The notes under the pieces are model-generated. The model was not told the origin of the DNA. It saw nothing but the letters and a program-made list of their open reading frames with translations, and made no database searches. A program made the position numbers and the translations under genes. A stretch of DNA of 63,942 nucleotides, filler included, from Myxococcota bacterium (lineage in GTDB: Bacteria > Myxococcota_C > UBA6777): NCBI GenBank assembly GCA_023150835.1. It is 3 parts of 3 records of this genome, joined end to end, with 100 filler letters (N's around TTAATTAATTAA, not from the genome) between each part and the next. Parts side by side here need not be neighbours in the genome. Positions count along the whole stretch, not along the records: positions 46,946 to 63,942 come from JAKLKB010000143.1; 2 more parts are not named here. One strand, written 5' to 3'. Position 1 is the stretch's first letter. Each line of letters opens with the position of its first letter. Positions 1-63,942 of the stretch are shown one piece after another.

Positions 1-116
1 CTGCCCAACCGCTGAAGTCAGCCCCCTGTGGCTGCCCAACCGCTGAAGTCAGCCCCCTGTGGCTGCCCAACCGCTGAAGTCAGCCCCCTGTGGCTGCCCA
101 ACCACAGGGCGTCTAC
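1..116. repeat. 31-bp tandem array built on a GTAG-family REP core (truncated by window start)
   Basis: Unit CAGCCCCCTGTGGCTGCCCAACCGCTGAAGT occurs about 3 times and ends in GGGCGTCTAC. The same core occurs in the REP at 36826. Confidence 0.85.
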
Positions 117-220
117 AACGGATCGCAGCGATGTTTCATGTACACATCCGTCGGATATCGGCTCGCTTATATCTGCTCTAGCGAAGCGGCAGGTGATCTC
201 GATGAGAGAGGGGGATCGAT

Positions 221-3200
221 CTAGCGGGGCGAGGGTTTGTCTTTGCAAGAAGCCCATCCTGCGCCTTGTGCGCACTGACAAGCGTGGATGCGTTGATGAA
301 GCCAGTTTTTTTCGGTCTTTCGTGGCATCTCACGTAGATACTTTCGATAATGCTGCTCCGCCTCCTTCCATTCTTTCCGTGTGTAGGCTTCTTCGGCGGA
401 TTGCAGGATCTGTTGACCGTCCGAACACATCCGCAGCAATATCTTCAGCCCTTCGAGAAAAGCTTCGTAGCTCTTGGGAGAGAGAAACTTTAACACACTC
501 TCTCTTCGAGCATTCATATCGTCCATCAACAAGAGCACTTGTTGTTGGCCTTTGGAGGGCGCAGCATCCGCCAAAAACGCATGGATCACAGTGATCTCTT
601 GAAAGATCCGTGTCATCTCCTGAAGGGCCACCAAAGAGGCTTTGTCTTCACCAAAGGTCTCCAACAAAGCGATCCAGCGGGGCGGGAGATTCTTCCAAAG
701 ATGGAGCGCTTGGAGGATCTGCGAACGCCCAAGCAAGCGTTTGATCTGTTCGAGAAGCGAAAGCGTGCGCTTCCATGCTTCGGCTTCTTTGGCTTCTTCT
801 TCGAGGGCTTTGCTTTCCCACACAGGCTGCGTGATCGGATCTTGGGCGGAAGACAGACGCCAAGCTTCGGGCAAAGCAAATGCGGCCAACCAAGCCGAGA
901 GCGAGGTTTGGAGGCTTTCTTCGAGCGCTTTTTGATAGGCTTTTTGAAGGCGAAGTGCGTGGCGCGCCTGTTGCGACATCATGGCCCGTCGCTGCTGGAA
1001 AAACAGCAAATGAAACAGCGGCATCGAGCCGTGTGATTGAAGACGGACACGGACTTCACGCAGCGTCGCAGCCTCCGAACTGCGCTGTGTGGCCTGCACA
1101 AGCGATGTGATGTGCTGCACCAAAACACGCTGGGCGATCTCGTCTTCACGTAGCAGCGCAGCTTCGGCTTTCGCCCACGCAGCGGACTCTTTGGTGGTCA
1201 GATCAAGAATCGGCGTGATCCGACGAAAAAAGGACAGCGAAAGCGACGGAACCACAGGCGAAAGCAGCAACAAAGCTTTGCGCATCGAAGAAGCCGTCAT
1301 CGGCAACGATCGAAATTCGGCAAAGGCTTTTTGGGCGGCGGCGATGTCTTTTTGTACGATGGCCTGCTGGATTTGTACGAGAAGGTGTTGTCTTTTGGTT
1401 TGGCTGTGTTTTTGTTGCTCGCGTAGTCCGCGAAGAAGGGCTGTCGTTTTGTCTGCAACGCTGCGATCTTGGCGCGTATGTTTGGCGAATTGTTCAAAGT
1501 AGCGGATCGAGGCGTCCGGCTGCTGGAGCTTTTGCATCGCCCCGCCCATCGCCTCGAAAAGACCGGGAGAATACGCGCTATTCTCCCATCCTTTGACTTG
1601 CAGGGCAGCTCTCCAATGCTGCGCCGCCACCGCATAACGCTGTCGCTTCCACGCCGCATCGGCTTTTTCAACCCACGGCTTGATCTGCCCCGTGTTCTGG
1701 GCATAAAGCTCCTTGGCCTTCGTCTGTTTTTTCGCCGTTTCACTCGGTCCGGTCGGCAACCAGCGCGACGAAAACAATACACCCACGATCAAGAGCAACC
1801 CCAAGCCGCCCCCCACCAACAACAACCCGATCAGACCCGGACGCCGAACAGGCGAAGTATCCGACCGCAGAACAGGCGAAGCGACCGCAGAACGCGGATT
1901 GCGCGTTGAAGAAGCCCGCTTGGGTTCGTCAGGAAGGATCGGCGTGTAGGGGATGGCGTTTTGGGCAGAAGACGCAGGAGTCGCTGAAAATGCGGAAAGT
2001 GCGCGTCTTTCAGCAGAAGAAGCCGATGACACCGATGGCACCGATGACGCCGATGACACCGATGGCACCGATGACACCGATGACGCCGATGACGCCGATG
2101 ACACCGATGACGCCGATGCGGGAGGAGGCGTTTTTTCCGAAAAGCGCCGTTCAGGGATGGTTTGGGCCAACATCGCTTGGGCTTGTTCTGTTGCCACCAC
2201 AAGGCGATCAGGAACCGTCTTCGCCATCTCCACCAGCCCCGACGTGGAAGAGATCGGCTGTTCACGAAAAGTGTCCGCGTACGGTGAGTCAGGCTGTCCG
2301 CGTGCAGTGTCCGCGAACGGAGAGACATCGGGAAGATGCCCCAACATCTCGTCGATCTCGCGATTCGGCAGCGGTTGTGAAGGAGAAAAACTGGGCGCAG
2401 CGACCGTTGCAGCGGGCGCTTTCATGCTGCTACGCGGCGCAGACGTTGGTTGAGTGGGCGAAGAGCCTTGTTCGGACAAGATGCGCAAAAAATTCTCGCT
2501 GTGCGCCGTTGCAGTCAACGCCAACGGATGCGTGGGCGAAGACGCCGAGAAAGGCGGCGAATGAAGCGAAAAGGGTGAATCAAAGGCGGCATCTGGAGCG
2601 TGCTCGGCGGGGACTTGGGACCACGATGCGCTTTCGCTTTGGGGCAACGAGTCACTTGATGGGGCCTCTACACGCGCTTTGTTGACCCAAGGGTTTGGCG
2701 CGTTCAGAGGCTGCGCTTTGCGTGAAGCAGGTTCGTCTTGCGTCGGTGCGGATGCTGCGTACGATTCCTGCGCGATCTGATCGAGAAAGAGTAGTGTGAT
2801 ATTAGCGGGGATGTCCAATTGACGGGCAAAAGCATCGGTTTGATCGAGGCGAAGATTGGGCAACCCACGCAGCGCCTCTTGAAGTACACGACACGAAGGG
2901 TAACGCCGCTCTGGTTTTTTTTCCAAACACCGCAGGATGATGGTTTCGAGCATGGGGGCGATGTGAGGATTGTAGGTGCTTGGCAGGGGTGGAGGCTCGC
3001 TTTCGTGCTGACGCATCAAAGCAAGCGCGCTTTTTTGCCGAAAAGGTAGCGTCCCTGTAGCGATGCGGTACAACAAGATCCCCAAGCTGTAGACGTCCGA
3101 TCGCTGATCCACTTTCTTGCTATCCATGATCTGCTCGGGCGACATATACTTGGGCGTCCCAAGCACCGAACCCGTCACAGTGTTGGAGTTGGCTTCGTTG

Positions 3201-3730
3201 AGCAACTTCGCAACGCCAAAGTCCCCCAACTTCGGGACGATCTGCCGCCCATCAAAATGAAACAACACGTTGTCAGGCTTCAGATCACGATGGATCACTC
3301 CTCGTTCGTGGGCCAGCGCAAGAGCGTCCAACAGCGGATTCATCAGCGACCACACGCCTTGAAAGTCCAAGGAGCGCCCCCCGCGCTTCAACCAAAACTT
3401 GAGATCCCGCAGGTTGGCCCATTCCAACACAGTCCCAAAAAAAGGCGGCTGGTTGATCGCGTCTAGTACTTGGACGATGTGCGGGTGATTGATCTCGTAT
3501 TGGATGTAGGCTTCTTCGAGAAAGCGCTTGCGAAACTCGGGCGTCTCTGCGAGATGGGGAAAGAGGATCTTGAGGGCGACGTAGGCTTGTGTCGAAAGCT
3601 GTTTGGCCCGATAGATCCAAGCCATCCCCCCGCGCCCGACTTGTTGCTCCAACAAGTATCCTTGGAGAACTTGGCCGACCAAAGCTTGCTCTTGGGATTG
3701 CTTTCCTTGGGGCTGCGCGTGGTTTGCCAT
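221..3730 (-). CDS. Membrane Ser/Thr protein kinase with S/P/A-rich linker, one TM helix and helical (TPR-like) extracytoplasmic C-terminus
   Basis: GRGGMA P-loop, VALK, HRDLKPDN, DFG, GTPKYMSPE; TM segment LIGLLLVGGGLGLLLIVGVLF. Start overlaps the murB stop (TGATG). Confidence 0.92.
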   Translation of the reverse strand: MANHAQPQGKQSQEQALVGQVLQGYLLEQQVGRGGMAWIYRAKQLSTQAYVALKILFPHLAETPEFRKRFLEEAYIQYEINHPHIVQVLDAINQPPFFGTVLEWANLRDLKFWLKRGGRSLDFQGVWSLMNPLLDALALAHERGVIHRDLKPDNVLFHFDGRQIVPKLGDFGVAKLLNEANSNTVTGSVLGTPKYMSPEQIMDSKKVDQRSDVYSLGILLYRIATGTLPFRQKSALALMRQHESEPPPLPSTYNPHIAPMLETIILRCLEKKPERRYPSCRVLQEALRGLPNLRLDQTDAFARQLDIPANITLLFLDQIAQESYAASAPTQDEPASRKAQPLNAPNPWVNKARVEAPSSDSLPQSESASWSQVPAEHAPDAAFDSPFSLHSPPFSASSPTHPLALTATAHSENFLRILSEQGSSPTQPTSAPRSSMKAPAATVAAPSFSPSQPLPNREIDEMLGHLPDVSPFADTARGQPDSPYADTFREQPISSTSGLVEMAKTVPDRLVVATEQAQAMLAQTIPERRFSEKTPPPASASSVSSASSASSVSSVPSVSSASSVPSVSSASSAERRALSAFSATPASSAQNAIPYTPILPDEPKRASSTRNPRSAVASPVLRSDTSPVRRPGLIGLLLVGGGLGLLLIVGVLFSSRWLPTGPSETAKKQTKAKELYAQNTGQIKPWVEKADAAWKRQRYAVAAQHWRAALQVKGWENSAYSPGLFEAMGGAMQKLQQPDASIRYFEQFAKHTRQDRSVADKTTALLRGLREQQKHSQTKRQHLLVQIQQAIVQKDIAAAQKAFAEFRSLPMTASSMRKALLLLSPVVPSLSLSFFRRITPILDLTTKESAAWAKAEAALLREDEIAQRVLVQHITSLVQATQRSSEAATLREVRVRLQSHGSMPLFHLLFFQQRRAMMSQQARHALRLQKAYQKALEESLQTSLSAWLAAFALPEAWRLSSAQDPITQPVWESKALEEEAKEAEAWKRTLSLLEQIKRLLGRSQILQALHLWKNLPPRWIALLETFGEDKASLVALQEMTRIFQEITVIHAFLADAAPSKGQQQVLLLMDDMNARRESVLKFLSPKSYEAFLEGLKILLRMCSDGQQILQSAEEAYTRKEWKEAEQHYRKYLREMPRKTEKNWLHQRIHACQCAQGAGWASCKDKPSPR
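2022..2118. repeat. 9-bp in-frame tandem repeat (CCGATGACA/CCGATGACG/CCGATGGCA) encoding the SSA/SSV linker
   Basis: About 10-11 units are directly visible within the kinase gene. Confidence 0.9.
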
Positions 3731-4830
3731 CAGAGGCCCTCCTCAAACCCCAGAGCGATCGGCTCTGGCTGTAAACAGACACCACACACCTCTTGCACTC
3801 GTTGCTGGATATGTCGCGCAAAGGCCATCACTTCAGAAGCTGGCGCTCCGCCTCGATTGATCAGGGCCAGCGTATGACGCTGCGAGATGCCGACGGCTCC
3901 GTCACCATAGCCTTTCGGCATCCCACAACGCTCGATCAGCCAAGCCGCTGATAGCTTGACATGCGTTTGCTGTTCCGTCGGATAGACCGGCATCTGCTCT
4001 CCATCTGCAAGGCCCTGTGCAAGGCGCTCACGCACCGCATCCGCCATCGAACGCAAGACGACAGGGTTGGTAAAAAAAGACCCTGCGCTTCGGGCGTTTG
4101 GGTCATCGAGATCCCATACCATGCTCTTTTGACGGCGGATCGTCAACACCGCCTCTCGCACCTCGCGCAAGGATGGGTTCGATCGTCCCGCAAAGTATGC
4201 CTGTAAGTCTCGATAACGCAGCGATGGAGCTTTCTCCTGCCAAAGCCCCAACACCACTGCCAACACCACATAACGCGACCCGCCTTCTTGTTTCAAACGA
4301 CTTTCGCGATAACCAAAACGCCAATCCTCCGCGTTCCAACGCACAACACGGCGCTCCTCCCGATCCCAAAGCTCGCTCTCCACGAATACTTCTCGCAGTT
4401 CTTGGCCGTACGCACCGATATTCTGGATCGGCGCAGCCCCCACATGCCCCGGTATCCCCGACAAACACTCGATCCCCGCAAGCCCCCGTTCCACCGACCA
4501 CAACACCAGATCATCCCACGCACACCCCGCTTCTGCCCGCACCAACTCCAGCCCCGATCCTTTCGCGATCACGCTCAGCCCCCGCATCTGCGGCTGGATC
4601 ACCAATCCCCGCAATCCCTGATCCGCGATCACCACATTGCTCCCTCCCCCCAACCACCAAACCCGCAACCCCTCCGCCTCCGCCCAATCCACACAAGCCA
4701 CCAACGACGCAACATCTCTCGGACGCCCCAAATAATCCGCCCCCCCCCCTACACCCAACGTCGTCAACGGAGCCAAGGCCACCTCCGCCTCAATCGGTAG
4801 GCCCGCAGGGATCTTCCTCACTTGCGACAT
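3730..4830 (-). CDS. murB: UDP-N-acetylenolpyruvoylglucosamine reductase
   Basis: LAPLTTLGVGG, GGGSN, GIPGHVGAAPIQNIGAYG, FGYRES, SAGSFFTNP, LSAAWLIE, HTLALIN motifs. Confidence 0.96.
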   Translation of the reverse strand: MSQVRKIPAGLPIEAEVALAPLTTLGVGGGADYLGRPRDVASLVACVDWAEAEGLRVWWLGGGSNVVIADQGLRGLVIQPQMRGLSVIAKGSGLELVRAEAGCAWDDLVLWSVERGLAGIECLSGIPGHVGAAPIQNIGAYGQELREVFVESELWDREERRVVRWNAEDWRFGYRESRLKQEGGSRYVVLAVVLGLWQEKAPSLRYRDLQAYFAGRSNPSLREVREAVLTIRRQKSMVWDLDDPNARSAGSFFTNPVVLRSMADAVRERLAQGLADGEQMPVYPTEQQTHVKLSAAWLIERCGMPKGYGDGAVGISQRHTLALINRGGAPASEVMAFARHIQQRVQEVCGVCLQPEPIALGFEEGL

Positions 4831-4861
4831 CCGCTCGCTCCTCCTTGATTCTTCCCGATAT

Positions 4862-6430
4862 CTACGGCTTGATCTCTCCGATACCGACGATATTTGAGGC
4901 GATCACACCGTTGCGTCGGCGATCTCCAGCCGCATCCAATGCCCCGTCAGGCCGTCGAACGATGGTCTGTACACCTCCGTAAAACATATTCTGCGCTTGC
5001 CATCGCACCACAGGAGCGATCTCCGAAAGCATATACGCACCTTCTTCAAAGCCGGGTTCCAGATGAAGGCCGTGTGGTTCAAAGTGCATCCGAGGCCCAT
5101 TGACCGCCGCATCCACACCCAAGCCGAGATCGAGCAGCTTGACGATCACCTGCAAGATCGCAGAGCGGATGCGATTGGAGCCGCCGCTTCCCATCACAGC
5201 ACGCCAACGCTCTTGGGCATCCAACAAGATCGTCGGAGACATCATCGACGAGACCCGCACATCCTCTTTCCATTGATGAAAGCCATGCGGTGAAAGATCT
5301 TCTTCACCCAACATATTGTTGAGCATCATCCCCGTCCCTGCGGGGACATAGCCTGATCCCTCGCCATTCGATCCAGTCATCGCCGCTGCGTTGCCCTCTT
5401 CGTCGACGATGCTGATGTGCGACGTGCTGCCCGAACGGCTCTGAAACCCCTCTTGGATCTGCGAAAAAAAGTCTTCCGCAAAAAATCGCTCGATCACGTC
5501 GGCATCAAACAGGTGATGATCAAGGCGCGTACGTCGGGCTTCTCGCGTGGCTCGCATCGCTTCCCCGATCAGCTTGGCGTAGGCTGTCGAACCTGCTCGA
5601 AGACGCCTCAGATCGTGGCCTTCCAACAGCGCCAAGGTGAACGCGATCAACGCTCCCCCCGAACTTGGCGGGGGGTTGGTCAACAAGAAGTGATCGCGAT
5701 AACGCCGCCGCAGCGGTTTGCGCTCGATCACTTGATACCCCCGCAGATCCGCCATCGTCAAATAACCGCCTCGCTGCTCACAGTCTTGCACGATGCGTTG
5801 CGCGATCTCGCCTTCATAAAATCCCCGCTTACCCTCACGTTGCAAAAACTCCAACATCTCCGCAAATTCCGGCAACCTTTGCCAATGGCCTTTCTGCAAC
5901 AGCCGTCCCTCTGGAGCAAACAACGCTCGCGTCGCTTCGTGTTGGACCAATATGGGCCGAAGCATCGAATAATTCAGCGACTGCGCATCATCCACTTCAA
6001 ATCCTTCACGCGCCAAACGGATCGCAGGCCCCATCAGATCAGCCAACGGCAACGTACAAAAACGTTCATGTAGCCGAAAGATCCCCGCGATCCCGCCCGG
6101 AACAGCGATCGATCCCAGACCCACATGAAACTCTTGGGTCGTCGCGCCAAAATCCACATGTATCGGATAAAAATCGAGCTCCGCTTCGGGGCGTTTGTAC
6201 TTGGGCGTCTGCACAAAAAAATCCAACACCACATCTTCGCGCCCTGCACTGTGTGCCAACAAAAATCCACCACCACCCGCCGATATCAAACACGGCTCCG
6301 CCACAAAAGCCGCAAGCATCGCACCCAACATCGCATCAAACGCATTCCCCCCTTGCTCCAAGATCTGCAACCCCGCACGCGCTGTCTCCACATGACCCGC
6401 CGCCACAATTCCCTTCTTTGCCGATGGCAT
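4862..6430 (-). CDS. ggt: Gamma-glutamyltransferase family protein
   Basis: GGNAFDA, GGGGF, SIAVPG, PPPSSGG, nucleophile Thr in GSTSHISIVD, SSMMSPT, GSGGSNRI. Start placed at the ATG 8 nt after an AGGAG. Confidence 0.92.
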   Translation of the reverse strand: MPSAKKGIVAAGHVETARAGLQILEQGGNAFDAMLGAMLAAFVAEPCLISAGGGGFLLAHSAGREDVVLDFFVQTPKYKRPEAELDFYPIHVDFGATTQEFHVGLGSIAVPGGIAGIFRLHERFCTLPLADLMGPAIRLAREGFEVDDAQSLNYSMLRPILVQHEATRALFAPEGRLLQKGHWQRLPEFAEMLEFLQREGKRGFYEGEIAQRIVQDCEQRGGYLTMADLRGYQVIERKPLRRRYRDHFLLTNPPPSSGGALIAFTLALLEGHDLRRLRAGSTAYAKLIGEAMRATREARRTRLDHHLFDADVIERFFAEDFFSQIQEGFQSRSGSTSHISIVDEEGNAAAMTGSNGEGSGYVPAGTGMMLNNMLGEEDLSPHGFHQWKEDVRVSSMMSPTILLDAQERWRAVMGSGGSNRIRSAILQVIVKLLDLGLGVDAAVNGPRMHFEPHGLHLEPGFEEGAYMLSEIAPVVRWQAQNMFYGGVQTIVRRPDGALDAAGDRRRNGVIASNIVGIGEIKP

Positions 6431-6480
6431 CTTCATCTCTCCTACCGACGACGATTTTTCCTTTGCAACATCCAGCCTGT

Positions 6481-7419
6481 TTACGCCCTTCCATCCGCAC
6501 CATCCGCACCATTCGCAGCCCCCGAAGCTCGGCGCTTGTCTTGCGACCAGTACAACGCCAACGACGAACCCGCGATCAAGTGCCACACTCCCCACCATGC
6601 TGCGATGATCGCCATCCCGCCCTTACCATCAAAAAAATTAAAGATCAACACCAACCCCAACCCCGAGTTCTGTATCCCCACTTCGATCGTCACCGCTCGC
6701 CGATCCAACACATCCAATCTCCCCAACCATCCGCTCACATAGCCCGTCAAAAAGGCCAGTCCGTTGTGGATCGCCACCAACACAAAGATCAATTCCAGCG
6801 ATCTGAGAAAATGGCTCCAATTGTTCGCCAACGCCAACACCACAAACCCCGCAAACGCCACCAAAGAAAATACCTGAAACGGCCCACGTATCCGCGCAGC
6901 CCAATGACTCGCTCTCGCCGCCACAAGCATCCCCAACACCAACGGCAACAACAACAGCCACAGCACCGATTGGAACATCTGCCAAAAATCAACATGCACC
7001 TCTTGCATCGCCTTTGCCGTCTCCGGCAACAACCCCGCCCAAAATGCAAAGTTCCAAGGCGTCAAGATCACCGCAACCAACGAAACCACCGCTGTCATCG
7101 ACACCGATAAACTCGTATTCCCTCCCGCCATGTGCGTCAAAAAATTCGAAACGTTCCCACCCGGACAAGCCGCCACCAAAAACATCCCCAACGCAATGCT
7201 CGGCGAAGGACGCCACAGCCACACCAACACCCACGTCACCGCAGGCAAAAACACCAACTGCGCCAACAAACCCACCGCCATCGCTCGCGGCTGCTCAAAC
7301 ACCCCCCGAAAGTCCGACACTTTCAAATCCAACGATACACCAAACATCACCAACCCCAAGATCACGTTGAGCACCATCAACGACTGGGGATTAAAATTCA
7401 AACGGATCTGATCCTCCAT
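6481..7419 (-). CDS. Bile acid:sodium symporter (BASS) family transporter
   Basis: MFGVSLDL, AACPGGNVSNFLT, GNTSLSVSMT, IEVGIQNSGLG; multiple TM helices. Confidence 0.93.
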   Translation of the reverse strand: MEDQIRLNFNPQSLMVLNVILGLVMFGVSLDLKVSDFRGVFEQPRAMAVGLLAQLVFLPAVTWVLVWLWRPSPSIALGMFLVAACPGGNVSNFLTHMAGGNTSLSVSMTAVVSLVAVILTPWNFAFWAGLLPETAKAMQEVHVDFWQMFQSVLWLLLLPLVLGMLVAARASHWAARIRGPFQVFSLVAFAGFVVLALANNWSHFLRSLELIFVLVAIHNGLAFLTGYVSGWLGRLDVLDRRAVTIEVGIQNSGLGLVLIFNFFDGKGGMAIIAAWWGVWHLIAGSSLALYWSQDKRRASGAANGADGADGRA

Positions 7420-7781
7420 GCGCTCCACTCCCTTTCTTCCGAAACCACGCCCAAAAACCACGCCCTTCCAAAACCGAACGCCTCGCATTCTTCCCGAAAA
7501 CAACGCCACAGCGCAATGCCCCCTTGTCTACACCTTCTGCTCGCGGCATCCTCCCGCCCCACAAACGCCACCACAACGGCGTTCCGTTGGTTTTTTCTGC
7601 CCCAAAGGATCGCACCTTGAGCAAACGCAATACACATCCCAAAAAACCACCCCACCCCAAGATCCCTCCCTCCCCAAACTCCCGCCTTCACACCCAAAAA
7701 CCACCCCACCCCAAAGCTCGCCCGCCTACACCTCCCGCGCAAACCTCCTCTCTCCACACCGAAAACCCTTCTCGGCCCTCC

Positions 7782-9431
7782 ATGCCCAGCTTCCCAGCAC
7801 ATCTCAGCCCTGATATCCCCAACCTCTCCCGCCCTGCTTCGGGGATGTACCGCGCCGAGATCCTCCCCACCATCGAACAACCCACCACCACACCCCTCCA
7901 AGCCCAACCCCTCCACTTCCGCACGATCACCGCCATCATCGTCGGCTCGCTCCTTGTTTGGCTCTCCTTGCTCTGGCCCTACACGCAACCCCTCTGGCCT
8001 CTCCCCCAAACTCCCGAAGCCACCCTCAACTTCCTCGGCAGCGCACACCGCGCCCTCGGCGTCTTGCTCGCCTCCACCCTCACCCTCACCGCTATCGCTA
8101 TCCCCCTCACCGCCAACAATTACACCCCCAAACTCATCTCCCTTTTTCTTAAAAACCACCTCAATCAAGCGATGTTTGCTCTCTTTACTTTCGCCAACGT
8201 CTTTACCCTCTTTGCGATCGTCTGGTCGGGAACCGCCCGCCCTCCCCTCTGGCCCCTCGCCCTCACCGGCTTTTTTACCACCGTCAGCTTTCTCTTGATC
8301 ATCCCCTACGCTTTTTACGTCTTCCGCGACCTCCAACCTGAGATGATCATCTGCAACATCGGGCGCGGCATCATCCAAGATCTGTCCCGCGTCCCTTCTC
8401 TCCAAGACCCTTCACACATCTCCTACATCCGCCACCGCATCATCCAAGATCTCAAGTACCTCTCCAACATCACCCTGCGCTCCGTCGAGCGCCATGACCG
8501 CGACACCGCCTCCTTTAGCATCGACGCCCTCCGCTGCATCCTCGACCATTATTTCAAACTCAAAGACACCATGCCCACTCCTTGGTTTGAAGTCCAACGT
8601 AGCGACTTTCTCGCTCACTCAGGTGAACTCCGACGCCAATTCCAAGAAAATCGTACCTTCCTCGAAGGCGAAGTCATGGAAGAATTCGCCATGATCCTCG
8701 CTGGCTCCTTTGGCAAACTCCACGATATCGTCCGTATGCTCAGCGAAACCATGAGCTACATCGGTATGCAAGCACAAAGGCACAACCTCCCCCGCGTCCT
8801 CGAAACCACTTCCCTCTACTTCAACACCTACCTGCGCGCCGCCATCTCTCTACGCCACCCCAACGCCATCTATATGCTCGTCTTCCACTACCGCAAACTC
8901 GCCGAAGCCCTCATGCTCGTTAACCCCGAACGCACCGTCAAGATCGCCTTCTATCTCGATTACTACGGACACCAAGCCGTCCGCTCCGGCATGGTCTTCG
9001 TCGCCAACCTCATCGCCTACGATCTCGCCGACCTCACCGCACTCGCCTACCAACGCCAAGCCTCCTGCCGAAAAGAACTTTTCCAGCACTTCCTTCAATT
9101 CGATAACGAAGACCAGATGCGCCGCCTTCCCGGTGTGATCAAAAGCCACATCAAGCTCGCAACCACCCTCTATCCTCTCGAAGCTCTCGAAGAAGTCGAC
9201 GCCATCTGCCTCGCCCTTCAAAAAGTCCCCCACGACCTGCTCTCCGATGCCTTCCAACAAATCGACGGCGTACAACACAGCACCTACTGGGAAGTGACGG
9301 ACCGCCGCAAGCACAATGACTTCATCGAACCCGCTTTCCGCCCCTACTTCGACGCCCTCCGCAAACGCCTCCACGCCTCTCCCTCCACCCCTCCCGCCGC
9401 GATCCCCCACAACCCCCACACGATCCAATAA
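7782..9431 (+). CDS. DUF2254-like membrane protein with helical C-terminal domain (start uncertain, 7782 or 7845)
   Basis: Four TM helices with LTAIAIPLTANNYTPKLISLFLKN, resembling the DUF2254 S-x-x-Y-S/T-P-R/K motif. Confidence 0.7.
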   Translation: MPSFPAHLSPDIPNLSRPASGMYRAEILPTIEQPTTTPLQAQPLHFRTITAIIVGSLLVWLSLLWPYTQPLWPLPQTPEATLNFLGSAHRALGVLLASTLTLTAIAIPLTANNYTPKLISLFLKNHLNQAMFALFTFANVFTLFAIVWSGTARPPLWPLALTGFFTTVSFLLIIPYAFYVFRDLQPEMIICNIGRGIIQDLSRVPSLQDPSHISYIRHRIIQDLKYLSNITLRSVERHDRDTASFSIDALRCILDHYFKLKDTMPTPWFEVQRSDFLAHSGELRRQFQENRTFLEGEVMEEFAMILAGSFGKLHDIVRMLSETMSYIGMQAQRHNLPRVLETTSLYFNTYLRAAISLRHPNAIYMLVFHYRKLAEALMLVNPERTVKIAFYLDYYGHQAVRSGMVFVANLIAYDLADLTALAYQRQASCRKELFQHFLQFDNEDQMRRLPGVIKSHIKLATTLYPLEALEEVDAICLALQKVPHDLLSDAFQQIDGVQHSTYWEVTDRRKHNDFIEPAFRPYFDALRKRLHASPSTPPAAIPHNPHTIQ

Positions 9432-9432
9432 G

Positions 9433-9558
9433 TTTGGTGGGGTTCCACCCCACACCCCGCCATAGACAGTCGCCCCTTGACCCCGTATTGGCGAAACGAT
9501 CATCGTTTTCTACACAAACAACTCTCTCGCTTGAACAGGCACGAACACGGGGTTTTTT
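9433..9558 (+). repeat. Dispersed ~125-bp structured repeat, copy A
   Basis: TGGGGTTCCACCCCA...CCCCTTGACCCCGTATTGGCGAA...TCGCTTG...CGAACACGGGG; matches eight other intergenic copies. Confidence 0.85.
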
Positions 9559-9711
9559 GGCGACGGGTCACTTCGATGCAGAGACGAGTCGAAAAACTCT
9601 CGACTCTTTTCGACATCCGCTTACTTTTAATTCTCACAAACGACTCTATCGCCCGCAATATCCGTAAAAACGGCATCGATCCCACCCTCTCCTGCCAAAG
9701 AAAAAAGCCAA

Positions 9712-10257
9712 CTAGCGCGTCGGTTCGTCATATACCCCGTTCTCTTCGCCTTCTTCGTCATCTTCGTCCCAGATCCGCTGCCTTGCGCGGGCAGAAAAAC
9801 GCACCAACGCCTCTGCACAACTGACCTTCAATCGTTCTTCTCCACCATAATCCATCGCCCAGATCCGCCGTTTTTCTTCCCACACGCCGAGGATCGCCCC
9901 CAATAGTCCGCCCAGATCGCCACCCTCAAACTCTTTGGGATATCCCACCCCGTGCCGTTCGGCGATCTTGACGCGGCCTTGTTGTGTAGCCCCTGCGATC
10001 CGCTTGATCAGTTCCGCCCCCACCGCTGCGATCCCCTCGAAACTGCACAACGCAAAACGCACACACACATAATGTTGCGCATAATACAAGATCTCGATCA
10101 CATGGCGCTCATCTTCGTACAAAAACCAGCTCATCGCGTTATAGCCATGCAAATAACGCACATGCGGCAACCCCAACAAACACGCTTTGATCGCCTCTGG
10201 CGTCTCGATCCGCGCTTCGATTTCCACTCGGAGATCTTCGATTCCCATCGCCACCAC
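9712..10257 (-). CDS. Hypothetical protein
   Basis: 181-aa ORF with globular-looking composition and an acidic tail; fills the gap between genes; no family recognised. Confidence 0.6.
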   Translation of the reverse strand: MVAMGIEDLRVEIEARIETPEAIKACLLGLPHVRYLHGYNAMSWFLYEDERHVIEILYYAQHYVCVRFALCSFEGIAAVGAELIKRIAGATQQGRVKIAERHGVGYPKEFEGGDLGGLLGAILGVWEEKRRIWAMDYGGEERLKVSCAEALVRFSARARQRIWDEDDEEGEENGVYDEPTR

Positions 10258-10462
10258 TCATCTTTCCAAAACACAAGTCCTTGCGTTGCGCATCCCTAAC
10301 AGATGGTCAAAGATATCCCTCGACGCAAGGGGCCAACCCTCGATATCCCCAAAACATACGCGGCCAAACGCAGATCACGCTAGGCGACACGCCCAAGGTG
10401 TGCTACACAAACCCTCGCAAACTGCTGTCCACCCGATGCAAACTCACCCCTCCGAGGTCCGC

Positions 10463-11347
10463 ATGAAGAAAAAAGCCCACAGTCCGCTCAAAGGGATCGA
10501 ACGACGCTCGCGGCGCATCCTTGAAACGGCCCTCAAACTCGCTGAAAAAGGCGGATTCTCCGCCGTTCGCTTGCGCGACATCGCCGCCGAAGCTGGTGTC
10601 GCCCTTGGGACCGTCTACAAACGCTTCCAAAGCAAAGAAGATATCCTGATCGCCATCCTCCAACTCGAACTTACCAAGATCCGACAAATCCTCTCCGAAC
10701 AACCCCCCTCCGGCACCAACCTCTGGCGCGTCACCGATCTGCTCGGCTACATCACCCACTGGCTTTGCGTTCGCCCCCAACTCTCCCAAGCCACCATCAA
10801 GGCCGTCTCTTCAGGCGAACCCGCTCTCGCTGAAAAAGTCAGCCTCTTCCACAACGAGATCATCGCCCTCACCATCGACACCCTGCGCGGCCAAGGCATC
10901 CCCCCCGAATCCCACCTCCTCAACCATCCCCCCTCTCTCACCGAACAACACTTCGCCACCCTCCTCCAGCACATCTGGTTTTCTCTGCTGATCGCTTGGT
11001 CGGGCGGACTCAAAACCGCCGAACAGATCGAAGCCGAGATCACACAAGCCACCCACATCCTTGCCCGTGGACTCGACATCCAAGAAACCCACACCCACAA
11101 TACCCCCCAACTCTCCCTTCTCACCCTCGCCGATGACTCCTCCCGCTCCTCCGATAAATCCGCACTCTCCGATGATGATTCCGCACTCTCCGATGATGAT
11201 CCCGCACTCTCTGATGACGAAGATCCCCTTGCAGACGCCCGCATCACCTACGCAGAGGATCCCTTTCCAAACAACGACCATCCCTCCCTCAACGATGACA
11301 CTTTCTCTCCAAACTACGACGATCCCTCCGACGCCAAGGACGCCTAG
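10463..11347 (+). CDS. TetR/AcrR family regulator (KstR-like) with acidic repeat tail
   Basis: HTH RILETALKLAEKGGFSAVRLRDIAAEAGVALGTVYKRFQSKEDIL; GAGG upstream of ATG 10463; 21-bp repeats (ALSDDD) near 11160-11220. Confidence 0.9.
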   Translation: MKKKAHSPLKGIERRSRRILETALKLAEKGGFSAVRLRDIAAEAGVALGTVYKRFQSKEDILIAILQLELTKIRQILSEQPPSGTNLWRVTDLLGYITHWLCVRPQLSQATIKAVSSGEPALAEKVSLFHNEIIALTIDTLRGQGIPPESHLLNHPPSLTEQHFATLLQHIWFSLLIAWSGGLKTAEQIEAEITQATHILARGLDIQETHTHNTPQLSLLTLADDSSRSSDKSALSDDDSALSDDDPALSDDEDPLADARITYAEDPFPNNDHPSLNDDTFSPNYDDPSDAKDA

Positions 11348-11350
11348 ACG

Positions 11351-13045
11351 ATGCAGCACACCAAACGGCACGCCCTCGCGTGGAGATATCTCGCCCTTCT
11401 CTTCGCATCTTCGGCATTCCTCTCCCTTCCCAATGAACCCTCTCAAGCCAACCAGACACCGCCCTCCTCTCTTGAGGCGATCATGGAACGCCTCTATTCA
11501 GGCCGCTTTTGGATCGGACCCAACGGAGAACCCCTTGTCACCGTCGGGATCATGGACAACCAAGACAAGATCGAGTTTTCCTGCAAACACGGCTGTCGCG
11601 CCCGCCTCTACCGCCGCAACGAGCCTCCCCAAGAAACAGGACTTGAAGCCTATCACTCCTACACCATCCGACCTTTGCGCGCTCGACCTGCTTGGCTTCG
11701 CCATTGGCTCGTCGCCTTTGCCACTCCCTACGACGATACGGCCCGTTTCAACGCTCTCGAAAAACAATGGACGCAACGAGGCTTTGGCATCCACCCGCTG
11801 ATCACAGGCGGCGTCTTTGCCCTCCAAGGCCACCTCTTTGATACACGCCAACGCCTCGGTAGCCTCGCCGTCTTTGCCAAGCGCGAACACGCCACACAAC
11901 GCGCCACGCAGCTTGAAGACCAACTTCACCTGCCGATCCGTCTTCACGAAGAGATCGCTCGACGCCCACAGATCCGAATGTTGCTGCATGGCGGCGGACG
12001 CCTCGAAGCCGACGACCTGATCGAGATCCATCCACGACGCGGAACCATCCGCGTGGAGCGTGTCGAATTTGGCCGTGGCGACCGCTGGCATCGCTTCGTC
12101 CCCCGCCAATTCCTCGGTCCCCTCTGGTTCACCGCCGACCGACACGGCAAACTCGCTCTCGTCCAAAAGATATCCCTTGATGCTTTCTTGCGCGGTGTCT
12201 TACGCGCCGAGATGCCACCTAGCGCACCTCTCGAAGCCCTCAAAGCGCAAGCCGTCTGCGCTCGCAACGAAGTCCTCGCCAAGATCGCAACCCGTCACCG
12301 CGCCGATCCCTTCCTCTTTTGCGCACACACCCACTGCCAAGTCTACACAGGGAACCAAGAAAGCGACACCCGCATCCTCCGCGCCATCCAAAGCACACGC
12401 GGCCTTGTCCTCACCCTCCCCAACGGCCAACTCTCCGACGCGCCCTTTAGCGCCGTAAGCGGCGGACACACCGAACACAACGAGTTCGTCTGGTCGAATC
12501 TACCGCACCCCGCCCTCCGAGGAAAGCTCGATCTGCGCCAGCCTTCCAGCCTTTTTGAACATGGCATCGCTCCCTTCAATCTCCAACGCTGGCTGCTTGA
12601 ACCCCCAGACGCTTACTGCCACGGAAAAACCCCCGCCATCCGCAAAAAATTTCGATGGATCCGCACTTTTTCCCCAGAACAACTCGACAAACTCGTCCAC
12701 CAACGTTATCCCGTCGGCCACATCACCGACCTCATCCCCGAAAAGCGCGGCATCAGCGGTCGGGTCTATGCTCTCCGCATCGTCGGCTCACAACGCACAC
12801 TCCGCCTACACGGTGAACTCAAGATCCGACGCCTCCTCGGAAACCTATCCAGTAGCCTGTTTCTCGTCCAAAAACACACCGGCTCCAACGGTCAGCCCAC
12901 CTCATGGAAACTCATCGGCGGCGGATGGGGACACGGTGTCGGCCTCTGTCAGTACGGTGCCATCGGGCGCGCCAACGACGGACAATCCTTCCGACAGATC
13001 CTCCAACATTACTTCACCCACACCCGCCTTCTCAAAGTCTACTAA
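11351..13045 (+). CDS. SpoIID/LytB domain lytic transglycosylase-like protein
   Basis: FLRGVLRAEMP, EALKAQAVCARN, HCQVY, SGGHTE, GWGHGVGLCQYGA, QILQHYF; N-terminal signal. Confidence 0.93.
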   Translation: MQHTKRHALAWRYLALLFASSAFLSLPNEPSQANQTPPSSLEAIMERLYSGRFWIGPNGEPLVTVGIMDNQDKIEFSCKHGCRARLYRRNEPPQETGLEAYHSYTIRPLRARPAWLRHWLVAFATPYDDTARFNALEKQWTQRGFGIHPLITGGVFALQGHLFDTRQRLGSLAVFAKREHATQRATQLEDQLHLPIRLHEEIARRPQIRMLLHGGGRLEADDLIEIHPRRGTIRVERVEFGRGDRWHRFVPRQFLGPLWFTADRHGKLALVQKISLDAFLRGVLRAEMPPSAPLEALKAQAVCARNEVLAKIATRHRADPFLFCAHTHCQVYTGNQESDTRILRAIQSTRGLVLTLPNGQLSDAPFSAVSGGHTEHNEFVWSNLPHPALRGKLDLRQPSSLFEHGIAPFNLQRWLLEPPDAYCHGKTPAIRKKFRWIRTFSPEQLDKLVHQRYPVGHITDLIPEKRGISGRVYALRIVGSQRTLRLHGELKIRRLLGNLSSSLFLVQKHTGSNGQPTSWKLIGGGWGHGVGLCQYGAIGRANDGQSFRQILQHYFTHTRLLKVY

Positions 13046-14424
13046 ATGTAGCTCAAACCATACACCGGCCTCGCAAAAGGCAACAACCGCTTGACCTCTT
13101 CCCAACGCCCCCACGCACCCGCACCCTCAAATACCGGCAAAGGCAAGCGTTCCACACCGTCCACATAACCAAATGCCGGCTCACCAAACAACAGCCGCGC
13201 CAACGTCCCACGCCCTTGCCAACGCAGCCTCCCATCCCCCCATACCATCGAAAAGATATCCCCCTCTTCTTCCAAACGCACCGTCGCTGCGTCCACTCCA
13301 ACCGCTTCTCGAAACGCTCGTTGTATCCGCTCTGTCAAACCTTCCCACGCCAGTACACAGATCACACCTTCTCCTTCTTTTCCTTCTCCCCTCACACCTT
13401 GCTCTCGCAACCACCGCAAGATCTGCCTTTCATGCCAAGGCACCGACCAACGCAGCGGAAAACGGCACAGCTCCCGACGCCCCACCTCCGCCAAACCCAC
13501 CAACACACCCGCCCGATCTCCCGCCCATTCGATCACCTCGGTGTACGTAGAACGCTCCCACAACACCAACGATGCCACAACTTGCTCCCCCGCACACACC
13601 GAATACGCCCGATGCACCGCTTCCCGCATCCAAGGCACGATCTCTCCCCCCAACACCACTCGCCACTCTGCCTCGCTCCGCCCCCAACGCACGCTCTCCT
13701 GCGCTGCGATCTCCATCCATCGCCCCTGATCCTCCGCAACATAACCGCGCAATCTTCTTTCCGCTCCCTGCTCACCCTTTCCAACCAAAAGCTCAACACC
13801 CCTAATCCCCCGCCCATCCGAGCTTTCCACTACCCCCCCAATCTCCCGTCCTTCCGAGCCTTCCACTACCCCCCCAATCCCCCGCCCGTCCGAGCTTTCC
13901 ACTACCCCCCCAATCCCCCGACCATCCGAGCTTTCCACTACATCCCCAATCCCCCGTCTATCCGGGCCTTTCACAGATCCCTCTTCCATGACGCGACGTG
14001 CCGATAGCATCGACTTCTCCAACACAACGCGCTCGATACTTGCGCAGCGAACACCGCCCTGCCGTGCGTACAATCCCCGATCACCCGATATCACAAACAA
14101 ATCGACGCCCTCTTTTCGAGCGCCCTCCATCGCTGCCAACAACAAGCGCGTCCCCACTCCTCCCCCGCGCTGCGATTCTTCCGTACACACCGCCCCGATC
14201 CGCCCAACACGCCACGCCATACGCGGTGTCTCCCATGTATCGGGCAAGTACCCGACATGACCGACCACTTCCCCTGCGCTTTCCTCGATCCACAAGTGCG
14301 AGGCGTTCTCTTCACACAAAAAATGCGGAAAACACCGCTCCATCCGCCCACCTTGTGGACGAAAACACCGATTCAACAAGCCAAACAACCTCTCCCAATC
14401 ACCTACCACAGGATGCCGCATCAT
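13042..14424 (-). CDS. Eis-like GNAT N-acetyltransferase with internal repeat insertion
   Basis: RIGAVCTEESQRGGGVGTRLL (motif A), ISGDRGLY, tandem GNAT plus SCP2-like C-terminus. Confidence 0.82.
   Translation of the reverse strand: MMRHPVVGDWERLFGLLNRCFRPQGGRMERCFPHFLCEENASHLWIEESAGEVVGHVGYLPDTWETPRMAWRVGRIGAVCTEESQRGGGVGTRLLLAAMEGARKEGVDLFVISGDRGLYARQGGVRCASIERVVLEKSMLSARRVMEEGSVKGPDRRGIGDVVESSDGRGIGGVVESSDGRGIGGVVEGSEGREIGGVVESSDGRGIRGVELLVGKGEQGAERRLRGYVAEDQGRWMEIAAQESVRWGRSEAEWRVVLGGEIVPWMREAVHRAYSVCAGEQVVASLVLWERSTYTEVIEWAGDRAGVLVGLAEVGRRELCRFPLRWSVPWHERQILRWLREQGVRGEGKEGEGVICVLAWEGLTERIQRAFREAVGVDAATVRLEEEGDIFSMVWGDGRLRWQGRGTLARLLFGEPAFGYVDGVERLPLPVFEGAGAWGRWEEVKRLLPFARPVYGLSYI
13801..13974. 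repeat. 36-bp in-frame tandem repeat x5 (GIGGVVESSDGR)
   Basis: AATCCCCC-type motif at 13804, 13840, 13876, 13912 and 13948. Confidence 0.9.
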
Positions 14425-14478
14425 CTCGCCACCACCTCTTCGCTCGATGTTTCTTTTTGTACGCAGACCTTGTGCAAG

Positions 14479-14603
14479 AAACCCCCGTGTTCGCTTCGCT
14501 TGAAGCGACAGAGTTGTTTGTCTGAAAAACGCCTGCTCGCCTCGCCAATACGGGGTCAAGGGGCGACAGTCCCTTGCGGGGCGTGGGGTGGAACCCCAAA
14601 AAA
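14479..14603 (-). repeat. Dispersed ~125-bp structured repeat, copy B
   Basis: Reverse complement of the copy A pattern (CCCCGTGTTCG...AAGCGACAGAG...TCGCCAATACGGGGTCAAGGGG...TGGGGTGGAACCCCA). Confidence 0.88.
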
Positions 14604-14650
14604 CAGACAACCCAGACGTCCGCTCCCAAGACTCAAAGCGAGCGACGGAG

Positions 14651-15442
14651 CTACGCGTAAAGAAACAGATAACGCAACGAGTCCGGGACGCGCTGCAATT
14701 CTTCGGGAGAGATCTCAAGGGCGTGTTGTTGGAAATAATTGACGCAATCGCGGAACCATTGGCGGGCGTAATAGGAATAGAGGACAGGCCGAGGTACAGA
14801 GGAGCGGTTGGCGGTCCCTGCGTGCCAGAGGCGGTAATCCATGAGCAGAGCGTCACCGACTTCGACGACGGGGAGTTCACAGCGGCAAAGTGCTTGGACT
14901 TCTTTGCGAGGAACCGCGTGACTACCCGGCCAAACTGCGGTTGTTCCGTGAAGATCGTTCATCTCAATCAGGGGAGAGATCATCAGGATAGCAAAACAAG
15001 GGAGATGAAGATCGAAGCGATCTTCGCCGAACAGCGGGGGGTGATCGGCATGAACGCCTTGATCGAGTGAGCCGGGCAAGGAGACGACCGAGCCAAACCC
15101 CCCAAGGATGGCGTCTGTTTCGGTGAACAACTGGATCAGTGGCAACAAGAAGGGGTTGGCGTAGATCTCAGGATCGTTGAAAGCCCCTGCCACTTCGATC
15201 GTCACCATCCGACGGCGGTTTCCAACTTCCAAAGCATCGCCGCGCTCTTCTTCGTAGAGATAATCTGCATATTTTTCGAGATAAAGCGTATGCAAGCGTT
15301 CGAGCTTTTCGCGGTTGTACGCTCCCTTGACCAACACCGCACCTGAGGCTCGAAATCCTTCATAAAGACTGCGAAACTCTCGCAGCCACATCCCGCGTTT
15401 GCGCTCTTCTTCGGTCAACGTCAACACCATCAGTTCCGCCAT
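14651..15442 (-). CDS. Phytanoyl-CoA dioxygenase (PhyH) family Fe(II)/2OG dioxygenase
   Basis: QGVHADHP (HxD), GTTAVWPGSH, GDALLMDYRLWHAGTANRS. Confidence 0.9.
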   Translation of the reverse strand: MAELMVLTLTEEERKRGMWLREFRSLYEGFRASGAVLVKGAYNREKLERLHTLYLEKYADYLYEEERGDALEVGNRRRMVTIEVAGAFNDPEIYANPFLLPLIQLFTETDAILGGFGSVVSLPGSLDQGVHADHPPLFGEDRFDLHLPCFAILMISPLIEMNDLHGTTAVWPGSHAVPRKEVQALCRCELPVVEVGDALLMDYRLWHAGTANRSSVPRPVLYSYYARQWFRDCVNYFQQHALEISPEELQRVPDSLRYLFLYA

Positions 15443-15591
15443 CTTCGTTGCTCCTTTTGTGATGCTCGTTTGCTAGGTGCTGTGCGCTAGGGTCGCATCT
15501 CCGTCTCGGCTGGGTGCTGTGCCCTAGCGCCGCCTCTCCATCTCAGATCGACAGGGCTTTTTCTTCCAAGATTCGGCGCGGCTTGTAGCCC

Positions 15592-15710
15592 AAACCCCCG
15601 TGTTTGCGGCATCTCAAGCGACAGCGCTGTTGTTTTGAACTACGATGCTCTCTTCGCCAATACGGGGTCAAGGGGCGACAGTCTATGGCGGGGTGTGCGG
15701 TAAAACCCCA
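15592..15710 (-). repeat. Dispersed ~125-bp structured repeat, copy C
   Basis: Same conserved blocks as copies A and B. Confidence 0.85.
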
Positions 15711-15722
15711 TAGACGTTAGGT

Positions 15723-15898
15723 TTCCGCACTTTCCGTACATTCCGTACATTCCGTACATTCCGTACATTCCGTACTTTCCGTACTTTCCGTACTTTCCGT
15801 ACTTTCCGTGCTTTGCGTGCTTTGCGTGCTTTCCGTGCTTTCCGTGCTTTCCGTGCTTTCCGTGCTTTCGGTACTTTCCGTGCTTTCCGTGCTTTGCG
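15723..15898. repeat. Intergenic 9-bp tandem array (~19 units)
   Basis: Units TTCCGTACA, TTCCGTACT, TTCCGTGCT and TTGCGTGCT arranged in blocks. Confidence 0.92.
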
Positions 15899-16055
15899 AA
15901 GCGCGCAACTCCCGTTGGTCGTTGTCCGTGGACTCTTCTTTTCGATATCCTCTGCGTGATGCCCGCGTTTTGTACCCATGTTAAGAGGGGCCAGATGTGG
16001 CTTCACCCAACGCCTATGGGGTAAAACCCCACAAAAACCATCCCACAAGGGCCGC

Positions 16056-17231
16056 CTATTCTGCGTGGGATGCGGCTTTTTTTACGTGTTTGGTCGATTT
16101 GATCTCGATGTGTTCGATATCGGGATCGATCGAAAACAAAGCCAGCTTTGCGCAGCCGCATCGGCCTGTCTGGAAAGAGTGGAGTCGTTGCGATATCTGG
16201 CCTTGGGTGATGGTGATGGCGTCCCATCCGACGGGAATCCAGACTTTTGCGGTGAGGCGATGCTTGCGGGCGCTTTTAAGCAGCGCTCCTTTTAGCGGGA
16301 TAGAGGACTTCTTGTGTCGGCGGATCTGGAGGTTGAGCGCATCATCTTTTTGTTGGGTGACGTGGAGCGTGGTCTCACGGCGCAGATACACATACCGCAC
16401 CACCTCCCCAAACGGTGCGATCCAATAGCGCTTGGATTGCTTTTTCAACGCATCGAAAAGGAAGCGGTACGTCCGAAGCGGCAGGGCTTCCCATCCTTGT
16501 TTGCGCGTGCCGTGAAACATCCACACCACCCAACCGCGTTGACGCAGACCCTGTTTGATCCACTGCAACATCTGTGAGCGTGGCGTGTTTTGGAAGGGTG
16601 TGACAGACGGTACATTCATCATATCTTTCGGTGTATGCGGGGCGATCTTGTGCATGGCTCCTCGGGCAGCGATGTAATACGTGCCCACACGCTTTCGCAC
16701 ACGTGCATTCGAGACACCGTACGGATAAGCCAGCGTATGACAGCGCGCTTGCGGAACACGGCGACGGATGGTCGCGCAAGAATCGCGCAACTCGCGTTCC
16801 AACTGGACAGGCCCGATCTGCGAAAGGTTTGGATGATTCACCGTGTGGCTGCCTAGTTCATGCCCCAAAGACCGCACTTTTCGCCAATGCGGCCAACAGG
16901 CCAGAGATTGCCGCCAAACATTCAGATCGGCCTTTTCCAAATCCACCGTGTTCAAAAAAAAGGTTCCTCGAAAGCCATATCCCCCCAACAACGGGACAAG
17001 GTGCTTGTACTGCGAGGGCAGCGAATCATCAAAGGTCAACGAGGTCGCTGCCACCGCGTCGCCATACCACAACGCGATCTCGGCCTTCCCAACGAGATCA
17101 CAAGCGCGATGCTTTTGTAAACACCGTTCCTGCGGGGGGATGCCCAACCACAAACCATCGCTAAAACCCATCCATCCCACCCACAACGACAACCACCACG
17201 CCATCCTTCCGACTCCTTCGCTACTTTTCAA
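16056..17231 (-). CDS. Secreted polysaccharide deacetylase (NodB/CE4 family)
   Basis: SLTFDDS, HELGSHTVNHPNL, LAYPYG, WMFHG motifs. Confidence 0.9.
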   Translation of the reverse strand: MKSSEGVGRMAWWLSLWVGWMGFSDGLWLGIPPQERCLQKHRACDLVGKAEIALWYGDAVAATSLTFDDSLPSQYKHLVPLLGGYGFRGTFFLNTVDLEKADLNVWRQSLACWPHWRKVRSLGHELGSHTVNHPNLSQIGPVQLERELRDSCATIRRRVPQARCHTLAYPYGVSNARVRKRVGTYYIAARGAMHKIAPHTPKDMMNVPSVTPFQNTPRSQMLQWIKQGLRQRGWVVWMFHGTRKQGWEALPLRTYRFLFDALKKQSKRYWIAPFGEVVRYVYLRRETTLHVTQQKDDALNLQIRRHKKSSIPLKGALLKSARKHRLTAKVWIPVGWDAITITQGQISQRLHSFQTGRCGCAKLALFSIDPDIEHIEIKSTKHVKKAASHAE

Positions 17232-17260
17232 ATTATCCTATCCAACGACGTCCCACAGCC

Positions 17261-18874
17261 TCAATCATCGATCACGGTGTTGGACCACCCTTGCGTCCAA
17301 GGTGTGTCGGTTGCATTCATCGCACCGATGTATCCAACGACTTGGAAGAAAGAGTCGCCCAAGACGGGCGCAGATCCCGAAAGCGCAGCAGAACCCGCGA
17401 GCGGTCGAAAGTCGAAGCGCAGCCGATTCGTTCCTCCTGTCAAATTCGTCAAAACAACGCGATTGTTTGCGTGCAACGTTGTGAAGATCTGTTCGGCAGC
17501 AGACAAACCAGCGGTGTTTAAGACGCCTCCGAATTTGGCCTTGCATCCGGGATCAAGCAGACTGTAATCGACGATAGTTTTCCCTGTGAGTTCATCCGCT
17601 TGGACTGCTTGTTCCAGCGTTTCTGGATCGGCGATGCGAAAGCAAATTCCCGAAAAAGGAGCCAGCAAAAAATTGTAGATCTGTGCGGTGGTTCCTTTAT
17701 TGAGGCTCAGGGCATCGCCGTTTCGTGGGACTGGATAACTTGCACCGATCAGCGAGAAATTCGCCAACATCGGAGCCGAGCGGGGTTCTGCTTCGGGCTT
17801 GACTTCGTTGTTTTCTCCGATCATCGCGTCTGCATCCTCACGGATCTGGTAGATCACACCGAACTGGGCTTTTCCGCGCCAACCATGCCGCCAACGCAGC
17901 CCGTAAAGTGGCGCGTGGCTCACCAAAAGATGCGAAAGATTTACCGTCCCTCCACGAATCGAAAGGCCCGCAGCTAGGCTCATGTGGATCTGGATGTGAG
18001 AGATCGTGGTGTTTGAACCGACAGCCCACAAGCCCAACGCAGGGGTCGTTCCAGCGCCTGCGTACTCGATCCGAACATAACGCATGACACCGCTCGAATC
18101 GGCATCCTCTGTCCCGCCGTAGGTCGTTGTGGTGGCTGCGTGCGTTGCAAGGCAAGGATCTAGCTTGTCTGCATCACATTGATTTTGTTTGGCTTTCCCC
18201 AAGATCAAGATCCCGCCCCACGCACCGGGATTGGGCGTGCGATCCGAAGTCGTGAACACGATCGGTTTTTCAGATGTTCCTTCGGCGATGATCTTCGCAT
18301 GGTTGTTGATCACCAACGCAACCCCCGTAGATTGTTGGGCGAGAACCTTCGCCCCAGCCTCGATCGTGAGCGTGACAGGCTTTTTCCCATCTCCGATCTG
18401 CACAACACCGCTCAAGATCCACTTGAAATTCCCCGTCAGCGCGATATCTTCGGTGTAAGTTCCCTTCAAGATACAGCCCGCGCTCACGCTGCTTCCCGTC
18501 GTACAAAACTTCGGTAGTGTGGGGGTGATCACTTCAGGAACAACAGGGCCGTCTAGAGGCGAACCATCAGGCGGGTTCCCATCGGGCGGGCTCCCATCGG
18601 GCGGGCTCTCATCAGGCAGAGGAACCTCGACGGGAGCCTCGATACAACGGCCTGCGTTGCACAAACGCCCGGGTCCGCACTGCTGATTTGTTTTGCACTT
18701 CGCGCACTGGTTTTGAACACACACCGTAAATGCGCTGCAATCTTCATTTTGTTGACAGGCTTGACCGACTGCAAACTGCGGATCTGCGGGGTTCGTTCGC
18801 GGCACTTGAAGATCCACGTAACACGCGACAAAAAGCCACAGCACACCACCCAACAACAACGTACATCTTGCCAT
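17261..18874 (-). CDS. Putative lipoprotein: Cys-rich N-module, PPDG linker and beta-helix-like domain
   Basis: GGAGG before ATG 18874; lipobox-like FVAC; LTIEAGAKV, AEGTSEKPIVFT, PGAWGGILILG, SSGVMRYVRIEYAG typical of beta-helix surface proteins. Confidence 0.78.
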   Translation of the reverse strand: MARCTLLLGGVLWLFVACYVDLQVPRTNPADPQFAVGQACQQNEDCSAFTVCVQNQCAKCKTNQQCGPGRLCNAGRCIEAPVEVPLPDESPPDGSPPDGNPPDGSPLDGPVVPEVITPTLPKFCTTGSSVSAGCILKGTYTEDIALTGNFKWILSGVVQIGDGKKPVTLTIEAGAKVLAQQSTGVALVINNHAKIIAEGTSEKPIVFTTSDRTPNPGAWGGILILGKAKQNQCDADKLDPCLATHAATTTTYGGTEDADSSGVMRYVRIEYAGAGTTPALGLWAVGSNTTISHIQIHMSLAAGLSIRGGTVNLSHLLVSHAPLYGLRWRHGWRGKAQFGVIYQIREDADAMIGENNEVKPEAEPRSAPMLANFSLIGASYPVPRNGDALSLNKGTTAQIYNFLLAPFSGICFRIADPETLEQAVQADELTGKTIVDYSLLDPGCKAKFGGVLNTAGLSAAEQIFTTLHANNRVVLTNLTGGTNRLRFDFRPLAGSAALSGSAPVLGDSFFQVVGYIGAMNATDTPWTQGWSNTVIDD

Positions 18875-19022
18875 CGACAAACCTCCCAAATGCCCAAGCA
18901 CAGGACAACATCGTGCTTTAAGACACCTCCAGCCGACCTTGTGGCTGAGATATCTCCGATCGGCATCGTGCGCCGAGAGAACTCTCACCCAACGTACCAA
19001 ACATCCCTCCGAAAAGATGCCT

Positions 19023-19310
19023 TTACTGACAGAGACCTGCAAGGCAGGAGGGCCGCGTCTTTGGACAATGGGATGCTGTCTTGCATTGGGCGCACTTGTT
19101 GTTCACGCAAAAACCAAAGGGGCCACACTCTGGATCTTTTTCGCAAGATACGTCTTTCTGGTATTTCGGATCATACGGGTTGGTTCGTGGAACCGTATCC
19201 TCAAGATAACAAGCACCCAGCCCGCACAGCAAAAAACAGCAAAACCCCAAAGCGCCGAACCGAAGGACTCGCAACGCAGCTCGCCGCACAAAAGCACCGT
19301 TCCTTTTCAT
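19023..19310 (-). CDS. Small Cys-rich putative lipoprotein, paralogous to the N-module of the downstream gene
   Basis: LGAC lipobox, then CYLEDTVPRTNPYDP and 8 further Cys, mirroring CYVDLQVPRTNPADP in the neighbour. Confidence 0.8.
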   Translation of the reverse strand: MKRNGAFVRRAALRVLRFGALGFCCFLLCGLGACYLEDTVPRTNPYDPKYQKDVSCEKDPECGPFGFCVNNKCAQCKTASHCPKTRPSCLAGLCQ

Positions 19311-19321
19311 CCGCCACCCCC

Positions 19322-20809
19322 TCAAGGCTTTTTCTCGCAAGGGCTGATCTGTTCGAGATCAGGCCGTTCGCGCACAAACAGAAACGTCCCAACCCCCATC
19401 CCAACGATCCCAAGAAACATCCCAAGATGCCCCATCGTTGTCAACGAATTGCCCGTTCGCGCCGCATTTTCATAAGCCACCGCGTATGGCTCCATCCCTG
19501 TTTGCGCATTTTCGTACAATCGGCGCTGTCGGGTGGCTTCTTGGTGTGAGGCCGCGCCCATCCCGTATCCGAGACCACCCAATCCAACAAGCGCAAGGCC
19601 CCCAAAAAACGGCACCCATATCGCCGCAGGATGCAAGCGGCTTTGCTGTTTTTTTTCAATCCAAGATTGTGTCTCGGTGTCCTTCTCCAAAAAGAACGGA
19701 AGATGCGCAGGTTTGCCGTCTTCCACTTCGACGCGCCGATCTACCGAGCGATAACACATCCGCTTGATCTTGATCGCGTAGCTTCCACGCGAAACAAACA
19801 GCTTGCTCGGTGTCAAGCCGCTGTACACGCCCTCCACAAAGATCTGTGCCTGCGGCGGACTCGACGTCAGCGTCAGTTGCACAGACGGTCGGGGTACCGA
19901 AAGCGTCATCGGAACCCCTTGCACAACCACAAAAGCCCGTGAGTAAGGCGCGGATTGAGGATGCGCCACGCTCAAGCGATACATCCCGGGCGGCAAACGC
20001 ACTTCCCAACGCGCTGCCTGCGCCGCCAACGGCGCAAGCAACGGCCCCCCTTCCAGAGTCAATCGCGCTTGTTTGTCTTGTGTCTCGATCGTGACGAGCG
20101 TTTCTCCATAAGGCGGAGCGAATGCGTATGTAGCGCGATGACCCGCTTCCAGCCGAAACAAGCGTGTCTGTGGTGTGGAACTCGGATATTGGGCGCTCAA
20201 CAGATACGGACCGGGCGCTAGGCGCAACGTCCAAGCCGCTCCCTTTTGACAACGCTTCGCTCCCGTCTCCTGAGCAACGCAGAGCTGCGCATTCGGATCA
20301 CCCGAAAGGATCGTCAGCTTTGGATCGCGCTTTGGCTTGGGCGGCTCGACGCGGGGCGATGGAACAGGCACCGCAGGAACAAGTGCCTCAAGCTTTTTCA
20401 TCTCCCGCTGCATCTCGCTTTTGCGCTGCTCGCTCTCGAAAAGCTCCTCCGCCATATAACGCCGATACAACCCCAAAGCCCGACCAAACAACACCGCTTG
20501 TTCTTCTTTGTCCTTGCTTTGTTCTGCCGCACGCATAAACAACCGCGCTGCGTTCAACATCAAACGCCCCTTGCGATAACGCGTAATCGGCGGTAGATGG
20601 CTTGATTTCCCTAGATCATCCGCTTGTTTTTGAAAACATTCTCCTGCTTGTTTCGGTTGCCCCTTGCGAAAATACTGCACACAATCCGCTGCCCAAACCC
20701 CACCCAACGGAACCAAACCAAACAAAAACACACACGCGATGCTCCACGCATCACATATGATGCGTCGTACCTTGCGATCCATCCGACCTCCCGATGCCAT
20801 CTCGATCAT
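19322..20809 (-). CDS. TPR-like/PEGA domain protein with C-terminal TM hairpin
   Basis: Signal peptide; helical N-domain; PEGA motif LTLTSSPPQAQIFVEGVYSGLTP; two hydrophobic C-terminal helices. Confidence 0.82.
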   Translation of the reverse strand: MIEMASGGRMDRKVRRIICDAWSIACVFLFGLVPLGGVWAADCVQYFRKGQPKQAGECFQKQADDLGKSSHLPPITRYRKGRLMLNAARLFMRAAEQSKDKEEQAVLFGRALGLYRRYMAEELFESEQRKSEMQREMKKLEALVPAVPVPSPRVEPPKPKRDPKLTILSGDPNAQLCVAQETGAKRCQKGAAWTLRLAPGPYLLSAQYPSSTPQTRLFRLEAGHRATYAFAPPYGETLVTIETQDKQARLTLEGGPLLAPLAAQAARWEVRLPPGMYRLSVAHPQSAPYSRAFVVVQGVPMTLSVPRPSVQLTLTSSPPQAQIFVEGVYSGLTPSKLFVSRGSYAIKIKRMCYRSVDRRVEVEDGKPAHLPFFLEKDTETQSWIEKKQQSRLHPAAIWVPFFGGLALVGLGGLGYGMGAASHQEATRQRRLYENAQTGMEPYAVAYENAARTGNSLTTMGHLGMFLGIVGMGVGTFLFVRERPDLEQISPCEKKP

Positions 20810-20970
20810 GCCTCATCCCAAACGTTGCGATCACCCACACGCACGATCCGCTCCTGCTCCGTCCCAAAAGCCAGCCTCGTGCATCGACGACCTTGGTTCC
20901 GCTTGTTTCAAAACACAAAGACTTTGCCACGTTTGCCGCTTTCACACAAATAGTCGTGGCGCGGTGGGCA

Positions 20971-21094
20971 AAAAAACCCGCGTTCGCGCCACCTCAAGCG
21001 ACAGAGCCGCCTACGCGAAAGACCTGTGCTCTCTTCGCCCCTCACGGGGTCAAGGGAGCCGCGCCCCACAAGGGAGTGCGGGGTGAAACCCCAC
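20971..21094 (-). repeat. Dispersed ~125-bp structured repeat, copy D (diverged)
   Basis: CCCGCGTTCG...CAAGCGACAGAG...CTCTTCGCC...CGGGGTCAAGGG...GGGGTGAAACCCCA. Confidence 0.8.
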
Positions 21095-21293
21095 CCAAAC
21101 CATCGAACTGCGTAAGTCCTACAAATAGAAAAGATCCTTTTCCACCACACTGCGTACATCAAACCTCACAAGCCTTCTTCGCGAATCGCTTGCAGCATCC
21201 GTTTTTACCACACCCGCTTGACCACGAACACGCTTGCGTACCGTTTGCCCTCAAACCATCCGCGTGTGTTCCTGTCTTTGACGACCTTGGAGG

Positions 21294-23383
21294 TTGATCG
21301 TGTCCCTATCTACACAACGATCCGCAACACCACCCCACAGCGCACACCCACCACAACCCACCCACCACAAAAAACGCGCATCCATCCGTCCACACGAAAC
21401 TGCCCACCCTCCACAGCGCGCCTCGCGCCCTTCCCAACGCTTGGCCCTGTGGACCTTTTTGTGCTGTACGCTGCTCCTGCCCAGCCTCGACGGCTGCGTT
21501 GAAACGCACGCCGCACCCGACAACTGGCCCCAAGGCAAACCACCCATCGCACGCTTTGCCCCCAAAACCAGCACCGCAAAACGCGCCACCGCTCCCACCC
21601 CCAGCGCCCGCGCACTCAAAGATCAATTCTCCCTCGACGCGATCGCACCAAACCCCCAACGCTCCGCCAAAACGCAGTCCCTCAACGCACAACAAACCTC
21701 CCTCGCACAACAAGCCTCCGTCTATTTCGGCAAAGGCCGCCAACTCCGCACCCTGATCGAAACCGACAAGCCCATCTACCAACCGGGGCACACCATCTGG
21801 ACTCGTGCGATCTTCCTCCGCCAACAAGCCAATACACCCCTCAAACAGCGTGGGGCCGCCCTCTTTCAACTCATCGATCCGCGTGGCCGTGTCCAACAAA
21901 AGAAGCGTATCGAAGTCAAAGACGGACACGCTTTTACCGACTTTTCGCTTTCCAAAGACCTCGTCGGCGGTGAGTACATCTTGCGCGTCGAACATCTCCT
22001 CTGGCCCGACCTCAAAAGCGACCACAAGATCACCGTCAGCGTCTATCAGCCCCCTCGCATCAAGAAAAAATTAGACTTCTTGCGCAAAACCTACGGCGCG
22101 GGCGAAGAAGTCCAAGCCTTTTTCTCGATCAAACGCGCAACAGGCGAGCCTCTACGAAACCACGCTGTGCGGATGATCGCCCAACTCGACGGAAAATCCT
22201 ACAAACAATGGGAAGCCAAAACCGACGACAAAGGCGAAGCCATCCTCAGCCTCATTCTTCCTCAATCCCTTGAAACCGATGATGGACTCCTCAACGTCTT
22301 GATCGAAGAAGGCGGCGTCACCGAGTCCATCGCTCGCCCTCTCCCTCTTGCCGTCAAACGCCTCAAAGTCGCCTTCTTCCCAGAAGGCGGATACAGCGCC
22401 CTTGGGCTGACCAGCCGCGTCTACCTCGCGGCTCGAAAAATGCTCGACAACAAACCCTTCGATCTTGTCGGCGATATCCGCGATGATCACGGAAAAACCG
22501 TCGCCACGATCAAGACTTTTCACGACGGCATGGGACGTTTTCTCTACACGCCCAAAAAAGGCCGTTCTTATCATCTCCATATCACCCAACCTACCGGCCT
22601 CACCCAAACCTTTGCACTCCCTGAGGCCCAAGCCATCGGCTTCTCCTTCCAAGTCCACGACGATCCCACCGCGCAACACAACGATCTCTCCCTTACTTTC
22701 CACAGCAAACGCCGACAACGCATCACCTTGCTCGGCCTACAACACGAAAGCATCGTCGCGCACGCCGCTTTCAAGCTCACTCGCGGCTCCCAAAAGCTCC
22801 GCCTACCCCTTAAAAAACAATGGCGCGGCATCCTTCGCCTGACCGCTTTTGACGACAAAGATACGCCTGTCGCCGAACGCCTGATCTTCCGACGGCACGG
22901 CAAAGACCTCAACATCCGCATCCAACCCGACCAAGCCACCTATCCTCTCCGCGCCACCGCCTCCGCCACCTTGCGCGTTACCAATCCCGACGGAAAACCC
23001 GTCCCCAACGCCATCCTTGGCGCATCCGTGGTCGACGACACCGTCCTCAACTTTGCCGATGACCACGAACCTCACTTTCTCTCTCAACGCTTCCTCACTG
23101 CCCAACTCACGGGCAAGATCCACAAACCCAACTTTTATTTCGACCCCAAAGAGAAAAAAGCACCTTACGCCCTTGACTTTGTGATGGCGACTCACGGCTG
23201 GCGTTCCTTCTCTTGGACAGCCGTCCAACAACCACCCTTCCTCCCCACACAACGCCCTCTCTCTTCGCTCATCATCCACGCGCTCCCCACAGCCATGCCC
23301 GAAGGCAGACACCGATTCCGCAGAATGCGCCCGATGGCCGACGGCTTTGCTCAACCCGCACGCGCCCCCATGATGCCGATGGG
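21294..23383 (+). CDS. Alpha-2-macroglobulin-like protein (MG2 domain), 3'-truncated at contig end; true start probably further downstream
   Basis: IETDKPIYQPG (MG2), YQPPRIKKKLDFLRKTYGAG, FFPEGG, SVVDDTV, ALDFVMATHGWR. Confidence 0.87.
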
Positions 23384-23483
23384 NNNNNNNNNNNNNNNNN
23401 NNNNNNNNNNNNNNNNNNNNNNNNNNNTTAATTAATTAANNNNNNNNNNNNNNNNNNNNNNNNNNNNNNNNNNNNNNNNNNNN
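23384..23483. other. Artificial contig linker (N44-TTAATTAATTAA-N44)
   Basis: Six-frame stop linker flanked by Ns. Confidence 0.98.
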
Positions 23484-23616
23484 GAAAGCTTGTTCAAAGT
23501 GTTCGATGTTTTGGTAAGCAAGTGAAGATCGGAAAATTAGAAAAAGGAAAAGTCTGTTCGGTATGTTCTCTGGGAGTGGTGTAAGGAGACCGCCAAGAAC
23601 CCCAAAGCTAGGGCGG

Positions 23617-23666
23617 CGCCAACAATTTATTAAGCGGATGAAAATCTGTTGGTTGTTATGCGGATG
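23617..23666 (-). other. Candidate integron attI recombination site
   Basis: Minus strand GCTTAAT-AAATT-GTTGGCG (L box, 5-nt spacer, GTT core) with a direct repeat CATCCGC(A/T)TAA 26 bp upstream; lies upstream of and divergent from intI. Confidence 0.5.
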
Positions 23667-23910
23667 GGATGATGAAGCGTTTACGAAAAAGCATAAGCAA
23701 AGCGGTACTATCAACGAAGGTTTGTTCTGCACCGATGCTTTGCGGATAAGAGATGCGTCGGCCTTTTATTTCAGTTTTTTATATGTTTGCTCTTTGACGT
23801 TCCTCCTTCGCGCAGCTAAACTGGGATAAGACCAACGCCGCCGATAAAGGCCATGTTCGAGGAGAGCGATGCCCGATCAGAAATGCGATCAAATGCCCCT
23901 CTTGGCTGAT

Positions 23911-24032
23911 AAAAGCTGTGTTCGTGCTATTTCAAGAGGCAGGGCTGTTGGTTTGAAAAACGATGGCTCACCTCGCCAACAGTCAAGGGAGCGCTGCTCT
24001 CTTGTTGGGCTTGGGGGCAACGCCTCACAAAA
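23911..24032 (-). repeat. Dispersed ~125-bp structured repeat, copy E (degenerate)
   Basis: GTGTTCG...TTGAAAAAC...CTCGCCAA...GTCAAGGG...CTTG...GGGGGCAACGCCTCACAAAA. Confidence 0.6.
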
Positions 24033-24378
24033 CAGATCGAACCGGGAAAGTCTCGTATGAAAAGACGATTGGGCCAAGGCAACAAAAAGCAGCGGGCGCA
24101 TGAAAGGTAAGCACTGCGCTGGATTATTTACGTTGGAAACCATCGAAGGCAAAACCATCACAACTGCTGCCGATGTAAGAAAAGCGACCGATCGCTAAAA
24201 CCACAACCCTCACCCAAAGAAAGGACGGCGCTACCTACCCCCTTGATATATAGCAGAGATCGGTTCGATAGGGACGAATTCAGCGTCGAAGATTAGATTT
24301 CAGACGCTCTGGAATTTTACTGCTCACCAGTTCATCGTCAACTGCTATAAAAAGAGGACTTCCGCGCCTTAGTGCGTA

Positions 24379-26169
24379 ATGATAAACCTAACAAGACCGA
24401 CATTTGCCACAAGCATCGACAGATACGAGCGCCATCTTTTATGTATCGGAATCAAAAAAGAAGAAGTTTTTCATTGTGTTAAGTGGATTCGCTATTATCT
24501 TAATTTTTGCGCTAAATATTCATTTAATTTGGAAGAATTTGAGACAATAGATTTTTTTATTGATAAACTAAAAGAGAAAAAACAAGAAATTTGGAAGAGA
24601 AAACAAGCAAGAAATGCAATTCACACTTTCTTAAATTTACAAAACATTCCGTCTACCTGCGACCGTTGCGATGAGTACCAAAAGGAGACTTGTAACGCGG
24701 ACTCAAACAAGCCGAAAACCGAGCACTACCATGATCACGAAAGAAAGCAACACCAAGCGTTGTTATCGAACGCTATACAAATAAACAGCTTCCAAGAAGC
24801 TTCTGCAGAAAACAACAGATACCACACCGTTGCCTCGGAAGAAAGCAGAAACGAAGAAGCTTTCGCAAAAAAAGACGAGCTTATCATAGAAAAAATAGAG
24901 ATGTCCCAGTCTTTTGTATCGAACGAAGGTTTAAAAGTAAGCAACGCATTTTCTAGAAATTCAGCAAGAGAACATGCTGTTTCGGTGGATGAAGTTTCTC
25001 GTTTGGATGACGACATAAAACCTAGCAATTGCTTTGCAAACAGAACAACAGCGCAGACACTTGATCAGACAGAGAACCACATTGGCTCGCCTGTTTTCAA
25101 AAAGACGAGCCAGATAGAGAACCCTATTGATTTGCCTGTTTCCCAGAAAACGAACCAGACAGAGAATCACATCGATCCGCCCATTCCTCAAAAAATGACT
25201 TGGACTGTTGTCTATCGCTTGCTTGGGTCGGCTATCGAGACCAGACATTACTCCCCCAAAACACTCAAAAGCTATAAAGGTTGGGTGTATCAACTGGAAT
25301 TGTTTTGCAATCACAAACCTCCAAGCGAACTCTGCCATACGGACGTCGCCGCGTTTTTGAGCCATCTTGCCGTACACCGCCGTATTTCCGCTTCGAGTCA
25401 AAACCTCGCTTTTCATGCGCTGTTGTTCGTTTTTAAGCATATACTCCAGAAAAATCTTGAAAATTTTACGGGCGTAATTCGCGCTAAAAAAACGAAATAT
25501 GTACCTGCCGTATTGTCTCAACAAGAAGTACGAAAGCTGTTCGCAAACCTTGAAAAACCCATCGATTTGATCGCGATGGTTTTGTACGGATGCGGCTTGC
25601 GCTTGTCAGAAGGACTCAACCTGCGCGTACAAGATATCGATTTTGACAACGAACGACTGCTTGTCCGCAACGGGAAAGGAAGGAAAGATCGATGTGTTCC
25701 TTTGCCAGAAAGCATTCGTTCTCAACTTCAGAAGCAATTTCAACAAGTCGTAAAACTTCACCAAGAAGACAAACGTGTGGGCTTTGATGGAGTGTTTCTT
25801 CATGGAATTCATAGCGGAAGAAACAAAAATGCTGCAAAAGATTTGATTTTACAATGGTTTTTTCCAGCAGAACATCTAACAGAAACCCAAAGCGGAGAAC
25901 TCCGACGCCACCACGTCCACGAAAGCTCCGTTCAAAAGGCTATCAAAAAAGCAGCTTACGAAGCCGAGATACCAAAACGAGTGACTCCACATATCCTTCG
26001 GCATAGCTTCGCGAGCCATTTGCTACAAGCGAATTTTGATATCCGCACCATTCAAGAACTCCTCGGGCACAATAACCTTAACACAACAATGATTTATACA
26101 CATACTGTAAAAAGCTTTACCAAAAAAGAAGCCCAAAGTCCGCTCGATTTTTTAAACACCGAAGAATAG
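24379..26169 (+). CDS. intI: Integron integrase with ~270-aa N-terminal extension
   Basis: RHYSPKTLKSY, SASSQNLA, LYGCGLRLSE, RNGKGRKDR, integron-specific insert (QWFFPA...RRHHVHESSVQKAIK), HILRHSFASHLL, IQELLGH, TMIYTH; visibly lower GC than flanks. Confidence 0.95.
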   Translation: MINLTRPTFATSIDRYERHLLCIGIKKEEVFHCVKWIRYYLNFCAKYSFNLEEFETIDFFIDKLKEKKQEIWKRKQARNAIHTFLNLQNIPSTCDRCDEYQKETCNADSNKPKTEHYHDHERKQHQALLSNAIQINSFQEASAENNRYHTVASEESRNEEAFAKKDELIIEKIEMSQSFVSNEGLKVSNAFSRNSAREHAVSVDEVSRLDDDIKPSNCFANRTTAQTLDQTENHIGSPVFKKTSQIENPIDLPVSQKTNQTENHIDPPIPQKMTWTVVYRLLGSAIETRHYSPKTLKSYKGWVYQLELFCNHKPPSELCHTDVAAFLSHLAVHRRISASSQNLAFHALLFVFKHILQKNLENFTGVIRAKKTKYVPAVLSQQEVRKLFANLEKPIDLIAMVLYGCGLRLSEGLNLRVQDIDFDNERLLVRNGKGRKDRCVPLPESIRSQLQKQFQQVVKLHQEDKRVGFDGVFLHGIHSGRNKNAAKDLILQWFFPAEHLTETQSGELRRHHVHESSVQKAIKKAAYEAEIPKRVTPHILRHSFASHLLQANFDIRTIQELLGHNNLNTTMIYTHTVKSFTKKEAQSPLDFLNTEE

Positions 26170-26221
26170 ACATTTTCTATGGATTCATTCGGGGAGCCGC
26201 TTGGGTGGTTGTGAGCGCGAT

Positions 26222-26346
26222 GGCCGCAGTCAGTTTAAGCGGTTGTTTGGAAAAGAGGGTGAGGCCGCAGTCAGTTTGAGCGGTTGTTTGGGAAAGAGTG
26301 TGAGGCCGCAGTCAGTTCGAGCGGTTGTTCGGGAAAGAGGGTGAGG
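26222..26346. repeat. 41-bp tandem repeat x3 downstream of intI
   Basis: GGCCGCAGTCAGTTYRAGCGGTTGTTYGGRAAAGAGKGTGA at 26222, 26263 and 26304. Confidence 0.88.
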
Positions 26347-26498
26347 TGGCAGTCGCTTGGGCAGTTGTGAGCACAGGGGCTACAGTCGGTGGGTTGTTTT
26401 TGAGGATAGCAGTGCTTTGTTTTTCGTTACGGGTTGATAAAGCGAGACAGGCAAGCCGCACTGCATTCGAGGTCAGCACAGTAGCGCTTTGTTTTTCG

Positions 26499-29400
26499 TT
26501 ACGGGTTGACGAAGTGAGAGCGAGTTTCGAGGGCGATATCAAGAGGCGAATTGGCAAGCGAAAGGAAAGCTTGGACGAGAGCAGAACCCGCTTGTTTGGC
26601 CGAGAGGACGAGCGTGATACGAAGGGTTTGCTTGGAGCCAAGAGAAGGGATGCGATGGATGCGATAATGGCCTGTGCTGCGGTCTTTTTCGATAAACACG
26701 CCTTTGGGTTCAGATTCAAAACGAACAAAGCGAGCGATATTATTGAAGTGTAGGCGGATATCGATATCTTGAGCTGCTGCTCCACCGATGTTTCGGAGGG
26801 TGAGAGTATATTGGCTTTCTTGTCCGACTTGAGTGACAGATTGCGCGGGAGTCAGGTGGGCTTGAAGGATCGGACGCTTGGGAAGGATGACGCGGGGAGA
26901 AGAAGTCTCTTCGAGCTTGAGTTGAAAGTTACGGATTTGAAGGCGACTGTCCCCGTAGGCGACGATCTGGACGCGCCCTTGGGAGGAACTGAGATGGCGA
27001 ACCGTATGGGCCAATCCAAACCAGTAGGAAAGTCGATGGCCACGAACTTTGACTCGAACGAGAGTCCAGCCTTGGGCTTGGAAGCGCCCACCTCCGAAGT
27101 ATAGCCTGTTTGAAAAAGAATCGTGTTTGCTGTCTTTGTGAACCTGCAAAGAGAAACCACGTGCTGCATTGGCGACCTCAAAAGAGAGCGTGTAGTTTTT
27201 GAGCATATCGTCGCCAAGAGTCAGACGGGCTTGGTTGTGTGAGATGGTACGGGCCTCAAGCGCGCCGTTGGTCATGACCCAATCGCCGTCGATATCGAAG
27301 TCGCCCGGGATATCTTTGTAAGATCTTTGGAGAGCGGCTTGGAGCGTTCGACGCTGGGCTGTTTGAAGAGATTTGAAGCGCTCGGCGTGTTTGCGAGCGA
27401 TCAGCAGCACAGAAGAAAGTTGCGCACGTTGTTCAAGAGCAGACCATTGCTGCGCTGCAACGGAGAATTGAGCTTGTTCTTCCCAGATTTTAGAGGACTT
27501 GTTGAGCTCCTGAAGATCAGAAAGGTCGCGTAAAGCCGAAGAAAGAGAGCGTTGGAGTCGGCGAAATTCACCTGTGGAAAGAAGGGATGCGCCCGTCAAG
27601 AGCCACTCAAGGCCAAAGGAGGAACGCAGAGTGGCTGTGCTGTTGGGGGCGCTCCAAAGAAGGGTGGCTCGTGTGGGTTGAAGGTGTTTGAGGAGGGTAT
27701 GGGCGCGAGGAAAGGCCGCGATGGGAGGGAGAGAACGTGCAAGAGAGCGTTCGCCTGTATAGAGGATTGGCAAAAGTCCGAGCATGGTTTGATAAAGAAA
27801 GGTCGCTTGTTTACGCAAAGAAGCATGAGCAGAAAAGCCATTGTGAGTGGCTGTTTGCTTGAGGCTCGCACGCATCGCAAGGGTTTTGGGAGAAGGATGA
27901 CGGAGAGAGTCGATCAGATCGCGGATGGCGTGTGGGGTTGGGGCGAGGATCATGTGGTTCTCGACGTAGACGAGACGCAAAACGCGGAAGACTTCGGGGA
28001 TTTGTTGTTGGCGCATGGCGTGGCGGCGATAACGGGGGTAGGGGCGTGGGCGGCGATAACGGCGGTGGCGTCGATATCCTCGGGAGTCGTGGCCGTAAGC
28101 GCGGGGGATGCGCGAAGGATAGGCGTTGGGATCGAACTTTTTTCGGGACTTTTCTTCGACGAAGCGGATGGGGGCGATGCGATAGATCTTGTAGCCCTCA
28201 TAAGAAGTCGATTTGAGTTCGAAGGCAAAGACGCCAGCGATAGAAGAAAAGAGTTTGTGGACCCGAGGTTGGTCTTGGAGTTTGAGGACTTGGATCCACG
28301 AGGGCCAGAGGGTGCCTTTGGGGTTGTAGAAAAAGATGGAGAAATCTTGTCCGAAGGCGCGAAGCGTTTGTTCGATGGTACCGTTGAGGAAAGCGCGTTC
28401 GACACGGACGACGTTTTGCATGAAGTAGGCGTGGAGGGGCGGTGCGAGCTTTTTGAGAGAGGCTTCGAGATCATGCCAGATCGAAGCGAGCGGGATATGG
28501 GTTTGGATGGCGGAGAAAGTGCGTGCGGGAGCGTAGTTGGAAAGCGAGCCGTCGACGGAGGGGAGCGAAAGGAGGCGAGAAAAGCCGCGCAGTTTGGCGG
28601 GGTCGAGCGAGAGATGGAAGCGGCTGACGAAGTCGGAACCTTCGGTCTGTAGGGTGATGCCGGCGCTTTTCCACGCAGAAAAGCCCAATCCATCGAAGAT
28701 ATCTTGTATTCCGATAGAGAACTGGCTGAGCGCAGAGCGGAACTGGGGTTCTAGCGTAAGGGCGGCTTGATTGAGGAGGGATTCGGTGGCGACGTAGAGA
28801 GAAAGGCCGCTACGGAATTGAGTGGCGCGCAAGAAGCCGAGGAAGAGAGGATCTTTGTCAAGGCCGATGCCTTGGCCGTTTGCGCGAGAAAGCATCTCTT
28901 TGAGTAATTCTGGTGTGGTGGCAAACAAGACGTGGTTGGGCAAGAACGTGAAGTGTACGTTGGTTTCAAGACCTTGGAGGAGTTGGACGGATTGGTTAGC
29001 GATCTTGTAATCAGCGCGCTTGACAGGGATTTGTTGAAGGAGGACGTCGACGAGCTTTTGCGCACGGGCCTGATCGGCATAACGCAGGATGGCGGCCAAT
29101 TGGAGGCGCTCGGAACCGACGGGGACGCGAACGACTGCAAAGACATGAGGGCCGTCAAAAAGAGCGGTTGCTTCGGAAAGGCGCATCCCTGCGAGTTGTT
29201 GAAGCAGTTTGTCGAAGAGGTGGGTGACGCGGGTACTTTCGAGCCCAGAGAGGACGCCACCGAGACCAAAACGGTGCAAAACAAAAGACAGAGTTCCTGC
29301 GCGTTTGCGGTTTTTTTTCCACCAACGCTTGAGTGGTTTGAGTTCGGGTTCTGCGAGCAGCTTGGCGAGCGAAGTCTGCGTCAAACCGCGTGAGATCTTG

Positions 29401-29600
29401 GAAAGCGAAGAGAGCGTAAGCGCAACTTGTGTGCCTTTGGGAAGAAGGCGGATCTCTTGTTGGGCCTCGATGTAAGTGGGCAGGCCATTGTTGGGTGGAG
29501 GGGCTTTGGGTGGGAGTGGATTTGCGTGGGCGTGGGAGAGCGTCCACAAACCAAGGCAAAGAGCGAAGGCGAACCAGAGACGCAAGGGACGGTAGCGCAT
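26499..29600 (-). CDS. Large secreted hypothetical protein (DUF3352-like body; C-terminal jelly-roll-like and DUF11-like Ig domains)
   Basis: Signal peptide MRYRPLRLWFAFALCLGLWTLSHAHA; C-terminal YTLTLRNIGGAAAQDI resembles DUF11; domain names are tentative. Confidence 0.7.
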   Translation of the reverse strand: MRYRPLRLWFAFALCLGLWTLSHAHANPLPPKAPPPNNGLPTYIEAQQEIRLLPKGTQVALTLSSLSKISRGLTQTSLAKLLAEPELKPLKRWWKKNRKRAGTLSFVLHRFGLGGVLSGLESTRVTHLFDKLLQQLAGMRLSEATALFDGPHVFAVVRVPVGSERLQLAAILRYADQARAQKLVDVLLQQIPVKRADYKIANQSVQLLQGLETNVHFTFLPNHVLFATTPELLKEMLSRANGQGIGLDKDPLFLGFLRATQFRSGLSLYVATESLLNQAALTLEPQFRSALSQFSIGIQDIFDGLGFSAWKSAGITLQTEGSDFVSRFHLSLDPAKLRGFSRLLSLPSVDGSLSNYAPARTFSAIQTHIPLASIWHDLEASLKKLAPPLHAYFMQNVVRVERAFLNGTIEQTLRAFGQDFSIFFYNPKGTLWPSWIQVLKLQDQPRVHKLFSSIAGVFAFELKSTSYEGYKIYRIAPIRFVEEKSRKKFDPNAYPSRIPRAYGHDSRGYRRHRRYRRPRPYPRYRRHAMRQQQIPEVFRVLRLVYVENHMILAPTPHAIRDLIDSLRHPSPKTLAMRASLKQTATHNGFSAHASLRKQATFLYQTMLGLLPILYTGERSLARSLPPIAAFPRAHTLLKHLQPTRATLLWSAPNSTATLRSSFGLEWLLTGASLLSTGEFRRLQRSLSSALRDLSDLQELNKSSKIWEEQAQFSVAAQQWSALEQRAQLSSVLLIARKHAERFKSLQTAQRRTLQAALQRSYKDIPGDFDIDGDWVMTNGALEARTISHNQARLTLGDDMLKNYTLSFEVANAARGFSLQVHKDSKHDSFSNRLYFGGGRFQAQGWTLVRVKVRGHRLSYWFGLAHTVRHLSSSQGRVQIVAYGDSRLQIRNFQLKLEETSSPRVILPKRPILQAHLTPAQSVTQVGQESQYTLTLRNIGGAAAQDIDIRLHFNNIARFVRFESEPKGVFIEKDRSTGHYRIHRIPSLGSKQTLRITLVLSAKQAGSALVQAFLSLANSPLDIALETRSHFVNP

Positions 29601-29933
29601 AATAGGCTCCTTCTGTTGAGGGGTACGAGTGTCGGGCCACAGGGAAAGAGACGTCGTTTGTAGCGGAGAGGAAGGGCTGTTGCAAGAGGCCAGCAGAAAG
29701 GACCGAAGGTACAAACGTTGCGCAGCAGAGTTCTGTTGTGCTGGTCGGGTTGCAAGAGGCTAGAGACGAAAGACGGAAGAGGATACTGCGAGTCGCAGGG
29801 AGGTGTATGTTGGGGGATGTGGGTGTGAAGAAGGCGAGGGTTTCGTGGCTGCGGGTCGCATGGAGGTGAATGTTGGAGATGATGAAGAGGGCGGTCGCGG
29901 GTGAGATGAGGGGAGAGTGCGGTGGTGCGATCA

Positions 29934-30245
29934 GAAGAGCGCGGCAGCGGGAGAGAGAGGTGGTAGATGGTTGTTAGGGGCAAGTATGCGTGGGTTAAAA
30001 TTGTCAGGAAGAGCGCGGCAGCGGGAGAGAGAGGTGGTAGATGGAGCGTGCAGCAGTGCGAGTCGAGCGAGTGGTACGAGATTCGCTCGTTGCGTTATCG
30101 TAAAGAGGTCGGTGCAGACAGGTGTGGCTGCCCAACAATCGGGCGTCTAGGCACTCTCCTATACATCACTCGGATATCGTACGAGATGGTAGGTTGAGCG
30201 AGTCGCGGTGCGAGTTGAGCGAGTCGCGGTGCGGGTTGAGCGAGC
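29934..30245. repeat. Intergenic repeats: 37-bp direct repeat pair, REP remnant (~30123-30149), 21-bp tandem (~30193-30245)
   Basis: GAAGAGCGCGGCAGCGGGAGAGAGAGGTGGTAGATGG at 29934 and 30008; TGTGGCTGCCCAACAATCGGGCGTCTA; GTTGAGCGAGTCGCGGTGCG repeated. Confidence 0.85.
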
Positions 30246-30455
30246 AGCGGCGCGATGGGAGTGTTACGATCGTGGTTGGTGGTGCGTCTGTGTGGATCGA
30301 GGGGTCGATGTGGTCGGAGGTCTGGGTCTTGTGCGTGCGGCGTATTGTGGTTTGAGAGGTGGTTGTGGTAGGCAAGATATCTTGCATTTTGGAGAGGAAG
30401 CAGCCGTTGTTTGGCGGCGTAAGACGGTCGTAGGAACCGCGTGGAAAGGTGAGCG

Positions 30456-31649
30456 ATGTACAGCCAAAAGAGCCAAGATATCTTGCAAGGGCAACTGAAA
30501 GAGATCGAAGGGGCAGGGACTTATAAACGAGAGCGGATCATCGAGTCGTCGCAGTCGGCGTCGATTCGGGTTCAGGCGCGTGATGGGGAAGTGTTGAACT
30601 TTTGTGCGAACAATTACCTTGGATTGAGCAACAACCCGAGTTTGATCGAAGCGGCGAAAGAGGCGTTGGATACGCATGGTTTGGGCCTGAGCTCGGTGCG
30701 TTTTATTTGCGGGACACAAGATATCCACAAGGCGTTAGAGCGCAAGATCGCGGCGTTTCATGGGATGGAAGATACGATCTTGTATTCGAGCTGCTTTGAT
30801 GCGAACGGTGGTTTGTTTGAGACGCTGTTGGGGGCGGAAGATGCGATCTTGAGCGATGCGTTGAACCACGCTTCGATCATCGACGGGATCCGTTTGTGCA
30901 AAGCGAAGCGTTATCGCTATGCGAATGGGGATATGGAAGAGTTGGAGACTCAACTCAAAGAGGCCCAAGGTGCGAGGGTTCGGATGATCGCGACCGATGG
31001 TGTGTTTAGTATGGACGGTTATCTGGCCAAGCTGGATCGGATCTGTGATCTGGCCGAAAGATACGACGCTTTGGTGATGGTTGATGAATCCCATGCGACG
31101 GGATTTGTGGGCAAGACGGGACGAGGGACGCCTGAACATTGCGGTGTGATGGGGCGTGTGGATGTGATCACATCGACGCTTGGAAAAGCACTGGGTGGTG
31201 CGTCGGGTGGTTACACAACAGGTCGCCAAGAGATCGTGGATCTGTTGCGGCAACGCTCGCGTCCGTATTTGTTTTCCAACACGCTTGCGCCTGCGTTGGT
31301 GGGTGCGGCGATCAAGGTGTTTGAGATGTTGTCTGCCTCGACAGCGCTGCGAGATCGTTTGGAAGAAAGCACGCGATATTTTCGGGAAAAGATGACCTTT
31401 GCGGGATTCAAGATCAAAGAAGGCGTGCATCCGATCGTGCCGATTATGCTGGGAGATGCGCGCCTTGCGTCACAGATAGCGGAGGATATGTTGGCGCGTG
31501 GGATTTATGTGATCGGCTTCAGCTACCCCGTCGTGCCAAAGGGCGAAGCGCGGATTCGCGTGCAGATATCGGCGGGTCACACACGCGAACAGCTTGATCA
31601 GGCGATCGCTGCGTTTGTGGAAGTGGGCAAAGCGCACGAAGTGATCTAG
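30456..31649 (+). CDS. kbl: Glycine C-acetyltransferase (2-amino-3-ketobutyrate CoA ligase)
   Basis: [66 protein letters not shown]. Confidence 0.97.
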
Positions 31650-31731
31650 AGCGTTTGTCGCAAAAGTCTGTTTGAGGCTGAGAGAGGCTTGTTGTGTTGT
31701 GAGCGGGCGCTGGCGGTAAAGGTGTATTGGG

Positions 31732-34320
31732 ATGCAACGTTTGGTGGTTCTATCCTCGGAGACAGAGCGCTATCCGCTGCTTGCGGGTTGGTTGGGGACG
31801 TCATTTGCGTTGGAGCAAGTCGCCGATATCGCGCAAGCGCGGACGTTGCTTCGGCAAGACCCACCGATGATCTGGTTAATTTTCGTGGAAGATGCGTTGG
31901 TCGGGCTGGATGCCTTTTGGCATGAACTGCGTTACGCTGCGGAGCGTGCGCCTCATTTGCGGCTGTTCGTGTTGGCAGGACGCAAGCCGAGTTGGTGGCC
32001 TCATGTCGAAGAAGCTGGTGAGGAGATCTTGCCCGCAGTTCCGACCAGTTCGACCGTATTGCGTAACGCACTCAAAGAACTTTTGTATCGAGGGCCATCC
32101 TCGTCTTTACAAACAAGCGACGCCATCGAAGAAGACGGTCGCATAGGAGACACAATGCAACGTTTTATTGGGCGACGGATGGGGTCGGCGCTGATCGAAG
32201 AGGAGATCGGTCGCGGTGCAATGGGAGCGGTATTTGCGGCGCGCCAAGTCGCGTTAGAGAGAAAAGTGGCGGTCAAAGTGATGTTGCCTGCGTTGATGGG
32301 TGACGACATGGCAGCGCAGCGTTTTCGGCGAGAAGCCTTGGCGATCGCAAGGCTAAAAGACAACCACATCGTGCAAGTGTTCGAGGCTGGTTTTGCGGAA
32401 GATGGCGTTTTTTACATCGTGATGGAGTATCTGGAAGGCGGTACGATCGAGGATCTGCTAGAGCAACAAGGCCCACGACCGATCGCAGAAGCGGTTCGGC
32501 TGGTCAAGCAGGTTTGCAAGGGGCTTTGCACAGCGCATGATGCGGGCCTGACGCATCGCGATATCAAGCCGTCGAACTTGATGATCAGCCCTGAAGGTCG
32601 GCTCACGATCACGGACTTTGGTTTGGTGCGAGATACGAGTCAGATCCGTCAAACCAAGACCAACGCGATCTTGGGGACACCTGCGTATCTTGCGCCAGAA
32701 CAAGCATCAAGCAGCGAACCCGATCCACGGACCGATATCTATTCGTTGGGGATCGTTTTGTACGAGTTATTGACAGGGGAGCTACCGTTTATTTCGGACA
32801 ATCTGGTTGAAGTGTTGGTGATGCACTTGCGTGAACCCTTGCCCGATCCGCGTCGATCGCGTCCCGAGATCCCTGAGGCCCTTGTGCGGATCTTGCAGAG
32901 GATGACCGAAAAGAATCCGAATCATCGTTACAAAGACAGTCATGCGCTGTTGGCGGCCTTGGAAGACTTGGAGCGCAATGGTCTTTCGGTGGCTACGGCT
33001 TTTCCGTTGGCTGCGGCTCCGCGCACGCCTTCCCCTGTGGGGATGGGCCTCTCAGGGACTGTGAGCGCCGCGCCTTCGCCATCGTTGTGGGCGCAAGCTG
33101 CGCCGTTGGTGTCGGGGGCGGCGTCACAGACCGGTACGGCTCCGATGGGTGGGATGAATACAACAAACAGCGGTTTGTTTGCGTCGCCGACGGTGGGACG
33201 GCCAACACCACCGCCGTTGGAAAGCGGACTGCAACAGACGCTTCAACAGCTCAAACTGATGGGGATGCCTGAGATCGATCTTGAACAGCCCGAAGGATGG
33301 GGGATCTTTGGTGCAGAAGGGCAAGTGATGCAGCAAGTGGGAGCGTTGTTGGAGCCTTGGCGTGGTTTGGGTCAGAGTATTTTTCGGCACGCATCGACGG
33401 TGGCTGCGCATGGTTTGGGGGCTTGGTGGATGGCCTCGATGCAGCGGCTTGGACAACGATTGTTGTTGATGCCGCGCCCCGAAGGGTGGGGCGGAGTGTT
33501 GTTGCGTCGTGAAGCGGGTTGGGGTTCGGCATCACAAAGCAACAGCGCGATGCTCAGCCAAAGTATGATGCTTGATCCTGCGGGGGTTTTGTTGCATCTC
33601 GATGCTGTGGATACCGTCCTTGTTTTCGATGGTTCGGGGACTCCGCTGCAACAGCGATCTCGGCGCCCACAAGTGGTTGCACCGCTTCAGCAACTGCTGC
33701 ATCCGTTGATCTTGGGTGTGGCGTCTTGGCCGTCGGAATGTAAAGAGTTGGAGTTGTGGTTTGAGCAAAGTCGGATCTTTGTGTGGCGGATGCGTGGGGA
33801 GATCTGGCTGTTGTTGGGAGGGGTGCATCTTGCACGAGCGGGTATTTTGGGCATCCAACAGCAGATGATGCAGCACTTTGACAGCAGCGCAAGCGGTAGC
33901 CAGTCGGCATCGTTGTGGGCGCAGCCATCGCTGCAACCATCAACACACCTTCAACTGGCGCAGAGTGGCTCGATCTCGCAAAGTGGGGCGTTTGCACCAA
34001 GCGGGGCGGTTTCACAAGCTGTTCCTGTACATTCGGGGGCTTGGGGGGATTTGAGCTTTCAGTCCTTGGAGCCGGTGGCCAATCCGCTGTCGCAACAAGT
34101 GGTTGAAGGGGTACAACAAGCCTTTGCGCGTTATATCGGTCCGATGGCGAAGGTGGCGCTTCAAAAAACGGCTCAAAAGCTAGGTCATTCGAGAAAAGAC
34201 TTTCCTTCGAGTAAAGCGCTTCGACTCCTCGATAGCTTGGCAAACCAGTTGAGCGAAGATAAGCGGGCAGCCTTTCTCAAAGAGGCTCGTGCGCTTTTGC
34301 CACCCGAAGCGCTGCGTTAA
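31732..34320 (+). CDS. Soluble Ser/Thr kinase with pseudo-receiver N-domain and C-terminal Roadblock/LC7-like and helical domains
   Basis: GRGAMG, VAVK, HRDIKPSN, TDFG, GTPAYLAPE; the flanking domains are inferred from secondary-structure pattern. Confidence 0.9.
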   Translation: MQRLVVLSSETERYPLLAGWLGTSFALEQVADIAQARTLLRQDPPMIWLIFVEDALVGLDAFWHELRYAAERAPHLRLFVLAGRKPSWWPHVEEAGEEILPAVPTSSTVLRNALKELLYRGPSSSLQTSDAIEEDGRIGDTMQRFIGRRMGSALIEEEIGRGAMGAVFAARQVALERKVAVKVMLPALMGDDMAAQRFRREALAIARLKDNHIVQVFEAGFAEDGVFYIVMEYLEGGTIEDLLEQQGPRPIAEAVRLVKQVCKGLCTAHDAGLTHRDIKPSNLMISPEGRLTITDFGLVRDTSQIRQTKTNAILGTPAYLAPEQASSSEPDPRTDIYSLGIVLYELLTGELPFISDNLVEVLVMHLREPLPDPRRSRPEIPEALVRILQRMTEKNPNHRYKDSHALLAALEDLERNGLSVATAFPLAAAPRTPSPVGMGLSGTVSAAPSPSLWAQAAPLVSGAASQTGTAPMGGMNTTNSGLFASPTVGRPTPPPLESGLQQTLQQLKLMGMPEIDLEQPEGWGIFGAEGQVMQQVGALLEPWRGLGQSIFRHASTVAAHGLGAWWMASMQRLGQRLLLMPRPEGWGGVLLRREAGWGSASQSNSAMLSQSMMLDPAGVLLHLDAVDTVLVFDGSGTPLQQRSRRPQVVAPLQQLLHPLILGVASWPSECKELELWFEQSRIFVWRMRGEIWLLLGGVHLARAGILGIQQQMMQHFDSSASGSQSASLWAQPSLQPSTHLQLAQSGSISQSGAFAPSGAVSQAVPVHSGAWGDLSFQSLEPVANPLSQQVVEGVQQAFARYIGPMAKVALQKTAQKLGHSRKDFPSSKALRLLDSLANQLSEDKRAAFLKEARALLPPEALR

Positions 34321-34518
34321 GGTTGTGCGGAGATCGAAGGCGAGGATGTGCTTGTTTTGTGGGGGCCGTTGTGTTAAGGGGGTGACCGCGTTACGCACCG
34401 TTTTGGGGCGGTATCGTCTGAGTCGATAAAGTCCTTGCGTCCCGTTGGGGATGGGTGGACGGTGCGAGACGACGGCGTCGATGCCGAGACCTAGGTTGGC
34501 TTTTTGGGAGCAGAGAAG

Positions 34519-35283
34519 ATGTTGAAGATACAAAGAAAACAACCGCCAAGCCTCGATCCGTTTTTACCCGAAGGGGCGGAAACGCCGATTCGGGAGGAAG
34601 CGTTGAGTGTGCCGACGGAGGTAAAGGTTGAGCGGATAGCGGATCTTTTTGGGCAGATCATGGAAACCCTTGGTCTGGATCTGCACGATGACAGCTTGCG
34701 GGAAACTCCGCAGCGGTTTGCAAAGATGTATGTCCAAGAGATCTTTCGCGGCTTGGATCCACAACAACGCCCACGCATCGCGACTTTTGAGAACCGTTAT
34801 CAGTACAAACAGATGCTCGTGGAGCGTGATATCCGTTTGCATTCGTGTTGCGAACATCATTTCCTGCCGATCTTGGGGCGTGCGCATGTGGCGTATATCC
34901 CCGATCGCCATGTTGTCGGTCTTTCGAAGTTGAATCGCGTGGTTGATTATTACGCCCGTCGCCCACAAGTCCAAGAGCGTCTAACGCAGCAGATCGCGGC
35001 AGCTTTGCAACAAGATCTGGAAACGCCCGATGTTGCGGTATGGATCGAGGCGAGTCATTTGTGTGTGGCGATGCGGGGGATACAAGATGAAGCGAGTGTG
35101 ACGGTGACATCGGCCTACGAAGGGCGTTTTCGAGAGCCAACGATCCAGTTACAATTTCTTGCGGCGATCGGGAAGGTCGGGAGTGAGGCGGCTGCGCAAA
35201 CAGGGCCGTTGGCATTGTTGATCCAAAAGGGCAAGTCTTCTGCTTTGGACGATGAAGGCGAATCTTCCGATGCGTTGGACTGA
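34519..35283 (+). CDS. folE: GTP cyclohydrolase I
   Basis: DDSLRETPQR, CEHHFLP, GLSKLNR, RPQVQERLT, HLCVAMRG. Confidence 0.96.
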   Translation: MLKIQRKQPPSLDPFLPEGAETPIREEALSVPTEVKVERIADLFGQIMETLGLDLHDDSLRETPQRFAKMYVQEIFRGLDPQQRPRIATFENRYQYKQMLVERDIRLHSCCEHHFLPILGRAHVAYIPDRHVVGLSKLNRVVDYYARRPQVQERLTQQIAAALQQDLETPDVAVWIEASHLCVAMRGIQDEASVTVTSAYEGRFREPTIQLQFLAAIGKVGSEAAAQTGPLALLIQKGKSSALDDEGESSDALD

Positions 35284-36643
35284 TCCGCCAAGCGATCACG
35301 ATCATTTGTTGGTGCTGTGGTGGTGTCCATTTCTGTTGTTTTCGGGCTTGTGGGGGCAATGGGGGCCGAGTGGTGGTTGGGATGCGTTGTGGTTGGCGTG
35401 GGGTCAGATGGGCGGAGGAGTCTGGTTGTTGTTGGCGGTGCATTCGTGGTTGGGGGGAGAAGGGGGGCGGGCGCGTTGTTTTTTGCGCGGGGCGACGACA
35501 AAAGCCCAGCAGACGGGGATGATGTGCCTTGATGGATTGGGTGGTGGCGCGTTGTGTTTGGCGTACGTTGGAGGGTACGATTGGGCGGCGCTTGCGTTGG
35601 GTGTTGCGGTGGTGTCGCGGATCTTTTGGGTGCGAAAACAGCGGGTGTGGTTAGAGCAAGAGGGCGTCTGGTTGGGTGGTTTTCCTTTGCAACGGATGCG
35701 GTTTGTGCATCTTCGGCACGTGTGGAGGGAGGGCGGATGTGTTCGGCTGCGCGATGAGCGTGGTCGTGGTGTGGACATCGAAGCAGCGGATGCGCAAGAG
35801 GCCGAACGATGGGAAAAAGCGATCTTGGAGGCTCAACAGGCTGGGTTGGCGGGGATGGAAGAAGGTTTTGTTGCGCAGCGGCGGGGCGAGGGCGGGTGGG
35901 AGGTGAAGTTCGGCAGCGGAGAAGCCTTGTTTGTGTCGTCGGGATGGTCGTTGGATGCGATGCAAGGGCAGGGTGAGAGCCTTCGATCGAAGCGGTGGCG
36001 GGTGGTCTTGGGAGGGGTGCTGTGTGGTGTGTGGTGCGCGATCTGGTGGTTGGGGCTTGCGAAGGCGGGGGGGATGGCGTCGTCGTGGGGGCGTGGAACG
36101 TTGCATTTTCTTCTTGGTTTGGGGGGCATTGTTTTGGTGTGTTGTCAGTCGGGGGAGGCGTGGGTTCCAAAGGGAGCGACGCTTCGATGGTTCGGGCCGA
36201 TGGGCGCGTTGCGTTGTTATCGAGGGATCGTGCGAATAAGTCTTATTGGGTTGGGGGTGTGGTTGTTGTGGGATCTGATGCGATTTGCGGTGTGGGGAAG
36301 CGCGTTGCATTGGACTTCGTGGTGGATCTTGGTATCGAGTGTGTTGATCGTGGCGTTGGATCCGTCGGGTGCGATGGCTTGGATGGTGCGCGTGAAGGGA
36401 GAGCCGTGGATGCGGCGTGTGGGTTGGCGGGAACGGATGCCGATCGAGAGATGGGAGTCTGTGGCGTGGTGTCGAGGTGTTTTGTTTTGGAAAGAGGGCG
36501 GTATCGAGCGATGCGCGGTTTTACCGTGTCGTGTCGATGCGAAAGCAGCGGCGATGTGGCTGTTTGGGGAGATCGAGGAAACGCCCGACGAAGCCGACTC
36601 AACGGCGCTTGAGGTAGCGGTCCGTGAGGACGAGCGAACATAG
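35252..36643 (+). CDS. Hypothetical multi-pass membrane protein
   Basis: Long ORF overlapping the folE end, with several hydrophobic segments; W/G/V-rich. Confidence 0.6.
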   Translation: MKANLPMRWTDPPSDHDHLLVLWWCPFLLFSGLWGQWGPSGGWDALWLAWGQMGGGVWLLLAVHSWLGGEGGRARCFLRGATTKAQQTGMMCLDGLGGGALCLAYVGGYDWAALALGVAVVSRIFWVRKQRVWLEQEGVWLGGFPLQRMRFVHLRHVWREGGCVRLRDERGRGVDIEAADAQEAERWEKAILEAQQAGLAGMEEGFVAQRRGEGGWEVKFGSGEALFVSSGWSLDAMQGQGESLRSKRWRVVLGGVLCGVWCAIWWLGLAKAGGMASSWGRGTLHFLLGLGGIVLVCCQSGEAWVPKGATLRWFGPMGALRCYRGIVRISLIGLGVWLLWDLMRFAVWGSALHWTSWWILVSSVLIVALDPSGAMAWMVRVKGEPWMRRVGWRERMPIERWESVAWCRGVLFWKEGGIERCAVLPCRVDAKAAAMWLFGEIEETPDEADSTALEVAVREDERT

Positions 36644-36660
36644 GTGTCACTTGTCGCCAA

Positions 36661-36785
36661 AAAAAAAGCCGTGTTCGCGAACATCCAAGCGACAGAGTTG
36701 TTGTCTTGAAAAACCTGCGATCTCTTCGCCGATACGAGGTCAAGGGAGCCGCGACCTTGGAAGTGGGGTATGGGGTGAAACCCCA
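36661..36785 (-). repeat. Dispersed ~125-bp structured repeat, copy F
   Basis: CCGTGTTCG...CAAGCGACAGAG...CTCTTCGCCGATACGAGGTCAAGGG...TGGGGTGAAACCCCA. Confidence 0.85.
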
Positions 36786-36825
36786 TCACATAATACGAAA
36801 TCCGCAGGGTGTGTGATCGTAAAAC

Positions 36826-37022
36826 GTAGGGGCAGCCCCCTGTGGCTGCCCAACAATCGGGCGTCTACGCACGAATCGGCTTTATTGAGCGCTAGTTTTT
36901 TCCATTGCTCCCCCTGTAGCTGCCCAACAATCGGGCGTCTACGCACGAATCGGCTTTATTGAGCGCTAGTTTTTTCCATTGCTCCCCCTGTGGCTGCCCA
37001 ACAATCGGGCGTCTACGCACGA
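36826..37022. repeat. GTAG-family REP element amplified as a 74-bp tandem unit (~2.5 copies)
   Basis: GTAGGGGCAGCCCCCTGTGGCTGCCC-AACAATC-GGGCGTCTAC; CTGCCCAAC recurs at 36846, 36920 and 36994. Confidence 0.88.
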
Positions 37023-37093
37023 CCCTCCGATCGCACATCTTTCGGAGGTCGTATAAGTCCAACCGCGTAAGTCCTATCAACAAATTCCAAGGA

Positions 37094-38032
37094 TCAAGGC
37101 AATTGTTCTTTGAGTTCTTTGATGCGTTTTTTGACGGAGGCATTGAGAGGGTCGAGAGTGAGGGCGAGTTGGAGCTTGCTGATGGCGCCTTGGACGTTGC
37201 CTTTGAGGGCGTCGGCTTCGGCTTCGCGGGAGAGGACATCGACTTTTTGTTTGCGAGGGGCGACCATCTGTTCGTAATTTTTCTGAAAGGCTTCTTGTTG
37301 TTTCACGTGCCCTTGAGAGGCATGGGCGGCGAGAGGGTTGGTATAATTTCCGATCTTGGCGTCATAACTGGCGCGTTGTGCGGGGTCCATCAAGACGCGG
37401 TAGGCTTCGGTGATGTGTTGGAAGACGTCTTGGAGCAGTGCGTGGAGTTCTTGGGGGAGTTTGCGGTAGTGCTGATCGGGGTGGTATTCTTTGGAGCGCT
37501 GGCGGTAAGCATCGCGGATCTCTGAAGGGGTCGCATTTTTAGGGAGTTTGAGTAGGTTGTAATAGTCGCCTCGGCGAGCGTAAAGTTGAAGGCTTTCCAG
37601 TTGCTTTTTGAGGCTATCTTGTTCTTCGGTGGGGGGGAAAGAGCCGCGATGTATGGGCTGTTGGCCTTGGGGGACGAAAGTGTTGTCGTCGAAGGTCATG
37701 AGGTGTTCAAGTTCTTTGCGCCGTTGAGGAGTCATATCCATCAAGCGGATCTCCATACCGGGCTGACCACCGAGGAGATCGGCTTCTTCGGCGCTGATCA
37801 CTTGATCGACCTCTCCCCAACTCCAGATCTCGAAGCCTTCGATGCTTTCGAGCAAAAAGACCAATTGGACGCGTGTTCCGATGGGCTTGTTGCGCGGTGA
37901 TTTCACGAAGTAATTTCCGCGCCCGATTTGGCGTTCGTACTCTTCGCGGAAACGTTGCATATTGTTGAAGCGGATACGGATCGCCAGTTCGCACTGGGGT
38001 CCGGGTTGATTGGAGATCTGTGGAGCCTTCAT
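37094..38032 (-). CDS. TIGR02266-like PilZ domain plus DnaJ domain protein
   Basis: IRFNNMQRFREEY...IGRGNYFVKS..KPIGTRVQLVF...GMEIRL; J domain DYYNLL...YHPD. Confidence 0.85.
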   Translation of the reverse strand: MKAPQISNQPGPQCELAIRIRFNNMQRFREEYERQIGRGNYFVKSPRNKPIGTRVQLVFLLESIEGFEIWSWGEVDQVISAEEADLLGGQPGMEIRLMDMTPQRRKELEHLMTFDDNTFVPQGQQPIHRGSFPPTEEQDSLKKQLESLQLYARRGDYYNLLKLPKNATPSEIRDAYRQRSKEYHPDQHYRKLPQELHALLQDVFQHITEAYRVLMDPAQRASYDAKIGNYTNPLAAHASQGHVKQQEAFQKNYEQMVAPRKQKVDVLSREAEADALKGNVQGAISKLQLALTLDPLNASVKKRIKELKEQLP

Positions 38033-38477
38033 CAAATCCTCGCCTATCCGGTCGGATGCGTTGGAGGGCAGGGCATCGGTTGGTGGGGCGATGCCAAAAG
38101 AAACGGAAGTGCGCGTTCTTTGTCGGGTCTTGAGGAGTCTTCTTCACAAAATGCAAGTGTTGGTTCGTCGTGACGAGCCAACGGGCTTTTGCGACGAAAG
38201 CCGCGCAAGGCCCACCACTATACGATGCTTCGTTGGTTTTATGAAGAACCTTATGCGTGGTGATCGCAAAGAGACGACGTGATCGCGATGTGGGTTTGGT
38301 TTGTTTTCGCTGCATCTGGTTTGTCAGAAAGGTTCCCCCTATGATACAAGCCGCGCAGGGTTTGTGTGATCCTCGCCGCGCAGGGTGAGCGTTTGCTGGA
38401 TCGGTTGTCTTGCGGATGTTGGAGAGGGGTGAGAGAGCATCCTCCCAACGCTCCGCCATAGCTCTGTAGGGAGAAGA

Positions 38478-40085
38478 ATGTTTTCAGGTTTTTTGCGAAG
38501 CGTACAAGAAATTCCCGTGACGTTGGGCTTTTTTGTGTTGCACGTGGCGTTGTTTTTGATGATGGTCGCACAAGGCTCCGTGGACGAAGAAATGCCTCTG
38601 TTGTTGGGGTTTTCGTATGAGACGATGCGTGACTTTGGTGCGCAGATCAACCCGTTGATTTGGAGAGGTGAGGGGATACGTCTCTTTACAGCGGGGCTTT
38701 TGCATGGGGGGTTGCTGCACCTCGTGCTCAATAACCTTGTTCTCTACAACCTCGGATCGATCTTAGAGCGGATGTTGGGGAGCTTGCGCTTTTTGATGTT
38801 GTACGTGCTGGCTCTGCTTGTCGGGAACCTTGCGACGTTGTTGTATATGCCGCCGTATGCGGTCTCGCTGGGGGCTTCGGGGGCGATCATGGGCTTGGCT
38901 GGGGCGCTTTCGGTGTTTTTGTTAATGGATCGCGAGGGCCGATTTTTGCGCACAACTCCGCGAAGTCGAAACTTTTTCTTGTTTTTGGTTGCGCTCAACC
39001 TTGTTGTGGGTGAGTTGATCAGCATCATCAACAATGCCGCGCACATCGGCGGTTTTGTTTGCGGTGTGGTGTTTGGGTTGTTCTTTTGGGGGCGTATCCC
39101 CGGGACAGGCTTTTCTCGCAGTTTCGGATCTTTTTTGATGGTCTGTTTGCTTGGATTCTTGTTTTTGGGCCTACGCATCGGGCTTACCCCTCAAGACAGC
39201 CACGCTTGGTTTCTTCATCAAGCCCTCGAAACGACGCAACGCGGTGATGTACAAAATACAGAACGCGCCTTGCTCAAAGCCCTCGAAAAGAAGCGCGACA
39301 CACCCACCCTCGAAAAGATCGGCACGCTGTACCAATACACCGAACAATGGGAACGATCGCTTGCTGTATACCGCGAACTCCACACCAAAGCACCACAAAA
39401 TATCCTTTACACAATCCACTTGATCGAAGCGATGACCAAGACGGGACGCCATACCTCCGCAGATGTCCTATTCGTGCCTCTGCGCCAACGTCTCGAAGGG
39501 ATCGAAGGTAGCGAGATTGCTCTGGCAATGCTGTTGCTTGCACGCCACCAAGAACGCGACGCGTTGTTGCTGCTTGGGCGTCTTTTGGAAAAAGAACCCC
39601 GACAATCCGTCTATCACAACGCGATGGCATGGACCCTCTTGACCGCCGATGATCGGCGCTTTCGCAACCCCACGCTCGCCCTTCAACACGCCAAGATCGC
39701 CGTCCAAGAAACTCAGTCTCGCCTCGGAACTTTTCTCGATACTCTCGCAACGGCTTACTTTCAAAACCATCAGCCCCAAAAAGCCATCGACTTGATCCAC
39801 CAAGCAATGCGCTGTCCAGATGCAAAAGATCCAAGCGCGCTCTTGATGATCCATCTCCACCGTCAAAAGCAAAAATTCCTCCGCTCCCTTGCTTCCGCAT
39901 CTTCTGCTTCCAAACCCACGCTCAGAGCCGCGACTTCCGCTTCCAAGCCCACACTTCGCTCCGCATCTTCCGCTTCCAATCCCACACTTCGTTCCGCATC
40001 TTCCGCTTCCAAACCCACGCTCAGAGCCGCATCTTCCGTATCTTCACCCTCTTCTGTTCCTGCTGTGCGATCTCGTCAACCGTGA
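38478..40085 (+). CDS. Rhomboid intramembrane serine protease with TPR region and 33-bp repeat tail
   Basis: LLHGGLLHLVLN, GASGAIMG, NAAHIGG; TPR motifs (NAMAW, LDTLATAYF); SASSASKPTLR-type unit x4. Confidence 0.92.
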   Translation: MFSGFLRSVQEIPVTLGFFVLHVALFLMMVAQGSVDEEMPLLLGFSYETMRDFGAQINPLIWRGEGIRLFTAGLLHGGLLHLVLNNLVLYNLGSILERMLGSLRFLMLYVLALLVGNLATLLYMPPYAVSLGASGAIMGLAGALSVFLLMDREGRFLRTTPRSRNFFLFLVALNLVVGELISIINNAAHIGGFVCGVVFGLFFWGRIPGTGFSRSFGSFLMVCLLGFLFLGLRIGLTPQDSHAWFLHQALETTQRGDVQNTERALLKALEKKRDTPTLEKIGTLYQYTEQWERSLAVYRELHTKAPQNILYTIHLIEAMTKTGRHTSADVLFVPLRQRLEGIEGSEIALAMLLLARHQERDALLLLGRLLEKEPRQSVYHNAMAWTLLTADDRRFRNPTLALQHAKIAVQETQSRLGTFLDTLATAYFQNHQPQKAIDLIHQAMRCPDAKDPSALLMIHLHRQKQKFLRSLASASSASKPTLRAATSASKPTLRSASSASNPTLRSASSASKPTLRAASSVSSPSSVPAVRSRQP

Positions 40086-40214
40086 TCTCTTACGCAGTTT
40101 TTTCTTTGACATGATCTGACATCCCTTTCATTAGAATGGGTCAACGTGAAACGATGAGCGATAACCCTTGCGTGGCGCACTCCTTTTCAGCGCCACCCTT
40201 ACGGAGGATCAGAG

Positions 40215-41108
40215 ATGACTCGCAACAAATTGGCACGCACCGAACAAAGCACTTCTCCTTCTCTTAGCGAACAAATGAAACAAAACACTCAGTTCCAAGG
40301 TCTCGGCTTCGAGATCTTTGGAGAACAAGAGTTCGTTCGCTACCCTGTCATCGGTGTCAATCAACCCACCAGTGACTACAAACCCGAAGGCAAATTCCAT
40401 AACCGCGTGACGGGCGATGTCTACGACTCCGTTGAGGTTGTCTTCCTCGGCCTTCGCCGCTCGATGACCTTTCGCCCCAATGGCTACAATGATCCCGTCC
40501 CTGCTTGCTTTAGCAACGATGCTCTCCGTCCCGACTCCACCGTCGAACAACCTGTGCATCACACCTGCCATCGCATGGGACCGCGTGGTCTGATCGCCGA
40601 ATGCCCTAACGCCCGTTGGAATCGCACCAACGACGGGAAAGCTCGCCGCGCTTGTGACCTCCGTTATACCGCTGCTGTTGATATGAACGGCAAGCACTTC
40701 TTGATGTACTTCCAAGGCCGCTCCATCGCCCCGCTCGAACGCTTCTTGAGCCAAGTCCGCCAATTCCGCCAACCGTTGTTTGGTGTACGCGTCGGTCTCA
40801 GCTTGATCTATCGCACCAAAAAAGAAGGCTTCATGGGCAACTTCTACGAGATCAACTTCCCCGATATGTCCAACCCTTCCGAGCGCGATCGTGTCGAAGT
40901 TGTTGACGCTCTTGAATTCCAAGAAATGGCCCAATTCTTCAAAGATTACTTTGACACCGCTCCCTCCGAACTCTACCATGAAGGCGAAGGCGAACCCGAC
41001 AAAACAGCCGCCACAAATCCCCGTGACGGTGTTCGTTATGCCGATGCCACCGAAAAAAATGATGCGTCCGTCGAAGATCGCTGGGGCAACGCCAACAACG
41101 ATTTCTAA
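40215..41108 (+). CDS. Putative phage-type single-stranded DNA-binding protein
   Basis: GGAGG RBS; PACFSND...C...ECP..RW...AC Cys cluster in a beta-rich core; acidic disordered tail ending in NDF. Confidence 0.6.
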   Translation: MTRNKLARTEQSTSPSLSEQMKQNTQFQGLGFEIFGEQEFVRYPVIGVNQPTSDYKPEGKFHNRVTGDVYDSVEVVFLGLRRSMTFRPNGYNDPVPACFSNDALRPDSTVEQPVHHTCHRMGPRGLIAECPNARWNRTNDGKARRACDLRYTAAVDMNGKHFLMYFQGRSIAPLERFLSQVRQFRQPLFGVRVGLSLIYRTKKEGFMGNFYEINFPDMSNPSERDRVEVVDALEFQEMAQFFKDYFDTAPSELYHEGEGEPDKTAATNPRDGVRYADATEKNDASVEDRWGNANNDF

Positions 41109-41153
41109 TCCACACAAAAACGACACGCCAAAAAAAACGAACGGGTCAACACG

Positions 41154-43475
41154 ATGCCGATCAGCCCATCTCACACCATCCATCCCGAATTCTCTCCCCC
41201 AACAGATCGTTCCCCATCTCCCATCCCACCCGCCTTGCGCGATCTTGGCAAGGGGCGGGCCGCAGGAAAGGGCCGAATCGAGAGCAAGGGGCGGGCCGAA
41301 GGAAAGGGCCGAATCGAGAGCAAGGGGCGGGCCGAAGGAAAGGTAAACACCGAGCCGCCTTGTGCTTATGAGGCTGTGGTGATCGGGCTGATCTATCGTA
41401 AGCCCCAAACCTCTTGGGGGGTGGTGCGGATCCGTCTTGCCGAAGAGATCGCCTGTGCCAAGGGTGCTGTGATGCCCGTTGCCCTCGGCTCTTGGATTCG
41501 GATCGAAGGGTGGTGGGAAGATTGCGAACAGTGGGGGCGTTTGCTGCGCGTGTGGTCGATGCGTGAGTTTGTCCCTGTGGGTGCGGAAGGGATGACGCGC
41601 TATCTGTTGAGCTTGCGTCTTCCTCGCCTGACACCCCCGCGCTGCGAAGAGATCGTCCGAACCTTTGGACGTCATACCCTCGAAGTCATCGAACAAAAGC
41701 CCGAACGACTCAAAGAGCTGGCTTGGCCAGAAGACTTTGCTTCCCAGATCCATCGGGCCTTTTGCCGAAAGATGCCGTCTCGTTCTTTGCTCGCATCTCC
41801 CGAAACATGGGGGCTTTCGCTCGAACAAGCTGAACAACTGCTTCGACACCACGGAAACCGCACGCTCGATCTGTTGCGCCGCGATCCCTACCGTTTGTTG
41901 TGTGAGGCTGGACTGGCCTTTTCCCTTGCAGAACAAGTCGCTGAGCGCCTCGGCCTTCAATCCCAAGATCCCCGTCGTGTCCGCGCTGCGATCCAAAGCA
42001 TTCTCCGCGATGCTGCCGAAAATGAAGGACACACCGCACTCCCACGCCAAGAACTCCTCGCACGCACCCGCAGCCGTCGCCTCCAACTCGACCCCCAAAC
42101 CGCGTTGTTTGCGATCTCCCGTATGGAGCAAGAAAACCTCCTTTGTGCCGATCCCGAGGAGGCCTTGCTCGGACTCCCCGAACTCGTCCAAGAAGAACGC
42201 GAGATCGCTCGCGGCTTGTGGAAGCTTAACCGCCAACGCCAAGAACGAGAGATCCTCGCCCCCAACTCCGACCTCAATCCGCAACAAGCCGAAGCCATCC
42301 GCCAGATCCAACAATCCCGCTGCATGATCCTGACAGGTGGCCCCGGTACAGGAAAAACCTACACGGTGCGTTCCATGCTTTCTCTTGGCTGGAAACAGCC
42401 GATCTTGGCCGCACCTACGGGAAAAGCCGCAAAGCGCCTTACCGAGTTGACGGGGATGGCCGCGTGGACGCTCCACCGCTTGCTCGAATACAACCCGACG
42501 GATCGCCGCTTTGGACGAGATGCCGAGTCGCCCCTTGATGCCGACTTGATCGTTGTCGACGAAGCCGCGATGCTCGATATCCCCCTGATGTCCGCTTTGA
42601 TCCGTTCCATCCGCACCGAACAAACCACGCTTGTGCTTTGCGGTGATGCCAACCAACTACCCTCCGTTGGACCCGGAAACCTCCTGATGGATCTGATCCA
42701 AACACAGCTACTCCCCGTCGTGGAGCTAAAACAAGTCGTCCGTCAACACGAGCAAAACCAGATCATCCCCAATGCCCAACGCATCCTCGAAGGAACACCC
42801 ATCCTCGTCAACAACAAACAGTACGTCGACTTCAAATACTTTTCCGTCGACGCTTCCACCCAAGTGACCGAACGCAAAACCCTCGTCGAAACCCTCCAGC
42901 AGATCTTTTCTCGCCTGCGCAAAGACGGCTACGCCGCCGAAGATATCCAAGTCCTCTCCCCAATGAAAAAAGGCGATGTCCCGGGCGCTTATGCACTCAA
43001 TGATGTTCTCCAAAAGCTGCTCAGCCCCGGGATCGACGGTCGTTCGATCGCCAACGGAAACACGCGCTTTTTTCTCGGGGATCGCGTGATTCAATTGCGC
43101 AACGACTACGAACGCGAAGTCTTTAACGGAGACACGGGCGTGATCGTACAAGTCGGTGCAGGGATCGACGTTCGATTCGAACAACGCATCGTCTCTTATG
43201 ATGCCGCAAGTCTCGGTGATCTCGAACTCTCTTACGCCATCTCGATCCACAAAAGCCAAGGCTCCGAATGGCCCGTCGTGATCCTCCCCCTCTCTCTTGC
43301 CCACAAACAAATGCTCTCCCGCCGCCTGCTTTACACCGCGATGACCCGCGCTCAAAAACTCCTGATCCTCGTTGGAGATGAACGCGCCGTCGCTCACGCC
43401 GTCTCTTCCAACGAAGCAGAAGGCCGCCGGACCACCCTCGCCGATTGGTGCCGTACCCTCCAAGCCATCCGCTAA
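41154..43475 (+). CDS. recD2: ATP-dependent RecD2-like SF1B helicase
   Basis: HhH-like region with DPYRL, TGGPGTGKT, APTGKAA, VDEAAM, GDANQLPSVGPG, YAISIHKSQGSE, LYTAMTRA; 36-bp repeat at 41249-41343. Confidence 0.93.
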   Translation: MPISPSHTIHPEFSPPTDRSPSPIPPALRDLGKGRAAGKGRIESKGRAEGKGRIESKGRAEGKVNTEPPCAYEAVVIGLIYRKPQTSWGVVRIRLAEEIACAKGAVMPVALGSWIRIEGWWEDCEQWGRLLRVWSMREFVPVGAEGMTRYLLSLRLPRLTPPRCEEIVRTFGRHTLEVIEQKPERLKELAWPEDFASQIHRAFCRKMPSRSLLASPETWGLSLEQAEQLLRHHGNRTLDLLRRDPYRLLCEAGLAFSLAEQVAERLGLQSQDPRRVRAAIQSILRDAAENEGHTALPRQELLARTRSRRLQLDPQTALFAISRMEQENLLCADPEEALLGLPELVQEEREIARGLWKLNRQRQEREILAPNSDLNPQQAEAIRQIQQSRCMILTGGPGTGKTYTVRSMLSLGWKQPILAAPTGKAAKRLTELTGMAAWTLHRLLEYNPTDRRFGRDAESPLDADLIVVDEAAMLDIPLMSALIRSIRTEQTTLVLCGDANQLPSVGPGNLLMDLIQTQLLPVVELKQVVRQHEQNQIIPNAQRILEGTPILVNNKQYVDFKYFSVDASTQVTERKTLVETLQQIFSRLRKDGYAAEDIQVLSPMKKGDVPGAYALNDVLQKLLSPGIDGRSIANGNTRFFLGDRVIQLRNDYEREVFNGDTGVIVQVGAGIDVRFEQRIVSYDAASLGDLELSYAISIHKSQGSEWPVVILPLSLAHKQMLSRRLLYTAMTRAQKLLILVGDERAVAHAVSSNEAEGRRTTLADWCRTLQAIR

Positions 43476-43541
43476 ACTTTTGGTTCGGGGAAAAAAGGCG
43501 GGTACAGAGCGCCGTACCCTCCAAGCCATCCGCTAAACTTT
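43450..43541. repeat. 31-bp perfect direct repeat duplicating the recD2 3' end
   Basis: GCCGTACCCTCCAAGCCATCCGCTAAACTTT at 43450-43480 and 43511-43541. Confidence 0.95.
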
Positions 43542-43551
43542 CGGGGGGTTT

Positions 43552-44091
43552 TCAGCGCGTAGTGTTCTTTCGCATCGTGCGGTAGATCCGAATCGCAAGC
43601 ACCAAGACCCCCGTCAAGATCACCAGCCCCAACAATCCCCACAAAAAATCCACCGCGCTTTTGAGTACCACCAAAAAGACGATCGCTACGAGGAAAAGCG
43701 TCGCGACCTCATTCCACATCCGTAGCTGCGTTGACGTGTAAACCAGATCATCGCGTTGAAAATGCCTAATTATCCGACCGCAAGAAAGATGATACCCACA
43801 CAGGCCCACCACAAACCCCAACTTCACCCACATCCAAGGCTCACGCCAGTACCCAAACCCGTACAGCAGCGCAAAGCCCGTCAGCAACGTCACCACCATC
43901 GACGGCCATGTGATGCCGTACCACAAACGCCGCTGCATCAGCTTGAATTGATCAGCCATCGCTTCTCGCACAGGCGGCTCGCACCGCTCGGTCTCTTTGT
44001 GGTAAACGAACAGCCGCACGATATAAAACAGGCCCGCAAACCACGTCACCACAAAGACGATGTGCAGAGCCTTGGTGTACAAGAGCCACAT
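43552..44091 (-). CDS. hemJ: Protoporphyrinogen IX oxidase HemJ
   Basis: KALHIVFVVTWFAGLFYIVRLFVYH, MQRRLWYGI, WMWVKL, RMWNEVATL. Confidence 0.92.
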   Translation of the reverse strand: MWLLYTKALHIVFVVTWFAGLFYIVRLFVYHKETERCEPPVREAMADQFKLMQRRLWYGITWPSMVVTLLTGFALLYGFGYWREPWMWVKLGFVVGLCGYHLSCGRIIRHFQRDDLVYTSTQLRMWNEVATLFLVAIVFLVVLKSAVDFLWGLLGLVILTGVLVLAIRIYRTMRKNTTR

Positions 44092-44139
44092 AAACGCGTA
44101 TCCTCCTGAGGGAAAGAAGGGTTGGTTGGATGGGTTCTA

Positions 44140-44269
44140 TTTTTGTGGGATGCCACCCCACACCCCGCAAGGGAACTCCGTCCCCTTGACCCCGTGTTGA
44201 CGAAGAGATCGCAGGCTTTTCAAACCAACGGCTCTGTCGCTCGCAACGAGTGCGAACACGGGGGGGGTT
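44140..44269 (+). repeat. Dispersed ~125-bp structured repeat, copy G
   Basis: CACCCCGCAAGGG...CCCCTTGACCCCGTGTTGACGAAGAG...CTCTGTCGC...CGAACACGGGG. Confidence 0.87.
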
Positions 44270-44421
44270 CTCCGCTGCGTAAGCCCTATCCAAGAAGAAA
44301 GACCTTGTTGGATTTGATGGTGTGTGGAGATGCGCATTCTTCCTTCCACTGAGCGAACAAGCCACGAGAGCATACTCGATCCGCCTTATAAAAAGCAGGG
44401 CGATCTACAGGAGTGTTGATC

Positions 44422-45417
44422 ATGAAGGTGTTGTTGGTTGGAGCGGGTGCTGTAGGGCAAGTGTTTGGCCGCCATTTGCAAAAGGGCGGAGCCGAGATCC
44501 ATTTTTTCGTGCGAGAAAAGTACGCACAAGAAGCTCGACAAGGCTATTGGATGGCCCCGTGGGATCGCAAAGATCCGCTATCGCATCCTGTACGTCTCGA
44601 GGGATTTGGCGTGTTGACCACGCTTGAAGAAGTCCGGCAGACGCGATGGCAACAAGTGTATCTTTGTGTGTCTTCGGCGGCGTTGCGGGTGGGTTGGATC
44701 GAAGAGCTTGCCCAAGTTCTCGGTGATGCCGTCGTGATCGCACTACAACCCGGCGTACACGATCGCGATCTGCTTCATCGCTTCATTGAACCTGAAAGGC
44801 TTGTGATGGGAACGGTCGGCTTTTTAAGCTATCACGCCCCGCTGTCCGATGAATCCGTTCTCCATCCTTGCACAGCGTACTGGTTTCCTCCGCTTTCTCC
44901 TACGCCATTTTCGTCTCCCTCCAAAGAAAACTGCCGCTCCGTTGTCGAGGCGCTCAAACGCGGAAAGCTGCCTGCGATCGCTGTTCGCGATATCGTCGGA
45001 TCTTCGGCCTATATCTCGGCCCTTTTGATGCACCTTGTCGCGGCGCTCGAATGCAACGGGTGGTCCTGTGAACAGCTTGCCCGTAGCCCCGACCTTCAAA
45101 GCATCCGCAGCGCCACGCTTGAGGTCTTCTATGCGTTTCAAGATTCCTATCGACCGCCTCTTCCGCTTTGGTTGTTTCGATTGCTTTTGCGCCCGATCTG
45201 GATGCGTCTGGGACTCGCGATCGCCCCCAAGATCGTCCCTTTTTCGATCGAGCGCTTTTTACAGGTCCACTTTTCCAAGGTGGGCGATCAGACGCTTCTG
45301 ATGCTTGCGGACTCTCTGGCGTTTGGACAGCAGCGCGGCCTCTCGATGCCCGCGCTGTTCTCGCTTTCTGAACGGCTGCGTCAACAACGCGCAAAACATC
45401 GCGCCGAAAACGCATGA
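44422..45417 (+). CDS. Ketopantoate reductase (PanE/ApbA) family protein
   Basis: Rossmann MKVLLVGAGAVG, FFVR, IALQPG; substrate uncertain. Confidence 0.78.
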   Translation: MKVLLVGAGAVGQVFGRHLQKGGAEIHFFVREKYAQEARQGYWMAPWDRKDPLSHPVRLEGFGVLTTLEEVRQTRWQQVYLCVSSAALRVGWIEELAQVLGDAVVIALQPGVHDRDLLHRFIEPERLVMGTVGFLSYHAPLSDESVLHPCTAYWFPPLSPTPFSSPSKENCRSVVEALKRGKLPAIAVRDIVGSSAYISALLMHLVAALECNGWSCEQLARSPDLQSIRSATLEVFYAFQDSYRPPLPLWLFRLLLRPIWMRLGLAIAPKIVPFSIERFLQVHFSKVGDQTLLMLADSLAFGQQRGLSMPALFSLSERLRQQRAKHRAENA

Positions 45418-45455
45418 TGGCGCGAAATAGAAGTCCGAAGTGGTTCGCAGCGTTG

Positions 45456-45582
45456 AAACAACCCCGTGTTCGTAAACGCCCAAGCGACAGAGTCGTTGTG
45501 TTGAAAAACAAAGCTCTCTTCGCCGATATGGGGTCAAGGGGACGCAGTTCCCTTGCGGGGTGTGGTACCTCGCCCCACAAAA
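45456..45582 (-). repeat. Dispersed ~125-bp structured repeat, copy H
   Basis: CCCCGTGTTCG...CAAGCGACAGAG...CTCTTCGCCGATATGGGGTCAAGGGG...CCCTTGCGGGG. Confidence 0.87.
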
Positions 45583-45627
45583 TCAAACCAACCGCTTGAT
45601 TCCTGTAAAGAAGAAAGGAGAACACAC

Positions 45628-46581
45628 TTGCGTCGTTTTGGCTTGTGGTTGATGGGTGGCTTGGTGGTATTGGTGCTTTTGGTAGGAGGGGTGATCTTTT
45701 TGTTGAGTACGCCGGATCTTCCGCATGAGACAGTGCGAAAACAGTACGGGCAAGCGCCCTCGCGGTTTGTGTTGTGGTCGGATGGAACTCGTGTTCATTA
45801 TCGCGATCAAGGGAAGCCCGATGCACCGGCTCTTTTGCTGCTTCATGGATCGAATGCTTCGCTTCATACATGGGAAGGATGGGTAAAGGCGCTTTCGCCC
45901 AAGTATCGGGTGATTACAGTCGATCTGCCCGGGCACGGGCTGACGGGGAAGATCGCTGACGGTCGTTATGGATACGACGGGATGGTGGTGTTTTTGGAGC
46001 GCTTTGTGGCTTGGATGAAGTTGTCGCGTTTTGTGTTGGCAGGCAACTCGATGGGCGGGGCGTTGGCGTGGAAGTATACGTTGGCGCATCCTGAGCAGGT
46101 TCGTGCGTTGATCTTGGTCGATGCTGCGGGGGTTCCGCGCAAACAAGCGGGTCGATTGCCTCTGGCTTTTCGTTTGGCGCGTGTACCGATCTTGCGCAGC
46201 GCTATCTTGTACATCACACCGCGTTCTTTGGTGGCGGAAGGATTGGGGCGTTCCTACGGCGATCCCACCCAGATCACCGATGCGCTGGTCGATCGATACC
46301 ATCGACTCGCGCTTCACGAAGGAAACCGCGCCGCGACGGTTGCGCGTTTTGCGACTTACGCCACGGATGTGGCGATCCCGCCGCTGTCAAAGATCAAAGC
46401 TCCGACGTTGATCTTGTGGGGAGAAAAAGATCTTGTCACACCGCTCGATATGTCAGAGATCTTCTTGCGTCAGATCCGTGGCAGCAAGCGCGTCCTTTAT
46501 CCCAAGCTTGGGCATCTTCCGATGGAAGAAGATCCACAAACTACCGTCCGCGATGTCTTGGCTTTTTTGCAAAGCTTGTAA
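45628..46581 (+). CDS. Membrane-anchored alpha/beta fold hydrolase
   Basis: AGGAG then TTG start; HGSNAS, DLPGHG, GNSMGG nucleophile elbow, WGEKD, GHLPMEE. Confidence 0.93.
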   Translation: MRRFGLWLMGGLVVLVLLVGGVIFLLSTPDLPHETVRKQYGQAPSRFVLWSDGTRVHYRDQGKPDAPALLLLHGSNASLHTWEGWVKALSPKYRVITVDLPGHGLTGKIADGRYGYDGMVVFLERFVAWMKLSRFVLAGNSMGGALAWKYTLAHPEQVRALILVDAAGVPRKQAGRLPLAFRLARVPILRSAILYITPRSLVAEGLGRSYGDPTQITDALVDRYHRLALHEGNRAATVARFATYATDVAIPPLSKIKAPTLILWGEKDLVTPLDMSEIFLRQIRGSKRVLYPKLGHLPMEEDPQTTVRDVLAFLQSL

Positions 46582-46703
46582 GTTCCGCGCTAGATATCGG
46601 ATGGGGCTTACGCGTCTGCTCTGTTGGGTGGGGCGCTGCCCCATACGCGCCTTGTTAAGGTGGAAACACCGGATAGTCTAGCCTGATCGCCGTTTCTTTT
46701 GTC

Positions 46704-46845
46704 GCCCCCCCCTCAATCCCCCCGTGAACGGGGGGAAGTTGGAACGGGCAGCGTCTGCGCGTCGTGCATACAGCGTGTGTCATGGAACACCAAAACCTCG
46801 CTGCCTCCGACTTTCGCTCCCTCCCCTGTTCACGGGGGAGGGCTG
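46704..46845. repeat. Palindromic REP-like doublet (CCCCCCGTGAACGGGGGG / CTCCCCTGTTCACGGGGGAG), truncated by contig end
   Basis: Two related hairpins in inverted orientation about 100 bp apart. Confidence 0.7.
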
Positions 46846-46945
46846 NNNNNNNNNNNNNNNNNNNNNNNNNNNNNNNNNNNNNNNNNNNNTTAATTAATTA
46901 ANNNNNNNNNNNNNNNNNNNNNNNNNNNNNNNNNNNNNNNNNNNN
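46846..46945. other. Artificial contig linker (N44-TTAATTAATTAA-N44)
   Basis: Identical to the first linker. Confidence 0.98.
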
Positions 46946-49098
46946 CCGTCGTTGTAGCCGATGCGACCGCCAAGGGTGGTGTTTTCGCCGAGCTTGGTGT
47001 TTGCGTTGGCTTCGCCGTTGAGTTTGCCGTCGTTGTAGCCGATGCGACCGCCAAGGGTGGTGTTTTCGCCGAGCTTGGTGTTTGCGTTGGCTTCGCCGTT
47101 GAGTTTGCCGTCGTTGTAGCCGATGCGACCGCCAAGGGTGGTGTTTTCGCCGAAGCGTCGGGTGATATCGGCTTCGCCGTTGATCTTGCCGTCGTTGTAG
47201 CCGATGCGACCGCCAAGGGTGGTGTTTTCGCCGAAGCGTCGGGTGATATCGGCTTCGCCGTTGATCTTGCCGTCTTGGTATTCGATTTGTGCGTTGGCGC
47301 GGGTGTTTTCGTCGATTTGGGAAGACACGCGACCGCCGCCTTGGATCTGTCCGTCTCGGTAGGCCACGCCCCCTTCGATGGCGGTGCGTTCGTTGATCTG
47401 ACCGTTGACTTGGGCGCCGCCTTCGATCTTTCCATCGCGGTAAGAGATCTGGCCTTCTGCGGTGGCGTCTTTTCCGAAGCGCGTGCGCACGTTGGCATCG
47501 GCTTCTTGGAGTTTGCCATCTTTGAGGCGGAGGCCGCCGTTCAGGTCGGTGTTTTCGCCGAGGCGGGTGCGGCCTTGAGCGTGTGTGGTGAGGTGTCCGT
47601 CTCGATCGATGACTGCGCCGCCGCGTAGCTCGCTGTGTTCGTTAAAACGGTGCTGTGCATCGACGCCCAGTTCGGTCATTCGGCCATCTTCAAAACGAAC
47701 GCGGCCATCGACGTTGGTGCGTTCGTTGAGGGCGGTGTGTGTGTTGAGGGCGACTTGGCTTTTGCCTTCGGGATCGACGCTGATTCGGCCATCCACGGCG
47801 GTGCGTTCGCCTACTTTGGTTTTGCCTGTGATATCGCCCGACCAACGGCCATCTGCGTGTTGAAGATCGGTGTTGATTTGGGTGTTTTTGCCGAGATGCG
47901 TTTCGGTTTGGATATCGGCCTTGTGGAGTCGGCCTTCTTTGAGGGTGACGTCGGCTTCGACCTGTGTGTGATCTGCGATCTTGGTGGCGATATCGCCATC
48001 AAGGGTCAAGCGACCGCGACTATCGACGGTGGCGGTTCCTTTGAGGGTGGTGTCTTCGCCGACTTTGGTGGTGATGCCTGCGCTTGCGCGGCGAAGTTGA
48101 TCGTTTTCAAGACCCAAGGATGCGGTGAGTTTGGTATCTTTGCTGACTTTGCTTGTGACGGAAGCATCGGTGCGGAGGTCGCCTTGTTTGTCGATGCCGA
48201 TCTGTCCGGTGAGTTTGGTGTGGTCTGCAAGCTTGGTATCGCCACCGACGTGGCCGTAGACACGGCCATCGTCAGCGCGGATCTCGCCCTTCAATCGGCT
48301 ATCTTGGCCGAGGCGAGTTTCGGCTTTGACGTGACCGTTATCGACTTGGTTGTCTTTGAGGGCGACCTCGCCTTGGAGGCGGGTTCCTGTGCGTGGGTTG
48401 CTTTCGGCTTGGACGGTTCCGTTGAGTTTGCCGTCGTTGAGTTGGAGGTCGGTGTGGAGGGTGGCGCGTTTGTCGACTTGGGTGTGGGTTTGGAGTTCAC
48501 CGTTGAGTTTGCCGTCTTGGTAGTGGGCGCGGCCTTCGAGGGTGGTGTGATCTTTGATTTGGCTTTTTCCATCAAGGCTTGCGTAATTATTTCCGTTGTT
48601 GCGTCCGACTTCGGCTTGCCATGTGTGGCGATCGTTGGGTTGGTAGTTTGCGCGGACGCTGGCGTTGCGTTCTTCGTTGGTTGCGTTGGCGCGGCCTTCG
48701 ACTTGGAGGCCGTTGATCGGGCGCCATTGGACGTTGCCTTGGCCCGAAGTGCGTCCTTGCGCATCCATCGCAAGGCGTCCGTTGGCGCTGGTGCGCTCGC
48801 TGTCATGGGAGCCTTGGGCGGTTCCGCCTTCAAATCCGCTGCGTTTGCTGGTGTGTTTGATATCGGCGTAAGGAGTGAAGCGCTCCGCAAGGCTGCGCAG
48901 TCGGGAGAAAAAGCCTTGGGAGGGGCGTCGACTGTCTTGGAGGGCGGTGTTTCCGCCTTGGGTGAAGGAGTCGGCGCGGCGGGGTTCGTGGAGCGCGGGT
49001 TGTGAAGGAGAGTGGACGGGGGCGGTGGTGGAGGTCGAGCGTGGCGCTTGAACCGCAGGGGCGGGGGGCTGTTGTGGTTTTCGGGTGTTGATGTTCAT
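46946..49098 (-). CDS. Tandem beta-hairpin repeat protein (>=22 repeats of 27-28 aa), 3'-truncated
   Basis: AAGGAGAG RBS; repeats such as TTLGGRIGYNDGKLNGEANANTKLGEN; near-identical 81-bp units at 46946-47275. Confidence 0.85.
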
Positions 49099-49341
49099 CT
49101 CGGGTGGCTCTCCTTACCGTTCGGATAAAAAGGGGGGTTTTGTGTGACAAGAAGGTGTCGTTTGTATTTTCGCCGAGATCAGGGGGTGTGTTGCGGATCG
49201 CATCACCTCGGCGCAAAGATTTCGGGCGAGGGTACACCAAACAGGAATAGAATCAAGGGGATTTGGGGCGCTTCTTCACAAGGCCAGTCATGTGTGCAGA
49301 GCAGGATTGTTCACGGGCGACGGTGGCGCGATCCAACGCCG

Positions 49342-50160
49342 TCACAAGGCGAGCAGGGCGCGCAGATCGTCGGGTAGGCCAAGGTGAAGATCGCGTGTTC
49401 CGTAGTGGATGACTTTCCATCGCGTACAGCCGCGCCCCATCAGAAGGGCTTTTCCGCCAACGACAGCGAGGCTCGAAAAGGTCGAAGGCAGGGGGGCAGG
49501 GGGCTTGGGCGGGAGAGGTGAATACATCTGATCCGAAAGGTGCAGAACCGCGAAGAGATAGCGGCGGTAGAGGACGATACGGAGTTTCAAAAAGGCGAAG
49601 TAAGCGAGGTGATGGTGTTGCCATTGACGGGTTTGATGAAGCAAACTGCGGGTGCAAAAGTCTTGGTGCTGGAGAGACAGCGTTGGGGGAAAGGCCGAGG
49701 CCGATAGCGGCGGATCTTGCGGGCGGGTTTGGGGAGTCTGTCGCTCAGCAAGAACAAGCGCTTGGAGGTTGTGGCGTGCGGTGGGGGATAGCGATATGGC
49801 GTCTGTGGAGCGAAAGGGCCGATACCAAGGCTGTTTGGAAAAGAATTGTTGGAGGTCAGGAGAGCGGAAACGTGCGCCTTCGAGGGCAAACAGCGTGTTG
49901 CGTAAGCGGCGTGTGTCGAGCGGAGCGAGGCGAGCAGGCCATGTCGGATGCAGCGGATGTTGCAGCAAGATCGCTTGCAGCTTGGAGGGGTCGGTGGGTT
50001 GTTCAGAGAGAAGATCGCGCAACACATCGGGAAATCGGGGGCCTTGGTAGGCAGAGGACGGGGTGGCGTAGAGCAAGAGTAGCCCGAACAAAAGCGCCCA
50101 AGCCATCGAGAGCTTGCGATGAGCAAAGGGGTGTGTTGAGAGGTCCGATCGGGGAGGCAT
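49342..50160 (-). CDS. Secreted YARHG-domain-like protein
   Basis: Hydrophobic signal; RRLRNTLFALEGARFRSPDLQQFFSKQPWYRP...LS...HNL matches the YARHG pattern. Confidence 0.72.
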   Translation of the reverse strand: MPPRSDLSTHPFAHRKLSMAWALLFGLLLLYATPSSAYQGPRFPDVLRDLLSEQPTDPSKLQAILLQHPLHPTWPARLAPLDTRRLRNTLFALEGARFRSPDLQQFFSKQPWYRPFRSTDAISLSPTARHNLQALVLAERQTPQTRPQDPPLSASAFPPTLSLQHQDFCTRSLLHQTRQWQHHHLAYFAFLKLRIVLYRRYLFAVLHLSDQMYSPLPPKPPAPLPSTFSSLAVVGGKALLMGRGCTRWKVIHYGTRDLHLGLPDDLRALLAL

Positions 50161-50169
50161 GGGGTTGTG

Positions 50170-50739
50170 TTAAGCCCAGCGCACGCGCAGGGGCGCGCTG
50201 CTGCGGGGTTCTTGGGGGATGTCGGTGATCTTGACGCGGGAGAGTTGCTCTTCGGGGAGGTGTTGGATTTGGTGTTCGATATGGCGAACGATGCGCTCAC
50301 ATCGGGGGTCTCGTTCGTGTTGGCGCAGACCTTTGACAGCTTCCAACAGGCGGTGTTCGAGTGTTTGGTAGAGATGCTGCCAACGCTCAAAGGTGCTGCT
50401 CTCTTTGCTGCGCAGGATCACACAGCTAAATATCCGCATCTCTAGGTTCATGCGTTGCGCGAGAGCGTACATCAAAAGACGACGCCAAGCTTCGGCAGGA
50501 GGAGAGAGGCGCATCTCAAAGTGGAGCGTCCATGGCTCGTCTTGGAAGCGGTAGGCGGGTTTGGCTGGAGGGAGCAGGTGAGGGTGCCAGATCTGGCGTT
50601 CTTCGCCGAGTTCCGACGGTCGGATATCGTAGCGTTCGATCATGCGTTCGGCGAGTTTTCGGGCTTCTTGACCTTCTGGCTTTTCGCTTTCGCACGCAGC
50701 GAGGCGCAAAAGAGCGCGGACTTTTTCGATCTTGTTCAA
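50170..50739 (-). CDS. DUF2786-like domain protein
   Basis: N-terminus KIEKVRALLRLAA....EGQEARKLAERMIERYDI matches the DUF2786 pattern. Confidence 0.7.
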   Translation of the reverse strand: MNKIEKVRALLRLAACESEKPEGQEARKLAERMIERYDIRPSELGEERQIWHPHLLPPAKPAYRFQDEPWTLHFEMRLSPPAEAWRRLLMYALAQRMNLEMRIFSCVILRSKESSTFERWQHLYQTLEHRLLEAVKGLRQHERDPRCERIVRHIEHQIQHLPEEQLSRVKITDIPQEPRSSAPLRVRWA

Positions 50740-50742
50740 GTG

Positions 50743-52839
50743 TCAGACTCCGCCTTCGGGGGCATCGGGGTTTGGGGGAGCATCCATGCGTTCGCCTTCG
50801 GAGATATCGATGTTGGGAGAAGCGAGGTGAAGTTCTTCGGCGGCGAGGATCGCTTCCATCTTGATCGGATCGGCGACCCACGACGGAAGCCCCGTGGTCA
50901 AGAGGATCACCGAACGTTCGACAACCCACCGACCGTTGTAGAGGATGCAGGGTTGGTCTTCGGGCCAATCCAACGCGCCTGCGAGTTCATCGGCTTGGCG
51001 AAGGATCGGACGCACATCGCCACCGTAGACTTGTTCTGCGACGTTGAGTACGCGCCGAAACACCGTATTCCATGCGTCGTTGGTTTCGCCTGCATCTTCG
51101 ACCAAGTCAAGCCCCACAGGCAAATTTTCGAGATGGCGCATAAAAAAATCGATCAGGGACTCTCGGATCACACGGCCATGTTGAGGAGCGATCATCTGCG
51201 GGGCGGGGGAGAGTTGGCGGATGCGTTGGATCACACGGGCAAGCGCTTTGTTCATCGGCATATAGAGCTGGTGAAAGGCTCGCATCCCTGTCCAATCGCT
51301 GTCATCGGCGTATAAGCCCACAGCTTCGCGGGCTGTCAAGCCCCCAAACAGATCGCCTGTGTAAAGCACCCGTGTTTCGGGGTCGTACAACATGACCGCC
51401 CCTGCAAAGTGGCAAAATGGCGAAGGGACGGGAACCAAGGTGTGGCCTGTTTCGATCGCGAAACCACGCGGATATTTGTCAGTCGAAAGAAAGCGCTCGC
51501 GTGGCAGATTGTAGTGTTGCACCAGACGCCACGTATCTTCGGAGCAGATGATGTTGGCGCGTGGTGCGTAGCGTCCAAGCAGCAAGGTGGTCGAAGACGC
51601 GACATCGGGATCTTGGTGGTTGATAAACACTGCCGAGATCTTGTCCATCCCACCGATCAGAGAGGACACTTTGGCTTGTACGGTTGCGAAATCTTGGCTT
51701 GAGCCCGGGTCGATCAACAGATTGAACTGAATCTTTTGCCCATTTTTGTTGCGCCCCCGAAAGATCCGCAAGTAGGGGTTGGCAAAAAAGATCGACTTGG
51801 AAGGCCGTGAACCCACCCAATAACTCGACGGCGCGATCTCGACCGCAAACAGATGTTCGTTGGTTGTGGTGGCTGTCTTGGGGGCGGGTTTGGGCTTGGT
51901 TGCGTAAGGCGACAAGGCTTCCCAAAAAGCTTTCATGCTTTCGTAGCGTTGTTGGGGATCTTTGGCGAGTGCGCGAAACAAGACTTGTTCAAAGCCGTTG
52001 TCAAACGGAGCCGATGGATGTTGAGGGAGGGGGCGCGGCGTTTGCCAGACATGCGCTCGTAGCAGCGATACGACATCTTCTTCGCTGCGTTTCTTCGGCA
52101 TATCGAACGGCAAGTAGCCCGTAAACATCTCATAGAGCATGACGCCTAAAGCGTAGATATCGCAACGGTGGGTCACTTGTTCGCCCAAACATTGTTCAGG
52201 GGACATGTATTCGGGTGTTCCGAGCGCTCCCACAGTGCGTTTTGTGCTGTCTTGGATACTACGAGCGATCCCAAAATCGAGCAATTTGACGTAGAGTGGG
52301 TCGCTTTCGTGCTGAATTAAAAAGACATTGTCTGGCTTGAGATCGCGGTGGATGATCCCCTGCTGGTGTGCGGCGTGTAACGCTCGGCAAAGCTGTTCGG
52401 CGATATGGAATACTTCTTCTCTTTTCGGTAGCTTATTCTTTTTCATCCACAACGACAGATCTTGTCCTTGTAGGTATTCCATTACAAAGTAGTAGCCCAA
52501 GTTTTCTTCATGACCAAAATCGTCAAAGATTCTGACGATATGGTTGTTTTTTTCTGAAAGAACAGCGGTCACTTGGACTTCTTGCTCAAAGCGCGATAAG
52601 GATTCAGGCTTTTTCTGCTGGTGGCTTTTCAGTAGCTTGATGGCGCGCCGAGGGTTGTGTTGCAGGCCGATATGCCTCGCCGCATACACGACACCGAAGC
52701 CGCCTTCGCTTAGTACATGCTCTAGCCGATATTTTCCTGCGATCAGCTTTTGGGGAAAAGAGCATTGTGGGCAAAAGTCTTGATCTTTGATGATCTCTTT
52801 TTGGCAATTTGAGCAGAAGTTCTCTTGTTGAGCGCTCAT
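50743..52839 (-). CDS. Zinc-ribbon Ser/Thr kinase fused to an oxygen-binding di-iron (ODP-like, metallo-beta-lactamase fold) domain
   Basis: CSNC..CPQC; EGGFG, AIK, HRDLKPDN, DFG, GTPEYMSPE; then NPYL, IDPGS, HQDPD, PFCHF, TGDLFG, FHQLYMP, APQHG. Confidence 0.9.
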   Translation of the reverse strand: MSAQQENFCSNCQKEIIKDQDFCPQCSFPQKLIAGKYRLEHVLSEGGFGVVYAARHIGLQHNPRRAIKLLKSHQQKKPESLSRFEQEVQVTAVLSEKNNHIVRIFDDFGHEENLGYYFVMEYLQGQDLSLWMKKNKLPKREEVFHIAEQLCRALHAAHQQGIIHRDLKPDNVFLIQHESDPLYVKLLDFGIARSIQDSTKRTVGALGTPEYMSPEQCLGEQVTHRCDIYALGVMLYEMFTGYLPFDMPKKRSEEDVVSLLRAHVWQTPRPLPQHPSAPFDNGFEQVLFRALAKDPQQRYESMKAFWEALSPYATKPKPAPKTATTTNEHLFAVEIAPSSYWVGSRPSKSIFFANPYLRIFRGRNKNGQKIQFNLLIDPGSSQDFATVQAKVSSLIGGMDKISAVFINHQDPDVASSTTLLLGRYAPRANIICSEDTWRLVQHYNLPRERFLSTDKYPRGFAIETGHTLVPVPSPFCHFAGAVMLYDPETRVLYTGDLFGGLTAREAVGLYADDSDWTGMRAFHQLYMPMNKALARVIQRIRQLSPAPQMIAPQHGRVIRESLIDFFMRHLENLPVGLDLVEDAGETNDAWNTVFRRVLNVAEQVYGGDVRPILRQADELAGALDWPEDQPCILYNGRWVVERSVILLTTGLPSWVADPIKMEAILAAEELHLASPNIDISEGERMDAPPNPDAPEGGV

Positions 52840-53276
52840 CTCGTTTGTCTTTCCTTAATCGGGAAGGGCTTCGTGATCTTTTCCGCGAATCGTGGACGAC
52901 TCTCGTTTGATCTCTTGATGCTTTCAACGTGAATGCGAATCGTTTTGCGCTCTTGAATACGCAAGGGTGCTTTTGGGGCGGTGGGCAAAATCAAGTTTCT
53001 TTTTCCTTTTGTGGCGCTCTTTTGATATAACGCTGGGCGCACAGCCAAGGGCTTCAACATAACCTTGTGTCTAGGGTTTGGGAAGATCGCAAGAGGTACA
53101 AAGAGCGTGGCACACCTGTGTGGGCTTTGTGCGCGATAATCCACTTTCGCAGAAAAAGATCATCTCCCAAACCCGCGATGTTTTGGGCGCTGGTACAAGA
53201 GTTGTTCGTAGATAAAAAAGTCGGTGGAAAAAAGAAGTGATTGTCGGATGTATACGCCAAAAGAAAGGAAAAAAAA

Positions 53277-54110
53277 ATGCGTTTTCTTTTTTGGTTTTTG
53301 ATCAATGCAAGTCAGGTTTTGTTTTTTTTCTTTTGGAGTATTATTTGGCAAAGTTATTCGATTTTTTCTCGTTTGTTGTTCGGGGATCCACGTCCAGCCT
53401 TGTGGGTGGCGCATTACATTTGGGCGCCTGTGTTGTTGGGGATCACAAGGTCAAAGATCCATGTGTATGGTTTGGAGAAGGTGGATCTGAGTAAGCCGCA
53501 TATCTTTGCTTCAAATCACCAGTCGACATTGGATATCGCGGCGGCCTTGTCTACCTTGCCCATTCCATTGCGTTTTGTGGCAAAGAAGGAGTTGTTTTAT
53601 ATCCCGTTTTTGGGTTGGTATATGTGGGCCACACAGATGATCTTCGTGGATCGCAAGAAGGGCAAAGAAGCGATCCGAAGTCTCAAGCGTGCAGGAGATC
53701 TGATCCGTGAGGGCGCGGATATCATCGCATTTCCCGAGGGAACGCGCAGCGATGACGGCAAGGTGCATCCGCTTAAAAAGGGGATCTTTGTGGTGGCGTT
53801 GGAGGCAGGGGTGCCGATCATCCCCTTGGCGATCGAGGGGACGCGGTACGTGATGCCGAAAAACAGCTTCCAAGTCCGCCCGCACGATATCCACATCGCT
53901 TTTGGCGAACCCATCGAAACAAAGGGATTGGGCTACGAAGATCGAGAGCGGCTGATCGTTCAAACTCGGCAAGCGATGGGGAATTTGTTGGAATCGATCG
54001 GTGGGGCGGGGGTTTCAGAACATCTTCAAGTCGCAGAAGAACCAGAACACCAGACGTTCCGAGGATTCAGCCAAGACATGGAGCGCGAAGATCGTTTCCT
54101 TAGGGGGTGA
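53277..54110 (+). CDS. plsC: 1-acyl-sn-glycerol-3-phosphate acyltransferase
   Basis: NHQSTLD, FVAKKEL, FVDR, FPEGTRS. Confidence 0.92.
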   Translation: MRFLFWFLINASQVLFFFFWSIIWQSYSIFSRLLFGDPRPALWVAHYIWAPVLLGITRSKIHVYGLEKVDLSKPHIFASNHQSTLDIAAALSTLPIPLRFVAKKELFYIPFLGWYMWATQMIFVDRKKGKEAIRSLKRAGDLIREGADIIAFPEGTRSDDGKVHPLKKGIFVVALEAGVPIIPLAIEGTRYVMPKNSFQVRPHDIHIAFGEPIETKGLGYEDRERLIVQTRQAMGNLLESIGGAGVSEHLQVAEEPEHQTFRGFSQDMEREDRFLRG

Positions 54111-54903
54111 CATCGGAAGCGATATCGGCCTCGTTAAGGGTGAGTGCGGGTTTTTCGGGGATGTGCGCGATGCGGATGCGTTCGAGGAAACGCAACAGTT
54201 GGAAGCCGGGGTCCCATTCGTGGTCGAGGTGAGCGTGAGAAGCGCGGCTTGGTTTGGCATGGTGGTTGTTTTGGAGGGCTTCTCCTGCGGTCAAAAACAG
54301 CGCGATTCGGCTTGTCAGGTTCACGGACTGATCTTTGATATCGTAATTCCGATAACCCCACCCGCGATCTCCGCCATGAGCGAAGTAGCTTTGAAAAGAA
54401 AGCACGAGCATACCAAGGACGCGGATCGTCACCCACACCATCGTGGCGTAGATCCAAGATCCCGTGAGCGCAAACGGAGCAAGCCACGCGGTGACGGCGC
54501 AGAGGGGGCCTGCGATCGGGTGGCTAAAGAAGGCGAAGATCGGATGTTGGAAGATGGCGTCTTTCGTGAATTTTTGGATCATCGGATCGCTGGCTTTGGG
54601 GCTGTGTTTGAGGAAGCCCGCGAGCCATTGCGCATACGTGACGTTTGGTTGTTTATCGGGATCTTTGTCGGTGTCCGAATAAGCATGGTGCATCCGATGA
54701 TCTGCGCACCATGTCCGAGGATTGATGTGTAGCACAAAAAGGTTGGTCAGCGTGGTCGAGGTAAAGATCCACCAGCGCGGAAGATCGACTGCGCGATGAG
54801 CAACACACCGATGCAACACCACCGAGAGGTAGTTTGCCAACATCAACCAAGCCACCCCGATCGTTGGAACCATCGCAAGCAAGTACCAAGTCAGATTTCT
54901 CAC
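54100..54903 (-). CDS. Membrane fatty acid desaturase (delta-9/DesA-like)
   Basis: His boxes HRCVAH, HRMHH and GEALQNNHH; SDTDKDP; EWDPG. Confidence 0.88.
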   Translation of the reverse strand: MRNLTWYLLAMVPTIGVAWLMLANYLSVVLHRCVAHRAVDLPRWWIFTSTTLTNLFVLHINPRTWCADHRMHHAYSDTDKDPDKQPNVTYAQWLAGFLKHSPKASDPMIQKFTKDAIFQHPIFAFFSHPIAGPLCAVTAWLAPFALTGSWIYATMVWVTIRVLGMLVLSFQSYFAHGGDRGWGYRNYDIKDQSVNLTSRIALFLTAGEALQNNHHAKPSRASHAHLDHEWDPGFQLLRFLERIRIAHIPEKPALTLNEADIASDVTP

Positions 54904-55072
54904 AGAAAGATATCCTCCAAGGAGTTAAAAAAGCGCACTCCTATCCCAAAGCGCGGCTCTATCCATACTGCTTTCCAATACCGCCTGTCAACGGTGTTTT
55001 GTGGACGGATGGGGCTTGGTTTTGTGCTCTGTTGGATCGTCTTGTGACGGAGTCGTATCGCAAGCCTCGGGA

Positions 55073-57199
55073 TCACGTTTGTTCGTTGATCTTTTTTAAG
55101 ATCGATTCACTACAGCCACAACGCGGCTGTCCACAAGGAGCCACCTCCTTGTTCATCGCAGACAGCGCGATCTCCGCGTTGGATTGGGGGGGGTGGAGCT
55201 TCGCATGGCTGTGTTCGTGGTGGTCGTGTGGATGGGTATGTTCGTGGTGGTGGTCGTGTGGATGGGCATGTTCGTGGTGGTCGTGTGGATGGGCATGTTC
55301 GTGGTGGTCGTGTGGATGGGCATGTTCGTGGTGGTGGTGTTCGTGGATGTGGTGTTCATGTTCATGTTCGTGAGCATGGTGTTCGTGAGTGTGGTGTTCA
55401 TGTTCATGTTCGTGAGCATGGTGGGCGTGTTCGTGGTGGTTGTGGGAGTCATGGGTCGGGGGGGCATACGCAGGGATGAGTTGGCCGAGCAAGAAGCGAG
55501 GGCCATTGCGCAACAGAGTGCTGAGTGTGATCAGGCCGAGAATCCCGAGGCAGACGATGCTGAGCATGGAGTGGTTGTGATGGTGATGGAGATGGATCGG
55601 CGGGGGAGGGACGTGGAACAGCAAGTCGACGCTCCAACCAAGAAGACAAGAGACCCCGATCATGGAGGCCGCGAACGCGAAGGCGACACGTTTGTTGTGA
55701 AGGGCGCTAAGGACGCCAAATGTCGTGAGGTTGGTGGCGGGGCCTGTGAGCAAGAACGCGATGGCAGCGCCGGGAGAAAGCCCCTTGGCGATCAACACGG
55801 CAACAAAGGGCGTTGCGCCCGAAGCGCAAACATACACGGGCATACCGATCAAGGCGGCGAGCGGGACTTGTATCGCAAAGGGCAGCGTGGCGAGCGCGCT
55901 GGTTGGGAGCAGAGGTTGGAGCGCGGCGGCTAGAAAAAGACCTGCTAAGATCCAAGGCAATGTATGATCTGCATTTTCACCAAATCCGTAAGAGAAGCCT
56001 TTGTGGAGTTGGCTTTTGAGCGAGGGAGTGGGGGCATCGGGAGTGGAAGAGGCCGTCGTAAGGGGGGAAGGGGTAGGGATCAAGCGGCTTACGAGCAAGG
56101 ACACGCAGACCGCAGCGATGGCAGCGGCGGCGAGGCGCAGCCATGTCATTTTTGCACCGAGCAGCGGGATGGATAGCAAGATCGCATCGATCCCCAGTTC
56201 AGGAGTGGCGATCAAAAAGGCCATCCCTGCGGTCGCTGGTGCGCCTGCTCGCACAAGGCTTTGATACAGCGGAACCACACCACACGAGCAGATCGGCAAG
56301 GGCAGACCAAACAACATCCCCCGAGCACTTTGCGATAACGCAGAGCCACGCCCCAACCAAGACACCGCCGCAGGACGCAAAAAGGCAAACATCAGGCTTG
56401 CGCCGATGTAGGCCAAGAGCAACGCAGGTGCGCTTTCAAGCGCGATCTGCCAAAAGGCTTGCCCCATCGAGTTTCCTGCGTGGTGCGCGTGTGCGGTGTT
56501 GTGTTCGAGCGAGATGCCCCATAACAAACCGATCCCCAACAATGCGCCGAATCCGCTCCATACAGGCGATACATCCGAAGTTTTGGGTTCGTGCTGTGGA
56601 TGCTCGAACAGGATATGCAAGAGGCTTCCTGCCACGAAGGCTTGGAACCACGCCATCATCTGCAAAGGAAGGCTCTGATGAAGTGGCTTGCCTGCAAGAT
56701 AACCCACCGTCGTGGCAGCGGCGTTAAGGAAGATCACCCACCAAGCGATCCGTGCGCCTTTGCGTGGAATCAACAACCATGCGATCGCTAAACCCACGGG
56801 GATACGGTGAAGTACGACAGCCAGCGCCAGAAGCTTTTCTTCTGTGTGGGCGTGTCCTGCTTCAGGCAAAGCAAGCGCGACACCATCCAATACGGCATGG
56901 ACCCCCAAACCAAGCAGGGCCAACATCCCCAACCATCCGAGGCGATGGGGATTTGCGGGCGCGACTTTGCTCCAAAATCGATCCGCCCCAAGCGGCAACA
57001 AGATCCCCAGCAACGCAGCGAAGATCACCCCCCCTCCTGCGATGTGGAGGCTGTGTGGTAACAAGTGCAGCAACACCAGTCCCACTACAGACACCAAAAG
57101 AAATCCATCCAAAACAGCCAAACTACGGGCTGCTCGTCGGATGTAAGGATACAAAAAGGGGCCAAAAAACAGCGGAAGCAGGCTCATCCAGAAAAGCAT
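55073..57199 (-). CDS. Metal permease: ZIP-like N-half fused to DUF318/SO_0444-like permease, with His-rich tail
   Basis: VHAVLDG and LHRIPVG (ZIP-like); PLPICSCGVVP, FLIATPELGID, VYVCASGATP, FLLTGPATN; about 80-aa His-rich tail with 27-bp repeats. Confidence 0.85.
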   Translation of the reverse strand: MLFWMSLLPLFFGPFLYPYIRRAARSLAVLDGFLLVSVVGLVLLHLLPHSLHIAGGGVIFAALLGILLPLGADRFWSKVAPANPHRLGWLGMLALLGLGVHAVLDGVALALPEAGHAHTEEKLLALAVVLHRIPVGLAIAWLLIPRKGARIAWWVIFLNAAATTVGYLAGKPLHQSLPLQMMAWFQAFVAGSLLHILFEHPQHEPKTSDVSPVWSGFGALLGIGLLWGISLEHNTAHAHHAGNSMGQAFWQIALESAPALLLAYIGASLMFAFLRPAAVSWLGRGSALSQSARGMLFGLPLPICSCGVVPLYQSLVRAGAPATAGMAFLIATPELGIDAILLSIPLLGAKMTWLRLAAAAIAAVCVSLLVSRLIPTPSPLTTASSTPDAPTPSLKSQLHKGFSYGFGENADHTLPWILAGLFLAAALQPLLPTSALATLPFAIQVPLAALIGMPVYVCASGATPFVAVLIAKGLSPGAAIAFLLTGPATNLTTFGVLSALHNKRVAFAFAASMIGVSCLLGWSVDLLFHVPPPPIHLHHHHNHSMLSIVCLGILGLITLSTLLRNGPRFLLGQLIPAYAPPTHDSHNHHEHAHHAHEHEHEHHTHEHHAHEHEHEHHIHEHHHHEHAHPHDHHEHAHPHDHHEHAHPHDHHHEHTHPHDHHEHSHAKLHPPQSNAEIALSAMNKEVAPCGQPRCGCSESILKKINEQT

Positions 57200-57359
57200 G
57201 GGGATTTTGTCGTCCTTTGGAGGGAGTCTTGGTTTTGGCGCGAACAGAACACCTTGCAACACTTTGCTTTTTGTGCGCGCCTTTGCTATAGCTCGGTCTT
57301 GTAGCATGGAGTGTGCGTCTTTGCGCAACGAAATCTATCTATCTGAGGGTGCTTTTTCG

Positions 57360-60300
57360 ATGAACCAAGCCTGTCCACAATGTGCGTTTCCTTTCGCTGA
57401 GGGGCAACAAGACGCCTTCTCCTTTTGTCCCAAGTGCAGCTTTCCCTTGATGCGTGTCGCGGGAAAATATCGCCTTACACGCTTGCTTGGCGAAGGGTCG
57501 TTTGGGCGGGTGTATCTTGCGCGTCACATGAACTTGCGTCACAAACCTGAGCGCGTCATCAAAGTCATGCGCTCCGATGTCTTGCGCCAACACGGTATGG
57601 AAGAGCGCTTTTGGCGTGAGGTACAATTGACGGCTGCGCTCTCTGAGCAAAACGCGCATGTTGTCCGTGTATACGACGATTTTGGCGAAGAAGAAGGACT
57701 CGGATTTTACTATGTGATGGAGTATCTTCGCGGACGTTCCTTGAAAGAAGTGTGTCGGGCTTGCGGCCCACTTCCGACTCCACTGGTTTGGCATATCTTT
57801 CAACAGCTTTGTGAAGCCGCTACGTTGGCTCACAACGAAGGCATCATCCACCGCGATCTCAAACCCCAAAATATCTACCTGATCCCGCGAGGTCGTGACC
57901 CTTACTTTGTCAAGATCTTTGACTTTGGGATCGCCAAGTCGCTTGTTGAAGCCAAACAAGCCGATTGGACACGCGGAGCGCTCGGAACACCCGCGTATAT
58001 GGCTCCCGAACAATGCAGCAATCGCCAAATCGACCAACGCACCGATCTTTACGCGATGGCTGTGATCCTTTACGAGATGCTTTCTGGACGGACGCCCTTT
58101 CTTTTTGATGGACTTGCCCAAGGCACTTCCCCCGATCCGATGGCGATCTTGATCGCTCACATGACGCAATCACCCGTCCCGCTGACCAAACAAGCCCCTT
58201 GGCTGGCGATCGATCCCGCCTTGGATCAAGTCATCCTCAAAGCCCTTTCAAAAGATCCTGCCGAGCGTTTCGAGAGTGTCGAGTCTTTTTGGCGAGCGAT
58301 TCTTCGCTTTCTTCCGCCCGATACCTTCCAACAAACTTTGCCGACACCTCACGAACTGCTTGGCCCCGAAGCCCCTGTCCTCTCTTCAGATGGCTGGTCG
58401 GCAATCGATTCGGTCGAAGAATCCGACATCTTGACTCCTGTTCCTTCTTCTTCGGCTCTTTGGAAAACACCCCCTGAGTCGGCGGAAAAACCCAACGAAC
58501 ACGCCGATGCCTCCGATGAATACGCCTTTCCTTCTTCCGCCTTCGCTGAAAAGAACATCGGTCGCTCCATGATGTGGCCCGAACGCACGCTGGATCTCGG
58601 TGGAATCCTGACCCTGCGCAAAGAGCAGCAGACCCTTGCGCTTGGCGAAGGTGATCTTCTCGAAGAGGTCGGACTTTTTTCTGAACAAGAAGAAGTCAGA
58701 CTTTTCTCTGAGCAAGAAGATGTCGTAGACCTGTTAACAGAAGATCATACCCCCGATCCACGGCGTTTGGTCGAAACCCTCAACTTGCGTGTTCCCACCG
58801 AAACAGCACTCGCCGCCGACGCCTTGGATGGAGCCTCGCACACTGCCGATGCTTCGCAAAAAGCCCAGACTGCCCTCGATGTCTCGCCTTTTACACAACC
58901 TTTGCCTCGCCCTGCGTTTGTGCCGATCTGGAGCGATGCACTTCCCCAGCCTCATCCCTCTGAGCCGCCTGCTCCCTCTCTCCAAGAACCCACCCGTGCC
59001 TACGGAACTTTTCAAGACGAAGCATCCTTCGCGGCGTCACCTTTTCAAAGCGAACTATCCGCCGAAGCCGCGCCTTATCAGAACGAAAAAAGCACCGTCG
59101 AAGTCTCGCCTTATCAGAACGAAAAAAACACCGTCGATGCCTCCTTCTTCCCAAACGAGAAAACTACGGAATATCCGACGTTTTCTTCTGGAAAGATGCT
59201 TGATCCACTTTCCACACAACCGCAAACAAACCTTGTTTCTCCGCTTTTTCAAGAAGAACAACAAACTCTCGAAGCCAACGCTTTTCAACAGGCCCCATCC
59301 TCCGACACCTCTCGTCCTGAAACGTTTTCTCCTTCCCGATCTCCCGTCGAATCTATCAAGATACCGCTCTTTCTTGCCGAATCATCGCCTTCTTTGTCTT
59401 CGCTTCCTCAGGAACGCACCCTTGAACTGCAAAACAAAAAGCGTGCGATCTTCTATGAAACGGACAACAGCGATACCGAACTTTCCGAACGTAAAAAGCG
59501 CAAGACCCTCCACGAACAGCCTTTTTCAATGCCCCCCGTCCCTCCTGTCTCGTTGACCTTGCCGAAACTGCCTGAAACAGAGCCGTTGGCTTCTTTTGCT
59601 TCTGTTCCTTCCACGCCTTCGGCTGCTTCGGCTGTTCCTTCTTTCGCGCCTTCGGCTGTTCCTTCTTTCGCGACTTCGGCTGCTTCGGCTGTTCCTTCTT
59701 CCTCCGCTGCTCTTTCTATGCGATCCACTTCTCCGCAAGAACTACCCGACTTCTCCGAAGACAGCGAACCTCCTGTGCTTCTGGCCGCAGAAGATGAACG
59801 GCCTCATTTCTCCGAAGAAAACGAGCCTCCTGTGCTGTTGGCCGCAGAAGACGAAGTCTCCGAAGCAGCCGAACTTGATGACGCTCCTGTGCTGTTGGCC
59901 GCAGAAGACGAAGTCTCCGAAGCAGCCGAACTCGATGACGCTCCTGTGCTGTTGGCCGCAGAAGACGAAGTCTCCGAAGCAGCCGAACTCGATGACGCTC
60001 CTGTGCTGTTGGCCGCAGAAGACGAAGTCTCCGAAGCAGCCGAACTTGATGACGCCCCTGTGTTGCTGGCAGAAGAAGACCCGTTGCTCTTGGACGAGCA
60101 ACATCGTTCCCGACCCAACGCACCCACTCAGACAGAGGAATCCCCTGTTCTCTTGGAAGAATCGCCTCCCGTGCGTTTGGATCCCTCACCCGCAAACAAA
60201 CCAACGCTCTCGCCTCACGAAGCCGTCACCGTCGCGATCCCCAACCCCCTCCACAAAAAAACCTCGCCGCCCACAGAATCTTTTTCCGCAAACTCTCCTT

Positions 60301-63300
60301 CGCCTTCTGCTGTTTCGTCTTTCTTGCCTCCTTCCTCTTCTCCTACCGCCCGACCCACCGTGCCTTTCGCTCCACCACCTCCCCCGTTTTCTGCGCCTTC
60401 TCTCTTTTCGCCAGCCGCTGCTTCGCAGATCAGAGGAACATTGGGACTCGCCAAACCTTCGGATAATGCGATACCTTCGCCCTCTTTCTCCGGCATCTTT
60501 ACAGATCCGCCCGCTCCACCCGACAGCGGGTTTCTTCGCGAACTTGACCGATTGCTTGATGGCTTGGGAACTCATACACGCAAAGACAAAGCCGAACCCA
60601 GCGCCGAATTGATCCTTGGAACAGATGATCTGTTTGAAAGCAGCGAAGCCGCAGAGAAACCAACCCCAAAACCGCCCGAACCCAGCGTCGAACTGATCCT
60701 TGGCACCGATGACTTGGTCGAACACGTTCAAACGACCGAACACCCTGCTGTTCAACCACCCGAACCCAGCGTTGAGTGGGTTCTCGGGCAAAACGATCTG
60801 ATCGAACCAACCCCGCAAACGGACGAACATCCGCCAGTTGCGAAGACATCTGCGCAAACGGACGAACATCCGCCAGTTGCGAAGACATCTGCGCAAACGG
60901 ACGAACATCCGCCAGTTGCGAAGACATCTGCGCAAACGGACGAACATCCGCCTGTTGCGAGCGACGCGATCCCACAAGCGACCCACGAGATGCCTGTTCT
61001 TTTGGACGAGGCCGAGCCGACACAAGATTGGCAAGACACCCTTGATAGCCGCGAATTGGACGCAGTATCGCAAGGCCGTCTCTCGCAGATCCTCGATGAA
61101 ACACGCGAACCAGCCGCTCTTGAGACGACAACGGAACCTCCATCAGCCGTTGTTGGAGCGGTAACGGAACCCAAAAAAACCGCGCCCTTGTTTGCTTTGC
61201 CGAAACAAGACGCTCGATCTGCGTTTTCTCCGCCCAAAAATACGCCGCTTGCGCTCTTGATGTCTAATGAAGACGATGATGATCTGCCTCCGCCTCCGAC
61301 CTCCGAAGTGGATATCTCTCGATTCGCATCCGCAGACGAACCCGATGCAGAGGCGATCCGCAAAGCGTTGGTGGGGACGTTGCCTCCGAATACTCCGCTT
61401 ACCACGTCTGCCTTCCAAGCGCTTTTTGAAGAAGCCCAAGCCGCAAAAAACAAAGCCGACACCGCAACAAAGTCCGATACGCCCACCTTTTCGGCAGAGC
61501 AGACGCGCCACACTCTACAAGATGATGACGCTGTGATGGCCCCCAAGTTGGCGGTGTTGCTTGAACAGGTGCTGCCCGAGGAGATCGACGAGGCGGATGC
61601 TCTCGAAGGCTTCGATGCTCTCGAAGTCTCTGATGCTTCAAAAGAAGAGGCGCTTCTTCTACTTTCTACACCTGCAAAACACGAGGCCGAAAAACAACAG
61701 CCTACCGACCAAGATCCCGCATCGCTCGCGCTTTCCGAGAACGAAGACGAAGAGGACGAACCCGCCGCATTTTCTGCGCCTCCTTCCTCTTCTGCCCGTC
61801 GCCTTCGTGCTGATGCTTCCCTCGCAAAACCCGGTGCTTTCGCTTCTTTGCTTGACGAAGCCCACAAAACCGAAGCGTTGATCGAGGCCACCTTCGGCCC
61901 TTCGACAAAGGCCCCGTCCTCCTCGTCCTCCGATACTCCTCGTAGATCAGACGAAGAACCCCTCTCTCCCACAGCGGCGACGGCTGCATCGGCGAGTGAT
62001 GCGACGATCGCGCACAAAACTCCTGTACCATCCGAACAAAAGCCCCCATCCGTTCGCTCGGCCTTTTCTATCCAAGCCGTCCTGTTGACGGACGAAGAAG
62101 CCAAAGAACTCCAAATCTCCACAGATCCGACAGAAGAAGAGCAGATCGCTGCACGCTTGTTGAAGGACGAAAGCCAAGACGGCCTTTTGACCGAAGAGTC
62201 ACTTCCTTCTTCACTTCCTGCCCGACGTGCCGAGACTTCTGGCGTGGATCGCAAAGCGCCCTTGCGACTCTCTCCTACTTCTCTCTTGGTCGATGAAAAC
62301 ACGCTATTTGAAGCCGAAGATGCTGCGTTGCGACGACGCCATCTCGTGATCGGCGGCACCTTGGTGCTTTCGGTCTTGATGATCTTCGTTGCGCTTGGAA
62401 CCTTGCTTGGCTGGTTTTCCTCCAAACCGACTTCTTCTCTTCAGCATCCCTCCGCACAGGCAGGCAAAACAAACGAACCCCCTGCGCGAAACGTCCTTGC
62501 TTCCGCCTCCAAAAACGATCTGCCTCTAGATATCCGAGACGTACCTCCATCCCGCTCTTCTGAAACGCCCGATATAGGTTCTTCTCAGCCTTTGCGCTCC
62601 CATCCTCCTCTCTCTCCAACGGCTCGCACTGCACCTGTTGCTGTTCCTCCTGCTGTCACTTCTTCGCCAACGGCGCTTTCTGTCCAAAAACAACCGTTGT
62701 CTCTTCCATTCACACCACCCATGCCTCCCACGCCACCGGCGATTCCGCCGCTACCTGCGGATCCAAACGCGCTGCCTGCGGTTTCCAACGAACCTCCAAC
62801 CCCGCGCATCGAAACCATCAAACCCCCACAACCTTCGTCGCGTGCTCCTGCCTTGCCCTCGCCTGCTTTGCCGCGTGGGCGACCCCGCAAACGCCCAAAA
62901 GTTGCAACGGCTACCTCTTCAAATGACCGCTGCCCCGAAGGGATGGCGTGGATCGCTGCGGGGGCTTTTCCGATGGGCAGCGCCGTGAGTGATCCCATGC
63001 ACTTCTTTGGCGAAAAAGCGTTGGTGCGCACCTCTACTTCGGGCTTTTGTATCGACCGCTACGAAGCCCCCGGCAAAGGTGAGATGCCCATCCGCGATAT
63101 CTCTTGGAGTGACGCCAAAGCGCATTGCGCCACAAAGGGCAAACGCTTGTGTTCGGAGATCGAGTGGGAACGCGCTTGCAAAGGTTCTTCTGAGCGGCGT
63201 TTTCCTTATGGAAACACTTTCCAACCCAACCGATGCAACACCCGTGATGCCAAAGGCCGCAACCGCAGCATCCGTCGCGGAGGCTCCATGCCCCGATGCA

Positions 63301-63503
63301 AAAGCCCCTTTGGAGTCTTCGATCTCAGCGGCAACGTCGCCGAATGGACCTCCTCGCCTTTCTTGCGCAAGGGCTGGCGCATCATTCGTGGCGGCTCCTT
63401 CAATCGGCCCGATTGGGATGTCCGTTGCGCCAGTCGTGGCGGGCTCCCCCCCAACTCTCGCAAATCCAGCGTCGGCTTCCGCTGCTGTTCTTCCCCAAAG
63501 TGA
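57360..63503 (+). CDS. Giant (2047 aa) zinc-ribbon Ser/Thr kinase with acidic low-complexity linker, TM helix and C-terminal SUMF1/FGE-sulfatase-like domain
   Basis: CPQC..CPKC; GEGSFG, HRDLKPQN, DFG, GTPAYMAPE; TM LVIGGTLVLSVLMIFVALGTLLGWF; CPEGM, RLCSEIEWERAC, DLSGNVAEW, RGGSF, GFRCC. Confidence 0.92.
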   Translation: MNQACPQCAFPFAEGQQDAFSFCPKCSFPLMRVAGKYRLTRLLGEGSFGRVYLARHMNLRHKPERVIKVMRSDVLRQHGMEERFWREVQLTAALSEQNAHVVRVYDDFGEEEGLGFYYVMEYLRGRSLKEVCRACGPLPTPLVWHIFQQLCEAATLAHNEGIIHRDLKPQNIYLIPRGRDPYFVKIFDFGIAKSLVEAKQADWTRGALGTPAYMAPEQCSNRQIDQRTDLYAMAVILYEMLSGRTPFLFDGLAQGTSPDPMAILIAHMTQSPVPLTKQAPWLAIDPALDQVILKALSKDPAERFESVESFWRAILRFLPPDTFQQTLPTPHELLGPEAPVLSSDGWSAIDSVEESDILTPVPSSSALWKTPPESAEKPNEHADASDEYAFPSSAFAEKNIGRSMMWPERTLDLGGILTLRKEQQTLALGEGDLLEEVGLFSEQEEVRLFSEQEDVVDLLTEDHTPDPRRLVETLNLRVPTETALAADALDGASHTADASQKAQTALDVSPFTQPLPRPAFVPIWSDALPQPHPSEPPAPSLQEPTRAYGTFQDEASFAASPFQSELSAEAAPYQNEKSTVEVSPYQNEKNTVDASFFPNEKTTEYPTFSSGKMLDPLSTQPQTNLVSPLFQEEQQTLEANAFQQAPSSDTSRPETFSPSRSPVESIKIPLFLAESSPSLSSLPQERTLELQNKKRAIFYETDNSDTELSERKKRKTLHEQPFSMPPVPPVSLTLPKLPETEPLASFASVPSTPSAASAVPSFAPSAVPSFATSAASAVPSSSAALSMRSTSPQELPDFSEDSEPPVLLAAEDERPHFSEENEPPVLLAAEDEVSEAAELDDAPVLLAAEDEVSEAAELDDAPVLLAAEDEVSEAAELDDAPVLLAAEDEVSEAAELDDAPVLLAEEDPLLLDEQHRSRPNAPTQTEESPVLLEESPPVRLDPSPANKPTLSPHEAVTVAIPNPLHKKTSPPTESFSANSPSPSAVSSFLPPSSSPTARPTVPFAPPPPPFSAPSLFSPAAASQIRGTLGLAKPSDNAIPSPSFSGIFTDPPAPPDSGFLRELDRLLDGLGTHTRKDKAEPSAELILGTDDLFESSEAAEKPTPKPPEPSVELILGTDDLVEHVQTTEHPAVQPPEPSVEWVLGQNDLIEPTPQTDEHPPVAKTSAQTDEHPPVAKTSAQTDEHPPVAKTSAQTDEHPPVASDAIPQATHEMPVLLDEAEPTQDWQDTLDSRELDAVSQGRLSQILDETREPAALETTTEPPSAVVGAVTEPKKTAPLFALPKQDARSAFSPPKNTPLALLMSNEDDDDLPPPPTSEVDISRFASADEPDAEAIRKALVGTLPPNTPLTTSAFQALFEEAQAAKNKADTATKSDTPTFSAEQTRHTLQDDDAVMAPKLAVLLEQVLPEEIDEADALEGFDALEVSDASKEEALLLLSTPAKHEAEKQQPTDQDPASLALSENEDEEDEPAAFSAPPSSSARRLRADASLAKPGAFASLLDEAHKTEALIEATFGPSTKAPSSSSSDTPRRSDEEPLSPTAATAASASDATIAHKTPVPSEQKPPSVRSAFSIQAVLLTDEEAKELQISTDPTEEEQIAARLLKDESQDGLLTEESLPSSLPARRAETSGVDRKAPLRLSPTSLLVDENTLFEAEDAALRRRHLVIGGTLVLSVLMIFVALGTLLGWFSSKPTSSLQHPSAQAGKTNEPPARNVLASASKNDLPLDIRDVPPSRSSETPDIGSSQPLRSHPPLSPTARTAPVAVPPAVTSSPTALSVQKQPLSLPFTPPMPPTPPAIPPLPADPNALPAVSNEPPTPRIETIKPPQPSSRAPALPSPALPRGRPRKRPKVATATSSNDRCPEGMAWIAAGAFPMGSAVSDPMHFFGEKALVRTSTSGFCIDRYEAPGKGEMPIRDISWSDAKAHCATKGKRLCSEIEWERACKGSSERRFPYGNTFQPNRCNTRDAKGRNRSIRRGGSMPRCKSPFGVFDLSGNVAEWTSSPFLRKGWRIIRGGSFNRPDWDVRCASRGGLPPNSRKSSVGFRCCSSPK
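59827..60960. repeat. In-frame tandem repeats in the kinase linker: 57-bp x~4.5 (59827-60080) and 39-bp x~4 (60814-60960)
   Basis: PVLLAAEDEVSEAAELDDA and QTDEHPPVAKTSA units. Confidence 0.92.
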
Positions 63504-63521
63504 CTCGACCTTTTCTCTTTA

Positions 63522-63743
63522 TCGGCGTGGCTTGTGGGATGGTTTTTGTGGGACTTCGTCGGCGTGGCTTGTGGGATGGTTTTTGTGGGACTTCGTCGGC
63601 GTGGCTTGTGGGATGGTTTTTGTGGGGCTTTGCCCCACGCCCCACAAGGGACTGTCGCCCCTTGACCCCGCATCGGCGAACAGATCAGCGTTTTTCACAC
63701 CAATCACTCTTTCGCTTGATATGGCGCGAACACGAGGGTTTTT
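63522..63743 (+). repeat. 37-bp tandem x3 running into dispersed repeat copy I (63617-63743)
   Basis: TCGGCGTGGCTTGTGGGATGGTTTTTGTGGG at 63522, 63559 and 63596, then TGGGGCTTTGCCCCA...CCCCTTGACCCCG...CGAACACG. Confidence 0.88.
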
Positions 63744-63900
63744 GTCTATCGCGCAGCATCCTCTATTCTTTAGATGCGATCTTTTCTGTCGCTGCTGTGT
63801 TCATAAGTAAGTATCACTAAGTTTCTTCAACTTTCGCGCCCGAAGAACGGGTTCGTTCAAAAAAGATGGCGATGAAGAGGTCACCGACGCAACAGATCGA

Positions 63901-63926
63901 GGGCAGGCACGGGGGCCTGCCCCTAC
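63901..63926 (-). repeat. GTAG-family REP
   Basis: Reverse complement reads GTAGGGGCAGGCCCCCGTGCCTGCCC (GTAG followed by a hairpin). Confidence 0.85.
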
Positions 63927-63942
63927 GAAACACCGTGTGATT

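Follow-up and report, generated by a model that had tools for sequence, protein, structure and literature searches.

The minus-strand gene at positions 46946-49098 of the window (the whole 63,942-nucleotide stretch of DNA analysed here) encodes an array in which 22 beta-hairpin units, each of 27-28 amino acids, give 44 strands between residues 128 and 717 (46948-48717). The array is predicted to fold as one continuous amphipathic sheet, an antiparallel meander of hairpins. We consider this architecture to be solid, and we infer the location and function of the protein. The reading that we favour, with about an even chance of being right, is that the protein is a non-classically exported, calcium-dependent structural ribbon.

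Segmentation of the array by hand gave 21 whole units and one that is cut, and BLOSUM autocorrelation over the whole array peaked at a lag of 27 residues with a mean of 0.80. The periodicity extends into the older part of the array (residues 140-540), where the peak lies at lag 28 and reaches 0.14; the highest value among 200 shuffles was -0.20. Each unit has turns at D15-G16 and at G2-E3-N4, and hydrophobic and polar positions alternate in between; mean hydropathy over the array is +1.71 on the inner face compared with -2.81 on the outer. The inner face carries Leu, Ile, Val and Tyr on one strand of the hairpin and Gly, Ala and Thr on the other, while the opposite face is charged or polar. 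These results bear out the initial annotation, which had described at least 22 units of 27-28 residues with DG and GE(N/D) turns. It had also taken near-identical 81-bp copies as a sign of recent expansion, and that view is upheld by the youngest copies on the minus strand at 46946-47274, where Tandem Repeats Finder reported a period of 81 bp, 4.1 copies and 95% matches. The last three copies are 99-100% identical: the final two whole units share 80 of 81 bases and the cut unit matches at all 47 of its bases. Unit number differs among close relatives, with at least 22 in the window's gene and 27 in the orthologue from genome G002. The hairpin array was detected only within the small lineage of the window's genome, and it may have arisen there by expansion of the family's variable middle region.

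AlphaFold2, supplied with a nine-row alignment, modelled residues 402-717 at a pLDDT of 89.3 and a pTM of 0.62 as 23 strands, each 9-14 residues long, with linking turns of 2-5 residues, of which most have 2 or 3. Because six of the eight helper rows were other windows of the same array or of orthologous arrays, this confidence does not amount to independent evidence from many lineages. A single-sequence model of the whole fragment (pLDDT 49.9) mixed hairpins with beta-helix and was left out of our conclusions; the parallel beta-helix that its youngest units adopted was gone once the alignment was supplied. Two shapes had been proposed from the DNA at the outset, a very large barrel or pore and an extended one-sided sheet, and it is the sheet that fits better. 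The top structural neighbours of the fragment are outer-membrane barrels of 22-26 strands (Z 13-19, best 19.2), and superposing the model on them gives rmsd values of 24-30 A and TM scores of 0.37 or less. The fragment therefore corresponds to no closed barrel of a size known so far, a result that applies to its 23 strands and not to the 54 of the complete orthologue. We estimate that a ribbon of 27 units would have a width of about 4 nm and a length of about 25 nm. Two known soluble folds had been named as alternatives. The beta-solenoid disappeared with the alignment, as described above, and the link to MORN repeats is weak, lies at the level of motifs and is unmatched by Pfam MORN_2; no MORN structure occurred among the 50 structural matches to the fragment model in either of two lists.

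The sequence at 46946-49098 comprises 717 codons and is the 5' part only of a giant gene, as seen from the ORF list, its translation and its orthologues. Its ATG start codon lies at 49098-49096 on the minus strand, and direct reading of the sequence places a ribosome-binding site, AAGGAG, 11 nt upstream (49110-49115, minus strand); a scan for promoters and terminators between 49050 and 49400 yielded no candidate. The reading frame has no stop as far as 46946, where it meets a joint at 46846-46945 composed of 44 N, TTAATTAATTAA and 44 N. The gene had been described as running off its contig, and this is correct: the window consists of contigs C50, C51 and C84 placed end to end. The joint is artificial, and the truncation of the gene is an effect of the joint and not of biology. 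The contig break falls inside the near-identical 81-bp repeats, and blastn against the 239-contig assembly found no second contig with copies of the repeat DNA. In DNA run X4 the contigs likewise fragment across 46996-47274, with none spanning it among the pieces listed, and a 2,655-nt contig continues onward from the repeats. Comparison with orthologous sequences suggests that about 2.9 kb of the 3' part is missing and that the full protein would have about 1,700 residues. Searches of assembly G000 retrieved no such 3' part, whether the query was the C-terminal region of P0002, P0010 or P0011 or the 918-residue 3' fragment from genome G001. Contig C212 begins in an intergenic repeat element, outside the giant gene.

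The giant gene is real and is probably transcribed. Two orthologues from the same genus are 96% and 71% identical to it, and one from a second genus of the same family is 28% identical. One contig from an RNA library, 1,883 nt long, matches 47245-49127 without a single difference. The intergenic stretch at 49139-49267, through which a DNA contig runs unbroken, lacks RNA cover, and RNA libraries from three studies contain pieces of the gene. The host lineage consists of uncultured sludge myxobacteria.

We infer the 3' domains of the window's gene from its orthologues. The complete orthologue has 1,670 residues and begins with a disordered leader that lacks a Sec signal, followed in order by 27 hairpin units (54 strands), each 27 residues long, a Gly/Ala-rich beta domain, calcium loops and an aromatic C-terminal tail; an independent 3' fragment of 918 residues from genome G001 agrees with this architecture. 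Pfam recognised EF-hand_1 (63.8 bits, cut-off 25.4) and Dockerin_1 (30.2 bits, cut-off 22.9) in the orthologue, and a search with the 12-residue pattern D-x-[DN]-x-[DN]-G located ten EF-hand/dockerin-like calcium loops, which have Asp in position 12 as dockerins do. About 800 residues of other domains follow the array, and the last residue of the full-length protein is Phe. An aromatic tail ends 47 of the 63 family proteins and Cys is absent from 58 of them. The composition, with 15% Gly, no Cys, little Leu or Glu and abundant Asp, Asn and Thr, is of a kind typical for surface proteins. It leans towards export, as do the Asp in position 12 of the calcium loops, the aromatic tails and the differing unit number among close relatives.

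The leader (residues 1-127; 48718-49098, minus strand) had been described as rich in Pro, Ser and Thr, disordered and not of the Sec type, and each part of that description has held. Pro, Ser, Thr and Gln make up 38.6% of its residues, and it is predicted to be disordered, with AlphaFold2 pLDDT values below 50 at residues 1-10, 12-18 and 20-129. The most hydrophobic 12-residue stretch in its first 40 residues has a mean Kyte-Doolittle value of -0.18. A hydrophobic N-terminal stretch was found in none of the 63 family proteins by a simple proxy (a 12-residue mean hydropathy of at least 1.8 within the first 45 residues) that is distinct from SignalP. Of the 63, 47 begin with M-x(1-2)-[I/V]. Comparison of P0001, P0012 and P0014 revealed a motif, FFSRLRSLAERF..Y..K..SKRSGF, at residues ~61-92 (48823-48918, minus strand) that is common to orthologues from two genera. 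A neighbouring protein in the window's genome has an obvious signal peptide.

Judged from its orthologues, the giant protein is a member of an unnamed, Myxococcota-specific family. The C-terminal module of this family and a TPR partner together form an unnamed cassette that is widespread in the Myxococcota, cultured genera included; homologues occur in Stigmatella, Archangium and Hyalangium. The C-terminal domain blocks P-P-x-A, G-P-F and V-D-V and an adjoining TPR gene are present in the orthologues of genomes G001, G002 and G004. In all five family cassettes inspected from the same lineage the TPR gene lies directly downstream, and the five partners, which are ~390-460 residues long and read by eye have no evident signal peptide, share 23-72% identity in alignments that cover the greater part of each. 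Of 29 metagenome loci examined, 22 were scorable; in 14 of the 22 a partner homologue followed downstream in the same orientation, and in three more it was adjacent and divergent. The partner gene of the window's own genome opens contig C212, which is 4.5 kb long, and is 95% identical to the copy in genome G001. Contig C29 carries a fourth partner-like TPR gene, but the 4.8 kb preceding it contain no family gene of at least 200 residues that could be recognised. Secretion genes were found beside none of the cassettes examined, and the same is true of ABC exporter genes near them.

Searches of wider scope gave the family no name. A word-indexed homologue search with the 717-residue fragment scored none of 7,997 candidates, and the top score for the same fragment in the ESM Atlas was 0.83, under the useful range; the paralogue P0011 retrieved an unnamed Myxococcota cluster at 0.94 and nothing else. 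Sequence searches of the PDB produced no match for the fragment or for the C-terminal domain profile, and the full orthologue found weak EF-hand matches only (E 0.014 or worse). No family in Pfam or NCBIfam fits the giant protein consistently, and the listings from literature searches on the Myxococcota and on Myxococcus showed nothing on this family. The analysis thereby delimits a two-gene cassette without a name, made up of a conserved C-terminal domain and a cognate TPR protein. The presence of the cassette in cultured genera of Myxococcota makes its biology testable in the laboratory.

If the protein is an exported ribbon, it would be synthesised in the cytoplasm and held there by the TPR partner, would leave the cell by a non-Sec route, possibly steered by the conserved C-terminal tail, and would have its EF-hand region ordered by calcium outside the cell. 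The ribbon might then serve as a long structural spacer or a surface fibre, with a second ribbon or a lipid surface covering its hydrophobic face. The missing signal peptide and the cytoplasmic-looking partner suit a cytoplasmic role equally well.

Such a role, in which the protein is a cytoplasmic scaffold that works with the TPR partner on a membrane or lipid body, its short conserved N-terminus and aromatic C-terminus acting as membrane-targeting peptides and its EF-hands as a calcium switch, is an explanation to which we give limited credence. It agrees with the absence of signal peptides from all 63 family proteins and, by inspection, from the partners, with the M-x(1-2)-[I/V] start of 47 of the 63 members, and with the fact that MORN-type hairpin repeats are the nearest motif relatives of the array. 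Eukaryotic MORN-type repeats are mostly intracellular membrane tethers. Against this stand an amino-acid composition that is not cytoplasm-like, the ten dockerin-like calcium loops and the fast change in tandem copy number among close relatives; moreover, two of the bacterial MORN_2 proteins met here have a hydrophobic leader, in one case with a Cys, and we read them as exported lipoproteins. A sheet that acts on lipid instead, as an apoB-like belt or as a single-chain pore of at least 54 strands in the membrane of a target or prey cell, seems improbable to us. In its strand length (9-14 residues), its tight turns at either edge and its strictly alternating in/out pattern the array is like a barrel wall, all of the best structural neighbours are transmembrane barrels, and by our reading of the predicted strands the register shifts by two residues per unit, the stagger of a barrel whose shear number equals its strand number. 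Were the array to close, we estimate from strand number and stagger a barrel about 9 nm across, beyond the 36 strands of SprA. Type III translocators resemble the family in being Gly-rich and Cys-poor and in having a dedicated TPR partner, and the family is itself Gly-rich, with a dedicated TPR partner and, as noted, largely without Cys. A precedent for a sheet on lipid is apoB100, whose beta-belt consists of 120 strands, with a mean length of 11 residues, in one unbroken amphipathic sheet (PMC11839476). A secreted counterpart of that belt, or a giant pore, of at least 54 strands would wrap, bridge or perforate lipid membranes, with the TPR chaperone and low calcium holding it inactive inside the producer, a picture that we consider no less doubtful. 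The fragment model fits no closed barrel, however, and the inner face, half of it Gly, Ala and Thr with a hydropathy of +1.71, is judged weak for lipid contact; the placing of a large-residue strand beside a small-residue strand suggests protein-protein packing, and neither experiment nor context provides a link to predation.

A classical barrel in the cell's own outer membrane, delivered by Sec and BAM, is unlikely given that no signal was found in the 63 proteins, that about 800 residues trail the array and that the TPR partner is signal-less. In the form of a barrel of at least 44 strands, larger than SprA, we find it scarcely credible. Its amphipathic strands are of barrel length, there are weak, sub-threshold matches in Pfam and NCBIfam to porin-like families, namely TorF (15-20 bits), OMP_b-brl (13), the Autotransporter beta-domain (17.3) and the DNAJC11 barrel (24.4), and the full-length protein ends in Phe; yet because the 800 residues after the array are non-barrel, this Phe does not stand at a barrel end. 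The giant protein lacks a signal peptide, unlike its neighbour, its partner looks cytoplasmic and the fragment model is not closed. Polymerisation as a parallel beta-helix like that of bactofilins is very improbable too. The 717-residue fragment scores 35.8 bits in Pfam against a cut-off of 27.9, and residues 563-717 of the single-sequence model superpose on the bactofilin BacA (2n3d), 101 residues aligning at an rmsd of 3.0 A with Z 8.4. The Pfam score, however, adds up five stretches of one repeat and we reject it as a repeat artefact: taken by themselves, the youngest 190 residues reach 18.1 bits, and the 71%-identical orthologue of 1,670 residues has no match at E <=0.01. The period of 27-28 residues also argues against a bactofilin, and the same residues form hairpins once the alignment is supplied, with a pLDDT of 79-89 in 10-residue block means.

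Among repeat proteins, MORN_2 (PF07661, YwqK-like) comes closest to the array, sharing tandem hairpins with the motif E-N-x-x-L-x-x-(E/R)-x-x-Y-x-D-G-K-(I/L)-x-G. In a search of all databases phmmer matched a MORN_2 protein (E 7e-4), which was also the sole non-family match to a profile of the array unit, at E 2.3e-5, where noise began at 0.15 among 48,353 background frames. In the genome search, matches outside the lineage occurred in genome G014 only, and the two frames tested there are MORN_2 proteins. Pfam MORN_2 had no match at E <=10 to P0001 or to three array fragments, a search in which HMMER filters may mask very weak matches. The array differs in having units of 27-28 residues, as against 22-24 in MORN_2, and strands that are longer, at 9-14 residues, and strictly two-faced; the bacterial MORN_2 proteins that we met are 199-346 residues long and two of the three, both from G014, have hydrophobic leaders. 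The core Y-x-D/N-G-K-x-x-G is common to both, although the array unit is 3-5 residues longer, and the sequences point to a weak link with MORN-variant repeats at the level of the motif. The likeness to bactofilins (PF04519) consists of a repetitive beta protein with proline-rich disordered ends and the formal Pfam match on the fragment; the differences are the period, which is ~18 residues in bactofilins, the antiparallel hairpins and the loss of the match in the orthologue.

With RTX proteins and other type I substrates the giant protein shares the lack of an N-terminal signal, richness in Gly, Asp and Asn, freedom from Cys, calcium sites towards the C-terminus and conservation of the extreme C-terminal end. 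The calcium sites of the orthologue are EF-hand/dockerin-like loops, however, and not RTX nonapeptides, and Pfam found no RTX family in the full-length orthologue at E <=0.01. Type I secretion substrates are not known to have a TPR partner. Protein S of Myxococcus xanthus is likewise grouped with calcium-dependent secreted repeat proteins. The partners were considered as SycD/LcrH chaperones and rejected, the five scoring 35-74 bits with NCBIfam LcrH_SycD against a cut-off of 104.8, which we take as generic TPR matches; class II TPR chaperones usually have ~160 residues. The window's genome contains two FHIPEP genes, one of them full and the other partial. Among 12 genes neighbouring the full one there is no further type III family at E <=1e-4, and a TPR protein near it has only generic repeat similarity to the partner family; no link to type III secretion was established.

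The array shares its meander, strand length and amphipathicity with outer-membrane barrels such as SprA (36 strands), LptD (26) and the TonB-dependent receptors (22), and it differs from them in its tight turns on both sides, the missing signal peptide, the large non-barrel domains that follow it and the cytoplasmic-looking partner. SprA is the largest barrel known according to a preprint (bioRxiv 10.64898/2026.03.07.710327), in agreement with what the initial annotation had said of it. To apoB100 (PMC11839476), the likeness is that of a very long single-chain antiparallel amphipathic sheet with strands of ~11 residues and a width of ~4 nm; the array has no sequence kinship to apoB, which differs further in its signal peptide, large inserts and lipovitellin-type N-terminal domain. 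Long amphipathic beta-sheets made from a single chain are rare, and the well-studied ones are membrane barrels, which reach 36 strands, and the lipid belt of apoB100 with its 120. To these may be added a predicted regular bacterial sheet of 44-54 strands built from a simple 27-residue hairpin unit, whose regularity would make it a tractable model for the solubility of such sheets, the burial of their hydrophobic face and their possible action on lipids.

The array gene, which encodes the hairpin-repeat protein, lies on the minus strand at the start of contig C84; its ATG is at 49098, with AAGGAG 11 nt upstream, and its 717 codons stay open to the contig end at 46946. The genome assembly (G000) comprises 239 contigs and 7.56 Mb, and the window takes in three of its contigs (C50, C51 and C84), joined at 23384-23483 and 46846-46945 by 44 N, TTAATTAATTAA and 44 N. 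These contigs are unrelated, so the genes to the left of 46846 are not neighbours of the array gene. The initial annotation had described near-identical 81-bp copies in a gene running off its contig, and this is borne out: C84 ends within tandem copies (period 81, 4.1 copies, 95% matches) in which the last two whole units agree at 80 of 81 bases and the cut unit matches the preceding one at 47 of 47. The assembly of a seemingly independent DNA run is likewise fragmented across the young repeats (46996-47274), and the truncation is thus an assembly effect of these repeats. The repeat DNA is absent from every other contig of the 239, and the 3' part of the gene was not found in this assembly. 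In DNA run X4, a 2,655-nt contig shares sequence with the repeats and continues past them; translated by hand on the gene strand, its first 30 letters give nine residues, of which eight match the last units of the 3' fragment in a sister genome, G001. Both the end of C51 (46700-46845) and the opening ~120 bases of C212, a small contig, carry a GC-rich element that includes a short palindrome and is probably behind the contig breaks. Long open frames overlap the array in another strand or frame (47635-49005, plus strand, 456 aa; 46890-47519, minus strand, 209 aa); they are by-products of repeat composition, and P0003, a public protein fragment of 80 aa, changes over to a frame of this kind.

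Parts of the array gene occur in the RNA libraries of three studies. In one library a 1,883-nt contig spans 47245-49127 with no difference, at a depth of 23.3, and the next RNA contig begins at 49377 at a depth of 9.2; RNA cover is lacking over 49139-49267, where a DNA contig is continuous. This hints weakly at a separate transcript beginning about 30 nt before the ATG, read from libraries that can contain DNA and from contigs that give no expression levels. Upstream on the same strand, 50743-52839 encodes a Ser/Thr kinase that carries a zinc ribbon at its N-terminus and is fused to a metallo-beta-lactamase domain of the ODP type; after it come the genes for a DUF2786 protein (50170-50739) and for a YARHG-domain protein (49342-50160) that has a signal peptide. 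In a second sister genome, G002, the kinase and YARHG genes keep their position. Elsewhere in the window, 57198-63503 (plus strand) encodes a protein of 2,101 aa that has a protein kinase domain at its N-terminus and an FGE-sulfatase domain at its C-terminus. GC skew is very strong (to -0.45 in 4001-14000 and to +0.37 in 26001-38000) and GC content falls to 0.43 at 24001-26000; these stretches may correspond to an island or to further long genes of unusual composition.

The protein begins with a leader (residues 1-127) that is 38.6% P/S/T/Q, has no hydrophobic stretch in a hydropathy check and is disordered in the AlphaFold2 model, in agreement with the P/S/T-rich leader and missing signal peptide noted at the outset. 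From residue 128 self-similarity is greatest between positions 27-28 residues apart, at values well beyond those of 200 shuffles, and the array divides into 22 units, as had been claimed. Bulky hydrophobic residues occupy unit positions 1, 7, 11, 13 and 18, small or hydroxyl residues positions 5, 9, 20, 22, 24 and 26, and the intervening positions are polar or charged. The proposed alternation of polar and nonpolar residues is seen in the mean hydropathy of the two faces (+1.71 versus -2.81), and the strands are joined, as described, by D-G and G-E-N turns.

Modelled from the single sequence, AlphaFold2 gave a pLDDT of 49.9 and an inconsistent fold, with long hairpins in the older units and a parallel beta-helix in the youngest, the helix superposing on SufD-like proteins and bactofilin at ~3 A. 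A nine-row alignment of residues 402-717 (the two orthologues, together with non-overlapping windows taken from the protein's own and orthologous arrays, in MAFFT register) raised the pLDDT to 89.3, with a pTM of 0.62, although the helper rows are mostly repeats of like kind and not deep evolutionary evidence. The predicted structure, youngest units included, is a single meander in which 23 strands, 9-14 residues long, run up and down and are linked by turns of 2 or 3 residues in most cases (range 2-5). Its top structural matches are transmembrane barrels only (TonB-dependent receptors, MtrB, ushers, LptD and VDAC; Z up to 19.2), but they superpose at an rmsd of 24-30 A over ~300 residues, with a Foldseek TM of at most 0.37. 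We read the modelled fragment as an open sheet whose topology and strand length are those of a barrel wall; of the giant barrel, pore or one-sided sheet envisaged in the initial annotation, the one-sided sheet fits better. Predicted strand ends suggest a register shift of two residues per unit, a stagger with which such a sheet could close as a barrel or coil. Bulky residues on one strand and Gly/Ala on the next would form ridges and grooves, which suggests a surface fit for face-to-face packing of two sheets.

A whole-genome search of 41 genomes found three relatives of the array protein; in the reference taxonomy, the phylum of the genomes that encode them holds only six genomes, all in one family. 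G001, of the same genus, has a 96% identical copy likewise cut at a contig end, with a 918-aa 3' half on a separate contig; another genus of the same family has a 1,311-aa homologue (28% identity); and the other 36 genomes gave no match save MORN_2 proteins in one unrelated genome. The orthologue in G002, again of the same genus, is 71% identical and complete at 1,670 aa. It consists of a leader with the same internal motif (~1-122), exactly 27 units (123-851), a linker (852-940), a Gly/Ala-rich domain with long amphipathic strands (941-1141), ten EF-hand loops (1156-1583) and a tail whose last residues are NFFGF; in Pfam it scores 63.8 bits for EF-hand_1 and 30.2 bits for Dockerin_1. Its young units (residues 536-851; L019:9385-10332) alternate between ...KVNGQANANTK and ...KWGGGVNGNTK, so the unit amplified there is 54 aa, not 27.

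The Gly/Ala domain defines a family. It has matches in all six genomes of the lineage (2-6 each), including two smaller paralogues in G000 (675 and 543 aa), and a database search with one paralogue returned 59 proteins (median ~577 aa), the named entries being all 'hypothetical' or 'EF-hand domain-containing' and including Stigmatella, Archangium, Hyalangium and Myxococcaceae. None of 63 family proteins has a hydrophobic N-terminal stretch; 47 start M-x(1-2)-[I/V], 58 have no Cys and 47 end in an aromatic tail such as FFGW, FSGW or WFGF. The middle region of other members is a polar Ser/Thr/Lys-rich stretch, and the hairpin array thus looks like a lineage-specific expansion of a variable middle. 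In all five cassettes examined in this lineage a TPR gene (~390-460 aa) lies immediately 3' of the family gene. Alignments among the partner proteins span most of each sequence (23-72% identity, E <=1e-24), and these proteins stand apart from a generic TPR lipoprotein that G000 encodes at another site. Among 29 metagenome loci, 22 had enough downstream DNA to judge: a partner homologue was downstream on the same strand in 14, adjacent but divergent in three (two of which look like the same organism) and not seen in five. The orthologous partner gene of G000 lies at the start of C212, where a dispersed repeat element precedes it. The partner has a fourth paralogue at C29:20790-21824 (minus strand); the preceding 4.8 kb, which reach the contig end, contain no recognisable family gene of at least 200 aa.

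We infer location and action for a protein whose architecture, predicted two-faced ribbon, lack of a Sec signal and conserved partner are documented here. We lean towards export, a lipid-acting variant included, because of the surface-like composition, dockerin-like calcium loops, conserved extreme C-terminus and fast-changing repeat number. Secretion genes are absent among the neighbours of the cassettes examined, where other neighbours vary by locus, and a cytoplasmic scaffold is a serious rival, if less likely. G000 carries two FHIPEP export-gate genes of the SctV/FlhA type, a full one (C131:35691-37727) and a partial one (C25:2543-3451); Pfam places none of the neighbours of the full gene in another type III or flagellar family. 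If the protein is exported, a less probable variant is that it acts as a lipid-bound belt, as in apoB100 (PMC11839476), or as a giant secreted pore. SprA, with 36 strands, is the largest known barrel (bioRxiv 10.64898/2026.03.07.710327), as the initial annotation had stated; a Sec/BAM outer-membrane barrel bigger than this is unlikely.

No library family fits the array consistently. Bactofilin scored 35.8 bits summed over five repeat stretches and 18.1 bits with the youngest units alone; this identity is contradicted by the better, alignment-based model, and the Pfam match is missing in the 1,670-aa orthologue. NCBIfam gave no match above cut-off, and other sub-threshold matches (porin-like families, Hexapep, autotransporter barrel) differ from fragment to fragment. 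MORN-variant repeats are the sole reproducible outside link: a MORN_2 protein appeared in the all-database search (E 7e-4), and the same protein was the only non-family match when a unit profile was run against 48,353 background frames (E 2.3e-5; next 0.15). It shares with the array a motif over the first strand and the D-G-K turn, whereas the Pfam MORN_2 model itself has no match to the array, and the array unit is longer. Given this weak, motif-level link, we treat the array as a new type of hairpin repeat, perhaps a distant relative of MORN_2 or convergent with it, within an uncharacterised and testable Myxococcota cassette.
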